From: a virus
Lineage: Duplodnaviria; Caudoviricetes
Reading direction: 5' to 3' (one strand)
IMG/VR virus record: IMGVR_UViG_3300032241_002115
Coordinates: 1 to 58,543 of that record
Length of the DNA: 58,543 bases
The position numbers and the translations under genes are program-made. Positions 1 through 58,543 of the stretch are shown here, piece by piece (positions within the stretch are counted from its first letter, which is position 1; each line of letters opens with the position of its first letter). The notes under the pieces are model-generated. The model ran no database searches. It had not been told where the DNA came from and saw only the letters and a program-made list of their open reading frames with translations.

Positions 1-140
1 ACAACAACTGCCTCACTGGTAGTAGTTGGATGATCTGTGCTTGATGCTACCGGGCTGTTGCCAGCCAGGCTCATCCAAGCCCACATCACAATCAGTACGA
101 ATGATCCCCGATTAAAAACACGCCCCCAGTTGATAGTCAT
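1..140 (-). CDS. partial hypothetical protein with N-terminal hydrophobic (signal-like) segment
   Basis: ATG at 140; frame stays open to the window edge (MTINWGRVFNRGSFVLIVMWAWMSLAG...); not in the ORF track. Confidence 0.4.
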   Translation of the reverse strand, partial: MTINWGRVFNRGSFVLIVMWAWMSLAGNSPVASSTDHPTTTSEAVV

Positions 141-207
141 AGGCTATCTCACTCTCTGTCCTTTCGGTAGATTGTTGGTGAACAATCCGTGAACCTTTAG
201 TATACCA

Positions 208-618
208 TCAGCACTCCTCTCGTTCCAGAGTTTCTTCTTGACCCTGCTCGAAGAAGGCCTTGTCGTCACCCCTCAACAGCATCTCAGCCTGCTGATCGGT
301 CAAGCCCATGGTGTAGCCCTCTTCATCACCCATGCCGGTGATGATCACGTCACCACGGATAGCGTACTGATAAATGCTGGGGCTGAGCCCTTTGAGCAAC
401 CAGGGATAGTGCTTGAGGTACAGATCCGAAGCAAACTCGTTGGGATCCAGGCCAATGATATGACCCTCATCGTTACACCACATGTCAACCCCGTAGTTGG
501 GCAGACTAACACAGTCAAAGATGCCATCAACAGCAGTCTTGATCATGCCGTAGCTGGTCTCCTTGGTGAACTTAACCAGTTCACGGGAGTTGTTGGCGCG
601 GATGATAACAGCTTTCAT
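208..618 (-). CDS. DUF3846-like phage protein
   Basis: Motifs DMWCNDEG and IRGDVIITG resemble DUF3846; GAGGA RBS before ATG 618. Confidence 0.65.
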   Translation of the reverse strand: MKAVIIRANNSRELVKFTKETSYGMIKTAVDGIFDCVSLPNYGVDMWCNDEGHIIGLDPNEFASDLYLKHYPWLLKGLSPSIYQYAIRGDVIITGMGDEEGYTMGLTDQQAEMLLRGDDKAFFEQGQEETLEREEC

Positions 619-619
619 G

Positions 620-781
620 TTATTCCTCATCTTTCATCAGATAGGTAAAGAAACCCATCCCTATTGTTACCATGGACAAGCATGCAGCATTAGCATACTT
701 GCGGTGAGCCAGGTCCAAACACACTGCAACCAGGCTCAATACCAACCAGAACTGCAAGAACCGATAGAAGAAGTTCTGCAT
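620..781 (-). CDS. small membrane protein (53 aa)
   Basis: AGGAG RBS; MQNFFYRFLQFWLVLSLVAVCLDL...MGFFTYLMKDEE; two hydrophobic stretches; tiles with the next gene. Confidence 0.6.
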   Translation of the reverse strand: MQNFFYRFLQFWLVLSLVAVCLDLAHRKYANAACLSMVTIGMGFFTYLMKDEE

Positions 782-928
782 GTGTCTCCTTGTAGGGTTG
801 ATAACGCCAGCCCAGGCTAATCTAATAACCAGGACAGTAAAAATTTTTCGGCGTCAGTTCAATCAGATCCGCGGAATCTGTGCGCCAAGCAGACAATTCT
901 CCACCAACAACACCTGTGCATTTCAGGG

Positions 929-1117
929 TCAGCTTTCTGATTCATAGATGCGAACAGCGTGCATGCAGTTGGTCAGTTGGAACAGATTGGCACTGTCAGC
1001 ACAGTTGAGGCTGGCATTGCGCAGGATCCACTCGTGATCACGGCGACGAGCTTCAGGGATATCCATGGTCTGCATGAGCCTGTCAGCAAACTGCCAGATG
1101 GTTTCCAGTTCTGTCAT
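929..1117 (-). CDS. hypothetical protein, paralog of 1135..1332
   Basis: IWQFADRLMQTMDIPEARRRDHEWIL matches the neighbouring ORF. Confidence 0.7.
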   Translation of the reverse strand: MTELETIWQFADRLMQTMDIPEARRRDHEWILRNASLNCADSANLFQLTNCMHAVRIYESES

Positions 1118-1134
1118 GATTCTCTACCTGTGCA

Positions 1135-1332
1135 TCAGGGTTGCAAGTCCAGGATGAGTTCCATGCAGGTCTGCAGGACCAACATATTTGGAACGAATGG
1201 GGCAAGGGGGAAAGCATACTCCAGGATCCAATCAGGATCCCTGCGCCGTTCCGGTGGGACATCCAACTGGTTCATCGCAAGATCAGCCAGCTGCCAGAGT
1301 TCATTTGCCCGGTAAAGGTTAGTGGTGATCAT
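1135..1332 (-). CDS. hypothetical protein, paralog of 929..1117
   Basis: LWQLADLAMNQLDVPPERRRDPDWIL. Confidence 0.7.
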   Translation of the reverse strand: MITTNLYRANELWQLADLAMNQLDVPPERRRDPDWILEYAFPLAPFVPNMLVLQTCMELILDLQP

Positions 1333-1334
1333 GT

Positions 1335-1802
1335 TCAGTCCTGCAGGGTGAAGGCGTACACGGTGCCGCGCACGTTGTCCCAGAGGTCATCCCAACCGGT
1401 GTTGTCAGTGAACACCACACTGTCCACCCGATTGCTGTGAGACCTGCAGGTCCAGATCTGAGGCTCGTCAATCACAGTGTACCCGCCATCGGGGAACACC
1501 TGTTCAACTGGCACTGCCTGCATGCTGTCGGCATCGATTGGCCAGCTGAAGAAACGTTCGGTGTTGTTGAACTCTCGCACGTTCCAGATGCTGGTGTTCA
1601 GGCCAGCGACCCACTCGTCACAGTCAGTGAACTCTGTGAGCAGTGGCACCTTGGCAGTGATGGCACGTTGAGCGGCCTCGAGTGTGGTGAACACACCCAG
1701 CTCGTGCTCCAGTTCCTGCTCGGGAGCTGGCAGTGACAGGCCTGATTGTATGGGCTGGTAGTCCCCGTAAATCCTGGCCAGATAGATCAATTGATCAGTC
1801 AT
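1335..1802 (-). CDS. hypothetical protein
   Basis: AGGAG RBS before ATG 1802; tiles with neighbours. Confidence 0.65.
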   Translation of the reverse strand: MTDQLIYLARIYGDYQPIQSGLSLPAPEQELEHELGVFTTLEAAQRAITAKVPLLTEFTDCDEWVAGLNTSIWNVREFNNTERFFSWPIDADSMQAVPVEQVFPDGGYTVIDEPQIWTCRSHSNRVDSVVFTDNTGWDDLWDNVRGTVYAFTLQD

Positions 1803-1868
1803 TGGTTGTCTCCTAGTGTTGGTGTGATGCTTGAGGTCAGGCAGGTGTACTGCCAAACCCCTGCCGCA

Positions 1869-2279
1869 TCAGTTGCCCAGCAGTTCTTCCAGGGTGTCTG
1901 GAACCCTGCTGGTGTGGGTGTGGTGAGCGTTTACCTGAGCAACGATCTCATCGAAGTTAGTATTGATCCACAGGATACCTGCGTAGTCCAGCTCATGTGT
2001 GATGCCATGAACCATGTCGTGCATGGTGAACATCACTTCTACAGCCAGGTCAGTCCCCGGGCATTCATCGGTGTGCCCGCCGGACTGCTTGCAGGGTGAG
2101 TCAGGCTCATCCTTGCACAGCTCCCGGGCTTTCTCCCGCAGATTCAACTTGTAGGTGAAAAAGATCTGCTGTTCGTTGAAACCAGCCTGGAGTGACAGCT
2201 TGTTCTGATAGGGATGATCTCTGCTCAGGTGCCACAACAGTTCATCAATCGTTGTTGGGCTGGGCATCTGCTGGGTCAT
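1869..2279 (-). CDS. hypothetical protein (Cys/His cluster)
   Basis: GAGGTG RBS; start overlaps the upstream stop. Confidence 0.65.
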   Translation of the reverse strand: MTQQMPSPTTIDELLWHLSRDHPYQNKLSLQAGFNEQQIFFTYKLNLREKARELCKDEPDSPCKQSGGHTDECPGTDLAVEVMFTMHDMVHGITHELDYAGILWINTNFDEIVAQVNAHHTHTSRVPDTLEELLGN

Positions 2280-2980
2280 CACAGCACCTCTCTTTCTTTC
2301 CGTCTGAGTTCCATCAGCTCTTCCCATCTTTTATAGCTGTACTCTTGAACCTGATACTCGATCTCACATAGCTGTGTGATTATAGCCCCGAGTTGTTCCG
2401 GTATAACATCATGGTTGGTATTGTTGAAACCAAACTTATCGATAGCAACACGTGCAATGTATGTTTGAATCATTTCGATGTTGTCACCGATAGCATCAAG
2501 AGCTGCTGCCAGTGGATCACCTGGAGTACACTCATTGTAGTAGTGATTACCGGATGGGCGCCACTTGCCGCGTGGTTCACCGAGCTTGGTTCCATAGCTG
2601 CTCTTGTCATTCCAGCCACTGTTCAGGGTGTACTCACCGCAGGCACAGCTGGTCATGATATCCTGCTTAGCACGTACAAGCTTGCGGGAGAATGAGATGA
2701 GTTCATCCCAGGCTGGTACAACAGGCAGCAGCTCAAGGTCAACCAGCTCAGTACCCTTAAGAGCAGTGAACAAACCATCTTGCACACAGCGACCACGTTC
2801 ATCAGCCTCACAGTGCTCAGTACCATGTGAGTGCCAGTGCTCTTTGAGGGCACTAACATGCCGATCAATGTCATCCACAGGATGATCTAGCACAGCTGAG
2901 AACTGCTGGAGCACCTGTTGCCAGATGTAGTTGTACTTGGCATTCAGATGCTGTACGTAGGGACGCTGATCGATTCTCAT
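2279..2980 (-). CDS. hypothetical protein (Cys/His motifs)
   Basis: GGAGGTG RBS; translationally coupled to neighbours. Confidence 0.65.
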   Translation of the reverse strand: MRIDQRPYVQHLNAKYNYIWQQVLQQFSAVLDHPVDDIDRHVSALKEHWHSHGTEHCEADERGRCVQDGLFTALKGTELVDLELLPVVPAWDELISFSRKLVRAKQDIMTSCACGEYTLNSGWNDKSSYGTKLGEPRGKWRPSGNHYYNECTPGDPLAAALDAIGDNIEMIQTYIARVAIDKFGFNNTNHDVIPEQLGAIITQLCEIEYQVQEYSYKRWEELMELRRKEREVL

Positions 2981-3465
2981 CACAGCACCTCCATTGGCAC
3001 TCGATGTGTCTCGAACAGGTGAGCAAGGCTGCGGGTTATGCGCTGGTGATTGCACACACGATCAATGCTGGTACCATCACGCAACAGATAGGGCTGGGTA
3101 ACCCACTTGCCCTGATCAACACTCTGATCGATCAATGACCACTGCTCGGTCAACAGATCGTACAGTGGTTCAATGGTCTGCCAGTTGTCGGGAGTCCAGG
3201 CACTGGGCAGACAGGGATCAAGATCAACCCACTGCTTGCGAGTCCAGTCGTTAGAACCACGAGCACTGGTGACCTGCTCCAGCTGGAAGAAACGTGGGCG
3301 GGAACCCCACAAGATCCCCCAGTGGATATGAATACGACCCGCACCGTAGAGCACGGGCTGCTCGGCTTGGAAACGCTGCCAACCATCAGCAGTGTAACCC
3401 TGCCAGCAATCAACCATGAGATCCCACACAGGGATAGTCATGGGTACTACCGGTTGCTTACTCAT
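2980..3465 (-). CDS. hypothetical Trp-rich protein
   Basis: GGAGGTG RBS before ATG 3465. Confidence 0.65.
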   Translation of the reverse strand: MSKQPVVPMTIPVWDLMVDCWQGYTADGWQRFQAEQPVLYGAGRIHIHWGILWGSRPRFFQLEQVTSARGSNDWTRKQWVDLDPCLPSAWTPDNWQTIEPLYDLLTEQWSLIDQSVDQGKWVTQPYLLRDGTSIDRVCNHQRITRSLAHLFETHRVPMEVL

Positions 3466-3618
3466 CTGACACCTCCAGGTATCAACTGGACCAAGTGAAC
3501 GGTTCACACAGGCCCACACTCAGGCAGCATATGACTGCAGGAGTGCACTGCATCCCCCAACAAGATCATCAGGGGACATATATGAGGCTAACTTAAACCT
3601 GCTAGCCCTGACCTTGGA

Positions 3619-3639
3619 CTTGTTTATGTAATAAACAAG
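3619..3639. promoter_or_regulatory. perfect 9-bp inverted repeat
   Basis: CTTGTTTAT-GTA-ATAAACAAG in intergenic DNA. Confidence 0.4.
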
Positions 3640-3678
3640 GACCCGATTAGCTTAGGTCATGTCAATCACCTCCTCTGA

Positions 3679-3694
3679 TGTTTCACGTGAAACA
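3679..3694. promoter_or_regulatory. parS: parS centromere-like site 1
   Basis: Exact TGTTTCACGTGAAACA, the broadly conserved bacterial chromosomal parS palindrome. Confidence 0.85.
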
Positions 3695-3783
3695 TTTGTG
3701 CGTACACATGCACACAACCAGCTGGTACAGGGTTCTACATGCCACTCAACAGGGTGGTCACACAGATCACACCAGTTGGCAGA

Positions 3784-3799
3784 TGTTTCACGTGAAACA
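3784..3799. promoter_or_regulatory. parS: parS centromere-like site 2
   Basis: Exact TGTTTCACGTGAAACA. Confidence 0.85.
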
Positions 3800-3800
3800 T

Positions 3801-4013
3801 TCATGACTGCACCGGGGTGATGAATGCACCGATCAAGTGACTGGTCAGTTCAACCACGTCCATGTGATGCTCGCGGATACTTCTCCACTGCTTGCAGATT
3901 TCGCAGGTACGGGTATCAGCTTCACACCGTTCCAGTTGTGGTTCGATGATATTCACCACCTGAGCTAGCAGTCTGTCACTGATCTCCAGCAGTGTTGCGA
4001 TGTCTTCTGTCAT
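3801..4013 (-). CDS. hypothetical protein
   Basis: AAGGA RBS; C-x6-C-x2-C motif. Confidence 0.6.
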   Translation of the reverse strand: MTEDIATLLEISDRLLAQVVNIIEPQLERCEADTRTCEICKQWRSIREHHMDVVELTSHLIGAFITPVQS

Positions 4014-4025
4014 GGGTTTTTCCTT

Positions 4026-4283
4026 TCACTCGGGTTGGATGGATTCGTACACCGGTTCCCAGCGCATGAGCACAGTTCCTGTGCACAGCATGAGATTCTC
4101 ACTGAGCTTGAACTCCAGGTGCATGTAGCCCTGCTCGTTCAGCACAGTACGCATCTCCAGGTACTTGTACACGGTTGGCATGCCCTGTGTGCTGTGGGTA
4201 ACGGTACTGGCATCAGCATCCACCAGGTACCAGTCACTGTGATCCACGCTCAGGTAGTACCTGTTCCAGGCTTTCACTTGCAT
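4026..4283 (-). CDS. hypothetical protein
   Basis: GAGGA RBS lying directly downstream of parS site 3 on this strand. Confidence 0.6.
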   Translation of the reverse strand: MQVKAWNRYYLSVDHSDWYLVDADASTVTHSTQGMPTVYKYLEMRTVLNEQGYMHLEFKLSENLMLCTGTVLMRWEPVYESIQPE

Positions 4284-4297
4284 GATATTCCTCTCTA

Positions 4298-4313
4298 TGT
4301 TTCACGTGAAACA
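4298..4313. promoter_or_regulatory. parS: parS centromere-like site 3
   Basis: Exact TGTTTCACGTGAAACA. Confidence 0.85.
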
Positions 4314-4315
4314 TG

Positions 4316-4335
4316 TTGTCCACAAGTTATCCACA
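4316..4335 (+). promoter_or_regulatory. two tandem DnaA boxes
   Basis: TTGTCCACA (4316-4324, actinobacterial consensus) and TTATCCACA (4327-4335, canonical box), 11 bp apart, 2 bp from parS 3. Confidence 0.7.
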
Positions 4336-4426
4336 GGTATGAATAACTTATTGATGGGTGGCATACTGTTGACCCAGGTATGCCAGCTGGACCCTGTTAT
4401 TCTAGATACAGGGAAACTAAGCTAAC

Positions 4427-5335
4427 TTAGTTAGCTGATGGTGCCGCTGCAGCGATGGCAGCCTGCTGGTCCAGCAGCACACGCATGGCCTGCCAGAACA
4501 CCAGCTGACCCTTGTAGCTGCCACGGATGCTGTTCGCAGCCAGGCTGGGCTCGGTCTGAACCACCTGACGGAACTGCGCGTAGGCATCGCTAGCGACAAC
4601 ACGCTTGATCATGGTGTTGATCAGGTCGGTATTGCCGAGTGCGCTGACCACCAGCTGACCACCACGGTACAGGGTGTACCCGGTGCTGCCGTCGCTCATC
4701 ACCTGTGGGTACAGGTTGATGTCGCCGGACTGACCACCGATGCGGTCCTGCTCACGCCAGGTCGGCTCCGCGAACGGAGTGGTCGGGTCAAGCGTGCCCA
4801 GGTGGACCTGGTAGCTGAGCTTGCCGTCGAGGTCAGGACGCAAGTCGCTGACGATCTTGACCAGCTGACGCTGCTTGAGGTAGGGCTTGCGGTACTCGAA
4901 CGTCGAGTCGACCGTGTTGCCTGACTTGAGCAGCTGCATGAGCCGGATGACCTTGGCAGCGTAGGTGACCTGCTCGCGGGTATACATCTCGTACACCTGA
5001 CCAGACTCGATACCCTGAGTCTGAGCAGTGACCACGCTGTCCTGGATCACCTTGACGTAGTTGATCCCGACGCTGGCGAGCAGCTGGGCAGTGTCCAGCA
5101 GCACGCTGTTGTCTTGGACAGCACGTGCGTTGCTACCGAAGTAGCTGGTGAGCCAGGCCAGGGCCGCTGCTGCTTCTGCAGCGACGGCTTCTGCCGAGGT
5201 CTCGTCGGTGTCCGCTGCCGAGTTGGTCTCGGCGTTGGTTGCCTCGAGGTTGGTGTCGAGGTTCTCGGTGGCTGCCGAGTCAGTGTTGTCAACCGTGACA
5301 ACTTCCTGGGTGCCCGAAGGCTGACCGTTCGTCAA
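4427..5335 (-). CDS. hypothetical protein with acidic T/A/E-rich N-terminus
   Basis: 302 aa; AGGAG RBS; strong G/C third-position bias. Confidence 0.8.
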   Translation of the reverse strand: MTNGQPSGTQEVVTVDNTDSAATENLDTNLEATNAETNSAADTDETSAEAVAAEAAAALAWLTSYFGSNARAVQDNSVLLDTAQLLASVGINYVKVIQDSVVTAQTQGIESGQVYEMYTREQVTYAAKVIRLMQLLKSGNTVDSTFEYRKPYLKQRQLVKIVSDLRPDLDGKLSYQVHLGTLDPTTPFAEPTWREQDRIGGQSGDINLYPQVMSDGSTGYTLYRGGQLVVSALGNTDLINTMIKRVVASDAYAQFRQVVQTEPSLAANSIRGSYKGQLVFWQAMRVLLDQQAAIAAAAPSAN

Positions 5336-5580
5336 TGTATGACTCCTGATCGTGCATCAGAATGCTGATGCGCCAATGCCACACTTGTGGCGGTACTGCA
5401 CTGCATGCTTCCCAGCATTCAGCATCTCTCCCAACCTGTGCACAGGCAGGAAGACTGGTGTGCTATACGCACATGACTGACCACGAACCTGAGCTCGTGA
5501 TCAGATAGTGCGTACTGCAGGGGTGGAGCACCCCGGTGCTGCATCTGCAGCTACTCCACTACTTACGTGACGGTGGGGCA

Positions 5581-5820
5581 TCAGATGAGCCCAGCAGCCT
5601 GAAGAGCTGCAGCCATGCTGTTGTTGCTGACCTGCACCTCCAAGGAACGCTGCTTGAACTCTGCGAGGTCTTGCAGGGTTGCTTCCAGCTTCTGCTCACG
5701 AGCAGCGTTGCTCTGGCGACGGCTCTTGACTTCGACCGGCTGATCGATCTTGCTCAAGAGCTGACGGCCCCAGGCATCACTGGTCTCGCTGACAGCGTGA
5801 ATGATGGGTGGGTTTGACAT
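5581..5820 (-). CDS. small coiled-coil hypothetical protein
   Basis: AAGGAGGTGA RBS before ATG 5820. Confidence 0.7.
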   Translation of the reverse strand: MSNPPIIHAVSETSDAWGRQLLSKIDQPVEVKSRRQSNAAREQKLEATLQDLAEFKQRSLEVQVSNNSMAAALQAAGLI

Positions 5821-5871
5821 ATGTTTTTCACCTCCTTTACAGGTGAGTTGGGACGGGACACTGGGCATGAG

Positions 5872-6018
5872 CTACTTGTTCTTGACTGGCTCAGCCAAGA
5901 AGTAGTGCTCAGCGCACACACGCTCGTGCATGGTGCCGGCGAACGATGGACGACAGAACTCGCCATCATTCTGACAAGCACGCTCGAGACGCTTGTCGTA
6001 GTAGGTGCACTTGTGCAT
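5872..6018 (-). CDS. small Cys/His (Zn-binding-like) protein, 48 aa
   Basis: AAGGAGGTGG RBS; MHKCTYYDKRLERACQNDGEFC...VCAEHYF. Confidence 0.55.
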   Translation of the reverse strand: MHKCTYYDKRLERACQNDGEFCRPSFAGTMHERVCAEHYFLAEPVKNK

Positions 6019-6060
6019 GACTACCACCTCCTTTCTACTAGTAGGGACAGGACGAATGAG

Positions 6061-6297
6061 TTAGCCGCGGAAGCCCCGGATCAACCGAGGGTGCTTGCGG
6101 TTGCGACGCAGCTGACTCTTGAACCGGCGCAGCTCTCGACGTGCCTCTCGGTACTTGTCGCGTGCCAGATCTGTGGCCTCGCTCTGGTTCTGCACCCGGA
6201 ACCCAACGCAGCTCAGGCAGAACTGCAGATCGGTCAACCTGCGCTGAGTGTAGAACTCAGCCGTGCAGTTGACGCACGTGCTTGGCTTGATCGCCAT
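6061..6297 (-). CDS. small Zn-ribbon protein with basic C-terminus
   Basis: CxxC...CxxC, Arg-rich tail; AAGGAG RBS. Confidence 0.65.
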   Translation of the reverse strand: MAIKPSTCVNCTAEFYTQRRLTDLQFCLSCVGFRVQNQSEATDLARDKYREARRELRRFKSQLRRNRKHPRLIRGFRG

Positions 6298-6334
6298 GAC
6301 TATCATCTCCTTGTGGGATTGACTACCATCCTGA

Positions 6335-6395
6335 TGGATGGTGTAGGAGCCACAGGCCTGGGGGAGGAGTTAGCCTGTGACCCCTACACCACCCA
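6335..6395 (-). promoter_or_regulatory. 23-bp RNA hairpin with C-rich loop
   Basis: The three A.C oppositions on the + strand are G.U pairs on the - strand; loop UAACUCCUCCCCCAG. Confidence 0.6.
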
Positions 6396-6422
6396 CCCTG
6401 CTGGGTGAGTGGGCACTACCCG

Positions 6423-6596
6423 TTATTCGGGCAGTACAGGTTGGGGCAGCTCAGCAAGCAACTGCTTGCCGAACTCGTGTGCCTCTGGACCGCTGAAGTC
6501 CTCGTGGACTGCAACGCCCAGCAGGTCGCGAAGATGTTCCAGCTCCTCATTGCTTTGGAGCAGGATCATCGTCCACTTTCCACCAGAAATTTTCAT
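6423..6596 (-). CDS. hypothetical protein (57 aa)
   Basis: AAGGAGGTGA RBS; MKISGGKWTMILLQSNEELEHLRDLL...; below the ORF-track cutoff. Confidence 0.6.
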   Translation of the reverse strand: MKISGGKWTMILLQSNEELEHLRDLLGVAVHEDFSGPEAHEFGKQLLAELPQPVLPE

Positions 6597-6945
6597 GTTT
6601 CACCTCCTTTCAAGGGTGAGTTGGAGTGCTCAATGTTTTTCCTGACCAACCACATCGTCAGGCACTGAGTATTGCAAGCGGCACGTGCTGCACTTGGCAC
6701 ACACAGCGCACCGCCAGCCCAGCGTCTCAGGCTGTGCCAGAGAACGCCAGCGTGGATGGTTCCAACACACACAGTTGTGCATGCCAGCAGTACAGACTTC
6801 AGCAGCCTGCCGTGCTGCTCACCCGGTGGGTAAGTCCACCGAGTTACGGGAACTCATGCAGACCCTCCAGCAAGTTCAAAACCTTAGGAGGGCCAGGCTT
6901 CACAGCCTCAAGTAAGGCTTAAAAACGCGACAGGGGCCGGGGGGT

Positions 6946-7110
6946 TTTCTGAACTACTGGGTAGTTAATGGGGGGGGTAATGTTAAACCCGTCGCACATT
7001 AAACGGGATAACGACAACTGCACTTAACTGTATATGGGACCCAATTCAGGGGAAAAGATCACTTGAAAAAAAACGGGCGGGGCCCCTGGGCCACTTTCTG
7101 AACCACTGGG
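6946..7110 (+). repeat. 16-bp imperfect direct repeat in the divergent junction
   Basis: TTTCTGAAC[T/C]ACTGGG at 6946-6961 and 7095-7110, with G-runs and an A-run nearby. Confidence 0.55.
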
Positions 7111-7112
7111 GT

Positions 7113-7139
7113 TTTAAAGGCTCTAGTAGAGCGCACTAG
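7113..7139 (+). promoter_or_regulatory. putative phage late promoter
   Basis: TTTAAAG-N15-ACTAG upstream of the first rightward gene. Confidence 0.45.
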
Positions 7140-7169
7140 AAGTTGTAAGTACAAGAGATCTGGAGAATC

Positions 7170-7625
7170 ATGCAATACAATAATTTTTTTACACGGGTTG
7201 CAAGCGGTCCACAAAAATTATATGACTATCATCAAGACCAAGTGGACATACATGGGCGAATGTATGACGATAACAAACAGTTTTTGAGCCTTGATACTGG
7301 GAATCCAGTGCGGGCACTGGCAATTGCAGCAAGGCGTTTGCATAACGAAGCCTCTAATGCTCATCAGGACGCAATGATTGCTCATGAACGGAATGCTCCA
7401 AGTGCCAGTCTAATGAGTGCCCGTGCCATCGGTATGAGCAGTTCTGCCCTATTGATTCAGGATGAACTGCATACGCAACGAAACATGAATAGTGGACCAT
7501 ATGATAACACATACGGAACTATTGGCCCTGGTAAGGACAGAACCCGGATATTAGACACATATGATGATAACACATACGGAACTATTGGCCCTGGTCCTGC
7601 AGCCGGTGGACCTATTATACTATGA
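7170..7625 (+). CDS. His/Ala-patterned helical protein, paralog of 10572..10907
   Basis: GGAGA RBS; FFTRVAS leader; AHxxAxxAH...SARAI block shared with 10572. Confidence 0.7.
   Translation: MQYNNFFTRVASGPQKLYDYHQDQVDIHGRMYDDNKQFLSLDTGNPVRALAIAARRLHNEASNAHQDAMIAHERNAPSASLMSARAIGMSSSALLIQDELHTQRNMNSGPYDNTYGTIGPGKDRTRILDTYDDNTYGTIGPGPAAGGPIIL
7501..7595 (+). repeat. 32-bp exact in-frame direct repeat
   Basis: ATGATAACACATACGGAACTATTGGCCCTGGT at 7501 and 7564 (DNTYGTIGPG x2). Confidence 0.9.
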
Positions 7626-8203
7626 GCTGGATACCTGACATGTGGCGGAAGACCGCCAGCCCCGAAATAAACTTTAATATCGGCGGTGAGCCGGAAGAGC
7701 CTGATGGCATGAGCTATGAGGGCTTTGACACGGCTTGGGGTGAAGGCGGCAGACATCATGACTCCGTACACCCAGACTGGTATCCCTATCTGCCGGAACG
7801 CCCTGAATACGATCCAGTGAAAGCAGAAACGGAACTTCAAATACGACGTATCCAAGAAATGGGCATGCATTACAAACGCACACTCAATGACATAAAAGCT
7901 CTACCAGCGGCTACCACAGAAGAACTGCATGCCGCCTATCCCCATGCTCGCACCGACAAGCTGGGCAGCAGCTGGAGCTCACGCTATGCCAGTGAAACAC
8001 CCGATCCCAGCATCACAGGCCTGCCGGGCACAGACGGTGCTCCAGCAACGGCTGGTACAGACATCCCGGATGGAGTAAGCCCGGTTCGACCCAGTACCAG
8101 CATGCCCAAACCGGTTGCTCCTACCGGCAAGACCCGTGTTCCTCACAACACCGGCATCACCAACAACAAACCACGGGCCACCCGGGCAACCGCTAGCAAC
8201 TAA
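7622..8203 (+). CDS. hypothetical low-complexity protein with two leader-like motifs
   Basis: ATGA overlap; WRKTAS and internal WSSRYAS. Confidence 0.7.
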   Translation: MSWIPDMWRKTASPEINFNIGGEPEEPDGMSYEGFDTAWGEGGRHHDSVHPDWYPYLPERPEYDPVKAETELQIRRIQEMGMHYKRTLNDIKALPAATTEELHAAYPHARTDKLGSSWSSRYASETPDPSITGLPGTDGAPATAGTDIPDGVSPVRPSTSMPKPVAPTGKTRVPHNTGITNNKPRATRATASN

Positions 8204-8312
8204 CTGACCCCCAACAGCCGGTTATGGGGAGATTTTCCAGGTAGGCGCAAGGTTCTGGCGAGACCGCACTGGTTTTGATAAAAATTTCGGAACCCTGATG
8301 GGGACTGTGGGC

Positions 8313-8339
8313 TGTAAACTGCTGGGTTTCTTGCACTAG
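8313..8339 (+). promoter_or_regulatory. putative phage late promoter
   Basis: TGTAAAC-N15-ACTAG. Confidence 0.55.
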
Positions 8340-8397
8340 AGGATAGAGATTTCGTCCCTACGGGAAAGAAAGGCACGTCCAGCGTGGGCCACCTGTC

Positions 8398-9774
8398 ATG
8401 AAGCTATTCAACAGCAAGAAAAAAAGATTCAATAGTGCACTGGCCGTGCGAAAGGCCAGCGATTCTGGCTTGATTCTGCCAAAAAACTATGACCTGGGCA
8501 TCCTGTACGACGCTACAGGAGCCATGGGTCTGGCTGGAAACCCCTATTCTCACGGTGAAGCCATCCATACCATGCCTCAACAGGCTGCTGAAATGTATCT
8601 GAAGGACATAAAAGAGTCAGGTCAACCCATCAGCGACGATGCCAGAGATCTTTTTGGCATTGAAACGGACAGTAAAACCGGTTTACACTCCATAGAAACC
8701 ACCAATGGACTGCTGGCACACACCGGAACTCCACTAAATGACTGGGCTACCATACCCATCAAGAACGCTAATGGAGGTGGAGCAAGTACAGGGCTGGTGC
8801 ATCACCACCTGTTCAACTCCAGCGACCCCAATGAGACCATCGGAGACCACCCGCTGGGCTTCAGTTTTGGTGCTGGGCACTATGTTCTGCCGGGTGAGTC
8901 GGATCCTGTGAATATTATTAACGGTCGTATGTTCAATTTCTCTGATATTATGCGTCATGCTCAGAGAATTGCTGCCAAGCAGCTTTCTCGAGATGCGTTC
9001 AGTACGGATCTGAAGCCAGAAGATGCTGGTAAACAGTACATGCGCAGCATGATTCGGTTTGGAGCCATGTTTGAGCCGGATGAGATCCTGAACGAAGAAG
9101 GAAAACTTACCGGTTGGAAGCCTCATAACGCTAGCAGCAGCAACCACATGCTGGTCAGACCAGTTCCGGTTCACTTTGCTGCCAAACAGGCTCTGCAAAA
9201 CATACTCACTAACCCTCATAGCAGAAAGCGATTGGATCTTTCACGCAGTACTGGCGCCAACAGAGAGTACGACCAGTATCTGATGGATCGTCTGGATACT
9301 GCAGAGTTCGGTCTGGACCTTTCTCCTATCAACTGTGTGAATCATCACTTCCATCCTAACTTTTTACTGCGTGATCAACAGGATATTATACGTGGTCTGC
9401 GTAGCGAAGACAAAATACTCAGTGGAATTATCAATAAGATTTACAGACCATCAAGCAATCGTGATGGATCAATCAGCTTCCAGGGTCTAAAGCCTCGTGC
9501 AAGTTTAGCGCTGGGTAATACTGCCTGGTCTACCGGTGCCAATCAGGCAGTGATCTTGGGTCTGAGAAAGCATGCTGCACTGATTAACAGCTATAATGCT
9601 GCAAAAACTGAACCAGTCATGCCACTTGACCGCAGTCTTACCCTGGGAGCACAGGAAAGAGCACGACAGGTACTGGAACGTCGACCAGATGGTGAACCAG
9701 ATGTCGATACAGGTACTCTGCCAAATGCTGGATCAGGTAGTATTAGTGATCTTTCTGATCTGTACGGTATCTGA
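8398..9774 (+). CDS. hypothetical protein, putative capsid-internal
   Basis: 458 aa; leader KLFNSKKKRFNSALAVRKAS. Confidence 0.75.
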   Translation: MKLFNSKKKRFNSALAVRKASDSGLILPKNYDLGILYDATGAMGLAGNPYSHGEAIHTMPQQAAEMYLKDIKESGQPISDDARDLFGIETDSKTGLHSIETTNGLLAHTGTPLNDWATIPIKNANGGGASTGLVHHHLFNSSDPNETIGDHPLGFSFGAGHYVLPGESDPVNIINGRMFNFSDIMRHAQRIAAKQLSRDAFSTDLKPEDAGKQYMRSMIRFGAMFEPDEILNEEGKLTGWKPHNASSSNHMLVRPVPVHFAAKQALQNILTNPHSRKRLDLSRSTGANREYDQYLMDRLDTAEFGLDLSPINCVNHHFHPNFLLRDQQDIIRGLRSEDKILSGIINKIYRPSSNRDGSISFQGLKPRASLALGNTAWSTGANQAVILGLRKHAALINSYNAAKTEPVMPLDRSLTLGAQERARQVLERRPDGEPDVDTGTLPNAGSGSISDLSDLYGI

Positions 9775-9801
9775 TTTTCATATTCCGTTAACAAAATGAG
9801 C

Positions 9802-9830
9802 TTGACAGCGAAAAAAATCGCTTATATTAT
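9802..9830 (+). promoter_or_regulatory. sigma70/SigA-type promoter
   Basis: TTGACA-N17-TATTAT upstream of 9849. Confidence 0.7.
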
Positions 9831-9848
9831 TAAACATTAAGGATAATC

Positions 9849-10379
9849 ATGCAAAACAAGTGTGATTGCAGTTGTAAAACCGATAAAAGCTGCAAAAAAT
9901 CAGAAAAAATCGATGTTATCCCTGGGTTTAAGCAGGATTCTGCCCAAAAACCGGCTGAAACCACTCCTGGTCACGATCAAAAAGAGACTCACAGCTATAT
10001 TGCTCACTTTCCAGAGCATGAACCACGAGAAGGAGACCCAAACTATGTCGACTTTAATGCTTATCGCAGAAAAACTCATGCGACCGCTCAGTGTGCCGTT
10101 GGCCTTCATCATAATGACTTTTCTGAGTGCTCTCTTGACCGGCCACTCGAGCTTCATCACGCTCATATAGAGTTTGCACTCCAGAATGGAGTGGATCTCA
10201 AGTGGTTGGAAACCGATTATCCCGGTGTGAGTGACCCCGACAGTGTGGGCAAGTGGGTGGAGAGTGCCCAGAACCTGGTCTGGCTGTGTTTCTTCCATCA
10301 CCGTGGGCATGGTGGTGTACACGTTGCCAGTGCCAGCGATTATGAAGCAGAAAAATACGTTAGAAAGTTCATCTCATGA
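9849..10379 (+). CDS. HNH/His-Me-finger-like protein
   Basis: C...C...LELHH...NLVWLCFFHHRGHGGVH pattern. Confidence 0.55.
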   Translation: MQNKCDCSCKTDKSCKKSEKIDVIPGFKQDSAQKPAETTPGHDQKETHSYIAHFPEHEPREGDPNYVDFNAYRRKTHATAQCAVGLHHNDFSECSLDRPLELHHAHIEFALQNGVDLKWLETDYPGVSDPDSVGKWVESAQNLVWLCFFHHRGHGGVHVASASDYEAEKYVRKFIS

Positions 10380-10561
10380 ACTGGAGTGAACGTTACGCTG
10401 CTACAGCAGAAGACTTGCAAGAAAAGATTCGTGGATTTATGTCACACAATCCCAACACTGAACGAGCTGTTAAAAATAATCCTGTTGCCAGAAGATGCAA
10501 AAGTTGTGACACTCTTGTAGCAGCTAATGAGCTTACCGGCGATGGCTGTCTGAACTGTTAG
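10376..10561 (+). CDS. small Zn-ribbon protein with MNWSERYA leader
   Basis: Leader motif plus CKSC...CLNC. Confidence 0.7.
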   Translation: MNWSERYAATAEDLQEKIRGFMSHNPNTERAVKNNPVARRCKSCDTLVAANELTGDGCLNC

Positions 10562-10571
10562 GTTGAACGCG

Positions 10572-10907
10572 ATGAACTGGAATCACAGATACGCCAGCGA
10601 AGATGATGATCGTACCACTCGTGGTCATAATTATCATATACAACAGCATGGCCAATCAATTGGTAGAAATGTAGTAGCTCTTCAGAATCTAGAGCCAGGA
10701 CATCCGCTGCATGACCTAGCATCGCTGGCAGAGCAAGCACATGGACAAGCTATCAATGCTCATGGATCAGCAGTAACTGCTCATGATACAGATAACCCTA
10801 GAGCTTTAATATACAGTGCCAGAGCTATAGCACTATCAGAGGCAGCTGACAGATTACAGGACAGCATAGAAATGATGCATCCTGAACACTATATAAAAGT
10901 TAGGTAA
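10572..10907 (+). CDS. His/Ala helical protein with MNWNHRYAS leader
   Basis: Leader motif; paralog of 7170..7625. Confidence 0.75.
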   Translation: MNWNHRYASEDDDRTTRGHNYHIQQHGQSIGRNVVALQNLEPGHPLHDLASLAEQAHGQAINAHGSAVTAHDTDNPRALIYSARAIALSEAADRLQDSIEMMHPEHYIKVR

Positions 10908-10912
10908 CAATT

Positions 10913-11101
10913 ATGAACTGGAACTCCCGATACGCTGGTGAGCGCAGGCGTTGCCCACACTGTGGCAATCTAGAACTGCAGTGCAAGTGCGCTGACCCTA
11001 CCACCAGAGAGAACGCTGAGGCAGAAGCTGATATCAAGTCAGCTATCCTCCCCAGCTCAACTCATGAATTCATTAATGGCATCAACAGCTTGATAATATG
11101 A
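10913..11101 (+). CDS. small Cys-rich protein with MNWNSRYAG leader
   Basis: Leader plus CPHC...CKC. Confidence 0.7.
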   Translation: MNWNSRYAGERRRCPHCGNLELQCKCADPTTRENAEAEADIKSAILPSSTHEFINGINSLII

Positions 11102-11502
11102 ACTGGAACTACAGATACGCATCAGATGCTCGTGCCAAGCGAATCATGGATCAACTTCGCAAGGAATATCCCGGTGCTGAGATAATTGATGACGCTGGCA
11201 GCTACTTTGCTCTGACTGAACCAACAAAAGATCACCCAGAGTACGATGGTGCTGTTCAGGTGGTTGTTGGGCCAACTCCGCCACATCATCATGAGCACAC
11301 CAGCCATGAATACCGTGCCCGACAGACTCCGTTCAACCTGCACATGGATGATCAGGTAATCAGAGTTGAACCCGGCCAGACTCATCATGTACCTCCAGGA
11401 ACGGTTCACTATCTGAGCGTTGATCCTGATACTGAGTGCTGGCTGGATGTGATTGACCGCCCTGGTCTGGATGATGACAACCCGGATGCACAAAATGTAT
11501 AA
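11098..11502 (+). CDS. cupin-domain protein with MNWNYRYAS leader
   Basis: PHHHEH..HEY and EPGQTHHVPPGTVH are cupin motifs 1 and 2. Confidence 0.8.
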   Translation: MNWNYRYASDARAKRIMDQLRKEYPGAEIIDDAGSYFALTEPTKDHPEYDGAVQVVVGPTPPHHHEHTSHEYRARQTPFNLHMDDQVIRVEPGQTHHVPPGTVHYLSVDPDTECWLDVIDRPGLDDDNPDAQNV

Positions 11503-11923
11503 GAAATGGAAAATACGTTATGCCAGCAATGGCAGCGCAAAAGAACAGGTCATTGCTCAGCTAGAGGATGACTACCCAGAAGACAAGATGCAGTGGATTC
11601 ATGATGCTGATTGGTCCGGTCCACAGACTGTTGATATAAAAGATATTGACAGCAGTAAACGTAAAACCTGGGCAGCCTACCATGAGCCTAAAAAAGTAAA
11701 CAAATGGATGAAACGCATAGAAGATGGGAACAAAAAACCAGTAACCCTGGTTAAAACTCCTAAAAATGATAAGTATATTATTATTGATGGGCATCATCGC
11801 TTCCTGGCCTATGAAAAACTCAAGCAGGACCCAGTGTGCTGGATAGGCAGTGTAGATAAAGAAAGTGGCCCATGGGATACTTTCCACAATGAACAGAATG
11901 CTCGAGAGGCGGCAGACAAATGA
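11495..11923 (+). CDS. ParB/Sulfiredoxin N-terminal-domain protein with WKIRYAS leader
   Basis: KPVTLV...YIIIDGHHRFLA motif; no HTH visible. Confidence 0.75.
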   Translation: MYKKWKIRYASNGSAKEQVIAQLEDDYPEDKMQWIHDADWSGPQTVDIKDIDSSKRKTWAAYHEPKKVNKWMKRIEDGNKKPVTLVKTPKNDKYIIIDGHHRFLAYEKLKQDPVCWIGSVDKESGPWDTFHNEQNAREAADK

Positions 11924-12648
11924 CAGATCGTATTGTAGGTAAACTAGGTAAACTAGAACCAGCTCGCCCAGATGGCCTGCACATGCTGGCTTTCTATCAA
12001 ACTAACCCTCTGCCTGCTGCCCCAGACAGCGTTGCTGTACCAACTGTAAGTGACTGGCGCATGCTGGCCAATGATAAGTACGGCGACTGCACTTTTGCTG
12101 GCATTGTTCATGCCAGGATGGCTAATGCTGCTGTTCTGGGCATCACAGAGAACGTTCCTACAGACGATGAGATTGTTAGCGCCTATCTTGGCTACACCAA
12201 TGGTCAAGACTCTGGTGCAGTAGAGGCTGACCTGCTCAAGCACTGGCAACAGAATGAATTGTTCGGTAGCAAATTGGCTGCTTTTGCTCCAACGGACCAC
12301 GCTGACCTGGATGAGCTGAAAAGTGTGATTGCCAGTTATGGTTTTGCATATATTGGTGTTCAACTGCCAGTAACCTTCCAGCAACAGTTCATTAACAATC
12401 AACCCTGGGCTCTTACTGGCACTCCTGCTGATCAACAGATCGAAGGAGGCCACTGTGTGATCCTTACAGGCTACGATGCCAACTATGCCTACTGTATTTC
12501 TTGGGGTAGGGTGCAACCAATAGCCTGGGACTGGCTAAAAAGCTATATGGAAGAGAGCTGGGCTCTTATAACTCCAGAACTTGTAATCACTGGCAATTAT
12601 GGTCAGCTGAGACTGGCTGATCTATACACAGATCTGGAGAAGCTCTAA
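11920..12648 (+). CDS. papain-like (C1-type) cysteine peptidase
   Basis: GDCTFA (Cys), GGHCVILTGYD (His), ISWG. Confidence 0.75.
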   Translation: MTDRIVGKLGKLEPARPDGLHMLAFYQTNPLPAAPDSVAVPTVSDWRMLANDKYGDCTFAGIVHARMANAAVLGITENVPTDDEIVSAYLGYTNGQDSGAVEADLLKHWQQNELFGSKLAAFAPTDHADLDELKSVIASYGFAYIGVQLPVTFQQQFINNQPWALTGTPADQQIEGGHCVILTGYDANYAYCISWGRVQPIAWDWLKSYMEESWALITPELVITGNYGQLRLADLYTDLEKL

Positions 12649-13658
12649 TGCCAATACCACAAAGAACAGAAGAGCTATTAAAAGAAGCAGGTTTCTGGGG
12701 AGATGCCTGGAGTGCCATCAGTGGTGTTGGGAAAGGAATAGTCCAGGGCGTTGAAGGCGCTGGCAAGGTTGTAGGTGACCTTGCTACCGGAAATATTGGC
12801 GCTGCTGAACGAGCAACCACAACAACATTTAACTCAGTAGATAAAGATCTGGGACAAGCAGCTCAAGCTGCTGGTAAAGCTGGTAATGAAGGCCTGCATG
12901 ATCTTGGTCAGGCTGCTAAAGCAACGGGTAACTTTGTCAAGAATAACGCTGGTGAAATTGCTCTTGGTGCTGCACTGCTAGCAGTACAAGCAGTACCTGG
13001 TGTTAATGTCGCAGTGGATGCTGATCTAGCAGGAGGCGTAGCAGCAGATGTTGCTGGGACTGCTGTTGCAGATACAGCAGCAACTGCTGTAACAGATACT
13101 GCTGCTGGTGCTGTTGAAGACACTGCTGGTAAAGCAATCGCAGATACTGCTGAGAAAGGTATCGCAGATACTGCTGAGAAAGGTATCGCAGATACTGCTG
13201 GTTCTGCTAGTGAGGATGCTGCAGATGAAGCTGGTAGCAGTGGAAGTAAATTTCAAGGGTTAAAAGATAAACTGGTAGGACTAGCAAAAGATCCAGTTGG
13301 CACTGCCAAATCAGTTGCTCCATATGCAGCAGGGGGAGCAGCTGTTCAACAAATTAATGCTCTTAACGATAAAGCAGATGCAGCAAATCAGCAACTAGAC
13401 GCTTTAAAAACTGAGCTCGCTCCGCAACCACAGACTTTATTACAACCAACACCAACAGCTCCTAGAGAAACAAGCCCAGTTATTTCTGAAGGCACTCCAG
13501 GAATGCCAGCTGCACCAGCACCAGTAGAACAATCAATTATATCAGATTCAAGCACTCCGCAGCCATTCCAGCCAACTGCTAGTAAAATACTAAATCTTGT
13601 AGAAGAGTTTGGACTATATCCACAAGATATTAAACGCAGTTTAACCACATGGGAATAA
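12648..13658 (+). CDS. Ala/Gly-rich putative ejection/pilot-like protein
   Basis: LKEAG followed by amphipathic GFWGDAWSAISGVGK; hydrophobic segment; tandem repeats. Confidence 0.6.
   Translation: MPIPQRTEELLKEAGFWGDAWSAISGVGKGIVQGVEGAGKVVGDLATGNIGAAERATTTTFNSVDKDLGQAAQAAGKAGNEGLHDLGQAAKATGNFVKNNAGEIALGAALLAVQAVPGVNVAVDADLAGGVAADVAGTAVADTAATAVTDTAAGAVEDTAGKAIADTAEKGIADTAEKGIADTAGSASEDAADEAGSSGSKFQGLKDKLVGLAKDPVGTAKSVAPYAAGGAAVQQINALNDKADAANQQLDALKTELAPQPQTLLQPTPTAPRETSPVISEGTPGMPAAPAPVEQSIISDSSTPQPFQPTASKILNLVEEFGLYPQDIKRSLTTWE
13137..13200 (+). repeat. 24-bp tandem repeat (about 2.7 copies)
   Basis: ATCGCAGATACTGCTGAGAAAGGT encoding IADTAEKG. Confidence 0.9.
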
Positions 13659-14557
13659 CTAAAAACCATTACGAGTCGCATGAGATACTGATGAGATACG
13701 CTACTGAAACAGGAACTGGCAACCATGGTCATGATGATGACCTGGAGAGCATAGAAGAAGAAAAACTTCCAGGAACATCCAGTGTTAGTGGTAAAACACT
13801 GCTAGCGAATATATCCACTCAGGATAGCAATCCCACTGAAGTTACTGCTCCAACAGGCGTATCACATACAGAACTTGAAAAAGAACCTCCACTGGTAAAG
13901 AACGAAGGTCTATCCAGTGTTAGCCCTGGTTCACTATCCACACTGATAACTGGAAGGAAAACAATGAGTCTATCTGCAAGAATTGCATATGTTATGGAGA
14001 ATGGCCAGCCATACTGTAGCAATTGTGAGAGCTACTACCTGCCAGCCAGCATCGGTACAACAGCCTGTGTAAAATGTGGTCACATCGATAAAGATCTTTC
14101 TCATGTAGAAGGTGAAAATATATCTGATGAAGATGCTGGTCGTGACATTATTAAAACAACAGTCACAGCATCTGTAAATTTGGATACAACCGATGATTAT
14201 CTGAATCTTTTCAGTACCAAAGTAGCTACAGACAGTGATAACTACTACCGCGGCTACAATGATGCCATGAATGGTCTAGAACTGGATGAGGACCTGGCTC
14301 TGCTTAGTGATGACTACTACAATGGCTATGACCAGTACAAGCATTTTAACAAGCCAGCAAAAGACAGCGTCACACAAATGCTTTATGACCTAAAACCAAA
14401 AAGCAACCTTATTCCTCGAAACTGGGATAATGGTATGACTCCAGGCCAGACTGATGCTGGCCCACTACAGTTAACTGACGGTATTGGACGTGCTGCAGTA
14501 GCAAATCGCTTGCCTTTCCCAGTAGATGTTTTTGAAAAGTTCTTTGAGGTAGAATAA
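13649..14557 (+). CDS. acidic protein with Zn ribbon and several R/K-x-A motifs
   Basis: MRYAT, ARIAY, TKVAT; CSNC...CVKC; possible internal start near 13964. Confidence 0.7.
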   Translation: MGITKNHYESHEILMRYATETGTGNHGHDDDLESIEEEKLPGTSSVSGKTLLANISTQDSNPTEVTAPTGVSHTELEKEPPLVKNEGLSSVSPGSLSTLITGRKTMSLSARIAYVMENGQPYCSNCESYYLPASIGTTACVKCGHIDKDLSHVEGENISDEDAGRDIIKTTVTASVNLDTTDDYLNLFSTKVATDSDNYYRGYNDAMNGLELDEDLALLSDDYYNGYDQYKHFNKPAKDSVTQMLYDLKPKSNLIPRNWDNGMTPGQTDAGPLQLTDGIGRAAVANRLPFPVDVFEKFFEVE

Positions 14558-15237
14558 TGAATAACTGCCCTGTTTGTGATGATGGCAAGTTAATCACAAA
14601 GATCAGTAGCGCTGGCGAAGAAACGTTCTGCAATGATTGCCGACGTATTATTGCTAGTGCTACTCTAGGTTTTGTTTTCACAGCAGCAAGCGATGAAAAA
14701 GGCGTAGAAGACTGTAAGGGTCCAGAAAATGATCCTCGACCAGGTTTCAAAGGGCCTGGCAAGCGTGCCAAGTGTCATCTTTATGATCCAGGTGATGAAA
14801 GGCAAAAAGAGCGTGCTTATCAAAGAGCCAAGAACTCTGCTTACAGCTCACAAACCCGAGTTGTCATCTCCAGAGTGATTAATGGTACTGGTGGGTTCAC
14901 TCTCACTGACCCAGGTCGTAATCTTATTGGTGATCCTAGAGAGACCAGTCCAACAACACTGCAAAGCTCAGGTGGTGGTGCTACCACAGCTGCTGAGCAT
15001 GGTGCGATGGACATAAGCAATGCTACTGCACCCAATGGTGTGCAACCTAACAGCAACCTAAACTCTGCTAACCCATTAAACAGCGGCACAACTGCTAGTA
15101 AAAAAGTTTTGGCTCTTTTATCTGAATTTGATAGAAATAATATGGATATACGTGATTACATGGGCCCTGCTGTATGCACCAGCTGTAATGAACAGCATGG
15201 TGATGACGAATGTAAAAGACCAAACAAACCGTATTAG
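14557..15237 (+). CDS. Zn-ribbon hypothetical protein
   Basis: CPVC...CNDC; RIIAS motif; coupled start. Confidence 0.7.
   Translation: MNNCPVCDDGKLITKISSAGEETFCNDCRRIIASATLGFVFTAASDEKGVEDCKGPENDPRPGFKGPGKRAKCHLYDPGDERQKERAYQRAKNSAYSSQTRVVISRVINGTGGFTLTDPGRNLIGDPRETSPTTLQSSGGGATTAAEHGAMDISNATAPNGVQPNSNLNSANPLNSGTTASKKVLALLSEFDRNNMDIRDYMGPAVCTSCNEQHGDDECKRPNKPY
15211..15237 (+). promoter_or_regulatory. putative phage late promoter
   Basis: TGTAAAA-N15-ATTAG upstream of 15263. Confidence 0.5.
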
Positions 15238-15262
15238 TAACTAGTAACAGAAAGAATGTACT

Positions 15263-15973
15263 ATGACATACGACAGTTTTGAAACACAGGTAAAGACAGC
15301 TGCAGCGAACACTTCGTGGTTCAATGGCACATCCGAGAGCATCTTTAATCGCCTGGATCTGCTAGAGGACCTGTTAAACAGAGCACGCACTGCTGCCAGC
15401 AACCCAAACGTTAACGATGGTGATCTACAGCGTTTTGCCAGCACAATTACCGAGCTGGCTACCGAAAAAGAACAGCTGGAAAAGATCGCCAGTGAATATG
15501 TTGACTTTGATGTTGAAGACTATCTGAATAGCCTGCCAGGTGGCACTGTTGCTAAAGAATATCGTTTGAGTAGTGCCGGCACCTATGACATCGGTGAAGA
15601 CGATGGTAGCCTGTTATTCAAGACAGCATCTGCTGTACAGTCAGAGTACGATGATGCTAACTGGATCAACTTTGTAACAGCTGGCGCTGAACTGTGGACA
15701 GAAGACCAGTCACATCACCTGCTGGACAGCCAGCTGAACACCAGAGAAGCAGCTGTTTTCTATGTAGAAAAGAAAACACTGCCCATCCTGGATGTTACCA
15801 AGCGTGCTGCTATCATTGACAACTTTGTTGACAACGTAGAGATCTGCAGACGTACAAAAGTAGCCAGCAACAGCTTCCGATCAGTCAAGGTTGCTAATGC
15901 TAACCGTCTTAAGGCTAATTTTGTACAAGATGCCCTTGAAGACTCGTTTGGGGACAGTGTAAACTGGTTCTGA
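15263..15973 (+). CDS. helical protein, putative prohead core/internal protein
   Basis: Six K/R-x-A motifs (KTAA, RTAA, KIAS, KTAS, KVAS, KVAN). Confidence 0.75.
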   Translation: MTYDSFETQVKTAAANTSWFNGTSESIFNRLDLLEDLLNRARTAASNPNVNDGDLQRFASTITELATEKEQLEKIASEYVDFDVEDYLNSLPGGTVAKEYRLSSAGTYDIGEDDGSLLFKTASAVQSEYDDANWINFVTAGAELWTEDQSHHLLDSQLNTREAAVFYVEKKTLPILDVTKRAAIIDNFVDNVEICRRTKVASNSFRSVKVANANRLKANFVQDALEDSFGDSVNWF

Positions 15974-15974
15974 T

Positions 15975-16502
15975 ATGTCTGAACTTGAAAAACTAGATAT
16001 CTCAAGCCTCAAGCAGTTTAGGTTTGTTGGATCTGTAGAGCAAGAGCCGGTAGAAGCAGATAATGAAGCTGATCTGACCAACGCTCTGCAAAAACTACTG
16101 GCGGATGTGGCTACATTCTATCACATCGTGCATGAGGCTCACTGGAACGTTACTGGTAGTGATTTTTATCAGTACCACAAGTTCTTTGACGAGATAGTGA
16201 GTGATGTGTATGATAGCATTGATCCTATTGCGGAAAACATCCGTAAGCTTGGAGCAAAGCCAGCATATAGAATGTCAGAGCTGTTCAAACAAGCAACACT
16301 ACCAGATAATGATATAAAAACTGATAATGCAGTGTCACTATCTAGTACATTGGGTGATTTAAACAAAAAAATCATCACAACGCTTAAATCTACGTTTGAT
16401 AAAGCAAATAGCGACAACGAACAGGGTGTAGCTAACTTTATTGCTGAGCGTATTGATTCGCATCAAAAATGGCAGTGGTTCTTAGAGGCATCAACGGGAT
16501 GA
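15975..16502 (+). CDS. dps: Dps / DNA starvation protection ferritin-like protein
   Basis: HEAHWNVTGSDFYQYHKFFDE...DPIAENIRKLG...HQKWQWFL ferroxidase signature. Confidence 0.92.
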   Translation: MSELEKLDISSLKQFRFVGSVEQEPVEADNEADLTNALQKLLADVATFYHIVHEAHWNVTGSDFYQYHKFFDEIVSDVYDSIDPIAENIRKLGAKPAYRMSELFKQATLPDNDIKTDNAVSLSSTLGDLNKKIITTLKSTFDKANSDNEQGVANFIAERIDSHQKWQWFLEASTG

Positions 16503-16741
16503 AGGCTATGGATTCAACTGCAGCAGGTATTTCTCAGGTTGTTGCACTGGTTACAGCAATAAGAAGTAATCAGGAAGATATAGCCTACGAGATGGTGCTG
16601 GAATCAGATCCCATTGATCTGTTTAGTGCTCTTACAGGAGTGCTTCTAGGCGTACTCAGCCGTTTGTGCGATAATAGTGGTCTAACAATAGATCACTATC
16701 TTCAAGAGCTTGGCAGACTAGCATTTAAAAATGAATACTGA
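16499..16741 (+). CDS. hypothetical protein
   Basis: ATGA overlap with the dps stop. Confidence 0.6.
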   Translation: MKAMDSTAAGISQVVALVTAIRSNQEDIAYEMVLESDPIDLFSALTGVLLGVLSRLCDNSGLTIDHYLQELGRLAFKNEY

Positions 16742-17045
16742 AGAATTATCAGCACAGCTTCCAGAAGGTATTGGCTTTAATACCGCAAAAGATGAAACCA
16801 TCGCTCTGGAGCTAGAAGAAGAAATAATCAACAGTACCAGTTGTAATAAATGCAGCCTGGTTTTTGAAAGTGTGCTGGTAAAGTTTGCCAGTGGTAAAAA
16901 TGAAGGTGTTGTCAGGATTGTTGGCAACAGCTCATCGGCCTGGAAGACATCTATGCCTAAAGACAGAGTGCGATCTGTTAAGCTGCTCAACGAAGCGCTA
17001 TTGAAAAAGATTGACACGCACAGAAAGATGATGCACAATGATTAA
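16731..17045 (+). CDS. hypothetical protein
   Basis: Tiles within the operon. Confidence 0.6.
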   Translation: MNTEELSAQLPEGIGFNTAKDETIALELEEEIINSTSCNKCSLVFESVLVKFASGKNEGVVRIVGNSSSAWKTSMPKDRVRSVKLLNEALLKKIDTHRKMMHND

Positions 17046-17175
17046 GTACAGTACAAACCCTGCACCGGATGCAAGAGCAATCACCAACAGCCCAACAGCA
17101 CCTATCAAGACCAAAGGTGGGCACGTAGAAGCAGCAGACGCCCTGGATCTTGACGCAGAAGATGCGAACGAATAG
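17038..17175 (+). CDS. 45-aa peptide beginning MIKYS
   Basis: Fills the gap exactly; same first five residues as the prohead protease (34268). Confidence 0.5.
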   Translation: MIKYSTNPAPDARAITNSPTAPIKTKGGHVEAADALDLDAEDANE

Positions 17176-17188
17176 ATAAAGGATAATA

Positions 17189-18022
17189 GTGGCCGAGGAA
17201 CAGCCAGTAGTACACATCGTAATTCCTGATACACAGGCTAAAGACGGTGTACCAACAGATCACCTGACCTGGATTGGTCGGTATATCGTTGATGAGTACC
17301 ACAACAAGAATATCAAGATCATTCACCTGGGTGATCACGCTGACATGCCAAGCCTGTCTATGTACGACAAGGGCAAGAAAAGCATGGAGGGCCGTAGAGT
17401 AAAGGCTGACATTGAGGCAGCTAATCTGGCCTGGGAGATCTTGAACCAGCCACTTTACGACTATAACGATAACCGCCGCAGAACCAAGCACTCCATCTGG
17501 AACCCTGATCGATACATCCTGCTGGGTAACCATGAGGACCGTATCAACCGTGCCACAGAGAGTGACGCACAGATTGATGGCCTGTTCAGTACAGATGACC
17601 TGGACTATGCTCACACCGGCTGGAAGGTTTCTCCATTCAAGGAGATCCTCTGGCTGGATGGTGTAGCTTATAGTCACTTCTTCTATAACCCCATGACAGG
17701 CATGCCATATGGTGGGAATATCGAGACACGACTCAAGACTGTAGGCCATACCTTCACCATGGGTCACCAGCAAACCCTGATGTACGGCTTGAGGTTCGTT
17801 GCTGGTAAAAGCCAGCACGGCCTGGTGGCTGGTGCCTGTTACCTGCATGATGAGGACTACAAGGGGCCACAGGGAAATGCTCACTGGCGTGGCATCATTG
17901 TCAAGCATCAGGTAATCGATGGTAGCTATGACCCCATGTTTGTTAGCTTGGATTATCTGTGCAGGCGCTATGAAGGAACCAGCCTGGAACGGTTTAAAAA
18001 GCTCAAGTATCCACATATGTAG
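17189..18022 (+). CDS. calcineurin-like metallophosphoesterase
   Basis: IPDTQ, LGDHAD, LGNHE, YSH, MGH motifs. Confidence 0.88.
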   Translation: MAEEQPVVHIVIPDTQAKDGVPTDHLTWIGRYIVDEYHNKNIKIIHLGDHADMPSLSMYDKGKKSMEGRRVKADIEAANLAWEILNQPLYDYNDNRRRTKHSIWNPDRYILLGNHEDRINRATESDAQIDGLFSTDDLDYAHTGWKVSPFKEILWLDGVAYSHFFYNPMTGMPYGGNIETRLKTVGHTFTMGHQQTLMYGLRFVAGKSQHGLVAGACYLHDEDYKGPQGNAHWRGIIVKHQVIDGSYDPMFVSLDYLCRRYEGTSLERFKKLKYPHM

Positions 18023-18025
18023 TAT

Positions 18026-19045
18026 ATGAATACTGCGAAAAACTCTGGGCGAAAAAACTTCAAGTGTATTTTTAATGATTATATCACTGATGAGAATCGT
18101 GATGCAGTCGTTCAGTCAGTTATATCACAGTTCCAGGGTTATAACGCTAACCCAGAGGTTACTCTGATTGACAGAGGCTTTGTGCTGTCTCTAGATCTTA
18201 GTGCTGACCTTTCGGAGCTGTCTGTACGTGATAAAATCCTGTGGAACAGATTCATTGAGCGCGTGACCACTCAGGATAGTATCCGCAAGATACAGATATT
18301 GAAGCTACCACAGATGGCCTCACAACAGGGCTCTGTTGGTGCCTTTGGTCCACATGCTACACCGTCTGGTAACACTGGTGTTGATGAAGTGGATGGCAAT
18401 CCTCATCAGGAATATCGTATTGATAATGCTGATCGCCCTGATGGCCCACCATTCACAGCTAGTGTAAAGCTTGCTGATCCTAGTGAGCTGATTCCTGCAA
18501 TCTATGGTCCTGGCGCAGAGCACGGCACACCAACGGATCCTGACCTGCGTAGTGATATCACTAATCCGACTGCAGAGCACAATACAAAGCTGGATTCTGG
18601 TAAGAGCTCCAGCCGACTGTATGGATTCAGAGTTATATCATTTCAAAGCGACACTGGTGGCAGCTTTACTCTGAACAAACCCAATGATTATGGCGCTGAT
18701 ATAAATAACACGCATGCACTGCAGGGAACCAATGAAGATCTTGCAATGCTGCCACGTGGCAACTTCTATAATACAGATATTAATAACGAACGAGGCACCA
18801 GAACAGGTGTAGAAACAGTATCCAGGGGTGATGAAGCTAGTTCTGCTCCACTAGCACTTGCTTCTAAAGACACTGAACAAAAGCCAGTATTCCCTGGTCC
18901 AAATGCAGCAACTTATGCAGTATTGGGTATAGATGAAGAAGATGACCCAACACATGCCATGGGTGGTATAGCAACTGGAAGTATTCACTTTGGTCTTAAC
19001 GAAACATATGATTATCTAGGTGATGTAGATGGCGAAGATTTTTAA
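18026..19045 (+). CDS. hypothetical protein, acidic disordered C-terminal half
   Basis: 339 aa; tiles within the operon. Confidence 0.7.
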   Translation: MNTAKNSGRKNFKCIFNDYITDENRDAVVQSVISQFQGYNANPEVTLIDRGFVLSLDLSADLSELSVRDKILWNRFIERVTTQDSIRKIQILKLPQMASQQGSVGAFGPHATPSGNTGVDEVDGNPHQEYRIDNADRPDGPPFTASVKLADPSELIPAIYGPGAEHGTPTDPDLRSDITNPTAEHNTKLDSGKSSSRLYGFRVISFQSDTGGSFTLNKPNDYGADINNTHALQGTNEDLAMLPRGNFYNTDINNERGTRTGVETVSRGDEASSAPLALASKDTEQKPVFPGPNAATYAVLGIDEEDDPTHAMGGIATGSIHFGLNETYDYLGDVDGEDF

Positions 19046-19589
19046 AAGATACGAATGTGGCCAGGCCCCTAGCAAGTTTGCACCGGGTGACTTTATTCTG
19101 GTATCAACTAATGGCATTATGGCCAGGTTTATCAGATTTGGTCAGTTCATTAGATACCATGGCAAGATGCGCCCGTTTTCTCACTGGAATCACACTGCCA
19201 TGGTGGTCAGTGAATCTGGTGATATAGTAGAGGCAGTTGGTCGTGGAGTAATCACCAGTAGCATCCACGACTACGATGATGTAGAGTACTACTATGTCAG
19301 CACCAAGCTGAACAAGCAGAGCCGCGATCAGGTTGTCGCTGCAGCTAACAGCTTCTTAAAAGACAAGTATTCCTGGATAACCATCTTTAGTATCGCAATA
19401 GAACTGCTCACAGGTGTCAAGGTGCAGCTAACACAATCCAACACCATGATCTGTAGCGCAGTAGTAGGACAGAGCCTGTGGGCTGGTGGTATCATCTTTG
19501 ATACCAACCCCTATCAGATGATGCCAGCAGACCTGGCATGTGCGTTCAACATAAAACTTGAAGAAAGCTTGACTACGCCAAATTCTTGA
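19029..19589 (+). CDS. permuted papain-like (YiiX/YebB-type) NlpC/P60 amidase
   Basis: PGDFIL, WNHTAMV (His), VEA, and C-terminal MICS (Cys) in permuted order. Confidence 0.75.
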   Translation: MAKIFKRYECGQAPSKFAPGDFILVSTNGIMARFIRFGQFIRYHGKMRPFSHWNHTAMVVSESGDIVEAVGRGVITSSIHDYDDVEYYYVSTKLNKQSRDQVVAAANSFLKDKYSWITIFSIAIELLTGVKVQLTQSNTMICSAVVGQSLWAGGIIFDTNPYQMMPADLACAFNIKLEESLTTPNS

Positions 19590-19597
19590 ATTATGAT
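19569..19597 (+). promoter_or_regulatory. sigma70/SigA-type promoter, probably leaderless
   Basis: TTGACT-N17-TATGAT; ATG 7 nt after the -10. Confidence 0.55.
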
Positions 19598-19604
19598 GAA
19601 AATC

Positions 19605-19784
19605 ATGAAAAACAAGATAACTGTAGTTATTAGCTACGATGCATTAAACATCCAAAGTGATGAACTGGCCAGTCAAGAGATCAATGAAACCATCAGTGGT
19701 CTTATGAACAGCTTGCGCACTCAGGTAAACAATGCTCAAGTAACCGTAAAGTTCCAAAACTTTACATTGAAGTCACAAAACTAA
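19605..19784 (+). CDS. small hypothetical protein
   Basis: MKNKITVVISYD...; ATG at the predicted TSS. Confidence 0.6.
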   Translation: MKNKITVVISYDALNIQSDELASQEINETISGLMNSLRTQVNNAQVTVKFQNFTLKSQN

Positions 19785-19793
19785 GGAGATAAT

Positions 19794-20153
19794 ATGTCAT
19801 TGAATGTAAACCGTCTGTTTCAGACCACAACTGTTCGTAATGTTGTTCGCGGAGCAGTTTCCAGCATTGTAGGTGCACTGGTAGCCTGGGGGACCACCAA
19901 GTGGGCCAGCCTGAGTACTGGTAGCCTGTCATATCTGGTACCAGTGTTCTCGAGTGCATACTTTGGTCTGATCCACCTATTGGAGGGCAAGTACCCACAA
20001 CTGGGTTGGCTTTTGGGTGTTCTGCCAAACAAGCCAGAGGTTGTAGTGCCAGCGCCAGTGCCCGCACCAGAGCCAGCGCCAGTTCCTGTCAAGGAGAATG
20101 ACCCAGTGGCCAATAAGGCACCTGCTGCCAAGAAGGCTGCACCAAAGAAGTAG
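19794..20153 (+). CDS. holin-like membrane protein
   Basis: AAGGAG RBS; two hydrophobic segments; LE.KYPQLGWLLG; PA-repeat and AAKK tail. Confidence 0.6.
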   Translation: MSLNVNRLFQTTTVRNVVRGAVSSIVGALVAWGTTKWASLSTGSLSYLVPVFSSAYFGLIHLLEGKYPQLGWLLGVLPNKPEVVVPAPVPAPEPAPVPVKENDPVANKAPAAKKAAPKK

Positions 20154-20160
20154 TAGTTTT

Positions 20161-20183
20161 TCCCTGGTAGCTCAATTGGCAGA
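20161..20183 (+). pseudogene. 5' fragment of a tRNA (acceptor 5' strand + most of the D arm)
   Basis: TCCCTGG-TA-GCTC-AATTGGCA-GA, then an abrupt switch to AT-rich DNA; TCCCTGG can pair with CTGGGGA at 20792-20798. Confidence 0.75.
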
Positions 20184-20235
20184 AACATTTATTAACTCAA
20201 TGATGTAATAATTATGTTTTGTTATACTATCTAGT

Positions 20236-20676
20236 ATGATAAACAAAAATGTTATTGCAGTTAATAAAAGAAGACGAAAGCTAAAGGCTCTTGTTGTTGA
20301 ATACATGGGAGAAAGATGTCATCGATGTGGTTGGGATGAGCACCAATCCGGTTTAATCCCACACCATGTCGATGAAAGCAAAAAATCTTTCAGTATAGGT
20401 ACTGGTGGTCAAACCAGAAGCTGGGAAAAAAATAAACAAGAATGTAATAAATGTATTCTTCTATGCGCAAACTGTCACCATGTAATACATGCAACTAATG
20501 AAGAATATTATTTTAATGAAGATAATATACCTAAATATAATGATTCTATAGGAGAAAAAGCACATAAACAACTGCCTAACTGCCTAGATTGTGGTAAAGA
20601 AATATCAGTTAGAGCCTTGCGTTGTAAATCATGCAATGGTAAAATGAATGCATTAAAAAGATCCGCCCTAGCATAA
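20236..20676 (+). CDS. HNH endonuclease with C-terminal Zn ribbon (homing-type)
   Basis: CHRC...PHHVD...CILLCANCHHVIH; CLDC...CKSC; AT-rich relative to flanks. Confidence 0.88.
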   Translation: MINKNVIAVNKRRRKLKALVVEYMGERCHRCGWDEHQSGLIPHHVDESKKSFSIGTGGQTRSWEKNKQECNKCILLCANCHHVIHATNEEYYFNEDNIPKYNDSIGEKAHKQLPNCLDCGKEISVRALRCKSCNGKMNALKRSALA

Positions 20677-20733
20677 TGGCAATGCACCAAACTGTTAATT
20701 TGCAAGATCTTGGTTCGAATCCAAGGGGCGGAG
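20662..20733 (+). tRNA. trnN: tRNA-Asn (GTT)
   Basis: Full cloverleaf: TCCGCCC/GGGCGGA, GCAT/ATGC, CAAA-CTGTTAA-TTTG, CTTGG-TTCGAAT-CCAAG, discriminator G. Confidence 0.9.
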
Positions 20734-20752
20734 CATAATCCTCATATGGTAG

Positions 20753-20799
20753 GCTGACTGTTAATCAGCGGGTTCCTGGTTCGAGTCCAGGCTGGGGAG
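20753..20799 (+). pseudogene. 3' portion of tRNA-Asn (GTT) lacking a contiguous D arm
   Basis: GCTGA-CTGTTAA-TCAGC-GGGTT-CCTGG-TTCGAGT-CCAGG-CTGGGGA-G. Confidence 0.8.
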
Positions 20800-20802
20800 C
20801 TT

Positions 20803-20892
20803 TAGGAAGGATGCCCTGTATCGTAAGAACAGGGAGTCTGTTCGATCAATGCGCTAGGTGACCTCTACGAACAGGGTGCTGACTCCTTCCTA
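20803..20892 (+). ncRNA. candidate structured ncRNA in the tRNA island
   Basis: 9-bp closing stem TAGGAAGGA/TCCTTCCTA; internal CCCTGT/ACAGGG and CTGTTCG/CGAACAG stems. Confidence 0.45.
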
Positions 20893-20897
20893 TACAA

Positions 20898-20976
20898 CCG
20901 GAGAGGTGCTGCGTTGGTTGCGGCAGTGGAGCTTATATCTCCATGGACACAGGTTCAATTCCTGTTCTCCGGACCA
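20898..20976 (+). tRNA. trnI: tRNA-Ile with TAT anticodon, atypical arms, CCA encoded
   Basis: CCGGAGA/TCTCCGG acceptor; GTGGAG-CTTATAT-CTCCAT; ACAGG-TTCAATT-CCTGT; ends ACCA. Confidence 0.8.
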
Positions 20977-21059
20977 TTTAAAACAACTCCAGTACCACCT
21001 AGATAATGTAGGGTTTTCTACATGTCCAGCGCCACAAGTGGCAGAATACGGAGATTATC

Positions 21060-21503
21060 ATGGCCTCGATGTTTGATTACGACGACTCGGTCAACCTGGC
21101 TTATATTGCCAAGCAGGCAGGTAAGAGCCTCGTTGCTGCCAAGCATGAACTGCTTGAGCGTACCGGTGACTTCCTGTTCCTTGCCCACAGTGATCGTGAG
21201 TTCGCTCTACGCTGCCAGATGGTTGAGCAGGACATCGAAGGCGTTGCTTTCCGTCGCCTGGCCAGTATGAGCGACAGCAAGGCCAAGCTGGTTCATGCTG
21301 CATACGATGAGTGGAAGCTTCGTCATACCAGTTGTGAGATGTGCAAGTTAGGCGTAGCTGAGCGTGAAGGTGACACAGCCGCTGAAGCATACAGTGGTGG
21401 CGGTGATGAACCAGAGGGTGCACCCGACAAGCCAAAGTCCAAGCAGCATCACAATGAATGTACTACTGGTAAGTGCCACAGCGACTGCACCGTTGGCAAG
21501 TAA
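21060..21503 (+). CDS. hypothetical head-associated protein
   Basis: GGAG RBS; KQAG, RLAS motifs; high GC3. Confidence 0.75.
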   Translation: MASMFDYDDSVNLAYIAKQAGKSLVAAKHELLERTGDFLFLAHSDREFALRCQMVEQDIEGVAFRRLASMSDSKAKLVHAAYDEWKLRHTSCEMCKLGVAEREGDTAAEAYSGGGDEPEGAPDKPKSKQHHNECTTGKCHSDCTVGK

Positions 21504-21517
21504 CCATTAATGATAAG

Positions 21518-23050
21518 ATGGCAACTACATTCAATAGTAAAGCAGCCAGACGATACCACAAGTATGAACCAGATAATCCAGCTGACACTCTAGAGTCTTT
21601 ATACAACCTCGCAGAGAGAATGAGAAGAGGGCCAGCTTCAGGCTTTATCAGCGGTCCATCATCGGGTATTGCTAGCCCATTACCAAGATTACCTTTAGCA
21701 CATTTTTCTGATGGCAGACGGGTACGTATCTATCTATCTAATCTTGCAGCTGGTAAAGTAACTGGTATACCGCAAAATCCTCATATAATGAAAGGTATCG
21801 CTGACCTGCTCGATGCTAGTGGCCCACAGGTTCATCAGGTGCTGCGAGCAGAAAAAAAAGCTGAAGAAGAAGCACAAGGCAAAAGAACAATAACAGGTTC
21901 AAAGTTTTTGTTTAATGCTGCTCGTGGTGTTTACGATCCTTATAAAGAACAGCCTTTTAACCAGAGCCCGCATCTAGAGAACCTTGCTCAGGGCCCAACT
22001 ATAGGTGATATATTTGCCGTTTTGGATGAAGAAGATCCTTACTTCGAGCAGGATTTATTCGATGCTGTTAAATCTGGAGACCCCAATGCGCTAAAGCAGT
22101 TTGGTATAAATGAACCTGGCAGTATTGTTCCACTACAAGGCTTATATGAAAAACCAAGCGGTTCAGCGGATGATGAAGATTTTATAGTACGACCTGGATC
22201 ATTCGTTCCAGCAGAAGGTAGTAGAGTGCCTTGCACGAATGAAGACTGTTCACATAATTTCATAAATCTTCTAGAGAACAGCAATCTGCCAAAAGATAAA
22301 TTTCAAATGGATCAACCATTTTGTGATTCATCCCAGACCGTATGTTCTGGGTGTGGTGGCCTACCAATGCTGAAGAGAGACAAGTGTTCTACCTGTGGTC
22401 GCAATGGAATCCTAGAACCAAGTGAAGTTAAACCAGATACTCCTCTGTACGACCCCAGAGCATCAGCTACTAATGCCATCAGCAACTACCTATCCACACC
22501 AGGTGGAGAAACCTATACTGTTGGAGAAGTTGACCCACTACACCCAGAGAATTTTGCTCCAACTCAAGGTAATACTGATATAACATTGCTATGGGATGCA
22601 ATGTCTATACAATCCAAAAAAGAACAAGCAGAAAAAGCAAGACAACAAAGAATTGACTCTGGTTTATTTGACGATCAATATAGTCAACCTGACGAAGAAG
22701 AAGAAGAAGAGACTTCTGTGGTGACAACTTCACCAGAAGACCAGATAGAAGCACCAGCTAAGCCTCCTATCAGGAGGCGTAAAACTAAACTTCATTCAAT
22801 TACTTGCTCATATGGGTGCCAGAACGGTACACTAGCTGGTGCAAGCACAGAGAAAGCTCGTCAAAGAGTACGAGCCATTAAAAACAGTCAAGAATACCAC
22901 AGAGACATGGCAGAAGCGGTTGATGTAGTAAAAAACAGTCGTAGAGTCCATGCTGATTTTCTAGCGTCAAATATAGCTGACGCAATTGCTGGAGTAAACA
23001 ATTTGTATTTTGCATGCCCAGAAGCTAACGATCCAAGTGAATCGGAATAG
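21518..23050 (+). CDS. large Zn-finger-containing protein with FNSKAA leader
   Basis: MATTFNSKAAR; CSGCGG, CSTCGRNG motifs. Confidence 0.75.
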   Translation: MATTFNSKAARRYHKYEPDNPADTLESLYNLAERMRRGPASGFISGPSSGIASPLPRLPLAHFSDGRRVRIYLSNLAAGKVTGIPQNPHIMKGIADLLDASGPQVHQVLRAEKKAEEEAQGKRTITGSKFLFNAARGVYDPYKEQPFNQSPHLENLAQGPTIGDIFAVLDEEDPYFEQDLFDAVKSGDPNALKQFGINEPGSIVPLQGLYEKPSGSADDEDFIVRPGSFVPAEGSRVPCTNEDCSHNFINLLENSNLPKDKFQMDQPFCDSSQTVCSGCGGLPMLKRDKCSTCGRNGILEPSEVKPDTPLYDPRASATNAISNYLSTPGGETYTVGEVDPLHPENFAPTQGNTDITLLWDAMSIQSKKEQAEKARQQRIDSGLFDDQYSQPDEEEEEETSVVTTSPEDQIEAPAKPPIRRRKTKLHSITCSYGCQNGTLAGASTEKARQRVRAIKNSQEYHRDMAEAVDVVKNSRRVHADFLASNIADAIAGVNNLYFACPEANDPSESE

Positions 23051-23056
23051 AGAAAA

Positions 23057-23719
23057 ATGCAGATAGGAATACGTGACGATCACTGTTCATGTGATGAGCA
23101 CGCCATGCTGGAATATTTACAAGGCCAGTACGAAGGAGACGAGCTCAGTGAAGCTCTTCGTGATGCGTTTGGGCCTCATGGTACTCCACAATGCGCCAGT
23201 AATGTTGGCCCTACTGGAGAAGTAGTTGATGAGATGGGCGCAGTCGTAGTGCCAGGCCTCACAACTGCTGTTCGTGGCATTGTTATCCCAAAGAAAAAAC
23301 CGGGTCGATCTCATGGACAACAATTGTCTGGAGGGTTATCTGATGAGGATGCCGTAGAAGCACCTGAGATTAAAAATGAAAAACGTTATTTTGTTGATAA
23401 TCTGTTTGATTCTTTGCCAGGCATGCACTGTGCAGGACATTTTCATAAAGCTATGAGACAGATGAACATGCTGCTTTTAACCATGCACTCATTACTCCCT
23501 CTCGACCCAGAGCGTAATCCCGTTGGTCGAGACTTGGTTAATAGGTTTCATGAGAAAAGAAGATCTAGTAATATCAATAAATCTAACCCTAAGCTGAATC
23601 CAGATTTCAAAATTATTAAACCATCTGATGATGATGATAGTGTTTCTACGCGCATGCCTATTAACATGATTGAGATAATTCCAGAGCATTATGCAGAATT
23701 GTTTAAGGATATTGTATGA
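23057..23719 (+). CDS. hypothetical protein
   Basis: Tiles within the operon. Confidence 0.7.
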   Translation: MQIGIRDDHCSCDEHAMLEYLQGQYEGDELSEALRDAFGPHGTPQCASNVGPTGEVVDEMGAVVVPGLTTAVRGIVIPKKKPGRSHGQQLSGGLSDEDAVEAPEIKNEKRYFVDNLFDSLPGMHCAGHFHKAMRQMNMLLLTMHSLLPLDPERNPVGRDLVNRFHEKRRSSNINKSNPKLNPDFKIIKPSDDDDSVSTRMPINMIEIIPEHYAELFKDIV

Positions 23720-26304
23720 TTATTTTTAATAGCAAGCGTGCTATGAAAAAACTAGCGGCCAGAAGCAAGCCAAGAGTAACAGTCAGCCCAGCAAGGCTTG
23801 ATCAGTTCCGTGCTGCAACAGAGTCTGCTGGAGTAACACTATCCAACAGTGAGATCGCTACCAAGGAAAGAAAAAAGCGCAAAAAGCGATCAGGTGCTTA
23901 TGGAATATACATGCCAGATGATACACAAGGCCCAGCTGGTGGAATAATTGAGGCTATTAGTGGTGACCTGGATGATGTAGACCAATTAGGTAACAGCAAG
24001 GTGCCAACACTCAGAGACCACCTCAATAAATTAGTAGACTCTGGTGAGTACAGCATGATGCCATATCCATACCTGGCACTAACTGGTATACCTCGTTTGC
24101 AGAGATGGATGAGTGCTGCCAAAGAGCGCACAATGGATGTTTACGTACATAAAAGCCACAGTACATCAGCAGGCATAAGCAGTGTAAGCCCTACTGAAAC
24201 CTATATGGATTCCGTTAATCTGCTCAATCAACTTAGTGCAGCTTCAAAAGCTGGAACAACAGTTCCAGCCAAATTAAAAGATATTGATGATCCGTTCATG
24301 CGCATGCTTAGTGATGAGAATGGATTGCGTGCATCCATGCCAGCTCTTTTGAGCGACGGTAAGCGTAAGATGTCTGATATGAACGTTCTAGCAGAGCACT
24401 GTGTTTGTGGGACGCATAAAAAGAATCATGGCACTGGAGCATGCAAAACCTTCCTGCCAATGGTCGTTCCAGATGGTGAAGGTGGCTTCATGGATGGCAA
24501 TGAGTTCCGTTCACAGAACTCTCCATTTCGTGTTGACCTCTCCGCAGATGGTAAATCTGCTACTCGCGCCAGATATGGCAATATCCCAGGGCAAGCCAGC
24601 AAGTCATACGATAAAAAGAATAACATGCTTGTTACTCTGCTAACAGATAGTGCGACATGGTTCCGACGTATATCCAACAGACAACTTGGTCGTTTGGGCA
24701 CTGGACTGATGCCAAAAGACAGTGATACCATGACCAAGAAAAAGGATCCTAGTCTCAAGCCATGTACAAGCTGTCATTCCACCACTCAAATTTATGAGGG
24801 TGGAGAAGGACTAATGTATAATCCTTCAATGCTTGAAGGCATGCATCGTTGGGTGCCAAGTATTGATCCAGTCACTGGCAAGAAAACGCTAAAGCGTGTT
24901 AGTGGTGATACTGCAAATGACTATGCAGTTAAGGGTACACCACCAAATGTTTGTCCTGATTGTGACTGGAGAAACTGGTCTGATGAAGAGCTAGAAGAAA
25001 TCGCTAGAACGGTTAATAAGGATACAACGCCATTAACAGCAGATCAGATGCGTGCGCAGATGAGGATGTTCCCTGGGCACGTCCCAACACCAGGCAAGCC
25101 TAGCGAAATAAAAACACATGGTAATATACGTCAAGAAGTCGCTAACCGCAATGGAGCCCCAGTAGTACAACTCAATGTTCCATACGAGGGCTCGGGAATA
25201 GCACGTGGCATGCCACAACGGTCATGCACTGAATGCGCTGGCGATTTTCACTATCAAAAAGATGGCAAACCTTGTGACTGCACAATCGCTGATGCCAGCA
25301 GTATGAGCCTGCTAGAGCCAGTTGCCCTGCCAGGCATGCCAGAAGCTATTACTCCTGAGGGTGATATTCTAATACCACCACAAATATTGATCACTCTTAT
25401 GAATAATGATCGAAAGAGCAAGAACGAAAATCTGTTCGGTGGCAAGAATGTAATAGAGAATCAGGTAAAAGTTATTGAACACGAGCTTGGTGCTGAAGAG
25501 GTTATACTACCTAACTCTGAAGTAAACTCACCAAAAGCACCATTCGTTGGCAAGCCTTCTACTTATTTCAGCAAGAAATATGGTCGTGTATCAAGGCTTA
25601 GAGGAAAATTTGGTACATTTTCTTCGTGGGTTAAAAGTGATGGAAAACCAGCTCTACCTGACGATTATCAACAGAATGTTAGAGTGGCACTTACTGGTAC
25701 TCCTGTATTGAGTAGTGATAGCAAATCAGCTCTAAGAGAAGTGAGAAAAAATATACTCGCTAGCCCTAATGCAGGAGAACTAGCGCCAACTGCACTACTC
25801 AGAGCAGCTATACAACACATCAATGAAAATCTTGATACCATGGCTCCGCAGTCTGGTGAAACACCACCTATTCCTGATGGAGCAATTGCTATACCTCAAA
25901 ACATGCTATTCGTTAACCCTAAGCATATAACATCTGGTGTTATTAGCGTCGATGATCCAAAATGGAAGGATATCCATAAAAACATCATGCCACATGTTGC
26001 TACAATCACAACAAAACTAGCTGGTCTACAAAAGAGAGGCATACTCGACCAAGAAATATCAGCTGATATTGATAATATTATCAAGCTAGCATCTAATGCA
26101 GCAAAAGTACATGAAGAAACCGGAGCAGTACATATTACTGAACCAGGTGGCCCAGGTATTTCTCAGCAGATTTATTCTTCTATAGCTGCTATGGCTGATT
26201 CGCACAAAAAGCGTGGAGGTGGCATGTATGATCTACAGACCATAATGCCAGAAATAAAAGAGATGATCTGGCCGTACGTTGAAAAACCAGAAGAGATCAA
26301 GTAA
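23716..26304 (+). CDS. large Cys-motif protein with FNSKRA leader
   Basis: 862 aa; MIIFNSKRAMKKLAA; CVCG, CTSC, CPDC, CTEC. Confidence 0.8.
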   Translation: MIIFNSKRAMKKLAARSKPRVTVSPARLDQFRAATESAGVTLSNSEIATKERKKRKKRSGAYGIYMPDDTQGPAGGIIEAISGDLDDVDQLGNSKVPTLRDHLNKLVDSGEYSMMPYPYLALTGIPRLQRWMSAAKERTMDVYVHKSHSTSAGISSVSPTETYMDSVNLLNQLSAASKAGTTVPAKLKDIDDPFMRMLSDENGLRASMPALLSDGKRKMSDMNVLAEHCVCGTHKKNHGTGACKTFLPMVVPDGEGGFMDGNEFRSQNSPFRVDLSADGKSATRARYGNIPGQASKSYDKKNNMLVTLLTDSATWFRRISNRQLGRLGTGLMPKDSDTMTKKKDPSLKPCTSCHSTTQIYEGGEGLMYNPSMLEGMHRWVPSIDPVTGKKTLKRVSGDTANDYAVKGTPPNVCPDCDWRNWSDEELEEIARTVNKDTTPLTADQMRAQMRMFPGHVPTPGKPSEIKTHGNIRQEVANRNGAPVVQLNVPYEGSGIARGMPQRSCTECAGDFHYQKDGKPCDCTIADASSMSLLEPVALPGMPEAITPEGDILIPPQILITLMNNDRKSKNENLFGGKNVIENQVKVIEHELGAEEVILPNSEVNSPKAPFVGKPSTYFSKKYGRVSRLRGKFGTFSSWVKSDGKPALPDDYQQNVRVALTGTPVLSSDSKSALREVRKNILASPNAGELAPTALLRAAIQHINENLDTMAPQSGETPPIPDGAIAIPQNMLFVNPKHITSGVISVDDPKWKDIHKNIMPHVATITTKLAGLQKRGILDQEISADIDNIIKLASNAAKVHEETGAVHITEPGGPGISQQIYSSIAAMADSHKKRGGGMYDLQTIMPEIKEMIWPYVEKPEEIK

Positions 26305-26326
26305 CATGCCCGGATTGGTATAGTAG
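26300..26326 (+). promoter_or_regulatory. putative phage late promoter
   Basis: AGTAACA-N15-AGTAG, 5 nt before ATG 26332; no RBS. Confidence 0.4.
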
Positions 26327-26331
26327 ATAGT

Positions 26332-28314
26332 ATGCCTAGAAAAACTTTTAACTCAAAGTATGCATCGGATGAGATACCCGGTGCTGGTGGTGATTACGGC
26401 ATCGGTGACCCTTATAGTATAGATGACTTATCTGATGAGATCAATGTACCAGGTCTGCCAACAATAAAAACAGATGGCAGTGATATTGATTTTTCTGATT
26501 TCAAAGGCCAAATAGTTGAGACCAACGATGAAGAGCTAATTAAAAAAAGAAACCGATACGTCAAAGACCCTGTTACTGGAGAGCCTGATCTAACTCGTCC
26601 TACAGGCAATGTCTTTTACAGATTAAAGTCAGATCTGCCTGCGATTAAAAAAAGGCCTGCAGAAAATATAGAAGGCATGCGGGCTGAATCTGCTCCTAGT
26701 ACTAGCATGTTGCTTAAGCAGATAACAGCAGCTATCGGAATGGTGCCAGCCCTAACGGAAAATTCTCACGAAGAATGTGGTGGTACAGGGCTGGTATACC
26801 CTGATGGCAGTGCAATACCTTGTTCCAATTGCCAAGCACGTGGTCATAATATAATAGACCCTACACTACTTGGTGGGCATGCAGAACTACAAGAGGCAAT
26901 AGGCAACCATAATGTAGACCTACAGAATCACAGATATTATTGTGATGCAAAAACATGCTTTAATGGCTGCCCAATAGAAAAATATGTTAGGCCTATCAGA
27001 GAAGCGCGCTCAAAAGCTAATAACACCATACACAGCTGGGATGTTAAACCTCAGTTGACAGGCACTAGCAAGAGTGAGTTTTCTGATTATCTAAAGAGAA
27101 AACTACCACATATTATCCTAGAGGACCTATGGTTGCCAACTCACCCCGGGCTAACAGCTCTTTCTGCTAGAAATAATCTTGAAGGAGCTGCCACTACAAA
27201 CGTTCGGCCTGGTGACATAGTAAACGTTCATGGTTATGATTATGATCCTGGTGCAATGATGCTGGTTACAGGCGTCAACTCAAGAGATGGATCTTTGAGA
27301 GGTTTCCAATCAACAATAGGTTATGAACAGAGCATGGCAGAAAGAGAGATGCGTAGGAGCCGTTCAAAGGCTAGCAATGGCCTGACATATGATCTTATTA
27401 ATGAAAGAGGATCAGACGGTCTTAGTTCTAAGATCGGTGATAGCACAGATATGTCTGAGCGTGATAGCATAGCAGACCTTAATGGCAGAAGGTTGATGCT
27501 CGCTGGCAAGCATATAACGGTTGCTCACCGACTGCCCACAGATCTTAAATTGGTTAGTGGCATTGATTCCAGTAGAGTATCCAAAACCAACGAGATGATA
27601 GCATCGCTACTGCAGCAACGTGGTAGTGTGCTCGGAAGGTACCTATTCGGTGACGTTACTGACAACCGTGGCCAAAGATTGCGAACAAGAACACTGCGTC
27701 CATTCGCTGATAGCACATATGCTAGCCCCATTACAGCTCTAAAAATGCACAGAGGAGCTAACCCATTCTCTGCACAGATGCTGTATGAATCTCTTGGAGC
27801 TATGCAGGACCATTCTGCAAGAAATGAGCTATACAGCTTCTTGGAAGAAGCAAACCGGGTTAACATGGTCAGCTCTGGCATTAATCGTGAACGCTTTGAT
27901 CCGTCAAACCCTCTCAACCTGTTGCCACCTAACATGCAGAGAGAAAGAATCTTTGTCCGTACAGAAGGCACTCCAAATGTTCCTGATATAGAGCAAGTAG
28001 CTAGAATACCAGATGATATCAGAACACAAGCACAGAAATTTAATATAGAAAAAACAATTGAATCTGGCCGTGATGTTACCGTTGAGCCACCAGAGAAAGA
28101 TGATATTGTTAAAAAGCTAACTGGCAATGGTGGTAAAGGGTTGCGCATGATGCTTGAGTCCAGAATCGGTAGAGAGCTGAACCTTGAATTACCCAATGAT
28201 AGTGAGCTTTTTGACAAAGCAATGATAGAATTCACTAATAAAAGAGATATCCGAGCAGCACATGCCGTGTTTGATCCTAGTATAGGCTCATTCGATCCTG
28301 AGGACTTAGAATAA
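26332..28314 (+). CDS. large protein with DnaJ-like Zn motif and FNSKYAS leader
   Basis: 660 aa; HEECGGTG...CSNCQARG. Confidence 0.8.
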   Translation: MPRKTFNSKYASDEIPGAGGDYGIGDPYSIDDLSDEINVPGLPTIKTDGSDIDFSDFKGQIVETNDEELIKKRNRYVKDPVTGEPDLTRPTGNVFYRLKSDLPAIKKRPAENIEGMRAESAPSTSMLLKQITAAIGMVPALTENSHEECGGTGLVYPDGSAIPCSNCQARGHNIIDPTLLGGHAELQEAIGNHNVDLQNHRYYCDAKTCFNGCPIEKYVRPIREARSKANNTIHSWDVKPQLTGTSKSEFSDYLKRKLPHIILEDLWLPTHPGLTALSARNNLEGAATTNVRPGDIVNVHGYDYDPGAMMLVTGVNSRDGSLRGFQSTIGYEQSMAEREMRRSRSKASNGLTYDLINERGSDGLSSKIGDSTDMSERDSIADLNGRRLMLAGKHITVAHRLPTDLKLVSGIDSSRVSKTNEMIASLLQQRGSVLGRYLFGDVTDNRGQRLRTRTLRPFADSTYASPITALKMHRGANPFSAQMLYESLGAMQDHSARNELYSFLEEANRVNMVSSGINRERFDPSNPLNLLPPNMQRERIFVRTEGTPNVPDIEQVARIPDDIRTQAQKFNIEKTIESGRDVTVEPPEKDDIVKKLTGNGGKGLRMMLESRIGRELNLELPNDSELFDKAMIEFTNKRDIRAAHAVFDPSIGSFDPEDLE

Positions 28315-28722
28315 ATGGACTCTCACTACACAGAAAGCCATGAGGCAGACCTGGACGAACCCATTTGCATGATGTGTGAGGGTGTCACAGGAGAGACTGA
28401 CATGCCCAGCATGCAAACAGTTAATCGTGGCAAGTTAATACCTGTGAGGCGCAGACCAGATAACGGACGGCCACAGTTTGTGCATGAAAAATGTCTACAG
28501 TTTGAACCAAGGGCTGCTAGCCAGGAAAATATCTGGGCATTCGCCAGCAAGTTTAAATACTACACTGCTGCATCCGGAACAGATGGTATGACACCCACTG
28601 TTCAAGAAACTTTCCCCAGTGTTGATATGCCACGAGAGGAACCAGCCACCACAACTGATGTAGAACAAAATCACTCTACTGATGGCGCTCCTCTACCACC
28701 CAAGCCTTTCTCAAGCAACTGA
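28315..28722 (+). CDS. small Zn-binding protein
   Basis: CMMC...HEKC. Confidence 0.65.
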   Translation: MDSHYTESHEADLDEPICMMCEGVTGETDMPSMQTVNRGKLIPVRRRPDNGRPQFVHEKCLQFEPRAASQENIWAFASKFKYYTAASGTDGMTPTVQETFPSVDMPREEPATTTDVEQNHSTDGAPLPPKPFSSN

Positions 28723-28725
28723 CAA

Positions 28726-28752
28726 TGTAATAACAGACTGTATATACAGTAG
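28726..28752 (+). promoter_or_regulatory. putative phage late promoter
   Basis: TGTAATA-N15-AGTAG. Confidence 0.5.
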
Positions 28753-28779
28753 TGTATGTACCTGATAGCAGGAGTAATT

Positions 28780-29358
28780 ATGGAACCTCGTTTGAACATT
28801 AAAATATCTCAGATCTTCGAAGCCGCAGAAGGTGACGAAGAGATGTATGCAGACCCCAACTTTATCCAGCCTGGTGAACAGTGGGTTGGAGACATGACAA
28901 GCTATACCAATGATGCTCCTAGAAACATCCAGGACGTTCTTGAAGAGCGTGCAGGCATCGGTGAGCACCTGGACCGAAACCCTCAGAACATGGGATTCAG
29001 TGGCACACCAAACCCCGCACAGGACCGTGCTCTCATGGTTCTGGAGCCAGAGGTTGCTGGAACTCCTGACCTCACTGAGATGAACATGCCAGTACAGCTG
29101 CAGCGTGCTGCCAACAAGATCAAGAAGCAGGCTGGTGGTTTCAATACTACTCAGGCTCACACTGATTTCACCATGGGTGTTGTAGCTCACATCAACACTG
29201 GCACTCTTGTTAACTCCAGAGTGGTTGTAGAGACTCCCAGCACAAAGGTTGCTGGCACCGTTCTAGCAGTTGGTGATAATGAGTTCGCAGTCATCTGGGA
29301 TGACCGTACTGCTAGCGTTGAGCGTAAGGCCGACTACGAACTGGTATTTGCCGAGTAA
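28780..29358 (+). CDS. hypothetical protein with C-terminal SH3-like beta domain
   Basis: AGGAG RBS; QRAA, KQAG; GTVLAVGDNEFAVIWDD. Confidence 0.7.
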   Translation: MEPRLNIKISQIFEAAEGDEEMYADPNFIQPGEQWVGDMTSYTNDAPRNIQDVLEERAGIGEHLDRNPQNMGFSGTPNPAQDRALMVLEPEVAGTPDLTEMNMPVQLQRAANKIKKQAGGFNTTQAHTDFTMGVVAHINTGTLVNSRVVVETPSTKVAGTVLAVGDNEFAVIWDDRTASVERKADYELVFAE

Positions 29359-29362
29359 AGAT

Positions 29363-29947
29363 ATGTTTAAAACACGCAGAACCAAGATCCTTTCAGCACC
29401 TGCTGAAGAGATCCTTGAGGTTGTTGCTCAAGAAATAATACAAGAACCAGAATTACAAACTGTATATAACATTGAGCAGCTATCAATAATAAAGCAGGAT
29501 GAAGCATCTGCTTATGGAATATTAATTGATACAGCTGACAATGAGTATGAATATGTTTGGGATAAAAGGTTAAAACGCATTACCAGCCTGTCTGGCCATC
29601 ACATCAACAGCCTGGTCTGGGAACTGTGCGATATTGTACTCAAGAAATACTGGGTCCGCCCAGAGCCAAAACCAACAGAAGTACCAGTTGAATTAAAAAT
29701 AGCAGAGGCATTAAAGGTAGCACTAGCACCAGTAATGGGTTCTATAAAATCTCTAGAAAACAAGATTAATAGTAAACCAGCACCTGTAATACAGCAGACT
29801 GCTCCAAGGCCACAGAGTGTTCAATCAGTACCTTCAAGCGATGTACCAGCTGTGAGTGTTGCAGATGATGATATCAGTGCTAATGCGATGAGGTTCTTGC
29901 AGCAGTCAAGCACACCGGATCTTGGCATAGATTATATGAGCCTATAG
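29363..29947 (+). CDS. hypothetical protein
   Basis: ATG 4 nt after the upstream stop. Confidence 0.65.
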   Translation: MFKTRRTKILSAPAEEILEVVAQEIIQEPELQTVYNIEQLSIIKQDEASAYGILIDTADNEYEYVWDKRLKRITSLSGHHINSLVWELCDIVLKKYWVRPEPKPTEVPVELKIAEALKVALAPVMGSIKSLENKINSKPAPVIQQTAPRPQSVQSVPSSDVPAVSVADDDISANAMRFLQQSSTPDLGIDYMSL

Positions 29948-29955
29948 GAGATAAC

Positions 29956-30684
29956 ATGAATTTTGCAGAGGGCAAAGGGCCAAAGCAGGTTAAGAAGCCA
30001 TATGTACTTGGCAACTTTCAAACTATCTATGCCAATGATGGTGTCCCAGGTGGAGCAGTAGCTTTTTCTGGTAGTGCTTATTCCGTTGTGCAGGGCGCAA
30101 ACACAGTTAGTGGTCAGACCTGGACTGGTGGAATAGTAGCCAGCGTTGTTCCTGGGCTAAACCTGAACGTTAATGGTAATGGCTCAACAGACGTAGGATT
30201 CGTATGCAGCCCAGGATCGAATGAGAGCATCCAAGACATACAATCTCCATGGGTATCTATTTCTTCTGACGTTAACTTCTCTGGCAATTGTAATGTATGG
30301 ATACAGGGAACATCTAACCGCTACCTCAATGGTACTGTATATTCTGGCAGCAACTGGATAACCATTACTGGAACTACAATAAGTGGAGCTAATGCGACTG
30401 CAACAATCACTACTAGCGGTGCAGCTCCTATATACAACGCTTATAGGCTTATCGCCAGTGGCTCCACTGCCAGTGGAATCATCAACTGGGCAATTGCAGG
30501 CATGTTCACAGACTTCAGCGCTATGGGTGTTGGTAATAATGCTAGCGACGCTAATGGCAACATTGGTCAGATGTCGATTCAAGGTCCTAGATACCTTACA
30601 ATTTCTGGTGGTGCTATAACATCAACCACCAATGGTTCAGTGCCATACGCTGCAACCAAAAATGACGTTGACTACTACGGCTAA
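29956..30684 (+). CDS. Ser/Gly/Thr-rich beta-structured virion surface protein
   Basis: AGGAG RBS; many SG/TG motifs. Confidence 0.65.
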   Translation: MNFAEGKGPKQVKKPYVLGNFQTIYANDGVPGGAVAFSGSAYSVVQGANTVSGQTWTGGIVASVVPGLNLNVNGNGSTDVGFVCSPGSNESIQDIQSPWVSISSDVNFSGNCNVWIQGTSNRYLNGTVYSGSNWITITGTTISGANATATITTSGAAPIYNAYRLIASGSTASGIINWAIAGMFTDFSAMGVGNNASDANGNIGQMSIQGPRYLTISGGAITSTTNGSVPYAATKNDVDYYG

Positions 30685-30695
30685 AGGATAATATT

Positions 30696-30887
30696 ATGGA
30701 AAGATCACAAAATATTAGAACAGCTAGCATTCGTCGTGTAGGCGCTAACTTTGATTTTAATGGTAATCCCATTGACCAGAACGATGGTGGCGGAGTTATC
30801 CGCTTTAGTAACAGCCTGGAGTTCTATTCATGTGGTCACCAAAAAGTTGGTGGTGGGATCGACTCCTGTAGCTGCACAACCTTCTAA
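30696..30887 (+). CDS. small Cys-containing protein
   Basis: AAGGA RBS; IRTAS motif. Confidence 0.6.
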   Translation: MERSQNIRTASIRRVGANFDFNGNPIDQNDGGGVIRFSNSLEFYSCGHQKVGGGIDSCSCTTF

Positions 30888-30896
30888 GGAAAATTA

Positions 30897-33257
30897 ATGC
30901 CATCCAAGGACTGGAGCGCCTCAGCGGAGCTTAACAACATGCGTAAAGCCGGTATTACTGGCTCTAGCAACCCTGTGCGCAACCGCCTTGAGACGCAAGA
31001 GCTACTACGAAATGTTCGTACCGGAGGATCTTTCGCAAGTGATGTTGCCAGAATGCCTACGGAAGGCCGTGAGCGACTCAATACAATGGGTGGCAGGGTT
31101 AACATGGAGGGCGGTGTTGCCCGTACTCTTGGCCGTACTGCTGCTGCCACTGGGAGTGATGCTCAGTGGGCCTGGCCCAAGCTTCATGACCCATTCGAGT
31201 ACTGGCGTGAGCGTACCTGGTGGTTCAACATGGAGGACCCCGACGAACAGACACGTAAAATCCGTGACTGGACTCGCCTGCTCTATACGACACACTATCT
31301 CGTACCAGGTCTTATTGATATCTACACACGGTTCCCACTCCTGGACATTGAGCTCGTACACCACGACAAGCGCATCAGTGACTTCTACAACGAGATGTTC
31401 TTTGATGGTCTAAACTATCAGGAGTTCCTCTTTGATCTAGGACGTGAGCACTGGACCGTGGGTGAAGTGTTTGCCATGGGCAGCTGGCACGATGGTATTG
31501 GTGCCTGGGAAGATGATGAAATCATCAATCCAAATGACGTTATCGTTGCAAAGAACCGAGCACTTCGTACCTATCAGTATCACGTAAAGGTTCCACAGGA
31601 GATCAAGAAGCTTATTGAATCTCGTGAACCCTCTCAGGAATACCAGATGCTCATGCAGATGTATCCTGATGTTGTCCAGTGGGCACGTCAGGACAAAGAG
31701 ATCCCTGTCAGTGACGTGATCATGAAGCAGATCAAGTTCAAGACTAACCCATGGAGCGAACATGGTACTCCTATGCTTTTACGTGCTTTTCGCATGCTTA
31801 TGCTTGAGGAGTCTCTCAACGCTGCTCAAGATGCAATTGCTGATCGTCTATATAGCCCTCTCATACTTGCTACTCTGGGTCTTCCTGACGTAGACCAGGA
31901 CGGGCCCTGGATCCCTGATGCTACTGAGCTTCAGGCTCTGAGAGATGACTTGAGTATGGCCATCAACTCGGACTTCCGACTGATGACCTACCACCACGGT
32001 CTACAGATCCAGAATGCCTTCGGGCGTGAGAGCATGCCACGACTGGATGCTGACTTCATGCGTGTTGAGAGCAAGATCATGCAGGTGTTCGGTATTGGTT
32101 CTGACCTGCTACAGGGTGGCCAGGGTGGCACCTATGCCAGTGGTGCTCTTAACCGTGAACTTATCACTCAGATGCTTAGCACCTATCAGCACAAGATTGA
32201 GAACTTTATCCGTAGTCGCATGGAGCCTGTTGCAGAACGTCAGGGTCACTATGAGATGCGTACAGTCAATGGTCGCACCTTGCCAATCATGGAAACAGTA
32301 CTCATGGTGGACGAAGAGACCGGTGCAGAATATGTAGAAGAGCGTCCCAAGCTGGCCATACCAGAAGTGCGCTTCCGCAGTATGAACCTGCGAGATGAGA
32401 GCGTAGAGCGAGGATTCCTGCAGAACCTGATGGCCTCAGGGTTCCCCATCAGCCTGGGCACTCTGGCAGTGAATATTCCTATTGACTTTGACGATGAGCT
32501 TGAGACTCGTCGTGAAGAAAAGGTCAAGACGGTTGTAGCGGAACAGCAGTTCAAGCGTGAGCTGTTCCAGCAACTGCTAGTTCAACAGCTGCCCATTCCA
32601 CCTGAATATATTCAGGAATACCAGGCCTATCTATCCATGCTCGAGAACCCTGCTCTTGCAATGCAGCTGGCACCTGGAGCTATTGCTGGCCTGGTAACAC
32701 CACCAGCTGCTCCAAACATGACAGGTGTTCCGGTCAAGAACAGTGATGCTGCACTTGGATCGCAGATCTTCCCCATGGTCAATCAGCAGGCACAACAGCA
32801 GAATCAAACGCAGCGTGGAACAGAACGCAAGCGTCCAGCTGAGTCGTATGACCAGAAGGAATCACAACCCAAGCCCAGCAAGAAGGGCCCAAAGAACGGG
32901 CCACAGCGCAACAAGAAAACAGCTGGCACCGATGAAGAGCTAACAACCAGCTTTGGTGATGGCAGCATCATCAATGAGCGTGTTGAATACGGTGGTCGTA
33001 TGAAGTTCGCTACACCGATAGAGAGCCGCAAGCGCAGAAAGATGAAGCTGGCCAGCGGTATCAAACTTAACGTTGATGACAGCTACGAAAAGTTTAATGA
33101 AGATGAATTTAAATTACACCTTGCAGCACTTATAGAAGCAAGTGAAGAACCCATGATTCCTGAGCCCACAGACCTGGACGAACACAGCAGTGGTGAAGGC
33201 GGAATGGATCAGCCAGCACGTCGACAGATTGATCCAACTAAAGGTGAAAAAATATGA
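30897..33257 (+). CDS. portal protein
   Basis: 786 aa upstream of protease/scaffold/capsid; helical core with IDIYTRFPL, WxxHGTPMLLRAF, AIADRLYSPL motifs recalled from Bxz1-like portals. Confidence 0.85.
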   Translation: MPSKDWSASAELNNMRKAGITGSSNPVRNRLETQELLRNVRTGGSFASDVARMPTEGRERLNTMGGRVNMEGGVARTLGRTAAATGSDAQWAWPKLHDPFEYWRERTWWFNMEDPDEQTRKIRDWTRLLYTTHYLVPGLIDIYTRFPLLDIELVHHDKRISDFYNEMFFDGLNYQEFLFDLGREHWTVGEVFAMGSWHDGIGAWEDDEIINPNDVIVAKNRALRTYQYHVKVPQEIKKLIESREPSQEYQMLMQMYPDVVQWARQDKEIPVSDVIMKQIKFKTNPWSEHGTPMLLRAFRMLMLEESLNAAQDAIADRLYSPLILATLGLPDVDQDGPWIPDATELQALRDDLSMAINSDFRLMTYHHGLQIQNAFGRESMPRLDADFMRVESKIMQVFGIGSDLLQGGQGGTYASGALNRELITQMLSTYQHKIENFIRSRMEPVAERQGHYEMRTVNGRTLPIMETVLMVDEETGAEYVEERPKLAIPEVRFRSMNLRDESVERGFLQNLMASGFPISLGTLAVNIPIDFDDELETRREEKVKTVVAEQQFKRELFQQLLVQQLPIPPEYIQEYQAYLSMLENPALAMQLAPGAIAGLVTPPAAPNMTGVPVKNSDAALGSQIFPMVNQQAQQQNQTQRGTERKRPAESYDQKESQPKPSKKGPKNGPQRNKKTAGTDEELTTSFGDGSIINERVEYGGRMKFATPIESRKRRKMKLASGIKLNVDDSYEKFNEDEFKLHLAALIEASEEPMIPEPTDLDEHSSGEGGMDQPARRQIDPTKGEKI

Positions 33258-33448
33258 GCAGATTATTTGATGATCGTTCGCCCAGCATTCTGCCCAAGGT
33301 ATCTTTCAACAAGAGCAGCTTTCTGGATATCGTTAGTCCACTGGTAAAGATAGATATTATCAAAGAGGGTGAAGGCCTCACGGCACGAAACGCTCACAAG
33401 CTGAACCTTGATAACAGTATCTATGACAAGCTAGAAGACGAGGACTGA
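33254..33448 (+). CDS. small hypothetical protein
   Basis: ATGA overlap with the portal. Confidence 0.6.
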   Translation: MSRLFDDRSPSILPKVSFNKSSFLDIVSPLVKIDIIKEGEGLTARNAHKLNLDNSIYDKLEDED

Positions 33449-33449
33449 C

Positions 33450-33827
33450 ATGACTGGCAGCTTCTTTAATAGTAGCAACGTTTGGTTTGGATACCTGGCC
33501 AACTTTTTCTTTGCCGCTGCAGGCTTTGGTGCTATAGCAAGATTTATTTATAAACTTGTCAACAAGCATCAGGACAAAAAGATGGATGACATCAAAACAG
33601 ATGTTGATGCTATTAAAGAAGAGCTAAAGAATAACTTTGAAGAGATGCTTGCTGAATGGAGGCCAAATAGCGGCAGCAGCAGCAAGGACCAGATGAACCG
33701 AATGGAAGCTGGTATCTCTGATCTTAAAAAAGGTCAGGATGTTATTCACGAGCGGATTGACAAAATCAAAGAAGATTTTGCAGAGCACAAGGGTTATCAC
33801 AGAGGACTATTAGATGGAGAAGCTTGA
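33450..33827 (+). CDS. single-TM coiled-coil membrane protein (holin-like)
   Basis: N-terminal TM; RPNSGSSSKDQMNRME motif typical of small actinophage membrane proteins. Confidence 0.6.
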   Translation: MTGSFFNSSNVWFGYLANFFFAAAGFGAIARFIYKLVNKHQDKKMDDIKTDVDAIKEELKNNFEEMLAEWRPNSGSSSKDQMNRMEAGISDLKKGQDVIHERIDKIKEDFAEHKGYHRGLLDGEA

Positions 33828-34219
33828 TGAGAGCCATCAAGAAGGTAAGCCACTGGGACTTTCATCCTAAAGTTCGCAGTGGAGACCAAAGAACGTTTGG
33901 AGAAAAAAGTGCTGATGTTATGCGTAGGAGCATGGGCAGTTGGCCTTTTGTCTTCGGTTTTTGTTGCTTTATGGCAGCTTGGATGTGGTACAACGCATCA
34001 TCAAGAAGTGCTTTTGATCCTTTTCCTTATATCCTGCTTAACCTCTGCCTTTCGACTCTGGCGGGTCTGCAGGGAGCTATTTTGCTCATAGCTGCCAAGC
34101 GTGCTGATCGCATCGCTGCTGAACTGGCAGAGTACCACTTGGAAGTCAGTGAAGAGCACAGGATCATGCTGGATGAGCTCACAGAGATGCTAGAGAAAAC
34201 AATAGTTAACACAAAATAA
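33827..34219 (+). CDS. DUF1003-family membrane protein
   Basis: MGSWPF...FDPFPYILLNLCLSTLAGLQGAILLIAAKRAD. Confidence 0.85.
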   Translation: MRAIKKVSHWDFHPKVRSGDQRTFGEKSADVMRRSMGSWPFVFGFCCFMAAWMWYNASSRSAFDPFPYILLNLCLSTLAGLQGAILLIAAKRADRIAAELAEYHLEVSEEHRIMLDELTEMLEKTIVNTK

Positions 34220-34231
34220 ATATTAAGATGA

Positions 34232-34258
34232 TGTAAAACGTAGTACTGGATAAACTAG
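34232..34258 (+). promoter_or_regulatory. putative phage late promoter (head operon)
   Basis: TGTAAAA-N15-ACTAG. Confidence 0.6.
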
Positions 34259-34267
34259 GCGTTGAAT

Positions 34268-34939
34268 ATGATAAAGTATAGCGCACCAACAGTTGGACTA
34301 ATGGGACGTAGCAGCCTGATGTCTTTGTCCACCCGCACACAGCCTATCGATATCTCTCCAGTCAATCTGGAGGACTTCCCCAACTTCAAACCGGAGAAGG
34401 GGTACGTTTATGCTGCTAGTCGTGCCATCAGCAGCCGTGTTAATGCCAACTACGATGGTTGGCCCGTAGACCAGATCAAGAAGAGTTACAAGACATTTGT
34501 TGGTCGCCCCATCTATGTAGAGCACAACAACAGCGACCCTGAACGAGCACGTGGTGTTATCCTGGATGCTATCTACAAAGAAGCCAAGCTGTCCAGTGGC
34601 GTTATTGATGCCAGTGTTTACTGTCTGATGGAAGTTGATGCAGAAACATTCCCCAAGCTGGCAGGCGCAATCATGTCTGGTAAATTAAAAGCTGTGAGCA
34701 TGGGCGCTGACGTAGAGGGTACCCAGTGCAGTGCTTGTGGTAAGTATGCCAGCAAGCCAAGCGAGTACTGTGTACACATCCCTCGCATGAAGGGTCGCAC
34801 AGTCACCGTTTACAAAGAGGGCAAGCGTAGTGAGAGCCTGGTGTTCGAGAGCTGCATTCGTCCTAACTTTTTCGAATTGAGTTTTGTATTCGATCCAGCC
34901 GATGAGAGTGCCTGGCTTACTGACAAGAGGCGTTACTAA
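34268..34939 (+). CDS. prohead (capsid maturation) serine protease
   Basis: NANYDGW, FVGRPIYVEH (His), AVSMG (Ser), CSACG Zn insert, FFELSFVFDPAD. Confidence 0.88.
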   Translation: MIKYSAPTVGLMGRSSLMSLSTRTQPIDISPVNLEDFPNFKPEKGYVYAASRAISSRVNANYDGWPVDQIKKSYKTFVGRPIYVEHNNSDPERARGVILDAIYKEAKLSSGVIDASVYCLMEVDAETFPKLAGAIMSGKLKAVSMGADVEGTQCSACGKYASKPSEYCVHIPRMKGRTVTVYKEGKRSESLVFESCIRPNFFELSFVFDPADESAWLTDKRRY

Positions 34940-35772
34940 TGCCAGAGTTAAAAGTCAGCGAACAGTTGCAGACCAAGCAGTCTTTCACCAAGCACATACT
35001 GCATGGATTGAGTGGTCTTTCTTTAACTACTGATACCTGCCCGAAGTGTGGCGTCAGTGGTTTCCGTGACGGAATATGCCCTAATGCTGCATGCCAGTTC
35101 CTTGATCCCAGGCTAGAAGCAGCATACGAAGCTTATGCTCAGGCAACCATGGTACAACAGCAGGCAATGCAAGACAGCAATAAAACTGGTGGGAAATATA
35201 ACAGCAGGATTGCCCTGCAACAGACTCCTGCTGTAATCATTGATCAATTCCCACAAAGTTCAGAAAAAATTGCACCTGAGAAATGTAATAGATGCAATGA
35301 AATGACTTTAGTAGATGGTAGCTGCAAAACACAAGGATGTATTGGTGAAAAACCGCCTGCGGAGTTCAGGACTCCCCAGGTAAGAGGAACAGGAATAGAT
35401 GTAGAAGCTCTGGGTATTGATCCTGAAAATATACCTATGAACATTCCTCAGAGCCTTATCGTTCAGTTTATCCGTAAACGCAATGAACGTAAAGAACGTA
35501 AGAACAATAAGCAAAATAAGGGAAAGCCTAGCAAGGCAAGAAGAAAAACAACAGCTACCATTAACAGAATAGCTGCAGCAGAGCAACAACCGAATATTGA
35601 TCCTGGAATGTTTTTAAGCAGCGGAATGACCGTATCAAAAGATCCAACAACACGTATTCATGATATGGAACTTACAAACGCTCAAATGCAAACACAAAAA
35701 AAGTTAGATTCTGCCATGGGAGGATCTGACGAGAGTAAAACTGATAACAATACTAGCGAGGAGCTAAAATGA
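34939..35772 (+). CDS. Zn-finger head-associated protein
   Basis: Two Cys4 clusters; YNSRIA, RKTTA, RIAA. Confidence 0.7.
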   Translation: MPELKVSEQLQTKQSFTKHILHGLSGLSLTTDTCPKCGVSGFRDGICPNAACQFLDPRLEAAYEAYAQATMVQQQAMQDSNKTGGKYNSRIALQQTPAVIIDQFPQSSEKIAPEKCNRCNEMTLVDGSCKTQGCIGEKPPAEFRTPQVRGTGIDVEALGIDPENIPMNIPQSLIVQFIRKRNERKERKNNKQNKGKPSKARRKTTATINRIAAAEQQPNIDPGMFLSSGMTVSKDPTTRIHDMELTNAQMQTQKKLDSAMGGSDESKTDNNTSEELK

Positions 35773-37220
35773 GTCGTTTCGATAACGAGCTGATCAAGCA
35801 GGCAGAAAATGCTTGGCAAGCTTATGGGCTATCAGGTGCTAGTGCAACTCCCGCTCGTCAGTTGCCACACCTTCAGGGCGTTCAGACCTACGCAGACGCA
35901 CTAGTACCACCAGAGGTACCTGTAGTAGAGCAGATTGCTCACAGCCCTTCCAACAGCCCAACAAACTCTGTTGGTCGCCTGCTTAACGTGCAAGACCTCG
36001 ACTCCGCTGATCCTCCCACCGGTCAGCCCGGTGAAATTATTGGTATGCCAGGCATGAGCCAGGTTTATGCCCTTGGTGGACCAGACCCCGCAACCATGCC
36101 AGGTGCACTTGTTCCCAGCACCGGCTTCGGTGGCCTTCTTGAGCAGCTTCCCCCAGGAAGCTTGGGAGCCAGTGAAATGCCAAAGGCTGCAAGCGTTGAG
36201 ACAGATGTTGACCCTATCGATGAGAGCCTGTACCAGATCTACAAGGCCAGTCGTGACATTCGTAATGCTATCGATGACGGTGCTGATTTTGACTTTTCTA
36301 CCATCATTACTGCCAGCAATGAGGCTGCAACAGTAGGCAAGTTTGCCAGTGCTGATAGAGATGTTAACGAGGTTATCGGAACAGTTGCCGCAATTATTGT
36401 TGACATTGAGAGTGACCTTATCAACACCGGTGACTACAAGCAGGCCAGCAGTGACCTTCAAGAGCTTGAGACTCTTCTAGACGAAATCAACAAGTTCGCC
36501 AAGAAGAAGGACAAGAAGAAGGGCAAGGGCAAGAAGGACAAGTCCAAGAAGTCCGACTGCAAGAACTGCAATGGCAAGGGTTGCGAGAAGTGTGAAGACG
36601 ACGACTCCGATGACAAGCCAGGTTGGATGAAGAAGAAGGGTACCAACGGTAACCAGGAGACTGGTGTAACCGTTGACGTTCGTGACCTGGATGACCAGGC
36701 TGGTGTCTGGGACCGTGCCCGTGTCATGACCCCTGACTACACCACAAATGTCCAAGAGGCCGAGCAGCTCAACGCAGAAGATGCCGGTTATGTACCAATC
36801 TACAACGACGGCAGTGGAACAGGAATCATTCCTGGCCAGGAGCCACACAAGCAGGAGGTTTTCCCCATGGATGCCAGTAACCCGGCATTTGTTCCTTACC
36901 AGAATGCGCTGGGTGCAGTACAGGCCAGCCGTGAAAAGATCTTCGAGAGCCTGGCTATCGTTGAGCGCCTTGAGAAGCTGGGCATGGTCCAAGATGTTGA
37001 CCGCGCCAAGCACCTCGCAAAGTTTGAGCAAATGGACAGTGCTAAGCTAGCAGGTTTTGTAGCCAGCCTGGACATGCTCGAAGAATCTGGGGCACGTCAA
37101 CCCCGGAGCCAAAAAGTGGCAAGTGGCAACAGCCGCCTGCCAGAGATGGGTCGGTTGACAACGGCCTCAACAACTAGCCGTGAGCAGCTTTCTGCTGACG
37201 ACTGGCTGATGACACTTTAA
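35769..37220 (+). CDS. capsid scaffolding protein
   Basis: Between protease and capsid genes; acidic and low-complexity; many K-x-A motifs; helical C-terminus. Confidence 0.7.
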   Translation: MSRFDNELIKQAENAWQAYGLSGASATPARQLPHLQGVQTYADALVPPEVPVVEQIAHSPSNSPTNSVGRLLNVQDLDSADPPTGQPGEIIGMPGMSQVYALGGPDPATMPGALVPSTGFGGLLEQLPPGSLGASEMPKAASVETDVDPIDESLYQIYKASRDIRNAIDDGADFDFSTIITASNEAATVGKFASADRDVNEVIGTVAAIIVDIESDLINTGDYKQASSDLQELETLLDEINKFAKKKDKKKGKGKKDKSKKSDCKNCNGKGCEKCEDDDSDDKPGWMKKKGTNGNQETGVTVDVRDLDDQAGVWDRARVMTPDYTTNVQEAEQLNAEDAGYVPIYNDGSGTGIIPGQEPHKQEVFPMDASNPAFVPYQNALGAVQASREKIFESLAIVERLEKLGMVQDVDRAKHLAKFEQMDSAKLAGFVASLDMLEESGARQPRSQKVASGNSRLPEMGRLTTASTTSREQLSADDWLMTL

Positions 37221-37247
37221 CAGAATCCCCTACAAGGAGAAAGAAAG

Positions 37248-37781
37248 ATGCTGCAACTCAATAGCGTAGCTAATGTTGGGGTCCACCGTACGTGCACCCC
37301 ACTGTACGAAAAGTATGAGGCTACTCCATACAACACGTTCCTGGACCCCAGTGACACCACCAACATCTACTCGGGCATGGTCATGTACCGCAGTGGACCT
37401 GACACAGTTGCCAACGCTGGTAGCGTTGCTACGATCAGTGGTGCTAAGCCTTTCGGCCTTAGTGCTCTTGACCGCAACCCCAACATTGATGACGTAACTC
37501 AGGTTGGTATCAACAGCTGGGCTGTTTGGCTCGGCGGTAGTAACGCGTTCTTCACGATTACTGCCCCTGCTTTTGACACCACTCAGGCTTACACGGTCCC
37601 CAGCAATGGTACGCGTCAGTACCTGTACACCGCTAGTGGTACTGGACAGCTGACCTCATCAGCTGGTACCAGTTCTGTTACCGGTAGCATCTGCGCCGTT
37701 CCAGTCGCTGAACTGATCGATGTTATCAGCCCAACGCAAATTGTTGTCCGTCTAGCCACTGGTTTGGCTACCGCCAACTAA
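37248..37781 (+). CDS. capsid decoration/cement protein
   Basis: Immediately upstream of the MCP; IYSGMVM...PFGLSA beta-tulip-like pattern; high-expression codon bias. Confidence 0.7.
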   Translation: MLQLNSVANVGVHRTCTPLYEKYEATPYNTFLDPSDTTNIYSGMVMYRSGPDTVANAGSVATISGAKPFGLSALDRNPNIDDVTQVGINSWAVWLGGSNAFFTITAPAFDTTQAYTVPSNGTRQYLYTASGTGQLTSSAGTSSVTGSICAVPVAELIDVISPTQIVVRLATGLATAN

Positions 37782-37802
37782 TTAAGGAAAGGTAAATTAA
37801 TC

Positions 37803-38813
37803 ATGAGTATTTCCCCTAATGGCGCTGTAGCGGACCACCTGGCCCCAAGAACAGCCAAGAAGTCGGATGACTACGTATCCGGTATCGTAGAGGCTCAAGA
37901 GCGTCTCGCATCGGCAACTGGTCGTAAGACTGCAACGCGTGAGGAAAAGCAGCGTCGTCTTGCTGGTATACTTGCTGACAAGGACAACTACATGGTCCGT
38001 CTGGGCCAGGGTATGATTGGTCCTATCCAGCTGAAGCTTCGTTATCAGGGTATGACCCGTAACGTACTTCTCGAGGACCCACTGACCCCTGGTGTACCTG
38101 TCATGTACGACGTACTTGACGAGTACGGTCAGGCCTACATCCTGTCGGGTAACGAGGGTGAGGTTCGTGTAACCCCATTCGAAGGTAAGAAGGTTCCGGT
38201 CCGCCTGTTCCGTATTGCCACCTTCCCACAGATCAAGAAGGAAGACCTCTGGTACCTGCGTGTTAACATCGTTGAGTACGCTCAGGACATGAGCAAGCAG
38301 GCCATCATGATGCAGGAAGACGCCCGTCTTATCACTGTTCTTGAAGCCGCTATCAACAACTACGCTGTTGACCCCAACCACACGGTCAGCCCCAACCACG
38401 TAGTCAACGAGCTTTCGGGTTACATCACCCCTGACTCGATGTACGACCTGGTTGCCCTCATCGAGGTCCACCAGTTGGAGGCTAGCCGTCTGCTGTTCAA
38501 CCCCATCGACTACCGTGACCTCTACAAGTGGGACATCAACCAGACCGGTTGGGCCTTCAAGGACCGCGTCGTAGCCGGTGAGCGTATCGTTCAGTTCGGT
38601 GGTTTCCAGGTACAGCGCAGCATCGAGGTCCCCCAGGGCACCGTTTACATGACCCCAAGCCCCGAGTTCCTCGGTGTATTCCCTGTCATGTACAGCCTCG
38701 ACGTTGAAGAGAACCACACCCCTGAGAAGTTCCACAAGGGTTGGGTCATGGACGAGCTCGTCAGCGAGATTGTTCTTAACCCACGTGGCCTCGGCAAGAT
38801 CGTCAAGGCCTAG
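37803..38813 (+). CDS. major capsid protein (HK97 fold)
   Basis: Position; strongest codon bias; LRYQGMTRNVLLED...QEDARL...GWVMDELVSEIVLNPRG. Confidence 0.9.
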   Translation: MSISPNGAVADHLAPRTAKKSDDYVSGIVEAQERLASATGRKTATREEKQRRLAGILADKDNYMVRLGQGMIGPIQLKLRYQGMTRNVLLEDPLTPGVPVMYDVLDEYGQAYILSGNEGEVRVTPFEGKKVPVRLFRIATFPQIKKEDLWYLRVNIVEYAQDMSKQAIMMQEDARLITVLEAAINNYAVDPNHTVSPNHVVNELSGYITPDSMYDLVALIEVHQLEASRLLFNPIDYRDLYKWDINQTGWAFKDRVVAGERIVQFGGFQVQRSIEVPQGTVYMTPSPEFLGVFPVMYSLDVEENHTPEKFHKGWVMDELVSEIVLNPRGLGKIVKA

Positions 38814-38822
38814 TAGTACCTG

Positions 38823-38881
38823 CAGCACTAGCCGGGGGGCGATCCCTGCGAAAGTAAATCGCCCCGGCACTTGCTGTTTTA
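38823..38881 (+). terminator. intrinsic terminator after the MCP gene
   Basis: CAGCA..GCCGGGG..GCGAT / ATCGC..CCCGGC..TGCTG followed by TTTT. Confidence 0.65.
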
Positions 38882-38950
38882 TATAAAACACATCTAGAAT
38901 TCCTAGATCTGTTAGGGCAGCCAAGCCCCTTGAAACAAGGAGAATAAAAA

Positions 38951-39517
38951 ATGGCAAGAAGCGTATCACGATCCAGCGATGTCAGCAGCGAGAGCGTCAG
39001 TGTTCCGGTAACGGATCTTGGCGGTCACCTTGAAGACCATCGTCCAGACCCATCAGACCTTAGCGCTGCAAGAACCAGCGGTGCTGTTAACTTTCAGGGC
39101 CTCAAGAACATCCAGACAGATGACTGGATTGAGAACCTGATGACAGGCAGTACTCTGTTCCGTAGTGACAAGGGCAGCTTCAAGTTGGCTGCTGCTGGTT
39201 ACCACGGTAGTATTCAACCTATTGCAGCAGAAATTCGTCAGGACCCATACATCCTGAGAGCTGTACAGCGTGGCAGAATCGCATTCATCAATGAAGAAGT
39301 TGCCATGGAAAAGATCTCAACTCTTGTGGATGAGAGCGATGCTAGTGAAAGCCACCTGGATCGACTCCGTGAGAGCCTGTCTGCTGGTGCTAGCGACAAT
39401 AATGGCATGTACAAGATTGATCTTCCAGATGAGGCAGAGCCCAAGGGCCCAAGCCAGAGCTGGGAGCAAGTTTGGAATAATAGCACTAGTAACCCAAAGC
39501 CTAAACCGACCAAGTAG
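38951..39517 (+). CDS. hypothetical protein downstream of the MCP
   Basis: AAGGAG RBS. Confidence 0.75.
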   Translation: MARSVSRSSDVSSESVSVPVTDLGGHLEDHRPDPSDLSAARTSGAVNFQGLKNIQTDDWIENLMTGSTLFRSDKGSFKLAAAGYHGSIQPIAAEIRQDPYILRAVQRGRIAFINEEVAMEKISTLVDESDASESHLDRLRESLSAGASDNNGMYKIDLPDEAEPKGPSQSWEQVWNNSTSNPKPKPTK

Positions 39518-39556
39518 ATAGTAGGGCTGTTGCTCTACTGTTAATAAGGAGCACAT

Positions 39557-39835
39557 ATGAGCAACAACACAGAAAAAGCAGCAGCCCCCGTAGAGGAAAC
39601 TTTTGTTGCTGACAGTGAGCCACTGAAGGCCGTAATCCCTAGCGGCACTGTGCTCAGCGGTACCACATACTCCAATGAGCCCTGGTTCAACGTATGGCTG
39701 CCACAGACATTCGCAGGAGCTGTAAGTGGTGGGTATGCAAAGCCATCGCTTAGTGGTAACGGCTGGGCTGGGCAGAACAACACTGGATTTGTATTCCAGA
39801 ATGACCAGTACAACACAACCAACAGAGGCTTCTAG
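39557..39835 (+). CDS. small virion protein
   Basis: AAGGAG RBS; SG motifs. Confidence 0.65.
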   Translation: MSNNTEKAAAPVEETFVADSEPLKAVIPSGTVLSGTTYSNEPWFNVWLPQTFAGAVSGGYAKPSLSGNGWAGQNNTGFVFQNDQYNTTNRGF

Positions 39836-39888
39836 AGTTCTGTGCGCTCACTACCCAGGAAATCTTTTAAAAGAATAGGTGACATATA

Positions 39889-40629
39889 ATGCCAATAACC
39901 CCAAATGTTTCTCAGGAGCAGGCAAACAAGCAGGCACTACGTGCACAAACGCGTGCTGGTGTTACTCCTGCCAACCCAAACCCACCAGTTGACGAGGCAA
40001 TCCTTGTTAATGCTTTCTCTCAGGCCAGTGGTATTCTGCGTCTGACGGGCGTTCTGAGTGGTAGTACATTCACAATAAGTGGTCCCGGTGGTAACAGTGC
40101 AACTATCACCGGTAGTACTGCCAAGGTAAGCGACCTGGTCACTGCTCTTGGTAACGGCCCTCTCAGCTCCACTAGCTTTGTTGTTAACGCTGGCCCTGCT
40201 CAGCTTCTCAAGGGTAACACCGGTGCAGCTAATGGTGGCGCTGTTGTTGACATCATTGTCCCCAGTGGTTCTGTTCTAACGGTTATCTCTGTTAGTGGAA
40301 CTGCACCATCGCTGTCAGCTGTAACTCTTACTGGGTCTCTTGCTACAAGCTACCCCAGCTACGTTGGTACGCCTAACGCTACTCCAAACTGGACAGACGA
40401 TGTAACCGTCCACTACTACCCCGTTGGCTTTGGTGGAATGATTTCCAACAGCACCATCCTTACCGGTGGCACCACGATCACAACCACTGGCACGCTCACA
40501 CAGCAGCAGCAGGTTCGTCAGATCAGCACTCAGGTTAGTGAGACTCAAGAGTATGATGGATACTTTGCCACCTACAGTGGTAACCTATACCAGACAGCAC
40601 AGAAGAGAACCTGGCGCCAGCAGAGCTAA
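39889..40629 (+). CDS. S/G/T-rich virion structural protein
   Basis: Beta-rich composition; structural-gene position. Confidence 0.7.
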   Translation: MPITPNVSQEQANKQALRAQTRAGVTPANPNPPVDEAILVNAFSQASGILRLTGVLSGSTFTISGPGGNSATITGSTAKVSDLVTALGNGPLSSTSFVVNAGPAQLLKGNTGAANGGAVVDIIVPSGSVLTVISVSGTAPSLSAVTLTGSLATSYPSYVGTPNATPNWTDDVTVHYYPVGFGGMISNSTILTGGTTITTTGTLTQQQQVRQISTQVSETQEYDGYFATYSGNLYQTAQKRTWRQQS

Positions 40630-40728
40630 TGAACGAAATCATTGCGAACGTAAGTGTCGTATCAATACAAATAATAAGAAGCGACGGTACTCAGGAGTTC
40701 CTGGGTGCCGTTACTTCGTCAAAGGAAG

Positions 40729-41352
40729 ATGATGATAACCACAGCCTTGACCAGTCAGGTGAGAAGTAGCCTGGCTGCAGTTATAGTTGGAAGCGGGTAC
40801 GCAGCAGCTCAACCCAGATACATGCAGTGGGGTACTGGGACAGCACAGGCACTGGGAACTGATGAAACCATCAGTGAACCGTCTGGCAACAGAGTGGCCG
40901 TTTCTGGAAAGTTTGAAACAACTCTCACACAGAATGATACGCTGGTTTTAACAGCAGCTCTTACCAGCTCTGGACCACAGGTTATCACCAACCTGGGTTT
41001 GTTCAGCAGTGGAACCAGCTCGGCAGATACTGTTCTAACAGCACAGCTTAATCCTGGCAGTACAACAGTTAGTGTAGCTGATGCCAGTAGTTTCCCCAAC
41101 TCATACCCTTTTGATGTGCAGGTTCTGAGTGAGGTGATGACAGTGGTTTCCGGGCTGGGTAATACCTGGACGGTGCAGCGCGCAACCAATGGTAGTCCGG
41201 TCAGCGCCAATGTAATACCAGCTGGTATTCGCGTAGTAGGTGGGAACAACACTGCTAATGGTAAGATGTTCTTGAAGTCCAGTTTTATAGATGGAGTAAT
41301 GCTTAATCCTGGCGACACAATGTTGGTAAGTGCTAGTATTCAGTTTATTTAA
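40729..41352 (+). CDS. virion structural protein (fibre/collar-like)
   Basis: YMQWGTGT...ITNLGLF motif of fibre-base proteins. Confidence 0.65.
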   Translation: MMITTALTSQVRSSLAAVIVGSGYAAAQPRYMQWGTGTAQALGTDETISEPSGNRVAVSGKFETTLTQNDTLVLTAALTSSGPQVITNLGLFSSGTSSADTVLTAQLNPGSTTVSVADASSFPNSYPFDVQVLSEVMTVVSGLGNTWTVQRATNGSPVSANVIPAGIRVVGGNNTANGKMFLKSSFIDGVMLNPGDTMLVSASIQFI

Positions 41353-41360
41353 GGTGGAAA

Positions 41361-41726
41361 ATGCAGGTACAACTAGGCAATCAGTACCCAAAGCTGGCCA
41401 GTCTTACCGATAGTTCACCAATAGTAACTTATATAAATATTCCTGATAGCTATACTGTAACAAGCGCAAACGCAACAGATATTGCTTCAAAGTTTTCTAG
41501 TGATCCAGATATAACCAAACTGGCAGAGCATGAAGCATTCGTTGCTGTGGTGCACAATAGTGGAGTTTGGCAAACACATGGTTATGGAAACCCAATATGG
41601 GTATGGAGCGATAACCCAATCTTGCAAAAGCAACTGCAAGATTTTTATGGTGTAGGTGATCGTCCATCTGATTATGAAAGTACTCATTATACACTGAATA
41701 AAGTCTCTGGCGGTGAACAAATATGA
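41361..41726 (+). CDS. hypothetical protein
   Basis: AAGGTGG RBS; tiles within the operon. Confidence 0.65.
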   Translation: MQVQLGNQYPKLASLTDSSPIVTYINIPDSYTVTSANATDIASKFSSDPDITKLAEHEAFVAVVHNSGVWQTHGYGNPIWVWSDNPILQKQLQDFYGVGDRPSDYESTHYTLNKVSGGEQI

Positions 41727-42451
41727 TTGTTAATCAGGGACGTTTGATGTGGGCAAGAGGTCTATTCGGAGCTGGTATCTGGAGCTCATCTGTATCATCT
41801 AGCACACCAGTTTCATGGGGTGGGTTTGGTAGCTCTGCAACTATTAATAGCTATACTATAAATAGTATTACTACAAGTAGTGGATCACTACAAGGCAATA
41901 CTCTAGTGGTATTTTCACCCAGCACAGGATCAGTAGTTTATTCAAATGTACTTGACAATCCATCCGCTAATCATAACCGATGCACTTTGTCAATAGATCA
42001 ATGGTACACACCCGGAACAGATGGTACTGTACCGGGCAAAATTCCAGAGAATAGTACCAGTTATCTATTGTTTACTGGTCTATCTCCCAGCTGGTATGTA
42101 GCACTGGGTAATGGTGATATGTCAACCATCAATAACTCAACAACTAATCTACCAGGTGAAATAACCACTAGCGGGCTGAAACGCAAACCCGGTGTTGTGG
42201 CGATGTCTGCTGCACCATCGAGTGCAACAACAAGTGGTAATACTGTTATTACTATAACATCAGTATTTACAGCTGGCAATCGTGATACTCTACCAGCAAT
42301 AATTAACGGCATTGGATTGTTTAATACTCTTGGCACAGCATCTGGCACAGGATATACTGGTTTGATGTTTGCTACACCGTTTAGTGTTAGTGCACAACTC
42401 AACTCAATTGGTGACCAGCTAACAGTCACAGAACAGATTACTGGACCTTAA
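41723..42451 (+). CDS. virion structural protein, related to 40729..41352
   Basis: YVALGNG...INGIGLF...GDQLTVT. Confidence 0.65.
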   Translation: MIVNQGRLMWARGLFGAGIWSSSVSSSTPVSWGGFGSSATINSYTINSITTSSGSLQGNTLVVFSPSTGSVVYSNVLDNPSANHNRCTLSIDQWYTPGTDGTVPGKIPENSTSYLLFTGLSPSWYVALGNGDMSTINNSTTNLPGEITTSGLKRKPGVVAMSAAPSSATTSGNTVITITSVFTAGNRDTLPAIINGIGLFNTLGTASGTGYTGLMFATPFSVSAQLNSIGDQLTVTEQITGP

Positions 42452-42455
42452 TATC

Positions 42456-45400
42456 ATGGCATTAATAATACCTGAATCACAGAGTTCACCAACATGGCCA
42501 GCTCAGGCTGTTCTTGATAATACTGATCTTAACTCACTATATCTGCTCGGCCAGGCGACTGGTGTTATCAGTGGATTTGTACTATCTGGCAGCCTTAGCA
42601 ACCCTAGCAGCACAATTATTAGTGGCAACATAACATCTGGAACTTATACTATTAGTGGTACATATACTAGTGTATCATCATCTAATTTCATAACATTGCC
42701 TGCTAGCACAGGTGACCGAAGAGATATAGTAGTGGCAAGTGGTACAACTATATCAGTAATAAAAGGCAATGCCATCACTATCGCTGGCTGGAATAACTCT
42801 AGCCTTGTAGATCCTCCTGTCAAGCCAGCTGTACCATCAGGGTGCATGCTTATTGCTGAGGTATACATACCTGGTACTTCAGTATTTACTGCACTAGATA
42901 ATAGTTGGTATATAGACAAAACAGCTATATTTGTTCCAATTCCTGGCCCGCAAGGTGTCCAGGGCAACCAAGGAGTACAGGGCAACCAAGGAGTACAAGG
43001 CAACCAAGGATCTCTTGGTTCACAGGGAACACAGGGATACCAAGGGCTATCCGGCACTCAAGGATCGCAAGGCGCTAATGGATTACAAGGCAATCAAGGC
43101 CAACAGGGTTTGCAGGGATATCAGGGTTTGCAGGGATATCAGGGCAATCAAGGCCAACAGGGTTTGCAGGGATATCAGGGCAATCAGGGTTTACAAGGGT
43201 ACCAGGGCTTACAAGGTGCTATAGGTCTCCAAGGCTATCAAGGCTATCAAGGTCCACAAGGCTCGCAAGGTTACCAAGGCAACCAGGGATATCAAGGGTA
43301 TCAATCCAGTGTGCAAGGACCACAAGGTTACCAAGGCTATCAAGGATTTTTGGGAGCTCAGGGTCTACAGGGCTTCCAAGGAGTAGTAACGGGTAGTACT
43401 CCGCCTAGTGATGTAGGTATCCTATTTTTAGACACTACTGCTAGTGGCTATGGCACACAGGGGCCACAAGGTTTTCAGGGCTATCAGGGATTTCAAGGTA
43501 GTCAGGGCTACCAATCAGGTGTACAGGGATATCAGGGTTACCAAGGCTACCAGGGCAATCAAGGTTTCCAAGGTGTCATAGGTAATACTGGAGCACAAGG
43601 CTATCAAGGCTACCAAGGCTACCAAGGAAACCAAGGTTTCCAGGGTTATCAAGGATCACAAGGTTTCCAAGGTTTCCAAGGAACTGTACAGATAGCTAAC
43701 ACTACCGTTACATCTGGAACTACTAACTACATAGCATCTTCTTCCGATAATGGCAAGATGATATTGATTTCTGGTGCGAGCCCAAACTTAATATTACCAT
43801 CAGGAGGATTGCCAGCTCCTTGGTTTGCCACATATGTTAATATTGGTACTGGCCAAATGATAGTTGGAAAATCTGGTACAGATTCAACTACTCAACTTAA
43901 TAGATCATCTAGTTCATACTTTCCAACCGCTGCTCAACCATTTTTTGTATGGTCAGACGGTACACAGTATTTTTGTAACCCCGGTCTAACTGCTCAAGCA
44001 TACACTTTTGCATTAGCTGGACCAAACATAACACTTACGGGGACCAGTGGATCACTCCCCACCAACAGTAAAGTGGTTTACAACGGTAATGCAAACGCAA
44101 ACTTTACTATTCCCTATAGTACAAATCAAAATACCGGACAGCCACAATACCTTACAAACGCTTCTAACTATAGTATTACCATTGCTCCAGTATCAGGAAC
44201 TCTATATGTTGGTACAAATGCAATTAGCGGTTCATCGTCGTACACTCTAGGCCCTGGCACTTCAATGATGTATAGTGCCACTAGCAATACTACCCTTTAC
44301 GCAATTGATATTGGAGGCACTTCTCAAGTAGCTGGCCCCGTACTTACAGTAACTGGTACGGCATATACTGCACAGACTTCTGACAATGGTAGAACTATAC
44401 AATTTACCAATACTGGTACATCTAGTTATACCCTACCTTCAGGTGGTATGACACCACCATGGTTTGTAACTGCAGTAGCAATTAGTGGTAATGCACAGTT
44501 CTATACTGCTCCAGCAAGTGGTGCAACCCTTAATGGGTTATCTAACTCTACTCAATTTGGCCTATACTCTACTGTTGGTAAACCAATGTTTATCTGGTCA
44601 GATGGCTCCAATTACTATGCCAATCTTGGTATGAGTCAAAATGCCTATGCCAAAGCCTATAATGAATCAACAACACAGATTTTTACTGGGTCTAGTGGGC
44701 AAATGAACTTCGGTTCTAGAGTGGTCTATAGTGGTACCGGTAATAGTACAATTACACTACCACAATATGGTGGTAACTTTCCACTAGCAAATACACTTAT
44801 AAATGTTTCAGCTACTGGCGTAGTCACCATAGGCATTAACCCAAGCCAGACACTTTATGCCGGTACAGCTTCTTATGTTAGTGGTACTGGCCCTGTTTTT
44901 ACAGTACCACCTGGTGGATCTTACAACTTCCAAAGTCAAGCAAGTAACACTATCTATGCTTATGCTGCCAGCCCTCAGACAATAACCGGTGACCTAACTG
45001 TTAACTCTATTGGAGCAGCAACTGTTGTAAGTTCAAGTGGTAACTTTACAGTTGGCAGTGGACTAACCGTTAGCGGTACTAGTACTCATATTGGGGCAGC
45101 AACATTTAGCGGAACAGTGAGTATTAGTGGTAATGCTGTGCTGACTAGTGGATATGGTGCAGGTGGAGACCTAACTGGAACTTACCCCAGTCCGACTCTC
45201 GCTGCAGCTGGCACTTCAGGTACTTATGGTAGTGCATCCCTAGTTCCAATTATTACTACAGATACAAAGGGTCGCGTAACCTCTGTTAGTACTGCCGCAC
45301 CACTAGATGCCACCAAGTTGCCAACATCTGGTGGCACCATAAATGGTAACCTAGTAGTTGCTAGTGGTCTAACAGTTAGTGGTACCAGCACTTTAAACAC

Positions 45401-46424
45401 TACTATAGTTACTGGAACTTTAACAGCTAGTGGGACAACTGTACTTCCAAATACCACAGTTACGGGTTCATTAACTGTATCGGGAGCCACAACTGTTAGT
45501 GGTTTTACTAATACTGGTAATGAAACAATATCTGGCACAATATCTGCACCTAACTCATCACTTAGTAACGTACAGATATTTACTGTAACTGGAACCAACA
45601 CCTGGACAAAGCCAACTAACTTTACTCCTACCAACCTTAGAGTTATTTGTGTAGGTGGAGGCGGTGGTGGAGGGAGTGGTGCAAAAGCAGGTAGCAATGC
45701 TGGAGGCGGGGGCGGAGGCGGCAGCGCTGCTGTAGCAGAAGCATCATTTAGTTACGCTAGCGATTTGGGTAGCCCTAGCTCTATAACACTTACCGTTGGT
45801 AGTGGTGGATCTGGTGGTGCCGCAGTATCAGCTTCCGGAACTCAGGGGAATAATGGTGGAAATGGTGGCGCTAGCTATTTTGGTAGTGCTACTGCTAGCG
45901 GATCTTACCTGTATGCAGCACCTGGGTTAGGTGGATCTGGTGGAGCAACTACTGGAGCAGGCGGTGGTGGTAACTATGGCTCTGGTCAATGGATAGGTGC
46001 CTATGGAGGTACTGGTGGTACTGGTACTGGTGGTACTGGTACTGGTTATACTGGAAATAATGGAACATACAACGGCGGCGGCGGCGGTGGTGGTGGCAAT
46101 GGCAATGGTGGCGCTGGTGGGATACCAATCATACAGTCACAGCTAACTCCAGCTGCTGGTGATTCTAATACTGGTGGCGGTGGCGTTGGTGGAGCAGGGC
46201 AAGCATCTACTGGATCGTCAACTTATGGCTACATAACCGGTGGTGGCGGTGGTGGAAGAGGAGTTGGAGGTGGGTACCTACCTGGTTCTGGTGGAAAAGG
46301 CGGTATAGGGTCTGGCGGTGGCGGTGGTGGTGCGCAGACTGGTTCTCAAAGCTCTGGTTCAGGATCTAACTCTGGAACTGGTGGGAATGGCGGTAATGGA
46401 ATAGTGATAGTGATAGCGACATGA
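42456..46424 (+). CDS. long fibre protein: Gly-X-Gln collagen region, duplicated beta domains, Gly-rich C-terminus
   Basis: (GxQ)n at about 42945-43680; two SDNG...LPSGG..PWF...WSDG domains; polyGly tail. Confidence 0.85.
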   Translation: MALIIPESQSSPTWPAQAVLDNTDLNSLYLLGQATGVISGFVLSGSLSNPSSTIISGNITSGTYTISGTYTSVSSSNFITLPASTGDRRDIVVASGTTISVIKGNAITIAGWNNSSLVDPPVKPAVPSGCMLIAEVYIPGTSVFTALDNSWYIDKTAIFVPIPGPQGVQGNQGVQGNQGVQGNQGSLGSQGTQGYQGLSGTQGSQGANGLQGNQGQQGLQGYQGLQGYQGNQGQQGLQGYQGNQGLQGYQGLQGAIGLQGYQGYQGPQGSQGYQGNQGYQGYQSSVQGPQGYQGYQGFLGAQGLQGFQGVVTGSTPPSDVGILFLDTTASGYGTQGPQGFQGYQGFQGSQGYQSGVQGYQGYQGYQGNQGFQGVIGNTGAQGYQGYQGYQGNQGFQGYQGSQGFQGFQGTVQIANTTVTSGTTNYIASSSDNGKMILISGASPNLILPSGGLPAPWFATYVNIGTGQMIVGKSGTDSTTQLNRSSSSYFPTAAQPFFVWSDGTQYFCNPGLTAQAYTFALAGPNITLTGTSGSLPTNSKVVYNGNANANFTIPYSTNQNTGQPQYLTNASNYSITIAPVSGTLYVGTNAISGSSSYTLGPGTSMMYSATSNTTLYAIDIGGTSQVAGPVLTVTGTAYTAQTSDNGRTIQFTNTGTSSYTLPSGGMTPPWFVTAVAISGNAQFYTAPASGATLNGLSNSTQFGLYSTVGKPMFIWSDGSNYYANLGMSQNAYAKAYNESTTQIFTGSSGQMNFGSRVVYSGTGNSTITLPQYGGNFPLANTLINVSATGVVTIGINPSQTLYAGTASYVSGTGPVFTVPPGGSYNFQSQASNTIYAYAASPQTITGDLTVNSIGAATVVSSSGNFTVGSGLTVSGTSTHIGAATFSGTVSISGNAVLTSGYGAGGDLTGTYPSPTLAAAGTSGTYGSASLVPIITTDTKGRVTSVSTAAPLDATKLPTSGGTINGNLVVASGLTVSGTSTLNTTIVTGTLTASGTTVLPNTTVTGSLTVSGATTVSGFTNTGNETISGTISAPNSSLSNVQIFTVTGTNTWTKPTNFTPTNLRVICVGGGGGGGSGAKAGSNAGGGGGGGSAAVAEASFSYASDLGSPSSITLTVGSGGSGGAAVSASGTQGNNGGNGGASYFGSATASGSYLYAAPGLGGSGGATTGAGGGGNYGSGQWIGAYGGTGGTGTGGTGTGYTGNNGTYNGGGGGGGGNGNGGAGGIPIIQSQLTPAAGDSNTGGGGVGGAGQASTGSSTYGYITGGGGGGRGVGGGYLPGSGGKGGIGSGGGGGGAQTGSQSSGSGSNSGTGGNGGNGIVIVIAT
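42945..43682 (+). repeat. 9-bp-period collagen-like coding repeat
   Basis: CA[AG]GGN-NNN periodicity (GYQ, GNQ, GLQ, GFQ). Confidence 0.9.
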
Positions 46425-47539
46425 CACAACTCAAATACTTTCAACCCACAGGAAATAGTCCTTTTACTGTGCTATCGGTTAGTGGAAATACAGTTACTAT
46501 CGCCACGGTAAATACTAGCACTATAACTGCTGGCATGTCTGTGGCTAACACTGGACTAGGTATCAATACTACCGTCAATTCCATAGTAGATACTAGTCGA
46601 TTTACTGTAGCCAACTCTACGGGTATAACCAACGGTACAGTTCTCAACATCGGTACTTGGGTCAGTGCTGTAGTGGGAGCCCAGGGTTATCAAGGCGCTG
46701 CTGGTAGCCCCGGTGGAGCTCAAGGTGCCCAGGGAAATCAGGGCGGACTATCAATATTAGGGACTTCTACTCTAGCTCCAGGCAGCAATGCCACTGTAGT
46801 AGATAGTGGCACAGCCGGTAACTCTTTACTCTACTTTGGCATCCCAAGAGGATACCAAGGTTACCAGGGGTACCAGGGGAACCAGGGTTATCAGAGTAGT
46901 GTTCAAGGACCACAAGGGTTCCAGGGTTACCAGGGAGCACAGGGCAATCAAGGCTACCAGAGTAGTATTCAAGGTCCCCAAGGATATCAGGGTAGTCAAG
47001 GTTACCAAGGTCCCCAGGGCAACCAAGGAATACAAGGCAGTCAGGGTCTACAAGGAACACAAGGATACCAAGGCTATCAGGGTACTCAAGGCTACCAAGG
47101 AGTTCAGGGGTATCAGGGGCTGCAAGGAGCACAAGGATACCAAGGCAATCAAGGTAACCAAGGGTATCAATCAGGAGTGCAAGGATACCAGGGTTTTCAA
47201 GGTACACAAGGTTATCAAGGATCCCAGGGGACTCAAGGCTTTCAAGGCACGCAAGGTGGTATAGTACCAGCGACCAGTGCTAATAGCCCAGCAGCTAGTG
47301 CAACAGTTGGAACATCATCATCTGTTATATTGAATTCCAACGCAGCTAGAAAACAATTCTGGGTTACCAATACTTCAACAACAAGCATAGTTTATCTAGC
47401 ACTATCTAATAGCGGGGCTACACTAAATTCTGGAATCGCTCTTTACCCAGGACAACAATTTAGTACGATATTCTATTCTGGTGATGTATCCGCTATCAGT
47501 ACAGCAAGCGATACAATAGTAGCAATAACGGAGATCTAA
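46421..47539 (+). CDS. collagen-like fibre protein
   Basis: (GxQ)n; LYFGIPRG collagen-interrupting motif; C-terminal globular domain. Confidence 0.85.
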   Translation: MTQLKYFQPTGNSPFTVLSVSGNTVTIATVNTSTITAGMSVANTGLGINTTVNSIVDTSRFTVANSTGITNGTVLNIGTWVSAVVGAQGYQGAAGSPGGAQGAQGNQGGLSILGTSTLAPGSNATVVDSGTAGNSLLYFGIPRGYQGYQGYQGNQGYQSSVQGPQGFQGYQGAQGNQGYQSSIQGPQGYQGSQGYQGPQGNQGIQGSQGLQGTQGYQGYQGTQGYQGVQGYQGLQGAQGYQGNQGNQGYQSGVQGYQGFQGTQGYQGSQGTQGFQGTQGGIVPATSANSPAASATVGTSSSVILNSNAARKQFWVTNTSTTSIVYLALSNSGATLNSGIALYPGQQFSTIFYSGDVSAISTASDTIVAITEI

Positions 47540-47830
47540 ATGGGTGCCATATCTGCTGCAGTAAGTGCATCAGGTTTGTCTGTAGTGGTGTCAGCGAATA
47601 CCAACAGAAAGCAGCTATGGTTGCAAAATATGAGCACAGAGGGACAAATTATATATTTGAAATATGGAACCATCGGTTCCCCATCTCAAGCCGTTATTGG
47701 GCAAGGTTTCCGAATCAATCCTAATGGTGGTAATTTCTATACAACTGCTACTGGTTGGATAACTGCAACTTGTATCGGTGGAGGGCATAGCGGTACAGAT
47801 AGTGGTTTGTTGATAGGCTGGGAATTATGA
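47540..47830 (+). CDS. small fibre-associated protein
   Basis: NTNRKQLWLQN...GFRINPNGG, like the C-termini of both neighbours. Confidence 0.65.
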   Translation: MGAISAAVSASGLSVVVSANTNRKQLWLQNMSTEGQIIYLKYGTIGSPSQAVIGQGFRINPNGGNFYTTATGWITATCIGGGHSGTDSGLLIGWEL

Positions 47831-49305
47831 CACTCCAAGCTATAACATATACTGGAGCTGTTCTCGATTCTAGTGTTGACGGCAATCTAAATGATACAAG
47901 CTATAACCTGTTTGGACACTGGGCAATGAATGAAACTAGCGGAACAGTACTGAATGGGTTGAATGCATATGGAGTAACCAGCTCATCATTGCAAGGAACA
48001 TACAGGAGTGGATCCACACTTGGACAGCCTTCCATAATGCCCGGGTTATCAGATACATCTGTATACTCGAATGGTGACACCAGTGTTGGTGGTTCTTATA
48101 TAAATAATAATAGTGATATTAACAATTTTACTAATAATGAAACTTTTGTTTTTAATGCGTGGGTACAGCCGAATCAAACTCCTCAACCGTATTTTTTCAA
48201 AGGAGCAACAGCAACTGTATCTGGTAGCACTATGAGTTTGACCTCATCTAGCGCCTCCACTATAAGCGGATATATGAAAACATATATTGATGGTTATAAT
48301 TCTGGCACTAACAATTATTTTATTCAAGTGGTAGGTAGTGGTATACCAGCTGGCACTACGGTTTCTACAGTATCTTATTCTGGTACAAAATTAAATATCA
48401 CTTTAAATAAATCATCAACAGTATCTGGTAGTTATAATATTACTAACGGTGTTGACATATCAGTCGCTGATACATCACAATCATTTGGATATATCACCTG
48501 GAAGCCTAATGACTTTTCATTCACAGCTGATGCACAGATCGGTGGATTACGACTTGGTTCTTTTACTAGCACCATATCAGGTTATTCTCCTTCTGATGCA
48601 TTGAGTTGGGGTGATCCTTACATGCTCACTTGCCAAATAAATTCAAGGGTTGGTGTAGCAGATTTTTATTTTTGGGTTAACAGTGTGTACCTAGGCACAA
48701 CTAGTGTTTCTGGGACTATTCGTGCAACTACTTCTTCTAATATTTATTTTGGAGTTTCTCCAGTACCACAAAATAAATATGGTAGCAGAGCATTATATAC
48801 TAATAACATGCAGCATGTTACATTCTCTAATACCAGATCATTAGCAACCTGGGCATTACAAAATCTGTATGTGATAGGAACTCAAGGCACGCTGTACTAT
48901 GATCCAAGCATACCAAATGGTTATAATTACCGCTATCCAGCTGTAGTCAGTGGGTCAACGTATGTAAAGATGCCTGCGAGTGTGAATGTATATCCCTGGG
49001 AAACAACAATTGCTCCTGCTAACCCTAGCCGTAAAAGTATTACTCTAGTCAATGATAGCCCTGGTTATATAATGATAGGATTATGCTATACAGATTATAC
49101 CACTACGAATACCAGTTCTAGCCCGCTATCTTTGAATCGACCTGACTATTCCAATGGAATGACACCACCCAGCTACAAACGGCCTGGCATAGTCTTGCAA
49201 CCACGTGGTGGAACTTGGTCAAGCGATTACTACCAAGGCCCAATTTCAGCAGTATCTGATCTATATTCCGGGTACTATAACCTAACAGCGATAGAGGACG
49301 TGTAA
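47827..49305 (+). CDS. LamG/concanavalin-A-like domain fibre protein
   Basis: GHWAMNETSGT...TLGQPS...FNAWV...FWVNS pattern. Confidence 0.65.
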   Translation: MTLQAITYTGAVLDSSVDGNLNDTSYNLFGHWAMNETSGTVLNGLNAYGVTSSSLQGTYRSGSTLGQPSIMPGLSDTSVYSNGDTSVGGSYINNNSDINNFTNNETFVFNAWVQPNQTPQPYFFKGATATVSGSTMSLTSSSASTISGYMKTYIDGYNSGTNNYFIQVVGSGIPAGTTVSTVSYSGTKLNITLNKSSTVSGSYNITNGVDISVADTSQSFGYITWKPNDFSFTADAQIGGLRLGSFTSTISGYSPSDALSWGDPYMLTCQINSRVGVADFYFWVNSVYLGTTSVSGTIRATTSSNIYFGVSPVPQNKYGSRALYTNNMQHVTFSNTRSLATWALQNLYVIGTQGTLYYDPSIPNGYNYRYPAVVSGSTYVKMPASVNVYPWETTIAPANPSRKSITLVNDSPGYIMIGLCYTDYTTTNTSSSPLSLNRPDYSNGMTPPSYKRPGIVLQPRGGTWSSDYYQGPISAVSDLYSGYYNLTAIEDV

Positions 49306-49306
49306 C

Positions 49307-51439
49307 ATGCTAATGACCGGAACGCTCGTTGGCAATACAGTCACCCTAACATCAGGCACGCTTTCTCAGTGGGTACAGAATCTTAATACCGACCAGATGA
49401 CAATGGTTCAAGTGGCTGGTTATGACTCTAACAATAATCAAATAATAGGAAGTACAAAAAACCCATACCCTGGCGATCCAACATATACAATTACTGGGAC
49501 AAACTATTACAATTCACCGAATGCATTCATTACATCGATCAATAGCTCTACAGAGTTCAATGTCAGCGGTTCATGGACAGGTACATCGGGTATAAAAATA
49601 ATCATTTCTGCACCTTTGTATGATCTTTATGGCGTCGTTGGTAGAAGCAGTTCTCCTGTATCTGGGCCGCCATATCCATCGACACAAAACCCAAACTGGT
49701 ATAATTCAGACGGTCAGCCTCCATACTTTTTATTGATAGCTACTATAACAGATATCAATGCTAGCCCACCATATACCACTTTCAATATACAAACTGACCT
49801 TACTTCTACACAGAGAGGAATGTGGGTAGGTAACTACATATCTGGCGGATCAAGCCTGACTGGTGGCGTTGTCATACCTGTTGGTTCTAAGATCATTGCG
49901 ACAAACAATTTTGGACCTACCAGTAGTAACCCTACATTCACTATTGATCATCAATGTTTACAAAGCAATGGTACACAGGCTACAGTTGGAACAACTATAT
50001 TTAATGTATACAGTCATAGTACTGGAGCAGGTTTTAATGGTGCTGACCAGGGGAGATCAGTTGATCTAGGGCCAATGGGAATTTCTGGAACCAGTCTAAC
50101 ACTATGGGCTGACACTGTGTGGACAAAGTACCCGCGACAAAATCGTTATGGATCTAACGCACCATATCTGGTGCACTGTACTGGGCTGTTGCAGACTGGT
50201 AGCTATGACGTAACCAATGCTTCTTATAATTTTATATCTGGTAGGCAAGATACTGCTAACCCTAGGGGTTTTGTGCCACCATATTGGCCTGCAACTACAC
50301 AAGGAACATATGGCCCATACTATACGGCTGGTGATTCTTTGATAATTGGAGGATCTGCATTATTTATGTACTCTGCTTCTGCTCAAAGATCTTTATTCGC
50401 TAGGGTAGATAATGTAATATCTTCCAGCAATCCTGCATCAGTTATCAACAGCTGTGTTACGACATCTGGTAGTAGGAAAGTGACTGTAACCGGCTTTGGT
50501 TCTGCAATATTTCAGCATGCTAGAATTAGTGGCACAGGCATACCATATGGTGCGTGTGTGGATACAATACCTACTGGTAATACTTTCTATATGAATCTGC
50601 CAGCTACAGCTACTGCTACAAGTTCTTTAAGTTTCTATACTAATAATCTTAACACTAATACTGACACTTGGGTATATACAGAAATAGATCATCCATGGGC
50701 AGAAGGTTTGCAGCGTGTTAACGCTAACCAGGCAGGATTCTATAGCAATCCGAATGTTAAATGGACTGTTAGTGGTGTAAACGTATGCGGTGATGGATAT
50801 ATATATACCATTGGTTCAGCTATAAGGTTCCCTTACCAGGATCTATTCACTAATAACCCGTTCGGCAACGCGGAGCGCTGGCTGGGTTCTACTGCTCCAA
50901 CCTGGAATGGCAGCCCAGCGCCTTCTTATGTTGTAGATGATGGTTCTGGTATAATACCACCTGCTAATACTTCTGGCTGGGTGCGACAGGATTTCATACA
51001 AAACGATGAGCACCTTTTGGGTTTGGTGCAGCAGAATGCACCTGGCGTTGTTATAACCAATTTTCATCAAAGATCTGACGGTACTTATCTGGGTATTGGT
51101 ATAGCACAGGTAATTATTGATAGGGCCTACACTGAGCGTTGTATCAGACTTTATACCTCAAACAACCTAACTGGACCTTGGGATACCAGATATGCAACTT
51201 TCGCATTCAATAATATAACATATTATAACAGCGATTTGCATGGACCATATGCTACTACAAGCATGTGGATGTATGCTCCTTTCTTTCATCCAGATATAGC
51301 CTGGCCAGGGCAAGGGCAAGATGATTTTGCTATAAGCTATACAAACTTTTCTGACAATCCTGCAGCAACTGGTCAGTCAGCAGGTTGGGCTAACCCACAA
51401 AAATATTGGACGAATATGTGGATTGTGAGTGGTCTATGA
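49307..51439 (+). CDS. putative virion beta-propeller glycan hydrolase (DUF4185/DUF5005-like)
   Basis: GADQGRSVDL...LWADT, DGYIYTIG, LTGPW, YAPFFHPD, ISYT. Confidence 0.5.
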   Translation: MLMTGTLVGNTVTLTSGTLSQWVQNLNTDQMTMVQVAGYDSNNNQIIGSTKNPYPGDPTYTITGTNYYNSPNAFITSINSSTEFNVSGSWTGTSGIKIIISAPLYDLYGVVGRSSSPVSGPPYPSTQNPNWYNSDGQPPYFLLIATITDINASPPYTTFNIQTDLTSTQRGMWVGNYISGGSSLTGGVVIPVGSKIIATNNFGPTSSNPTFTIDHQCLQSNGTQATVGTTIFNVYSHSTGAGFNGADQGRSVDLGPMGISGTSLTLWADTVWTKYPRQNRYGSNAPYLVHCTGLLQTGSYDVTNASYNFISGRQDTANPRGFVPPYWPATTQGTYGPYYTAGDSLIIGGSALFMYSASAQRSLFARVDNVISSSNPASVINSCVTTSGSRKVTVTGFGSAIFQHARISGTGIPYGACVDTIPTGNTFYMNLPATATATSSLSFYTNNLNTNTDTWVYTEIDHPWAEGLQRVNANQAGFYSNPNVKWTVSGVNVCGDGYIYTIGSAIRFPYQDLFTNNPFGNAERWLGSTAPTWNGSPAPSYVVDDGSGIIPPANTSGWVRQDFIQNDEHLLGLVQQNAPGVVITNFHQRSDGTYLGIGIAQVIIDRAYTERCIRLYTSNNLTGPWDTRYATFAFNNITYYNSDLHGPYATTSMWMYAPFFHPDIAWPGQGQDDFAISYTNFSDNPAATGQSAGWANPQKYWTNMWIVSGL

Positions 51440-51834
51440 GTGAGAACAGAAGAACTCGTGATTATTTGATCAATAATAGACCGATACCACCTCAAGTAGG
51501 CCTCACAGCTTTAGGATCATTTAAACTTGGTGGTCAAAGATTCTCTATGGTTGACATTGATTCTGCAAGCAGATCAATAATAATTTCTTTGAAAATTAGT
51601 TCAAGTAATCCAACAAAAACAATGCGGAATTTATCAGATCCGATAGGTGGGTTCACTGTAGAAGATAATGTTGATACTATTGGCAATATAACCAATGAGT
51701 TTGATCAACCAGCAGCTGATTACGTAATAGAACAAATAACTGATTCGCAAGAGCGGTCAGAACCAGAGATGACCGTGCCAGAGGATTATGCCGAGCCAGA
51801 TCGTCCTGCTGGTGGGGATACTGTCCCAACCTGA
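51436..51834 (+). CDS. hypothetical protein
   Basis: ATGA overlap. Confidence 0.55.
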   Translation: MSENRRTRDYLINNRPIPPQVGLTALGSFKLGGQRFSMVDIDSASRSIIISLKISSSNPTKTMRNLSDPIGGFTVEDNVDTIGNITNEFDQPAADYVIEQITDSQERSEPEMTVPEDYAEPDRPAGGDTVPT

Positions 51835-51835
51835 A

Positions 51836-51862
51836 TGTAAAACCCCGTTGCTTTTACACTAG
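51836..51862 (+). promoter_or_regulatory. putative phage late promoter
   Basis: TGTAAAA-N15-ACTAG. Confidence 0.6.
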
Positions 51863-51889
51863 GTAATACAGACCAAACAGGAGAAAACA

Positions 51890-52396
51890 ATGACTGACGC
51901 AAGATATGATATCGTACAAAATGGCAAGTGGTTCTTGGCCAACAAGGCTCACTTCAACTACACCGAGGGCGCAGGCCGTATGGCCTACGAGCATCTGAGC
52001 AAGCCAGTCTGGCCTGTCAACACCGACTGCAGCGGCTTCTTCACACTGTGCTACTACAGTGCAGGAGCCAATGACCCCAACGGTGCTAACTATGCTGGAT
52101 GGGGATATACCGGAACTCTATTGCAGCACGGTATTCATGTTCCAGCTGCCCAGGCCATGCCGGGTGACGCAGTGGTGTATGGCCCTGGAACTGGTGAGCA
52201 CGTGGCTCTGGTTGTATCTAACACTAATGGTGACATCCTTACCATCAGCAACGGTCAGCAGGGTGACCCCAGCTACACCTGGGTAAACCACCCTGTCCAT
52301 GCCCCTCAGCAGGGCTATGCAATCGATGGCCGTCAGCCACAGACTTTCCTGCGTTTCAACACAACAAAAGTACGTCCAGCCTGGAAGCTAGCCTAG
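51890..52396 (+). CDS. NlpC/P60 peptidoglycan endopeptidase
   Basis: TDCSGF (Cys), GYTGTL, PGD, EHVALV (His). Confidence 0.85.
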   Translation: MTDARYDIVQNGKWFLANKAHFNYTEGAGRMAYEHLSKPVWPVNTDCSGFFTLCYYSAGANDPNGANYAGWGYTGTLLQHGIHVPAAQAMPGDAVVYGPGTGEHVALVVSNTNGDILTISNGQQGDPSYTWVNHPVHAPQQGYAIDGRQPQTFLRFNTTKVRPAWKLA

Positions 52397-52404
52397 GATA
52401 AAGC

Positions 52405-53361
52405 ATGGCATCTCGTTATCGCGGTAATTTTCTATACGGTACACTGAGTGGTTTCAACACCTCTCAGACTACCTTTACCGGTACAGGTTTTCCTACAAAC
52501 CTAACCACTGGCACTTACCTGCCCATCATCATTAATCCTGGTTATAATGGTGCTACTGCTAGTAGCGAGATCGTTTATGTTACAGGAATCACTGGCGCTG
52601 GAACCGTTATAACGGTAAGCGGTCGTGGCTTTGAAGGAACTACTGCTACCAGTGGTAGTACAGGTGACCAATGGGTATCTGGTCCACTGGCCAGTGATTT
52701 TGGCATCAGCAACCAGATCGCCAACGGCGATTTCCCAACTCCAGCATCTGGTCAGCTATTGGTAGCTACTAGTGCTAGCGGCGTAACGTTCACAAACTCT
52801 GGATTGACTATAAGTGGTAGTACTATCAAAAACAGTACAATTGGTTCTGGGAATGTAGTATCACCGTCTGCTATCACTAGTGGAACATTAGGCCAAATCA
52901 TGGTAACCACTAATAGTGGGGCTGGTTGGGTATCTATAAATAATAACTATGCCGGCCCTGGTGGTGCATCGACTACTACTTTTGCTGGTACTAACGGTGG
53001 AACTGCTATAAGTATAGCAGTTAGTGGAAATAATTTCTATCAGGTATATACAAGATGCAATTTATATTCTGCAAGTTCATTTGCAGTCATAGCTGGTCTT
53101 ACTATATACGCTAGTATATCAACGTATTTTGGAGGCACGCTATTCCCTCTTGGCCCTTCATCTGTTGGACAAATTCAGGCGTCTGGTGTTGCTAACGGTC
53201 AGAGTTATGAGTTTAGTAATTTTGCTACGCTATCAATGCCTGCTTATAGTTCTAGCAGTTCTACTGTTGTTAACTTTTATTGCATTGTTGATGTAGAAGA
53301 TAGCTCTGGTAGGCCTATAGGCTACAGCCGTGGAATAGTCAATGTAACAGGCATAGGTTAA
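52405..53361 (+). CDS. S/G/T-rich virion fibre/appendage protein
   Basis: SEIVYVT...GRGFEGT motif. Confidence 0.7.
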   Translation: MASRYRGNFLYGTLSGFNTSQTTFTGTGFPTNLTTGTYLPIIINPGYNGATASSEIVYVTGITGAGTVITVSGRGFEGTTATSGSTGDQWVSGPLASDFGISNQIANGDFPTPASGQLLVATSASGVTFTNSGLTISGSTIKNSTIGSGNVVSPSAITSGTLGQIMVTTNSGAGWVSINNNYAGPGGASTTTFAGTNGGTAISIAVSGNNFYQVYTRCNLYSASSFAVIAGLTIYASISTYFGGTLFPLGPSSVGQIQASGVANGQSYEFSNFATLSMPAYSSSSSTVVNFYCIVDVEDSSGRPIGYSRGIVNVTGIG

Positions 53362-54251
53362 TGAGAGTACGCCCTTTCCCACAATATGCAGTAGAACCCG
53401 TTGGAATAATGACTTATTCCAATGGCGTGCTAACTGACCCTGATCTGATAACGGTGAGCGGCAATACTTTCCCTGATGTAAGTGTGAGCATAACCAGCAC
53501 TGATGGCAGCATAACAATAGTACCATCGGGCACATATGCCACCCAAGAGAGCACAGGAACTTTCCAGTACATGCTGGACAGCTCACAGACTGCTATCCAG
53601 GGTAACTATAATGTCAACTGGCAGTACACGGTGAATGGTAGTGCCAGGCAGTACACTGACCAGCTGGTAATAACAGACCAGATGCCCTACTGGAGCAATC
53701 TGAGTTATGATGAGCGTCAGCTGGCAGCAGGAATAGTGCACCGACTGGACAAGAGCTTTGACAGCACCAGTGGTGGTCCTTACCTGCAGGAGATGCAGCA
53801 GAGTGGTTTCTTGATGTACGAAGAAGTTGCCATGGTTATGAGTACTGAAGCTATTGACTATATTAACTTTGAATTCCAGCCGGTATTCAGTCCTGCTTAT
53901 GAGATTGGTGCTAGTGCAGCAGTAATTTTCCCCAGCAACTGGTACGGTGTTCTGGCAAGCCAGACCTACGCTCACTTCCTCAAACACATTGCTCGTAACT
54001 ACATCGAGCAGCCAACACCCAACGGTATGAACGCTGCCTGGATGGACCGCCGTGACTACTATCAGCGATGGTGGCAGCTGTATCTGTTCGACAAGGAAAT
54101 CGCTGACAAGCAGCTACGACAGATGAAGCGTAGCTTCATGGTAGGGAGCAAGCGCAGTCTGCTGGTCGCCGGTGGACTTATCCCCAGAATGTTTGTGAAC
54201 CCTGCACGACCTCACTTCCAATACGCTAGCGCCAACATGGGTGGCGTATAA
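53361..54251 (+). CDS. head-tail adaptor (neck) protein
   Basis: Ig-like N-terminus plus helical C-terminus (DRRDYYQRW); start of the neck cluster. Confidence 0.65.
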   Translation: MRVRPFPQYAVEPVGIMTYSNGVLTDPDLITVSGNTFPDVSVSITSTDGSITIVPSGTYATQESTGTFQYMLDSSQTAIQGNYNVNWQYTVNGSARQYTDQLVITDQMPYWSNLSYDERQLAAGIVHRLDKSFDSTSGGPYLQEMQQSGFLMYEEVAMVMSTEAIDYINFEFQPVFSPAYEIGASAAVIFPSNWYGVLASQTYAHFLKHIARNYIEQPTPNGMNAAWMDRRDYYQRWWQLYLFDKEIADKQLRQMKRSFMVGSKRSLLVAGGLIPRMFVNPARPHFQYASANMGGV

Positions 54252-54254
54252 AAA

Positions 54255-54938
54255 ATGTCTGGTATTGACCCCGCTCCGCTACCACTAGTGCAAGAGGGAG
54301 ATCTTTACTACCAGAAAGAAAGTCCATTGCTAGTAGTAAAGCAGCGGGACATCTGGGCAGAGATCGACCAGCAGCGCTTCCATGATGAAGCCTTACAATG
54401 GTACGGTGAGCAGATTATTGTCAGGCAGCTCTGGCGTGCAGAAGATGCTGCACTGGGGCTAGTAGGTTACTGCCAGCAGTGTCAGGATAGTGTTGATCCT
54501 ACCAACCCTAATGCTTCTGTGCAGTCTCGTGTTAGCAATGTGTACAAGCAGTCAGGCAATAGCTTTTGCCCAAATTGTTATGGAACAACATTCAATGGGG
54601 GCTTCAAGCCAACCTGTTATCACCTGTACATGCTAGCCGCTGATACCCCACAGATCCGTGCCAACATCAGTACCGGTCAGTTCTGGAGAGACAACCCAAC
54701 CATACAGATGTCCTGGTTCCCAGAGATCAGAGTCGGTGACCTGTTGGTAAGAGTGCTTTCCTGGGATGGTGACACACCTACTGCTACAGGAGATAGGTTC
54801 GAAGTTAGTGCAGTAAATGTGCAGACTGTAAGGACTGGTCCTGGAATCAGCTATGACACAACAAAAATAGTAAATCAGTTCACAACCATTTACAATCTGC
54901 CAATAACACATCCCTACTACAACGTGCCGATAATATGA
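54255..54938 (+). CDS. head closure/stopper protein
   Basis: ALQWYGEQ, CQQC/CPNCYGT, VGDLLVR...RFEV. Confidence 0.6.
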   Translation: MSGIDPAPLPLVQEGDLYYQKESPLLVVKQRDIWAEIDQQRFHDEALQWYGEQIIVRQLWRAEDAALGLVGYCQQCQDSVDPTNPNASVQSRVSNVYKQSGNSFCPNCYGTTFNGGFKPTCYHLYMLAADTPQIRANISTGQFWRDNPTIQMSWFPEIRVGDLLVRVLSWDGDTPTATGDRFEVSAVNVQTVRTGPGISYDTTKIVNQFTTIYNLPITHPYYNVPII

Positions 54939-55450
54939 ATACACCATTGCCATCCAGTGAAACACAGATCATATCCCGTCGTGCCGTAGAGATCATCAAG
55001 ACAACTGCGCCCAAAAAGACTGCAAACGCAGTAAATAAAATTGTTCCCAGCTGGCAGGACGGTGTGGTTGACATTGTTGTACCTGAGGGCGCTGAATATC
55101 TTCTCAAGTATAACTATGGTGAAGAAGAAAAGGCACTTTACTCCAACACTGATCGAGTTATTCCAATCCGTGGATCGGATGGAACTATCGCTTTCAGAAG
55201 ACTAAACCGTAAAGACGTTGGTAGAGTCCCAATCGTAACTCGTGCTCCAGACGATGGTCAGCTTACTGATGGCAAGCCAATGTGGATCAAGCAGGCAACC
55301 CCTGGAGAGTTCTTTATTGAACGCGCTGTTGAACGCAGTACCATGGAATGGGAAAGAGGCCTGAAAGAAGATGACCCCATCAGGATCATCCGTCAAACCA
55401 AGGCTGCTGAGTCTATCAACATCATATTAAACGGCGGTAAGTTGATCTAA
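54935..55450 (+). CDS. neck/tail-completion protein
   Basis: APKKT...YNYG...PGEFFIERA, HK97 gp10-like pattern. Confidence 0.55.
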   Translation: MNTPLPSSETQIISRRAVEIIKTTAPKKTANAVNKIVPSWQDGVVDIVVPEGAEYLLKYNYGEEEKALYSNTDRVIPIRGSDGTIAFRRLNRKDVGRVPIVTRAPDDGQLTDGKPMWIKQATPGEFFIERAVERSTMEWERGLKEDDPIRIIRQTKAAESINIILNGGKLI

Positions 55451-56118
55451 TGTTTGTAACAGCCGTTAAAACAGCTATAGTCGAGGCCCTGAACGCAGGC
55501 TTTCAGCAGCTTGCCAGCTCTCCGGTCAATAACAGCCTGGACCTGGTTCCTAACAGTATAACCATTAACTACCCTTTGCAAGTCGTTCAGTGGCCAGCAA
55601 TACTTGTACAGTTCCGCCCAGGAAAGGTACAATGGTCTGGTCTGCAGCCTGACGAATACACAGCTTATAATAATGGTATTGTTATAAACGGAACAACTTA
55701 TCCTGCTGATACAGTGACACGCACAGGTTATTTTGAAGGCAGCATTGACCTGCAGATCATGGCCATGCACAGTGAAGAACGAGACAGGCTGTGGGATAGT
55801 ATAACAAATCTTATACTAATGAATGGCGGTAGCCCTGCTAGCAGCGCATTCTATAGCAGTATATACAACAACGATCTGGTTGGAATGACGCTGCAGCCCG
55901 ACACCTATACACCTTTAGGTGACAGCATTACCAGTGGCACCCCATGGAGTACAGATGATATCACATATGAAGCCAGTGTGAGAATAAACTGTATTGGTGA
56001 CTTCTACACTAGTAAATATGACTACCAAGTGCCACAGATTACAGAGGTTGTTACTAGTGGCACCGCTTACGTGCCAGCTGAGTTGTTCTACAACTCAACA
56101 AAGACAACTACATCGTAA
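55450..56118 (+). CDS. tail terminator protein
   Basis: YP..WPAILV...ERDRLWD directly before the sheath gene. Confidence 0.6.
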   Translation: MFVTAVKTAIVEALNAGFQQLASSPVNNSLDLVPNSITINYPLQVVQWPAILVQFRPGKVQWSGLQPDEYTAYNNGIVINGTTYPADTVTRTGYFEGSIDLQIMAMHSEERDRLWDSITNLILMNGGSPASSAFYSSIYNNDLVGMTLQPDTYTPLGDSITSGTPWSTDDITYEASVRINCIGDFYTSKYDYQVPQITEVVTSGTAYVPAELFYNSTKTTTS

Positions 56119-56190
56119 GTTTAACCAAATATCTCTCAACCAACACTGTAAAACCAGCTGTTTGTTGTACAAAGCAATGAAGGAGATTGT

Positions 56191-57723
56191 ATGCCTATTA
56201 CTAATTATCAAGTGCCAGGTGTGTATGTCACTCAGACTACATCCGCGCTTACCAGTGTTAGCCCAACCAGCCTTACAATCGCCATTGTCGCTGATCAGGC
56301 TACCCCTGGCACCCAAACAGATACATTTTACGCACCAGTACCTGTCAGTGGTATTACCCTTGGTCAGCTGAGCGTTCCTGCTGTTAACACCAGTTCAACC
56401 AGTACCTATGCCAGCTACTCTGGTTACACCCTGGCCTGGTCAAGCCCCAGTGGTACAACTGTAACAGGAACATACGGAAACAGTTTTACTATCAGCACGA
56501 TCAGCGGAATTAGCTTCCTAACGACCAGTGGTATCACTGCTACTGGTTCTAACGCTATTCCAAGCGGCACGCTGAGCCTGCAGTACGGTCACTTCTGGGG
56601 AGCTTACGGAAGATACACCAGCCAGAACGCAGTAACCACTGCTATTGGTCCAGCTATTAGTGGTACTTCCATCGTGAACCCAGCAGTTCTAGCCAGTCAA
56701 TTGGCCTTCCAGAATGGCGCTAGCGTTGTAAGCATTGTCCCAGTTGTCAGACTTTCTGGTACATCCACCGCCTCAGACACTGACTGGAAGAATACTTTCA
56801 CTCCTGTATCCGGTGGCAGTAACCCAATATTCCTTGCCAATACACCTGCAGATGTTATTGTACCTCTTCACCCACTCACCTCGAGTGGTGCTATGACCAG
56901 TGCAACAGCTGGCACCGTCGCTAGTGGTATTGCAAATTACATCAGCACACAGACCAGCTATGGTGTCTACCAGCGAGCATTCCTGGGCATTGATGGTACT
57001 ACTGCTCAGACAACTGTCAGTGGTTATCAGACTCTGGCCAATAGTTTCAGCACATCTAGAGTCAGTGTTGTCTATCCTCCAGTGGTTAACTTTAACCCTG
57101 GCCTGAACACCACTAATGGTTTGAGCAATGCCACCATCAATATCGCTGGTTACTACATGGCAGCAGCACTGGCAGGTCTATTCGTTGGTCAGCAGCCGGA
57201 TGTAAGCACGCCTATTACCAACAAGCAGGTAATTGGATTCAATGACATCCCCAACCAGATCAACCTAACAGATGCACAGAGCAGCTACCTGCCGTACGGC
57301 GTCCTGGTTGTTCGCAAGAAAACAGATGGAAACTTCTGGGTTCTGCATGGTATCACCACGGATGTAAGCACCTGGCTTTCACGTGAGATCAGCATCAGTG
57401 CTATCGGTGATAGACTCACTCAGCTTATTAGAAGTGACCTTGTAAACAGCTACCTGGTAGGTGGCCCTCTTACCAAGAACACCAGTGCTGCAGTTCTTGC
57501 AACGGTTCAAGCAACACTTACCAACGCATTGAGCAATGGCCTGATTCAGGGCTACCAGAACTTGAGCTTTGCTACTAACCCAGCTACGCCTACAACAATA
57601 ACTGTTAATTTCCAATACGCGCCTACGTTCCCGATTAATTACATCCAGGCTAACGTCAGTCTTAACACTCAGACTGGTCAAGTGGTTTACGGTAACGCTC
57701 AGAGCAACTTCGTAGTTTACTAG
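56191..57723 (+). CDS. tail sheath protein
   Basis: YQVPGVYV N-terminus, AFQNGA, MAAALAG, HGITT, REIS, YAPTFPINYI. Confidence 0.92.
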   Translation: MPITNYQVPGVYVTQTTSALTSVSPTSLTIAIVADQATPGTQTDTFYAPVPVSGITLGQLSVPAVNTSSTSTYASYSGYTLAWSSPSGTTVTGTYGNSFTISTISGISFLTTSGITATGSNAIPSGTLSLQYGHFWGAYGRYTSQNAVTTAIGPAISGTSIVNPAVLASQLAFQNGASVVSIVPVVRLSGTSTASDTDWKNTFTPVSGGSNPIFLANTPADVIVPLHPLTSSGAMTSATAGTVASGIANYISTQTSYGVYQRAFLGIDGTTAQTTVSGYQTLANSFSTSRVSVVYPPVVNFNPGLNTTNGLSNATINIAGYYMAAALAGLFVGQQPDVSTPITNKQVIGFNDIPNQINLTDAQSSYLPYGVLVVRKKTDGNFWVLHGITTDVSTWLSREISISAIGDRLTQLIRSDLVNSYLVGGPLTKNTSAAVLATVQATLTNALSNGLIQGYQNLSFATNPATPTTITVNFQYAPTFPINYIQANVSLNTQTGQVVYGNAQSNFVVY

Positions 57724-57731
57724 GAGAACAC

Positions 57732-58205
57732 ATGGCTAATTCAAAATTCCGTGTAGGTGGTGGGTATACAGCATTTGTATACAATGGACAACCACTGATC
57801 TATGCACAGATGATCAGTGAGGTTGGTCCACAAGCAGTCGCAGCTCCTACACCCATTCAACCTCTAGACAGTCCATACCCAATTGAGATCGCATTCCCAA
57901 TTGCTCTGACTGCTGGAACTCTAGAAATAATGTTCCTGGAACAATGGAATGCTGAAGTCTGGGCACAGCTGGGCGGCAACTTTGCTACTGCCAGTGACCT
58001 TTTGGATGTATTCAAAGCACAGCTGGCCCAGGGTGAAGTAACCTGTGTAAAGGTTATTAATAAGCCAGATGGCACACAGCGTAAAATTGTTTATCAGGGT
58101 TGCGTCGTCACTGGTGTAACCATCGATGAACAGATCAGAATCGATAGTCTTACCATTCCCAAGACTATTCGTATAATGTATCGCTCAAGAAAAGAACTCC
58201 TCTAA
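57732..58205 (+). CDS. tail tube protein
   Basis: 157 aa right after the sheath gene; IQPLD..YPIEI, YQGCVVT. Confidence 0.8.
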   Translation: MANSKFRVGGGYTAFVYNGQPLIYAQMISEVGPQAVAAPTPIQPLDSPYPIEIAFPIALTAGTLEIMFLEQWNAEVWAQLGGNFATASDLLDVFKAQLAQGEVTCVKVINKPDGTQRKIVYQGCVVTGVTIDEQIRIDSLTIPKTIRIMYRSRKELL

Positions 58206-58220
58206 GGAAAGGTAAATACA

Positions 58221-58543
58221 ATGGCTGCTCGTTCATTCGTAATTCAGCTACAGCCTGGAGTCGGTCAAGCTATTCTGCCTGACCACAGAAAGATGCTCCC
58301 AGGTGTTCAGTACACAGTAGACGCAGAGACCTTTGGCAAGATCAGCCTGGGTGCACGTCAGAATGTAATCAAGGTTGTTAGTGTTAACCTGGATGACAGC
58401 AACACCGGCAACGTTACCGCTTCCAGTGGTTCGTTCGTTCTTGCTCAGGCATCTAACGGTCTTAACCTGCAGGCTGCTGGAAGCGGGATCAGCTTCAACA
58501 ACATCCTTACTCAGGTAAGCCCTAACTTAACCAGCTTCAGCAT
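58221..58543 (+). CDS. partial structural protein (runs off the window)
   Basis: AAGGAAAGGT RBS; open frame MAARSFVIQLQPG... Confidence 0.7.
   Translation, partial: MAARSFVIQLQPGVGQAILPDHRKMLPGVQYTVDAETFGKISLGARQNVIKVVSVNLDDSNTGNVTASSGSFVLAQASNGLNLQAAGSGISFNNILTQVSPNLTSFS

Follow-up and report, generated by a model that had tools for sequence, protein, structure and literature searches.

Perfect chromosomal-type parS sites in the early region of a large phage as probable loading sites for host ParB

A 58,543-bp stretch of phage DNA, which we refer to as the window (an IMG/VR virus record, linear and about 38% complete by CheckV), carries three perfect copies of the chromosomal centromere site parS, arranged as a tight 640-bp array within the early operon. 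Since these perfect consensus sites are kept in related phages and no phage-encoded reader was found, we consider it rather likely that the three palindromes serve as orphan loading sites for the ParB protein of the host, that is, as a borrowed centromere array.

Results

The window carries three perfect parS sites among small early genes

The window represents a fragment of a roughly 150-kb myovirus. From its left end to about position 6400 the genes run leftward, are small and are nearly all without known function, a DUF3846 protein (208-630) being the exception, and from position 7170 on they run rightward and include collagen-like fibres and a tail sheath in addition to the portal and the major head protein (Table 1). 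Portals of cultured phages share 38-40% identity with that of the window, and 223 of the 227 matching records are phages of Mycobacterium, Mycolicibacterium, Gordonia or Rhodococcus; because the matches are mainly to actinobacterial phages, portal similarity, taken alone, points to an actinobacterium as the probable host. A distant blastn comparison of positions 1-8000 against cultured phages returned no match. As for signs of a persistent state, no integrase, repressor or plasmid-replication gene was seen.

An earlier note on this DNA had reported an 18-bp palindrome, ATGTTTCACGTGAAACAT, at 3678, 3783 and 4297, and an exact search of the window recovered all three copies (3 observed versus 0.05 expected, with none of 100 shuffles reaching 3). 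No further copy was present in the 58,543 bp even when up to three mismatches were allowed. The 16-bp core of each of the three palindromes matches the parS consensus TGTTTCACGTGAAACA perfectly. The same 16-mer was the consensus used to find parS in a study that, in the passage concerned, refers it back to Livny et al. 2007 (PMC10197239), and it is invariant in 14 of 14 perfect sites from five records, the window and four relatives described below, while the flanks vary. The note's identification of the palindrome with the conserved chromosomal parS is therefore borne out, and the sequence comparisons support the view that the palindromes are true chromosomal-type parS sites.

The genes around the array follow one another on the minus strand in the order 302-aa gene, 143-bp spacer, 85-aa gene (start at 4283), 70-aa gene and 50-codon ORF (3804..3652), the stop of the 70-aa gene overlapping the start of the 50-codon ORF (ATGA). 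All three sites had been described as intergenic, which is right for site 3 and wrong for sites 1 and 2; these lie within the 50-codon minus-strand ORF, which opens with site 2 and closes with site 1, each being translated as NVSRET. Site 3 does adjoin a ribosome-binding site, as had been claimed, with AGAGAGGAA placed between it and the ATG of the 85-aa gene (4283..4026, minus strand). Four of the roughly ten differences between the 50-aa ORF of the window and its copy in a related record, G001, are synonymous third positions, for which reason the ORF is probably translated; a homologue search with it returned the query itself as the sole hit. The 302-aa protein belongs to a family of eight members, and the genes neighbouring the array received no family assignment. 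Synteny with G001 and with a second relative, G029, crosses both sides of the sites, so the contig is not chimeric here.

Table 1. Coordinates and properties of features in the window
Feature	Position	Strand	Remarks
parS site 1	3678..3695		perfect 16-bp consensus core at 3679-3694, A/T flanks; translated as NVSRET close to the C-terminal end of the 50-aa product
parS site 2	3783..3800		perfect; supplies codons 2-7 of the 50-aa ORF; comes directly past the 70-aa gene's stop
parS site 3	4297..4314		perfect; intergenic; the ATG of the 85-aa gene follows after 13 nt that hold the ribosome-binding site
DnaA-box-like 9-mer TTGTCCACA	4316..4324	+	identical in G001
DnaA-box-like 9-mer TTATCCACA	4327..4335	+	11 bp after the first; on the transcript in the 3' arm of a predicted 13-bp hairpin
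50-aa Cys-rich ORF (WCxLCxHPxEWHVEPC...)	3652..3804	-	bounded by parS sites 2 and 1; called as a gene here in the protein collection
70-aa ORF	3801..4013	-	between the 85-aa gene and site 2; absent at the same place in G001
85-aa ORF	4026..4283	-	directly downstream of site 3; 98% identical in G001
Structured intergenic region	4284..4426	-	143-bp spacer between the 302-aa and 85-aa genes
302-aa protein	4427..5335	-	next to the array on its upstream side; homologues in G001 and G029 at 35-43% identity
Portal	30897-33257		in the rightward gene block
Major head protein	37803-38813		in the rightward gene block

parS arrays accompany one version of the early region in related phages

Searching viral contigs with the 302-aa protein returned one relative, G001, a 94-kb record with 43% identity, and a search with a 258-aa protein returned no relative. 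Directly downstream of the 302-aa homologue G001 carries four perfect 16-mers, and nothing else in its 94 kb falls within two mismatches of parS. A portal search gave 77 related loci, and the records of 50 of them were searched for parS; the other 27, mostly small records, comprised one in G001, which was searched separately, and 26 that were left out. Among the 50, perfect arrays were found in G017 (three sites), G029 (two) and G035 (two), a single site with one mismatch was found in each of G014 and G015, and the remaining 45 held none. The distant cultured relatives Skog, Stormageddon and Cali also have no parS.

In the four related records with arrays, the two to four perfect copies lie within 450 bp or less and occupy the same spot of the early region, 5-9 kb from the same conserved gene block and inside a hypervariable region whose flanks and cassettes differ between records. 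Conservation was judged by means of two flanking markers, the DUF3846 gene and this conserved block. The interval between the two is contiguous in seven records (the window, G001, G014, G015, G017, G029 and G035), and all seven carry at least one parS site, five as perfect arrays and two as single one-mismatch sites; G006, G009, G022 and G031, in which contig ends cut the interval, were left out of this count. Seven other relatives with at least 9 kb of the early side covered (G008, G010, G024, G026, G034, G036 and G048, the last of them 100% complete) have no parS; these are without the DUF3846 gene and have a different early region. Thus, the array is dispensable for the phage group overall and goes with one version of the early region.

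What lies between the sites changes from record to record. The window and G001 share the Cys-rich ORF, G029 has a different small ORF, and in G017 and G035 the sites are separated by non-coding DNA. Homology to G001 sets in at site 2 of the window and stops just past site 1, so that the sites coincide with mosaic joints, and the 50-aa ORF behaves as a mosaic cassette common to the two records. Apart from parS, no palindrome of at least 12 bp is repeated in the five records with arrays.

Orphan parS sites occur in many other phage genomes

The perfect 18-mer was present in at least 117 IMG/VR records, and no relatives of the window phage were found among these 117 loci, which gave only two weak protein matches. 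A ParB_N domain was absent from 46 of the 50 parS-bearing IMG/VR records that were checked; 12 of the 50 are at least 90% complete, and 10 of these lack the domain. Among 50,697 cultured phage records, 455 matched a 30-mer centred on site 3 at E <= 10, with a best match of at least 99% identity in 205 of the 455; the commonest organism names among the matches were Listeria, Clostridium, Microbacterium, Bacillus, Arthrobacter and Gordonia, and the ten most frequent names contained no phage of enterobacteria. Small Clostridium perfringens phages (13-18 kb) had 6-12 matched places each, a palindromic site being read as two places. The complete 73.7-kb genome of Gordonia phage Woes has two perfect parS sites close to its right end, where they lie between small genes that run leftward, and neither ParB_N nor HTH_ParB was found in it. 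These counts hint that orphan parS sites may be common in phages. Among the papers searched for host ParB acting on phage parS, only the phi29 family was described in this way.

Host ParB is the probable reader of the array

If host ParB reads the sites, its dimers would bind them after entry of the DNA, close into CTP clamps and spread, giving rise to a partition complex on the phage DNA on which host ParA and SMC would then act. By analogy with phi29 and Spo0J, the most likely benefit, which we infer less firmly than the binding itself, would be that host machinery positions the unintegrated phage genome and sees to its inheritance as long as lysis is put off, in a carrier, pseudolysogenic or dormant-cell state.

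The evidence for ParB binding would be the same if the purpose of that binding were hostile or regulatory. The replicating genomes, with three sites each, might titrate ParB and so disturb origin segregation, SMC loading and division of the host, or else ParB clamps loaded in the early operon might damp early transcription. Damping would suit the position of site 3, 13 nt from a start codon and within the early operon, and in Pseudomonas aeruginosa genes adjoining parS are reported to be repressed in a ParB-dependent way (PMC5521831). However, the sites of G017 and G035 lie in longer non-coding stretches, away from ribosome-binding sites, and in phi29 the repressor role belongs, in the section of PMC2731898 that treats it, to a second host factor, Spo0A, and not to Spo0J. 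The sequence itself does not set titration or damping apart from partition. We regard such a purpose as unlikely.

The reader could also be a protein of the phage itself, and the sites part of its own partition or operator system. Such a protein, of the ParB family or of another DNA-binding kind, might be encoded in the 60% of the genome that is unassembled, or it might be one of the small early proteins. All array-bearing records are incomplete (about 38% for the window, with a range of 29-59%), so that a phage ParB could sit in unsampled DNA, and many early genes are without known function. The earlier note had found no parA, HTH-bearing parB or dnaA in the window, and profile searches agreed, with no match there to ParB_N, HTH_ParB, ParA-type AAA_31 or Bac_DnaA. 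The last three were likewise absent from G001, G017, G029 and G035, and HTH_ParB was absent from five relatives that are 82-100% complete, which leaves nine related records, or ten with the window, without HTH_ParB, one of them 100% complete. The only ParB-like gene encodes a small N-domain-only protein (11453-11923; ParBc_2, E 1.5e-4, below the cut-off) that has a homologue in G001. It is without an HTH domain, and blastp against the loci around the parS sites of G017, G035, G014 and G015 gave no homologue; single-domain ParB-fold proteins are common in phages, according to a passage of PMC12704722. The 302-aa neighbour was rejected as a hidden DNA binder, being without a Pfam domain and giving, from its AlphaFold model (pLDDT 74.7), no PDB match at E <= 0.001, ParB and HTH proteins included.

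A co-occurrence screen covered nine records and 3136 ORF clusters, with three records as the parS-free set and G015, which has a one-mismatch site, kept apart. No plausible gene was common to the five array-bearing records and missing from the three parS-free ones compared. The sole co-occurring ORF cluster was antisense to the conserved gene 15263-15973 and was taken as a shadow ORF. Moreover, a protein other than ParB is unlikely to arrive at the exact 16-bp consensus, and to our knowledge ParB is the only protein with specificity for parS. We therefore hold a phage-encoded reader to be quite unlikely, and the search results favour a host protein. The earlier proposal that host proteins are recruited probably stands for ParB, in view of the consensus sites, the lack of a phage ParB or ParA in these searches and the phi29 precedent, and it is not supported for DnaA as a starter of replication, as set out below.

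RNA structure and recombination joints leave the consensus unexplained

The 171-nt stretch 4270-4440 is predicted to fold into five consecutive stem-loops (-50 kcal/mol, z -3.11), of which the fourth holds the DnaA-box pair and the fifth is parS site 3. ParB could accordingly be uninvolved, the palindromes acting instead as stem-loops that control how stable the early transcript is or how it is processed or translated, or as joints at which gene cassettes recombine. Sites that adjoin ribosome-binding sites in a structured leader would also fit an RNA role, and joints would fit both the homology of the window to G001, which extends from site 2 to just past site 1, and the differing cassettes between the sites in the window, G001 and G029. 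But neither a hairpin nor a joint need equal the parS consensus at 16 of 16 positions in 14 of 14 copies; in addition, the relatives without arrays have no repeated palindrome that could be a substitute, and the same 16-mer is found in unrelated phages. Shuffling of cassettes at the repeats may be a by-product of identical sites. We consider it very unlikely that ParB plays no part.

Some other sequence signals were set aside. Pairing between sites 1 and 2 in a 191-nt stretch is trivial for identical palindromes. The motif TAAGYTARY has four of its five copies at 3587-4429; window-wide, however, five copies versus 3.9 expected is no enrichment. A promoter and terminator scan gave nothing above chance (two promoter-like sites versus 2.1 expected, and no terminators).

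The DnaA-box pair does not amount to an origin

The earlier note correctly reported tandem DnaA boxes in the same orientation after the third parS site: both are on the plus strand, their starts are 11 bp apart, and the first is 1 bp from site 3. Elsewhere in the window TTRTCCACA has a single exact match, at 50118 on the minus strand. When one mismatch is allowed the motif is not enriched in the window (33 versus 34.6 expected, with 61 of 100 shuffles reaching 33), so that only the tandem pair stands out; and because an estimated 0.9 or so exact boxes are expected in the whole window, the adjacent pair is not due to chance.

Such a pair of consensus boxes beside parS is what had suggested a mimic of the host oriC, at which DnaA would be recruited for phage replication, and the remaining evidence speaks against it. 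A cluster of several DnaA boxes, as in bacterial oriC, was not found, the array having two exact boxes only. No iterons or iteron-like direct repeats lie near the boxes, and no AT-rich unwinding element lies near the sites, the lowest GC content of any 60-bp segment there being 38%, at the boxes themselves. The GC skew has no inflection at 3.6-4.4 kb; its cumulative minimum is at about 8-10 kb, and its sole turn is at the gene-strand switch near 7-9 kb. The pair is limited to the window and a near-identical segment of G001, being absent beside parS in G017, G029 and G035, and the 4.8-kb locus of Gordonia phage Woes that holds its two parS sites has no DnaA box. A parS site followed by two such boxes within 8 bp occurs in none of 185,579 species genomes, on which ground we rejected a copied oriC, and the boxes also make one arm of a predicted hairpin. 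An origin or oriC mimic at this place is thus extremely unlikely. The two boxes are probably a local add-on, either as an input of host DnaA on the 85-aa gene or as part of the structured leader: to judge from their sequence, DnaA may well bind the pair as a local regulator, and in the folding model the boxes may simply be one arm of a leader hairpin.

Discussion

Host-type parS sites borne by a phage are already known from phi29. As described in passages of PMC2731898, phi29 has five parS sites for host Spo0J, which helps to segregate the phage genome into the prespore, and it also has Spo0A boxes, which suppress the lytic cycle. The window resembles phi29 in belonging to a phage classed as lytic that has several host-type parS sites, and in that these occur together with binding sites for another master regulator of the host, which is Spo0A in phi29 and possibly DnaA here. 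Phi29 has no partition genes, and none were found in the sampled part of the present phage. The two differ in that phi29 is a 19-kb protein-primed podovirus of a spore former, for which the benefit is entrapment in the spore, whereas the window is a fragment of a much larger myovirus, probably with an actinobacterial host, that is known from sequence alone; moreover, its sites are packed into a tight array in an early operon, with two of them embedded in a tiny ORF. Meijer et al. 2005 is reportedly the primary paper behind the statements on parS and Spo0J in phi29.

The parS sites found near oriC of bacterial chromosomes, where they serve ParABS and SMC loading, have the identical 16-bp sequence, and close perfect copies also occur in bacterial chromosomes, with perfect pairs 60-90 bp apart in at least 120 species genomes. 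The array of the window differs from these in lying on a virus, with no parAB nearby, no DnaA-box cluster and no unwinding element, and no homology was found between the proteins of the window and the chromosomal loci with close parS sites.

Other mobile elements offer partial parallels. SGI1 hijacks the parABS system of IncC plasmids through parS copies of its own, as stated in a passage of PMC10954446, and is thus likewise a mobile element that has the cis site only and uses the ParAB of another replicon. It differs in exploiting the partition system of a helper plasmid and not that of the host chromosome, and it is not a phage. The plasmid prophages P1, N15 and those of cluster A mycobacteriophages are, for their part, phage genomes with centromere sites for episomal inheritance. 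These, however, encode both ParA and ParB themselves and have distinct site sequences of their own, whereas no parA or parB was found beside the centromere of the window, and its site is the chromosomal consensus. In phages of Alphaproteobacteria, the 'lytic deferment' through CtrA described in part of PMC9437464 similarly ties the phage programme to a host cell-cycle protein by means of cis sites. Both the regulator and the sites are different ones. We know of no link between the work on CtrA-dependent deferment and parS.

In a more far-reaching reading, which we think unlikely, the parS sites and the DnaA boxes would together be a host cell-cycle coupling module of a large lytic phage of non-sporulating, slow-growing actinobacteria. 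ParB clamps would spread over the early operon, and ParA and SMC would get hold of the unintegrated genome, so that both daughter cells inherit it, while DnaA bound at the two boxes would make the first early gene downstream depend on whether the host is ready to replicate. If this is true, the module would be a spore-independent counterpart of the Spo0J/Spo0A strategy of phi29, and the hundreds of phages with parS, most of which have no ParB gene, would be signs of a widespread and largely overlooked mode of persistence.

Returning to the orphan loading sites for host ParB, what stands out here is the new lineage and type of host, the tiny ORFs that contain sites and lie at mosaic joints, and the unusual DnaA-box pair. 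Our survey suggests that the trick of phi29 is not a curiosity, and Gordonia phage Woes is a tractable model for a direct test. If host ParB does load on the array, a lytic-looking large phage of uncultured bacteria would be positioned and inherited by the segregation machinery of its host, which would provide a concrete mechanism for the carrier and pseudolysogenic states that are much discussed and poorly explained.

Small genes and motifs of the early region

The coordinates of several genes of the window are collected in the table below.

Selected features of the window
Feature	Window position	Strand	Remarks
DUF3846 protein	208-630	-	marker of the early-region version that has parS
Small ParB N-domain-only protein	11453-11923	+	ParBc_2 hit at E 1.5e-4, narrowly below the cut-off
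Ferritin/Dps-like protein, phage-encoded	15975-16502	+	Pfam Ferritin, E 1.7e-18
tRNA-Asn (GTT) gene	20662-20734	+	
tRNA-Ile (TAT) gene	20898-20976	+	
WXG100-like small protein, then DUF1003 protein	33450-34219	+	E 2.3e-5 (WXG100-like, below the cut-off); E 3.1e-20 (DUF1003)

Four of the five copies of the motif TAAGYTARY in the window fall in the parS region (3587-3654 and 4418-4429), where they lie at gene ends and in a leader, and the motif possibly acts as an early promoter or terminator; across the whole window it is not enriched (5 copies vs 3.9 expected). In the related phage G017, the first two parS sites (16199-16471; 1320-1600 of locus L209) lie between the arms of an additional inverted repeat, about 20 bp long (cctaatgacgcatcgagtaag / cttactcgatacgccattag), and because of this repeat the two sites as a pair could fold into a large cruciform or hairpin.

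Tiny Cys-rich early proteins with the pattern CxxC ... W.H ... C make up a family with members at 3652-3804 (-) of the window, 7469-8032 of locus L121 and 1163-1500 of locus L203. The C-terminus of a 188-aa protein of the relative G001 is a paralogous copy of the 50-aa window member, and in G029, another relative, other small CxxC proteins are encoded directly upstream of the parS sites.

In two near-complete relatives, G006 and G022, the contig ends within the hypervariable early interval, so that one end carries the DUF3846 gene and the opposite end the conserved block. This interval seems to be a place where assemblies break, and missing parS sites in records of this type are therefore not informative.

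ParB-like protein and other genes of the window

The ParB N-domain-only protein has no HTH domain. Homologues are encoded by G001, whose 139-aa version contains IIIDGHHRF, and by G022, while none was found in the parS-site loci of four further relatives (G017, G035, G014 and G015). Elsewhere in the window, the ferritin/Dps-like protein is kept in all relatives compared, and the WXG100-like and DUF1003 genes have the portal on one side and head genes on the other.

parS sites in other phages

Among 50 unrelated viral records with parS, three also carry a DUF3846 gene, a possible association with parS whose weight depends on how common DUF3846 is among phages in general. In locus L004 (1968-2229) the gene ends 2 bp ahead of parS; in L036 (8973-10550) the two are separated by about 1.1 kb.

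Many small viral records have one to three perfect 18-mers without ParB_N. These 8-18 kb IMG/VR records (L005, L012, L028, L031, L043 and similar loci), of which some have inverted terminal repeats, resemble phi29-like phages in size and terminal repeats. Among cultured phages, those of Clostridium perfringens (13-18 kb) gave 6-12 matched places each in the parS 30-mer search, in which every palindromic site is read as two places. Gordonia phage Woes (KU998240.1), a cultured and complete actinophage, contains two perfect parS sites between small leftward genes, at 71019-71034 and 71440-71455 (L385-L387), the palindrome of the second reaching 28 bp with the flanks GCTCG...CGAGC. No ParB domain was found in its complete genome. 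Gordonia phage Woes would serve as a ready experimental model.

Follow-up and report, generated by a model that had tools for sequence, protein, structure and literature searches.

We report a tRNA-Asn(GTT) gene that is split by a 569-bp insert (20184-20752), which encodes an HNH endonuclease and a complete, divergent tRNA-Asn(GTT) of its own. The arrangement is probably the work of a free-standing cassette built around a homing endonuclease, which disrupts the tRNA gene that it targets and brings along a divergent substitute for it. The window, i.e. the whole stretch of 58,543 nucleotides that was analyzed, is a 58.5-kb IMG/VR virus record with an estimated completeness of 38%. As it codes for a portal protein, a major head protein, tail fiber proteins and a tail sheath, its gene content identifies it as a fragment of an uncultured contractile-tailed phage. 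When the DNA of the region was compared with cultured phages, the tRNA parts alone gave matches (20 records, none of which covers more than 2% of the query), and a search for related loci with the 525-aa protein encoded downstream produced 30 pattern matches, none of which was confirmed. Relatives were fetched with the C92-peptidase-like protein encoded 600 bp upstream of the site. All of these are uncultured contigs, and the IMG/VR and JGI metagenome records that hold them partly duplicate each other; hence, the locus counts given below overstate the number of independent events.

The resident tRNA-Asn(GTT) gene is represented by two fragments on the + strand. The 5' fragment (20161-20183; TCCCTGGTAGCTCAATTGGCAGA) covers tRNA positions 1-23, namely the acceptor 5' strand, the 5' strand of the D stem and the D loop, and extends two bases into the 3' strand of the D stem. 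The 3' fragment (20753-20800) covers positions 27-74, with the anticodon arm (a CTGTTAA loop with the GTT anticodon), the variable loop, the T arm and the acceptor 3' strand. The acceptor strands of the two pair over 7 bp, including two G.U pairs. In a blastn-short comparison with the tRNAs of related loci, an intact tRNA-Asn from the locus L009 matched the fragments at 23/23 (E 3e-7) and 48/48 (E 4e-22) positions. This intact gene corresponds to the 5' piece of the window, the trinucleotide GCA and the 3' piece, so that 3 nt are missing where the resident fragments meet. Cultured phages have annotated tRNA-Asn genes to which the 3' fragment is 88-91% identical.

An uninterrupted tRNA-Asn is present at the same locus in L009, L010 and L011, in which the shared upstream protein is 96%, 95% and 77% identical, respectively, to that of the window. 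The upstream flank aligns with L009 at 94.4% identity over 1184 nt, and the downstream flank with L010 at 100% identity over 141 nt. Likewise, in contigs from X2 and X3, two further metagenome runs from lake water, position 20183 is joined to position 20753 with GCA alone between them. The locus is thus polymorphic for presence or absence of the insert, with a precise empty site in close relatives. Because these three relatives and two runs have the site whole, the comparison indicates that the element of the window is an insertion into a formerly intact tRNA-Asn gene and not a set of decaying duplicates. The first-pass annotation had proposed a tRNA-Asn split in two halves with the acceptor pairing described above, and both points are confirmed. 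It had put the deficit of the joined halves at about 2 nt of the D stem, which was nearly right, the actual gap being 3 nt. It had also suggested looking in related phages for an uninterrupted allele, as opposed to three independent, decaying tRNA-Asn copies with no empty site; such alleles were found, and the pieces are halves of one gene.

The metagenome run X1, a possible source of the window, contains the cassette, and no other allele, i.e. no within-sample polymorphism, was seen at the locus in that run. A joint from 20183 to 20759 in the same run was considered as an empty site and rejected: 9 other letters lie between its two sides, the shorter of which is 24 letters long, and we read it as another tRNA gene. 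Among the 21 runs listed, none is an RNA data set containing the sequence.

The insert has a GC content of 0.341 as against 0.46 upstream, 0.49 downstream and 0.471 in the window as a whole, a difference that we count in favor of a foreign origin. It opens with a leader (20184-20235, + strand), whose first three bases, AAC (20184-20186), stand in place of the resident GCA, and closes after the carried tRNA with an 18-nt tail, ATAATCCTCATATGGTAG (20735-20752, + strand). The core of this tail, TCCTCATATGGTA, is common to the cassettes of a second type (type B, described below) in L045, L083, L085 and L093. The exact point of insertion can be approached through two related cassettes of the same type as that of the window (type A), namely L065/L071, which are one sequence, and L082: in these the 5' resident fragment extends to position 26 (...GCAGAGCA|AATTATTAAC...). 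Since the 17-nt junction of the window is equal in length to that of L071/L082, from which it differs by four substitutions, the true insertion point evidently lies between tRNA positions 26 and 27, with the window having AAC where GCA belonged.

The leader carries the motif TAACTCAATGATGTAAT at 20193-20209 and has an ATGTAAY motif in common with the type B leaders. The first-pass annotation had pointed to a promoter-like motif at 20204; its letters are indeed present (TGTAAT-N15-TACTAT at 20204-20230), but a sigma-70 scan lists no site there. The scan gave 7 sites against 3.0 expected, and the sole + strand site in the cassette region begins inside the 5' tRNA fragment. On inspection, a putative extended -10 element may be recognized in TGTTATACT (20221-20229). 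The leader motif TAACNNAATGATGTAA was also considered as a repeated phage promoter motif, an option that we rejected because it occurs once in the window and 37/100 shuffles hold at least one match to it.

The ORF of the cassette (20236-20676, + strand) is intact, with its own start and stop, and encodes a protein of 146 aa with an N-terminal HNH core and a C-terminal CxxC...CxxC ribbon. It matches three PHROG families of HNH endonucleases (phrog_2255, E 5e-20; phrog_3106, E 3.9e-17; phrog_35854, E 1.2e-13). Seven residues that form two CxxC zinc pairs and a His/Asn/His set (C28, C31, H44, C77, N79, C80 and H81) are invariant in the 7 aligned relatives. These profiles and conserved residues place the predicted protein in the HNH (beta-beta-alpha-metal) endonuclease superfamily. 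A Pfam search with the protein gave no HNH match at E <= 0.1, and some of its shorter relatives carry the precomputed domain PF01844. In all, 155 hits were obtained, with just 5 full-length relative clusters (P0002-P0006); the rest align to the N-terminal nuclease core alone. A sequence search of the PDB returned 0 hits at E <= 1. An AlphaFold2 model of the protein (mean pLDDT 77.6) gave weak Foldseek matches (best E 0.034, 0 rows at E <= 0.001), the top rows of which were all HNH nucleases (Cap5, Gme HNH, Cas9 HNH and McrA). Membership in the SegB or GIY-YIG family was also considered and rejected, as neither Pfam nor PHROG gave a GIY-YIG match and the protein is of the HNH type. When the protein was used to search viral contigs for further loci, a single weak one, L007, was recovered (39% identity over 33 residues), which is without a tRNA. 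A tblastn search of cultured phages listed 318 records, all of them below 60% identity and none covering 80% of the protein. The stop codon, TAA at 20674-20676, lies 15 nt inside the carried tRNA, so that the last four codons and the stop are within the tRNA gene.

This cargo tRNA-Asn(GTT) (20662-20734, + strand) is called by both ARAGORN and Infernal with the Rfam tRNA model, with 61.2 bits in the latter (gathering score 29; E 1.9e-12). ARAGORN found no additional tRNA between 20101 and 21050, either with introns allowed or with relaxed thresholds. Cargo and resident tRNA-Asn are identical in 51/74 columns and differ in the other 23. Around the insertion point, the resident reads GGCAGAGCA|GCTGACTGT and the cargo GGCAATGCA|CCAAACTGT, with about 5 of these 18 bases differing. 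The anticodon loop is common to both, whereas the anticodon stem differs in every pair (type B) or in three of five pairs (type A). Across 7 distinct cargo variants, 98.6% of the cells form standard pairs, and 3 pairs display compensatory changes. None of 500 shuffles reached this paired share and 1/500 reached the covariation score, while slid controls gave 35-54%. Such a pattern fits a tRNA that is kept functional under structural selection. The insert had been described in the first-pass annotation as AT-rich, with an HNH gene whose stop codon overlaps a complete, sequence-divergent tRNA-Asn(GTT) by 15 nt, and each of these features is upheld. The label of isoacceptor that it gave to the carried tRNA needs correction: having the same anticodon as the resident, it is a divergent isodecoder.

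Further copies of the cassette were located by a scan for the D arm of the cargo tRNA. Among those of type A, L065/L071 and L082 encode an HNH protein 76-77% identical to that of the window together with the same cargo tRNA; here, the HNH stop falls 4 nt before the tRNA and the 3' resident fragment is shortened to the T arm. With about 76% identity in the HNH protein even in these closest copies, no recent donor of the window cassette was found. The cargo tRNA of L014 (one contig with L008, L060 and L100) is identical to that of the window at 73/73 positions, despite a flanking protein that is just 72% identical. In L014, the HNH gene has been deleted across a microhomology, AATTGGCAGA / TAATGGTAGA, with 22 nt left; the ends of the deletion are AATTGG-CAGA in the D loop of the tRNA and TAATGG-TAGA at the 3' end of the HNH gene.

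Type B cassettes split the same resident tRNA-Asn in the anticodon loop, and are seen in L045 (with L057, L059 and L093, the last probably the same phage as L045), L070 and L085. The halves in L045 match the resident gene at 32/32 and 40/40 positions. The type B ORF, of 161-163 aa, belongs to the Endonuclease_7 branch of HNH enzymes (PF02945, E 3.2e-20; profile checked on L045), and its cargo tRNA-Asn is identical to that of the window at 63/73 positions, with the tail core in common as noted above. These ORFs likewise end in ...SALA* inside the tRNA because the same first 15 bases of the tRNA are read. In L070 and L085, TTAA(T) is found on both sides of the insert. L083 has the type B 3' junction, but the half that follows is from a different resident allele (of the L036 type). 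The type B junction recurs unchanged in two resident alleles and in several array contexts. In L085, the anticodon stem strand of the 5' half, GCGCA, is unable to pair with TCAGC of the 3' half, as would be expected of a conversion tract that ended inside the element. Several relatives have lost the nuclease gene and kept the cargo, the tail and the 3' half (L074, L081/L099, L083 and L056). In L101, the cargo tRNA stands alone, with the ribosome-binding site of the next gene directly after it. Relatives thus display stages from a full cassette to a bare replacement by the cargo tRNA.

The same layout is found at other tRNA genes of this phage group, at another tRNA-Asn on an unrelated contig, and with other nucleases. 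In L014 and L026, a tRNA-Gln 5' half is followed by a leader, a 225-aa HNH protein (phrog_10822, E 2.3e-55), a tRNA-Gln and the 3' half; the ORF ends within the first 15 nt of the tRNA, and the acceptor strand of the 3' half pairs with the 5' half. On the unrelated contig of L064/L086, a resident tRNA-Asn (acceptor strands TCACCCA/TGGGTGA) is split by a 167-aa HNH protein (phrog_2255, E 4.1e-36) and a cargo tRNA-Asn. In L009 and L010, in which the Asn site is empty, tRNA-Ile(TAT) has been replaced by a remnant of an Endonuclease_7 gene (PF02945, E 1.8e-10) and a different tRNA-Ile(TAT), after which come 30/30 nt of the window-type tRNA-Ile, a gene that is whole in the window and in L011. The first-pass annotation had proposed a survey for a half tRNA, HNH, same tRNA, half tRNA order, which does recur. 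The D-arm pattern was found at 45 metagenome loci, 12 of which belong to the A/B cassette family. At ten loci, some of them duplicates, the end of an HNH-type ORF falls in the interval from 4 nt ahead of the tRNA start to 15 nt past it; four of these ORFs were assigned by profile, type B through L045, and the rest by similarity. A tRNA-Asn was called in 18 of the 49 sequences examined at related loci, and 3/18 are flanked by resident halves. The apparent fragments in L015 and L020 were considered as split tRNAs and rejected, being tRNAs cut by contig ends.

From this body of comparisons, we infer cleavage by the nuclease, immunity of the carrier and homing of the cassette. During mixed infection, the enzyme would cut or nick the intact tRNA-Asn gene of a cassette-free relative near the junction of the D stem and the anticodon stem. 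The carrier would be spared, given that its resident gene is already split there and that its cargo gene visibly differs at the site. The break would then be repaired from the carrier, with the tRNA halves and the flanks beyond them serving as homology arms, and the cassette would be copied in. Such copying through homology arms is supported by the fact that insertions at one and the same site occur in array contexts and resident alleles that differ, and by the one cassette with mismatched halves. The cargo tRNA, to judge from its intact cloverleaf and compensatory changes, probably takes over the Asn decoding lost with the split gene. With the end of the ORF lying within the tRNA, maturation of the tRNA 5' end might cut the HNH message upstream of its stop codon and so hold the enzyme at a low level, by analogy to segB and tRNA-Arg of T4. 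Later on, the HNH gene would decay and be deleted and the fragments would erode, leaving the cargo as the new tRNA-Asn of the phage; the corresponding stages are those seen in the relatives. The earlier proposal of a splicing-free element that disrupts its target tRNA and brings a complementing one is thus supported by the empty sites, the recurrence of the layout and the lack of an intron match.

The retention of both target halves is unlike the outcome of homologous gene conversion from a syntenic donor, and the first insertion would therefore need an illegitimate or microhomology-mediated event. That the element occurs at the same site in several contexts could be due in part to a single old insertion, after which the arrays were rearranged.

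Other explanations of the same arrangement need to be weighed against a homing cassette. Group I introns with homing endonucleases can occur in bacterial and phage tRNA genes, and the insert might by that token be an intron, or its flanking halves might be joined in trans, such that the resident tRNA-Asn is still made. This we consider highly improbable, since Rfam at E <= 10 gives no intron or any family other than tRNA in the region, ARAGORN calls nothing more with introns allowed, and a complete tRNA is already present within the insert. Moreover, the joined halves are without the 3' strand of the D stem and position 26, and the site is at the junction of the D stem and anticodon stem rather than in the anticodon loop. 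A group I intron in the tRNA gene was rejected as a candidate by the same absence of an Rfam intron match, the 3 nt missing at the join and the ARAGORN result. It might alternatively be proposed that the insert is a passive recombination scar, wherein a segment with an HNH gene and a tRNA-Asn from a low-GC relative was pasted in illegitimately; the nuclease would then act on some other target, if on any, and would not have contributed to the insertion. The tRNA arrays of this phage group are indeed highly mosaic, with unrelated ORFs, such as methyltransferase-like genes, between the tRNAs, and the survival of both target halves does point to a non-homologous first event. Yet this layout is found with no fewer than four different nuclease genes (the type A HNH, the Endonuclease_7 type, the 225-aa HNH and the HNH of L064), each adjoining a tRNA with the same anticodon as the split gene, and the type B junction is identical in two resident alleles and several array contexts. 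Chance pasting would not repeatedly pair a nuclease with a cognate tRNA and a cognate target, which makes a passive origin unlikely.

A further alternative is compatible with homing and differs in what maintains the element: the cargo might be kept because its different stems escape an anticodon-directed nuclease or another tRNA-targeting defense, with the HNH gene as a mere delivery vehicle. The cargo does outlive the nuclease, both in the HNH-less loci (L014, L074, L081/L099, L083 and L056) and in the clean replacement in L101, and it has the anticodon loop but not the anticodon stem of the resident. There is also a precedent in T6, where SegB-driven amplification of tRNA genes is described as helping to evade the Septu defense (PMC13096335). 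However, the defense system or nuclease that the cargo would escape here is hypothetical, and persistence of the cargo is equally expected of a purely selfish element once the resident gene is broken; we therefore see an adaptive swap of this kind as improbable.

More speculatively, natural 'home-and-rescue' drives of a modular kind may reside in phage tRNA arrays, a generalization that we rate a little short of even odds. In such drives, interchangeable nucleases (several HNH types and Endonuclease_7) would be fitted into one shared framework, made up of leader, recoded tRNA and tail, and each would lie inside its cognate tRNA gene. The tRNA halves would act as portable homology arms into any phage with that tRNA, whatever its neighbors, and the tRNA 5' end would double as the stop codon of the nuclease and a processing-dependent off-switch. 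Their end state would be permanent replacement of a tRNA allele, possibly as a main driver of the turnover of the arrays. Homing endonucleases are thought to survive in essential sequences by means of splicing elements or by residing beside a resistant allele. The cassette described here would be a third solution, in which outright disruption of the target is offset by a spare gene that is complete and recoded. If this mechanism holds, it would explain the variability of phage tRNA arrays and their richness in nuclease genes, and show how tRNA alleles sweep between diverged phages. It would also offer a natural counterpart to engineered home-and-rescue gene drives and yield small HNH enzymes with a known target gene, an immune gene and a mapped insertion point. 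Such pairs of enzyme and target would be useful for studying how HNH nucleases read DNA.

A literature search, which covered part of the open-access literature, brought up work on SegB and on homing in general, but no account in which a nuclease cassette bearing a tRNA divides a tRNA gene of that same anticodon. The closest known system is the intronless homing of SegB in phages T4 and T6, which likewise involves a free-standing nuclease gene in a phage tRNA array. T4 SegB is reported to cleave tRNA genes in relatives without segB, with a preference for the tRNA-Asn gene of T2L, to recognize a T-loop motif and to drive the co-inheritance of neighboring tRNA genes; segB ends with a stop codon directly adjoining tRNA-Arg, and its expression was suggested to be damped by processing of the tRNA (PMC2330249). 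Homologs of SegB are described as enriched within 1 kb of tRNA genes (PMC13096335). SegB is, however, a GIY-YIG enzyme, in contrast to the HNH enzyme of the window. SegB lies between tRNA genes, with gene conversion replacing the rival region, whereas the window cassette lies inside its target, both halves of which stay. Unlike SegB, the cassette has as its specific cargo a tRNA whose anticodon is that of the gene it interrupts. The T-loop motif read by SegB is described as shared by many tRNAs, while the insertion points observed here are in the region of the D and anticodon arms.

The T4 elements SegF, SegG and MobE, known for intronless homing and marker exclusion, present a nuclease gene beside a cleavage-resistant allele of the gene targeted in relatives, and repair carries this allele over into the recipient by co-conversion (PMC2988022). 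In those cases the target stays whole and its sequence is converted, whereas here the target is interrupted and a second, complete gene is present in the insert. The element of the window would work by intronless homing much as SegB, SegF, SegG and MobE do, and differs from them in that it lies inside its target without splicing and carries a whole replacement gene. Homing endonucleases borne by introns and inteins are likewise portrayed as residing inside their own target, with the site destroyed and the carrier immune (PMC3943268), as we would expect of the carrier here. Introns and inteins, as there described, restore the host gene by splicing; the window cassette is without a splicing element, and restoration would come from the carried duplicate. 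The cassette would share its logic with the synthetic home-and-rescue (HomeR) and cleave-and-rescue gene drives, in which a gene that is needed is disrupted by a nuclease while the drive brings along a recoded rescue version that cannot be cut (PMC7968924, PMC10592828). Those are engineered Cas9 systems in insects and plants and the likeness is one of design only, but the present cassette would be a natural, protein-guided version of the same principle in phages.

The arrangement of a tRNA split by a nuclease cassette, which carries a complete tRNA of the same anticodon as cargo, is also seen in loci from other uncultured viral and metagenomic contigs. In two of these a tRNA-Gln is split by an HNH gene and a cargo tRNA-Gln (L014, 5808-6668; L026, 5705-6563), with the break point in the anticodon loop and a 225-aa HNH protein encoded in the insert, whose stop codon lies 15 nt within the cargo tRNA-Gln, just as in the Asn cassette of the window. 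Another split tRNA-Asn with the layout of the window is found in an unrelated metagenome contig (L064/L086, on the reverse strand of the stored loci), where the order is a 5' half, TCACCCATAGCTCAGTCGGTTAGAG, followed by a 167-aa HNH gene, the cargo tRNA-Asn and a 3' half starting from CTGTTAAG.

The C-terminal ends of two full-length relatives of the window HNH protein are ...HSALE (P0003) and ...HSGVVQ (P0005). Similar tails, ...SALA and ...HSGVV, are encoded by the cargo tRNA in the Asn and Gln cassettes, respectively, and the ORFs of these two relatives may likewise extend into a downstream tRNA. In an unrelated viral contig (L058, 586-1284), a tRNA with the anticodon CTA starts right where a 202-aa GIY-YIG/NUMOD endonuclease ORF ends; ARAGORN labels this tRNA as Pyl, and it looks like a suppressor tRNA.

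The polymorphism of the tRNA-Asn and tRNA-Ile(TAT) genes between the window and its close relatives L009 and L010 is reciprocal: these relatives are empty at the tRNA-Asn, yet it is their tRNA-Ile(TAT) that has been replaced. The window retains an intact tRNA-Ile(TAT) at 20898-20976, whereas its counterpart in L009 has given way to an Endonuclease_7 remnant and a different tRNA-Ile(TAT) (5790-6074), with L010 arranged alike; in both, 30 of 30 nt of the window-type gene remain 3' of the new tRNA. A further locus, L083, has a tRNA-Asp 5' piece (GGCCTTGTAGCTCAGTTTGGTTAGAGCGCTACCCT) with a complete, different tRNA-Asp directly after it (1-147), and this tandem may be another replacement scar, in this case free of a nuclease. 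The length of the tRNA array among the relatives ranges from 342 bp (L011) to ~3.6 kb (L027). In L027, L036, L039 and L045 the arrays also receive 2-3 kb of low-GC genes between the tRNA genes, two of whose ORFs are putatively methyltransferase-like.

Between the split tRNA-Asn and the tRNA-Ile of the window lies a conserved structured RNA of ~90 nt (20803-20892), which is closed by a stem of 9 bp, TAGGAAGGA...TCCTTCCTA, and has two hairpins inside it. Two of its 27 predicted pairs show compensatory changes in an RNAalifold prediction from only three sequences. It is not called by ARAGORN, and an Rfam search at E <= 10 matched no family. The T4 tRNA cluster is described as having small stable RNAs at its end (PMC2330249), and the window RNA is reminiscent of them in its position.
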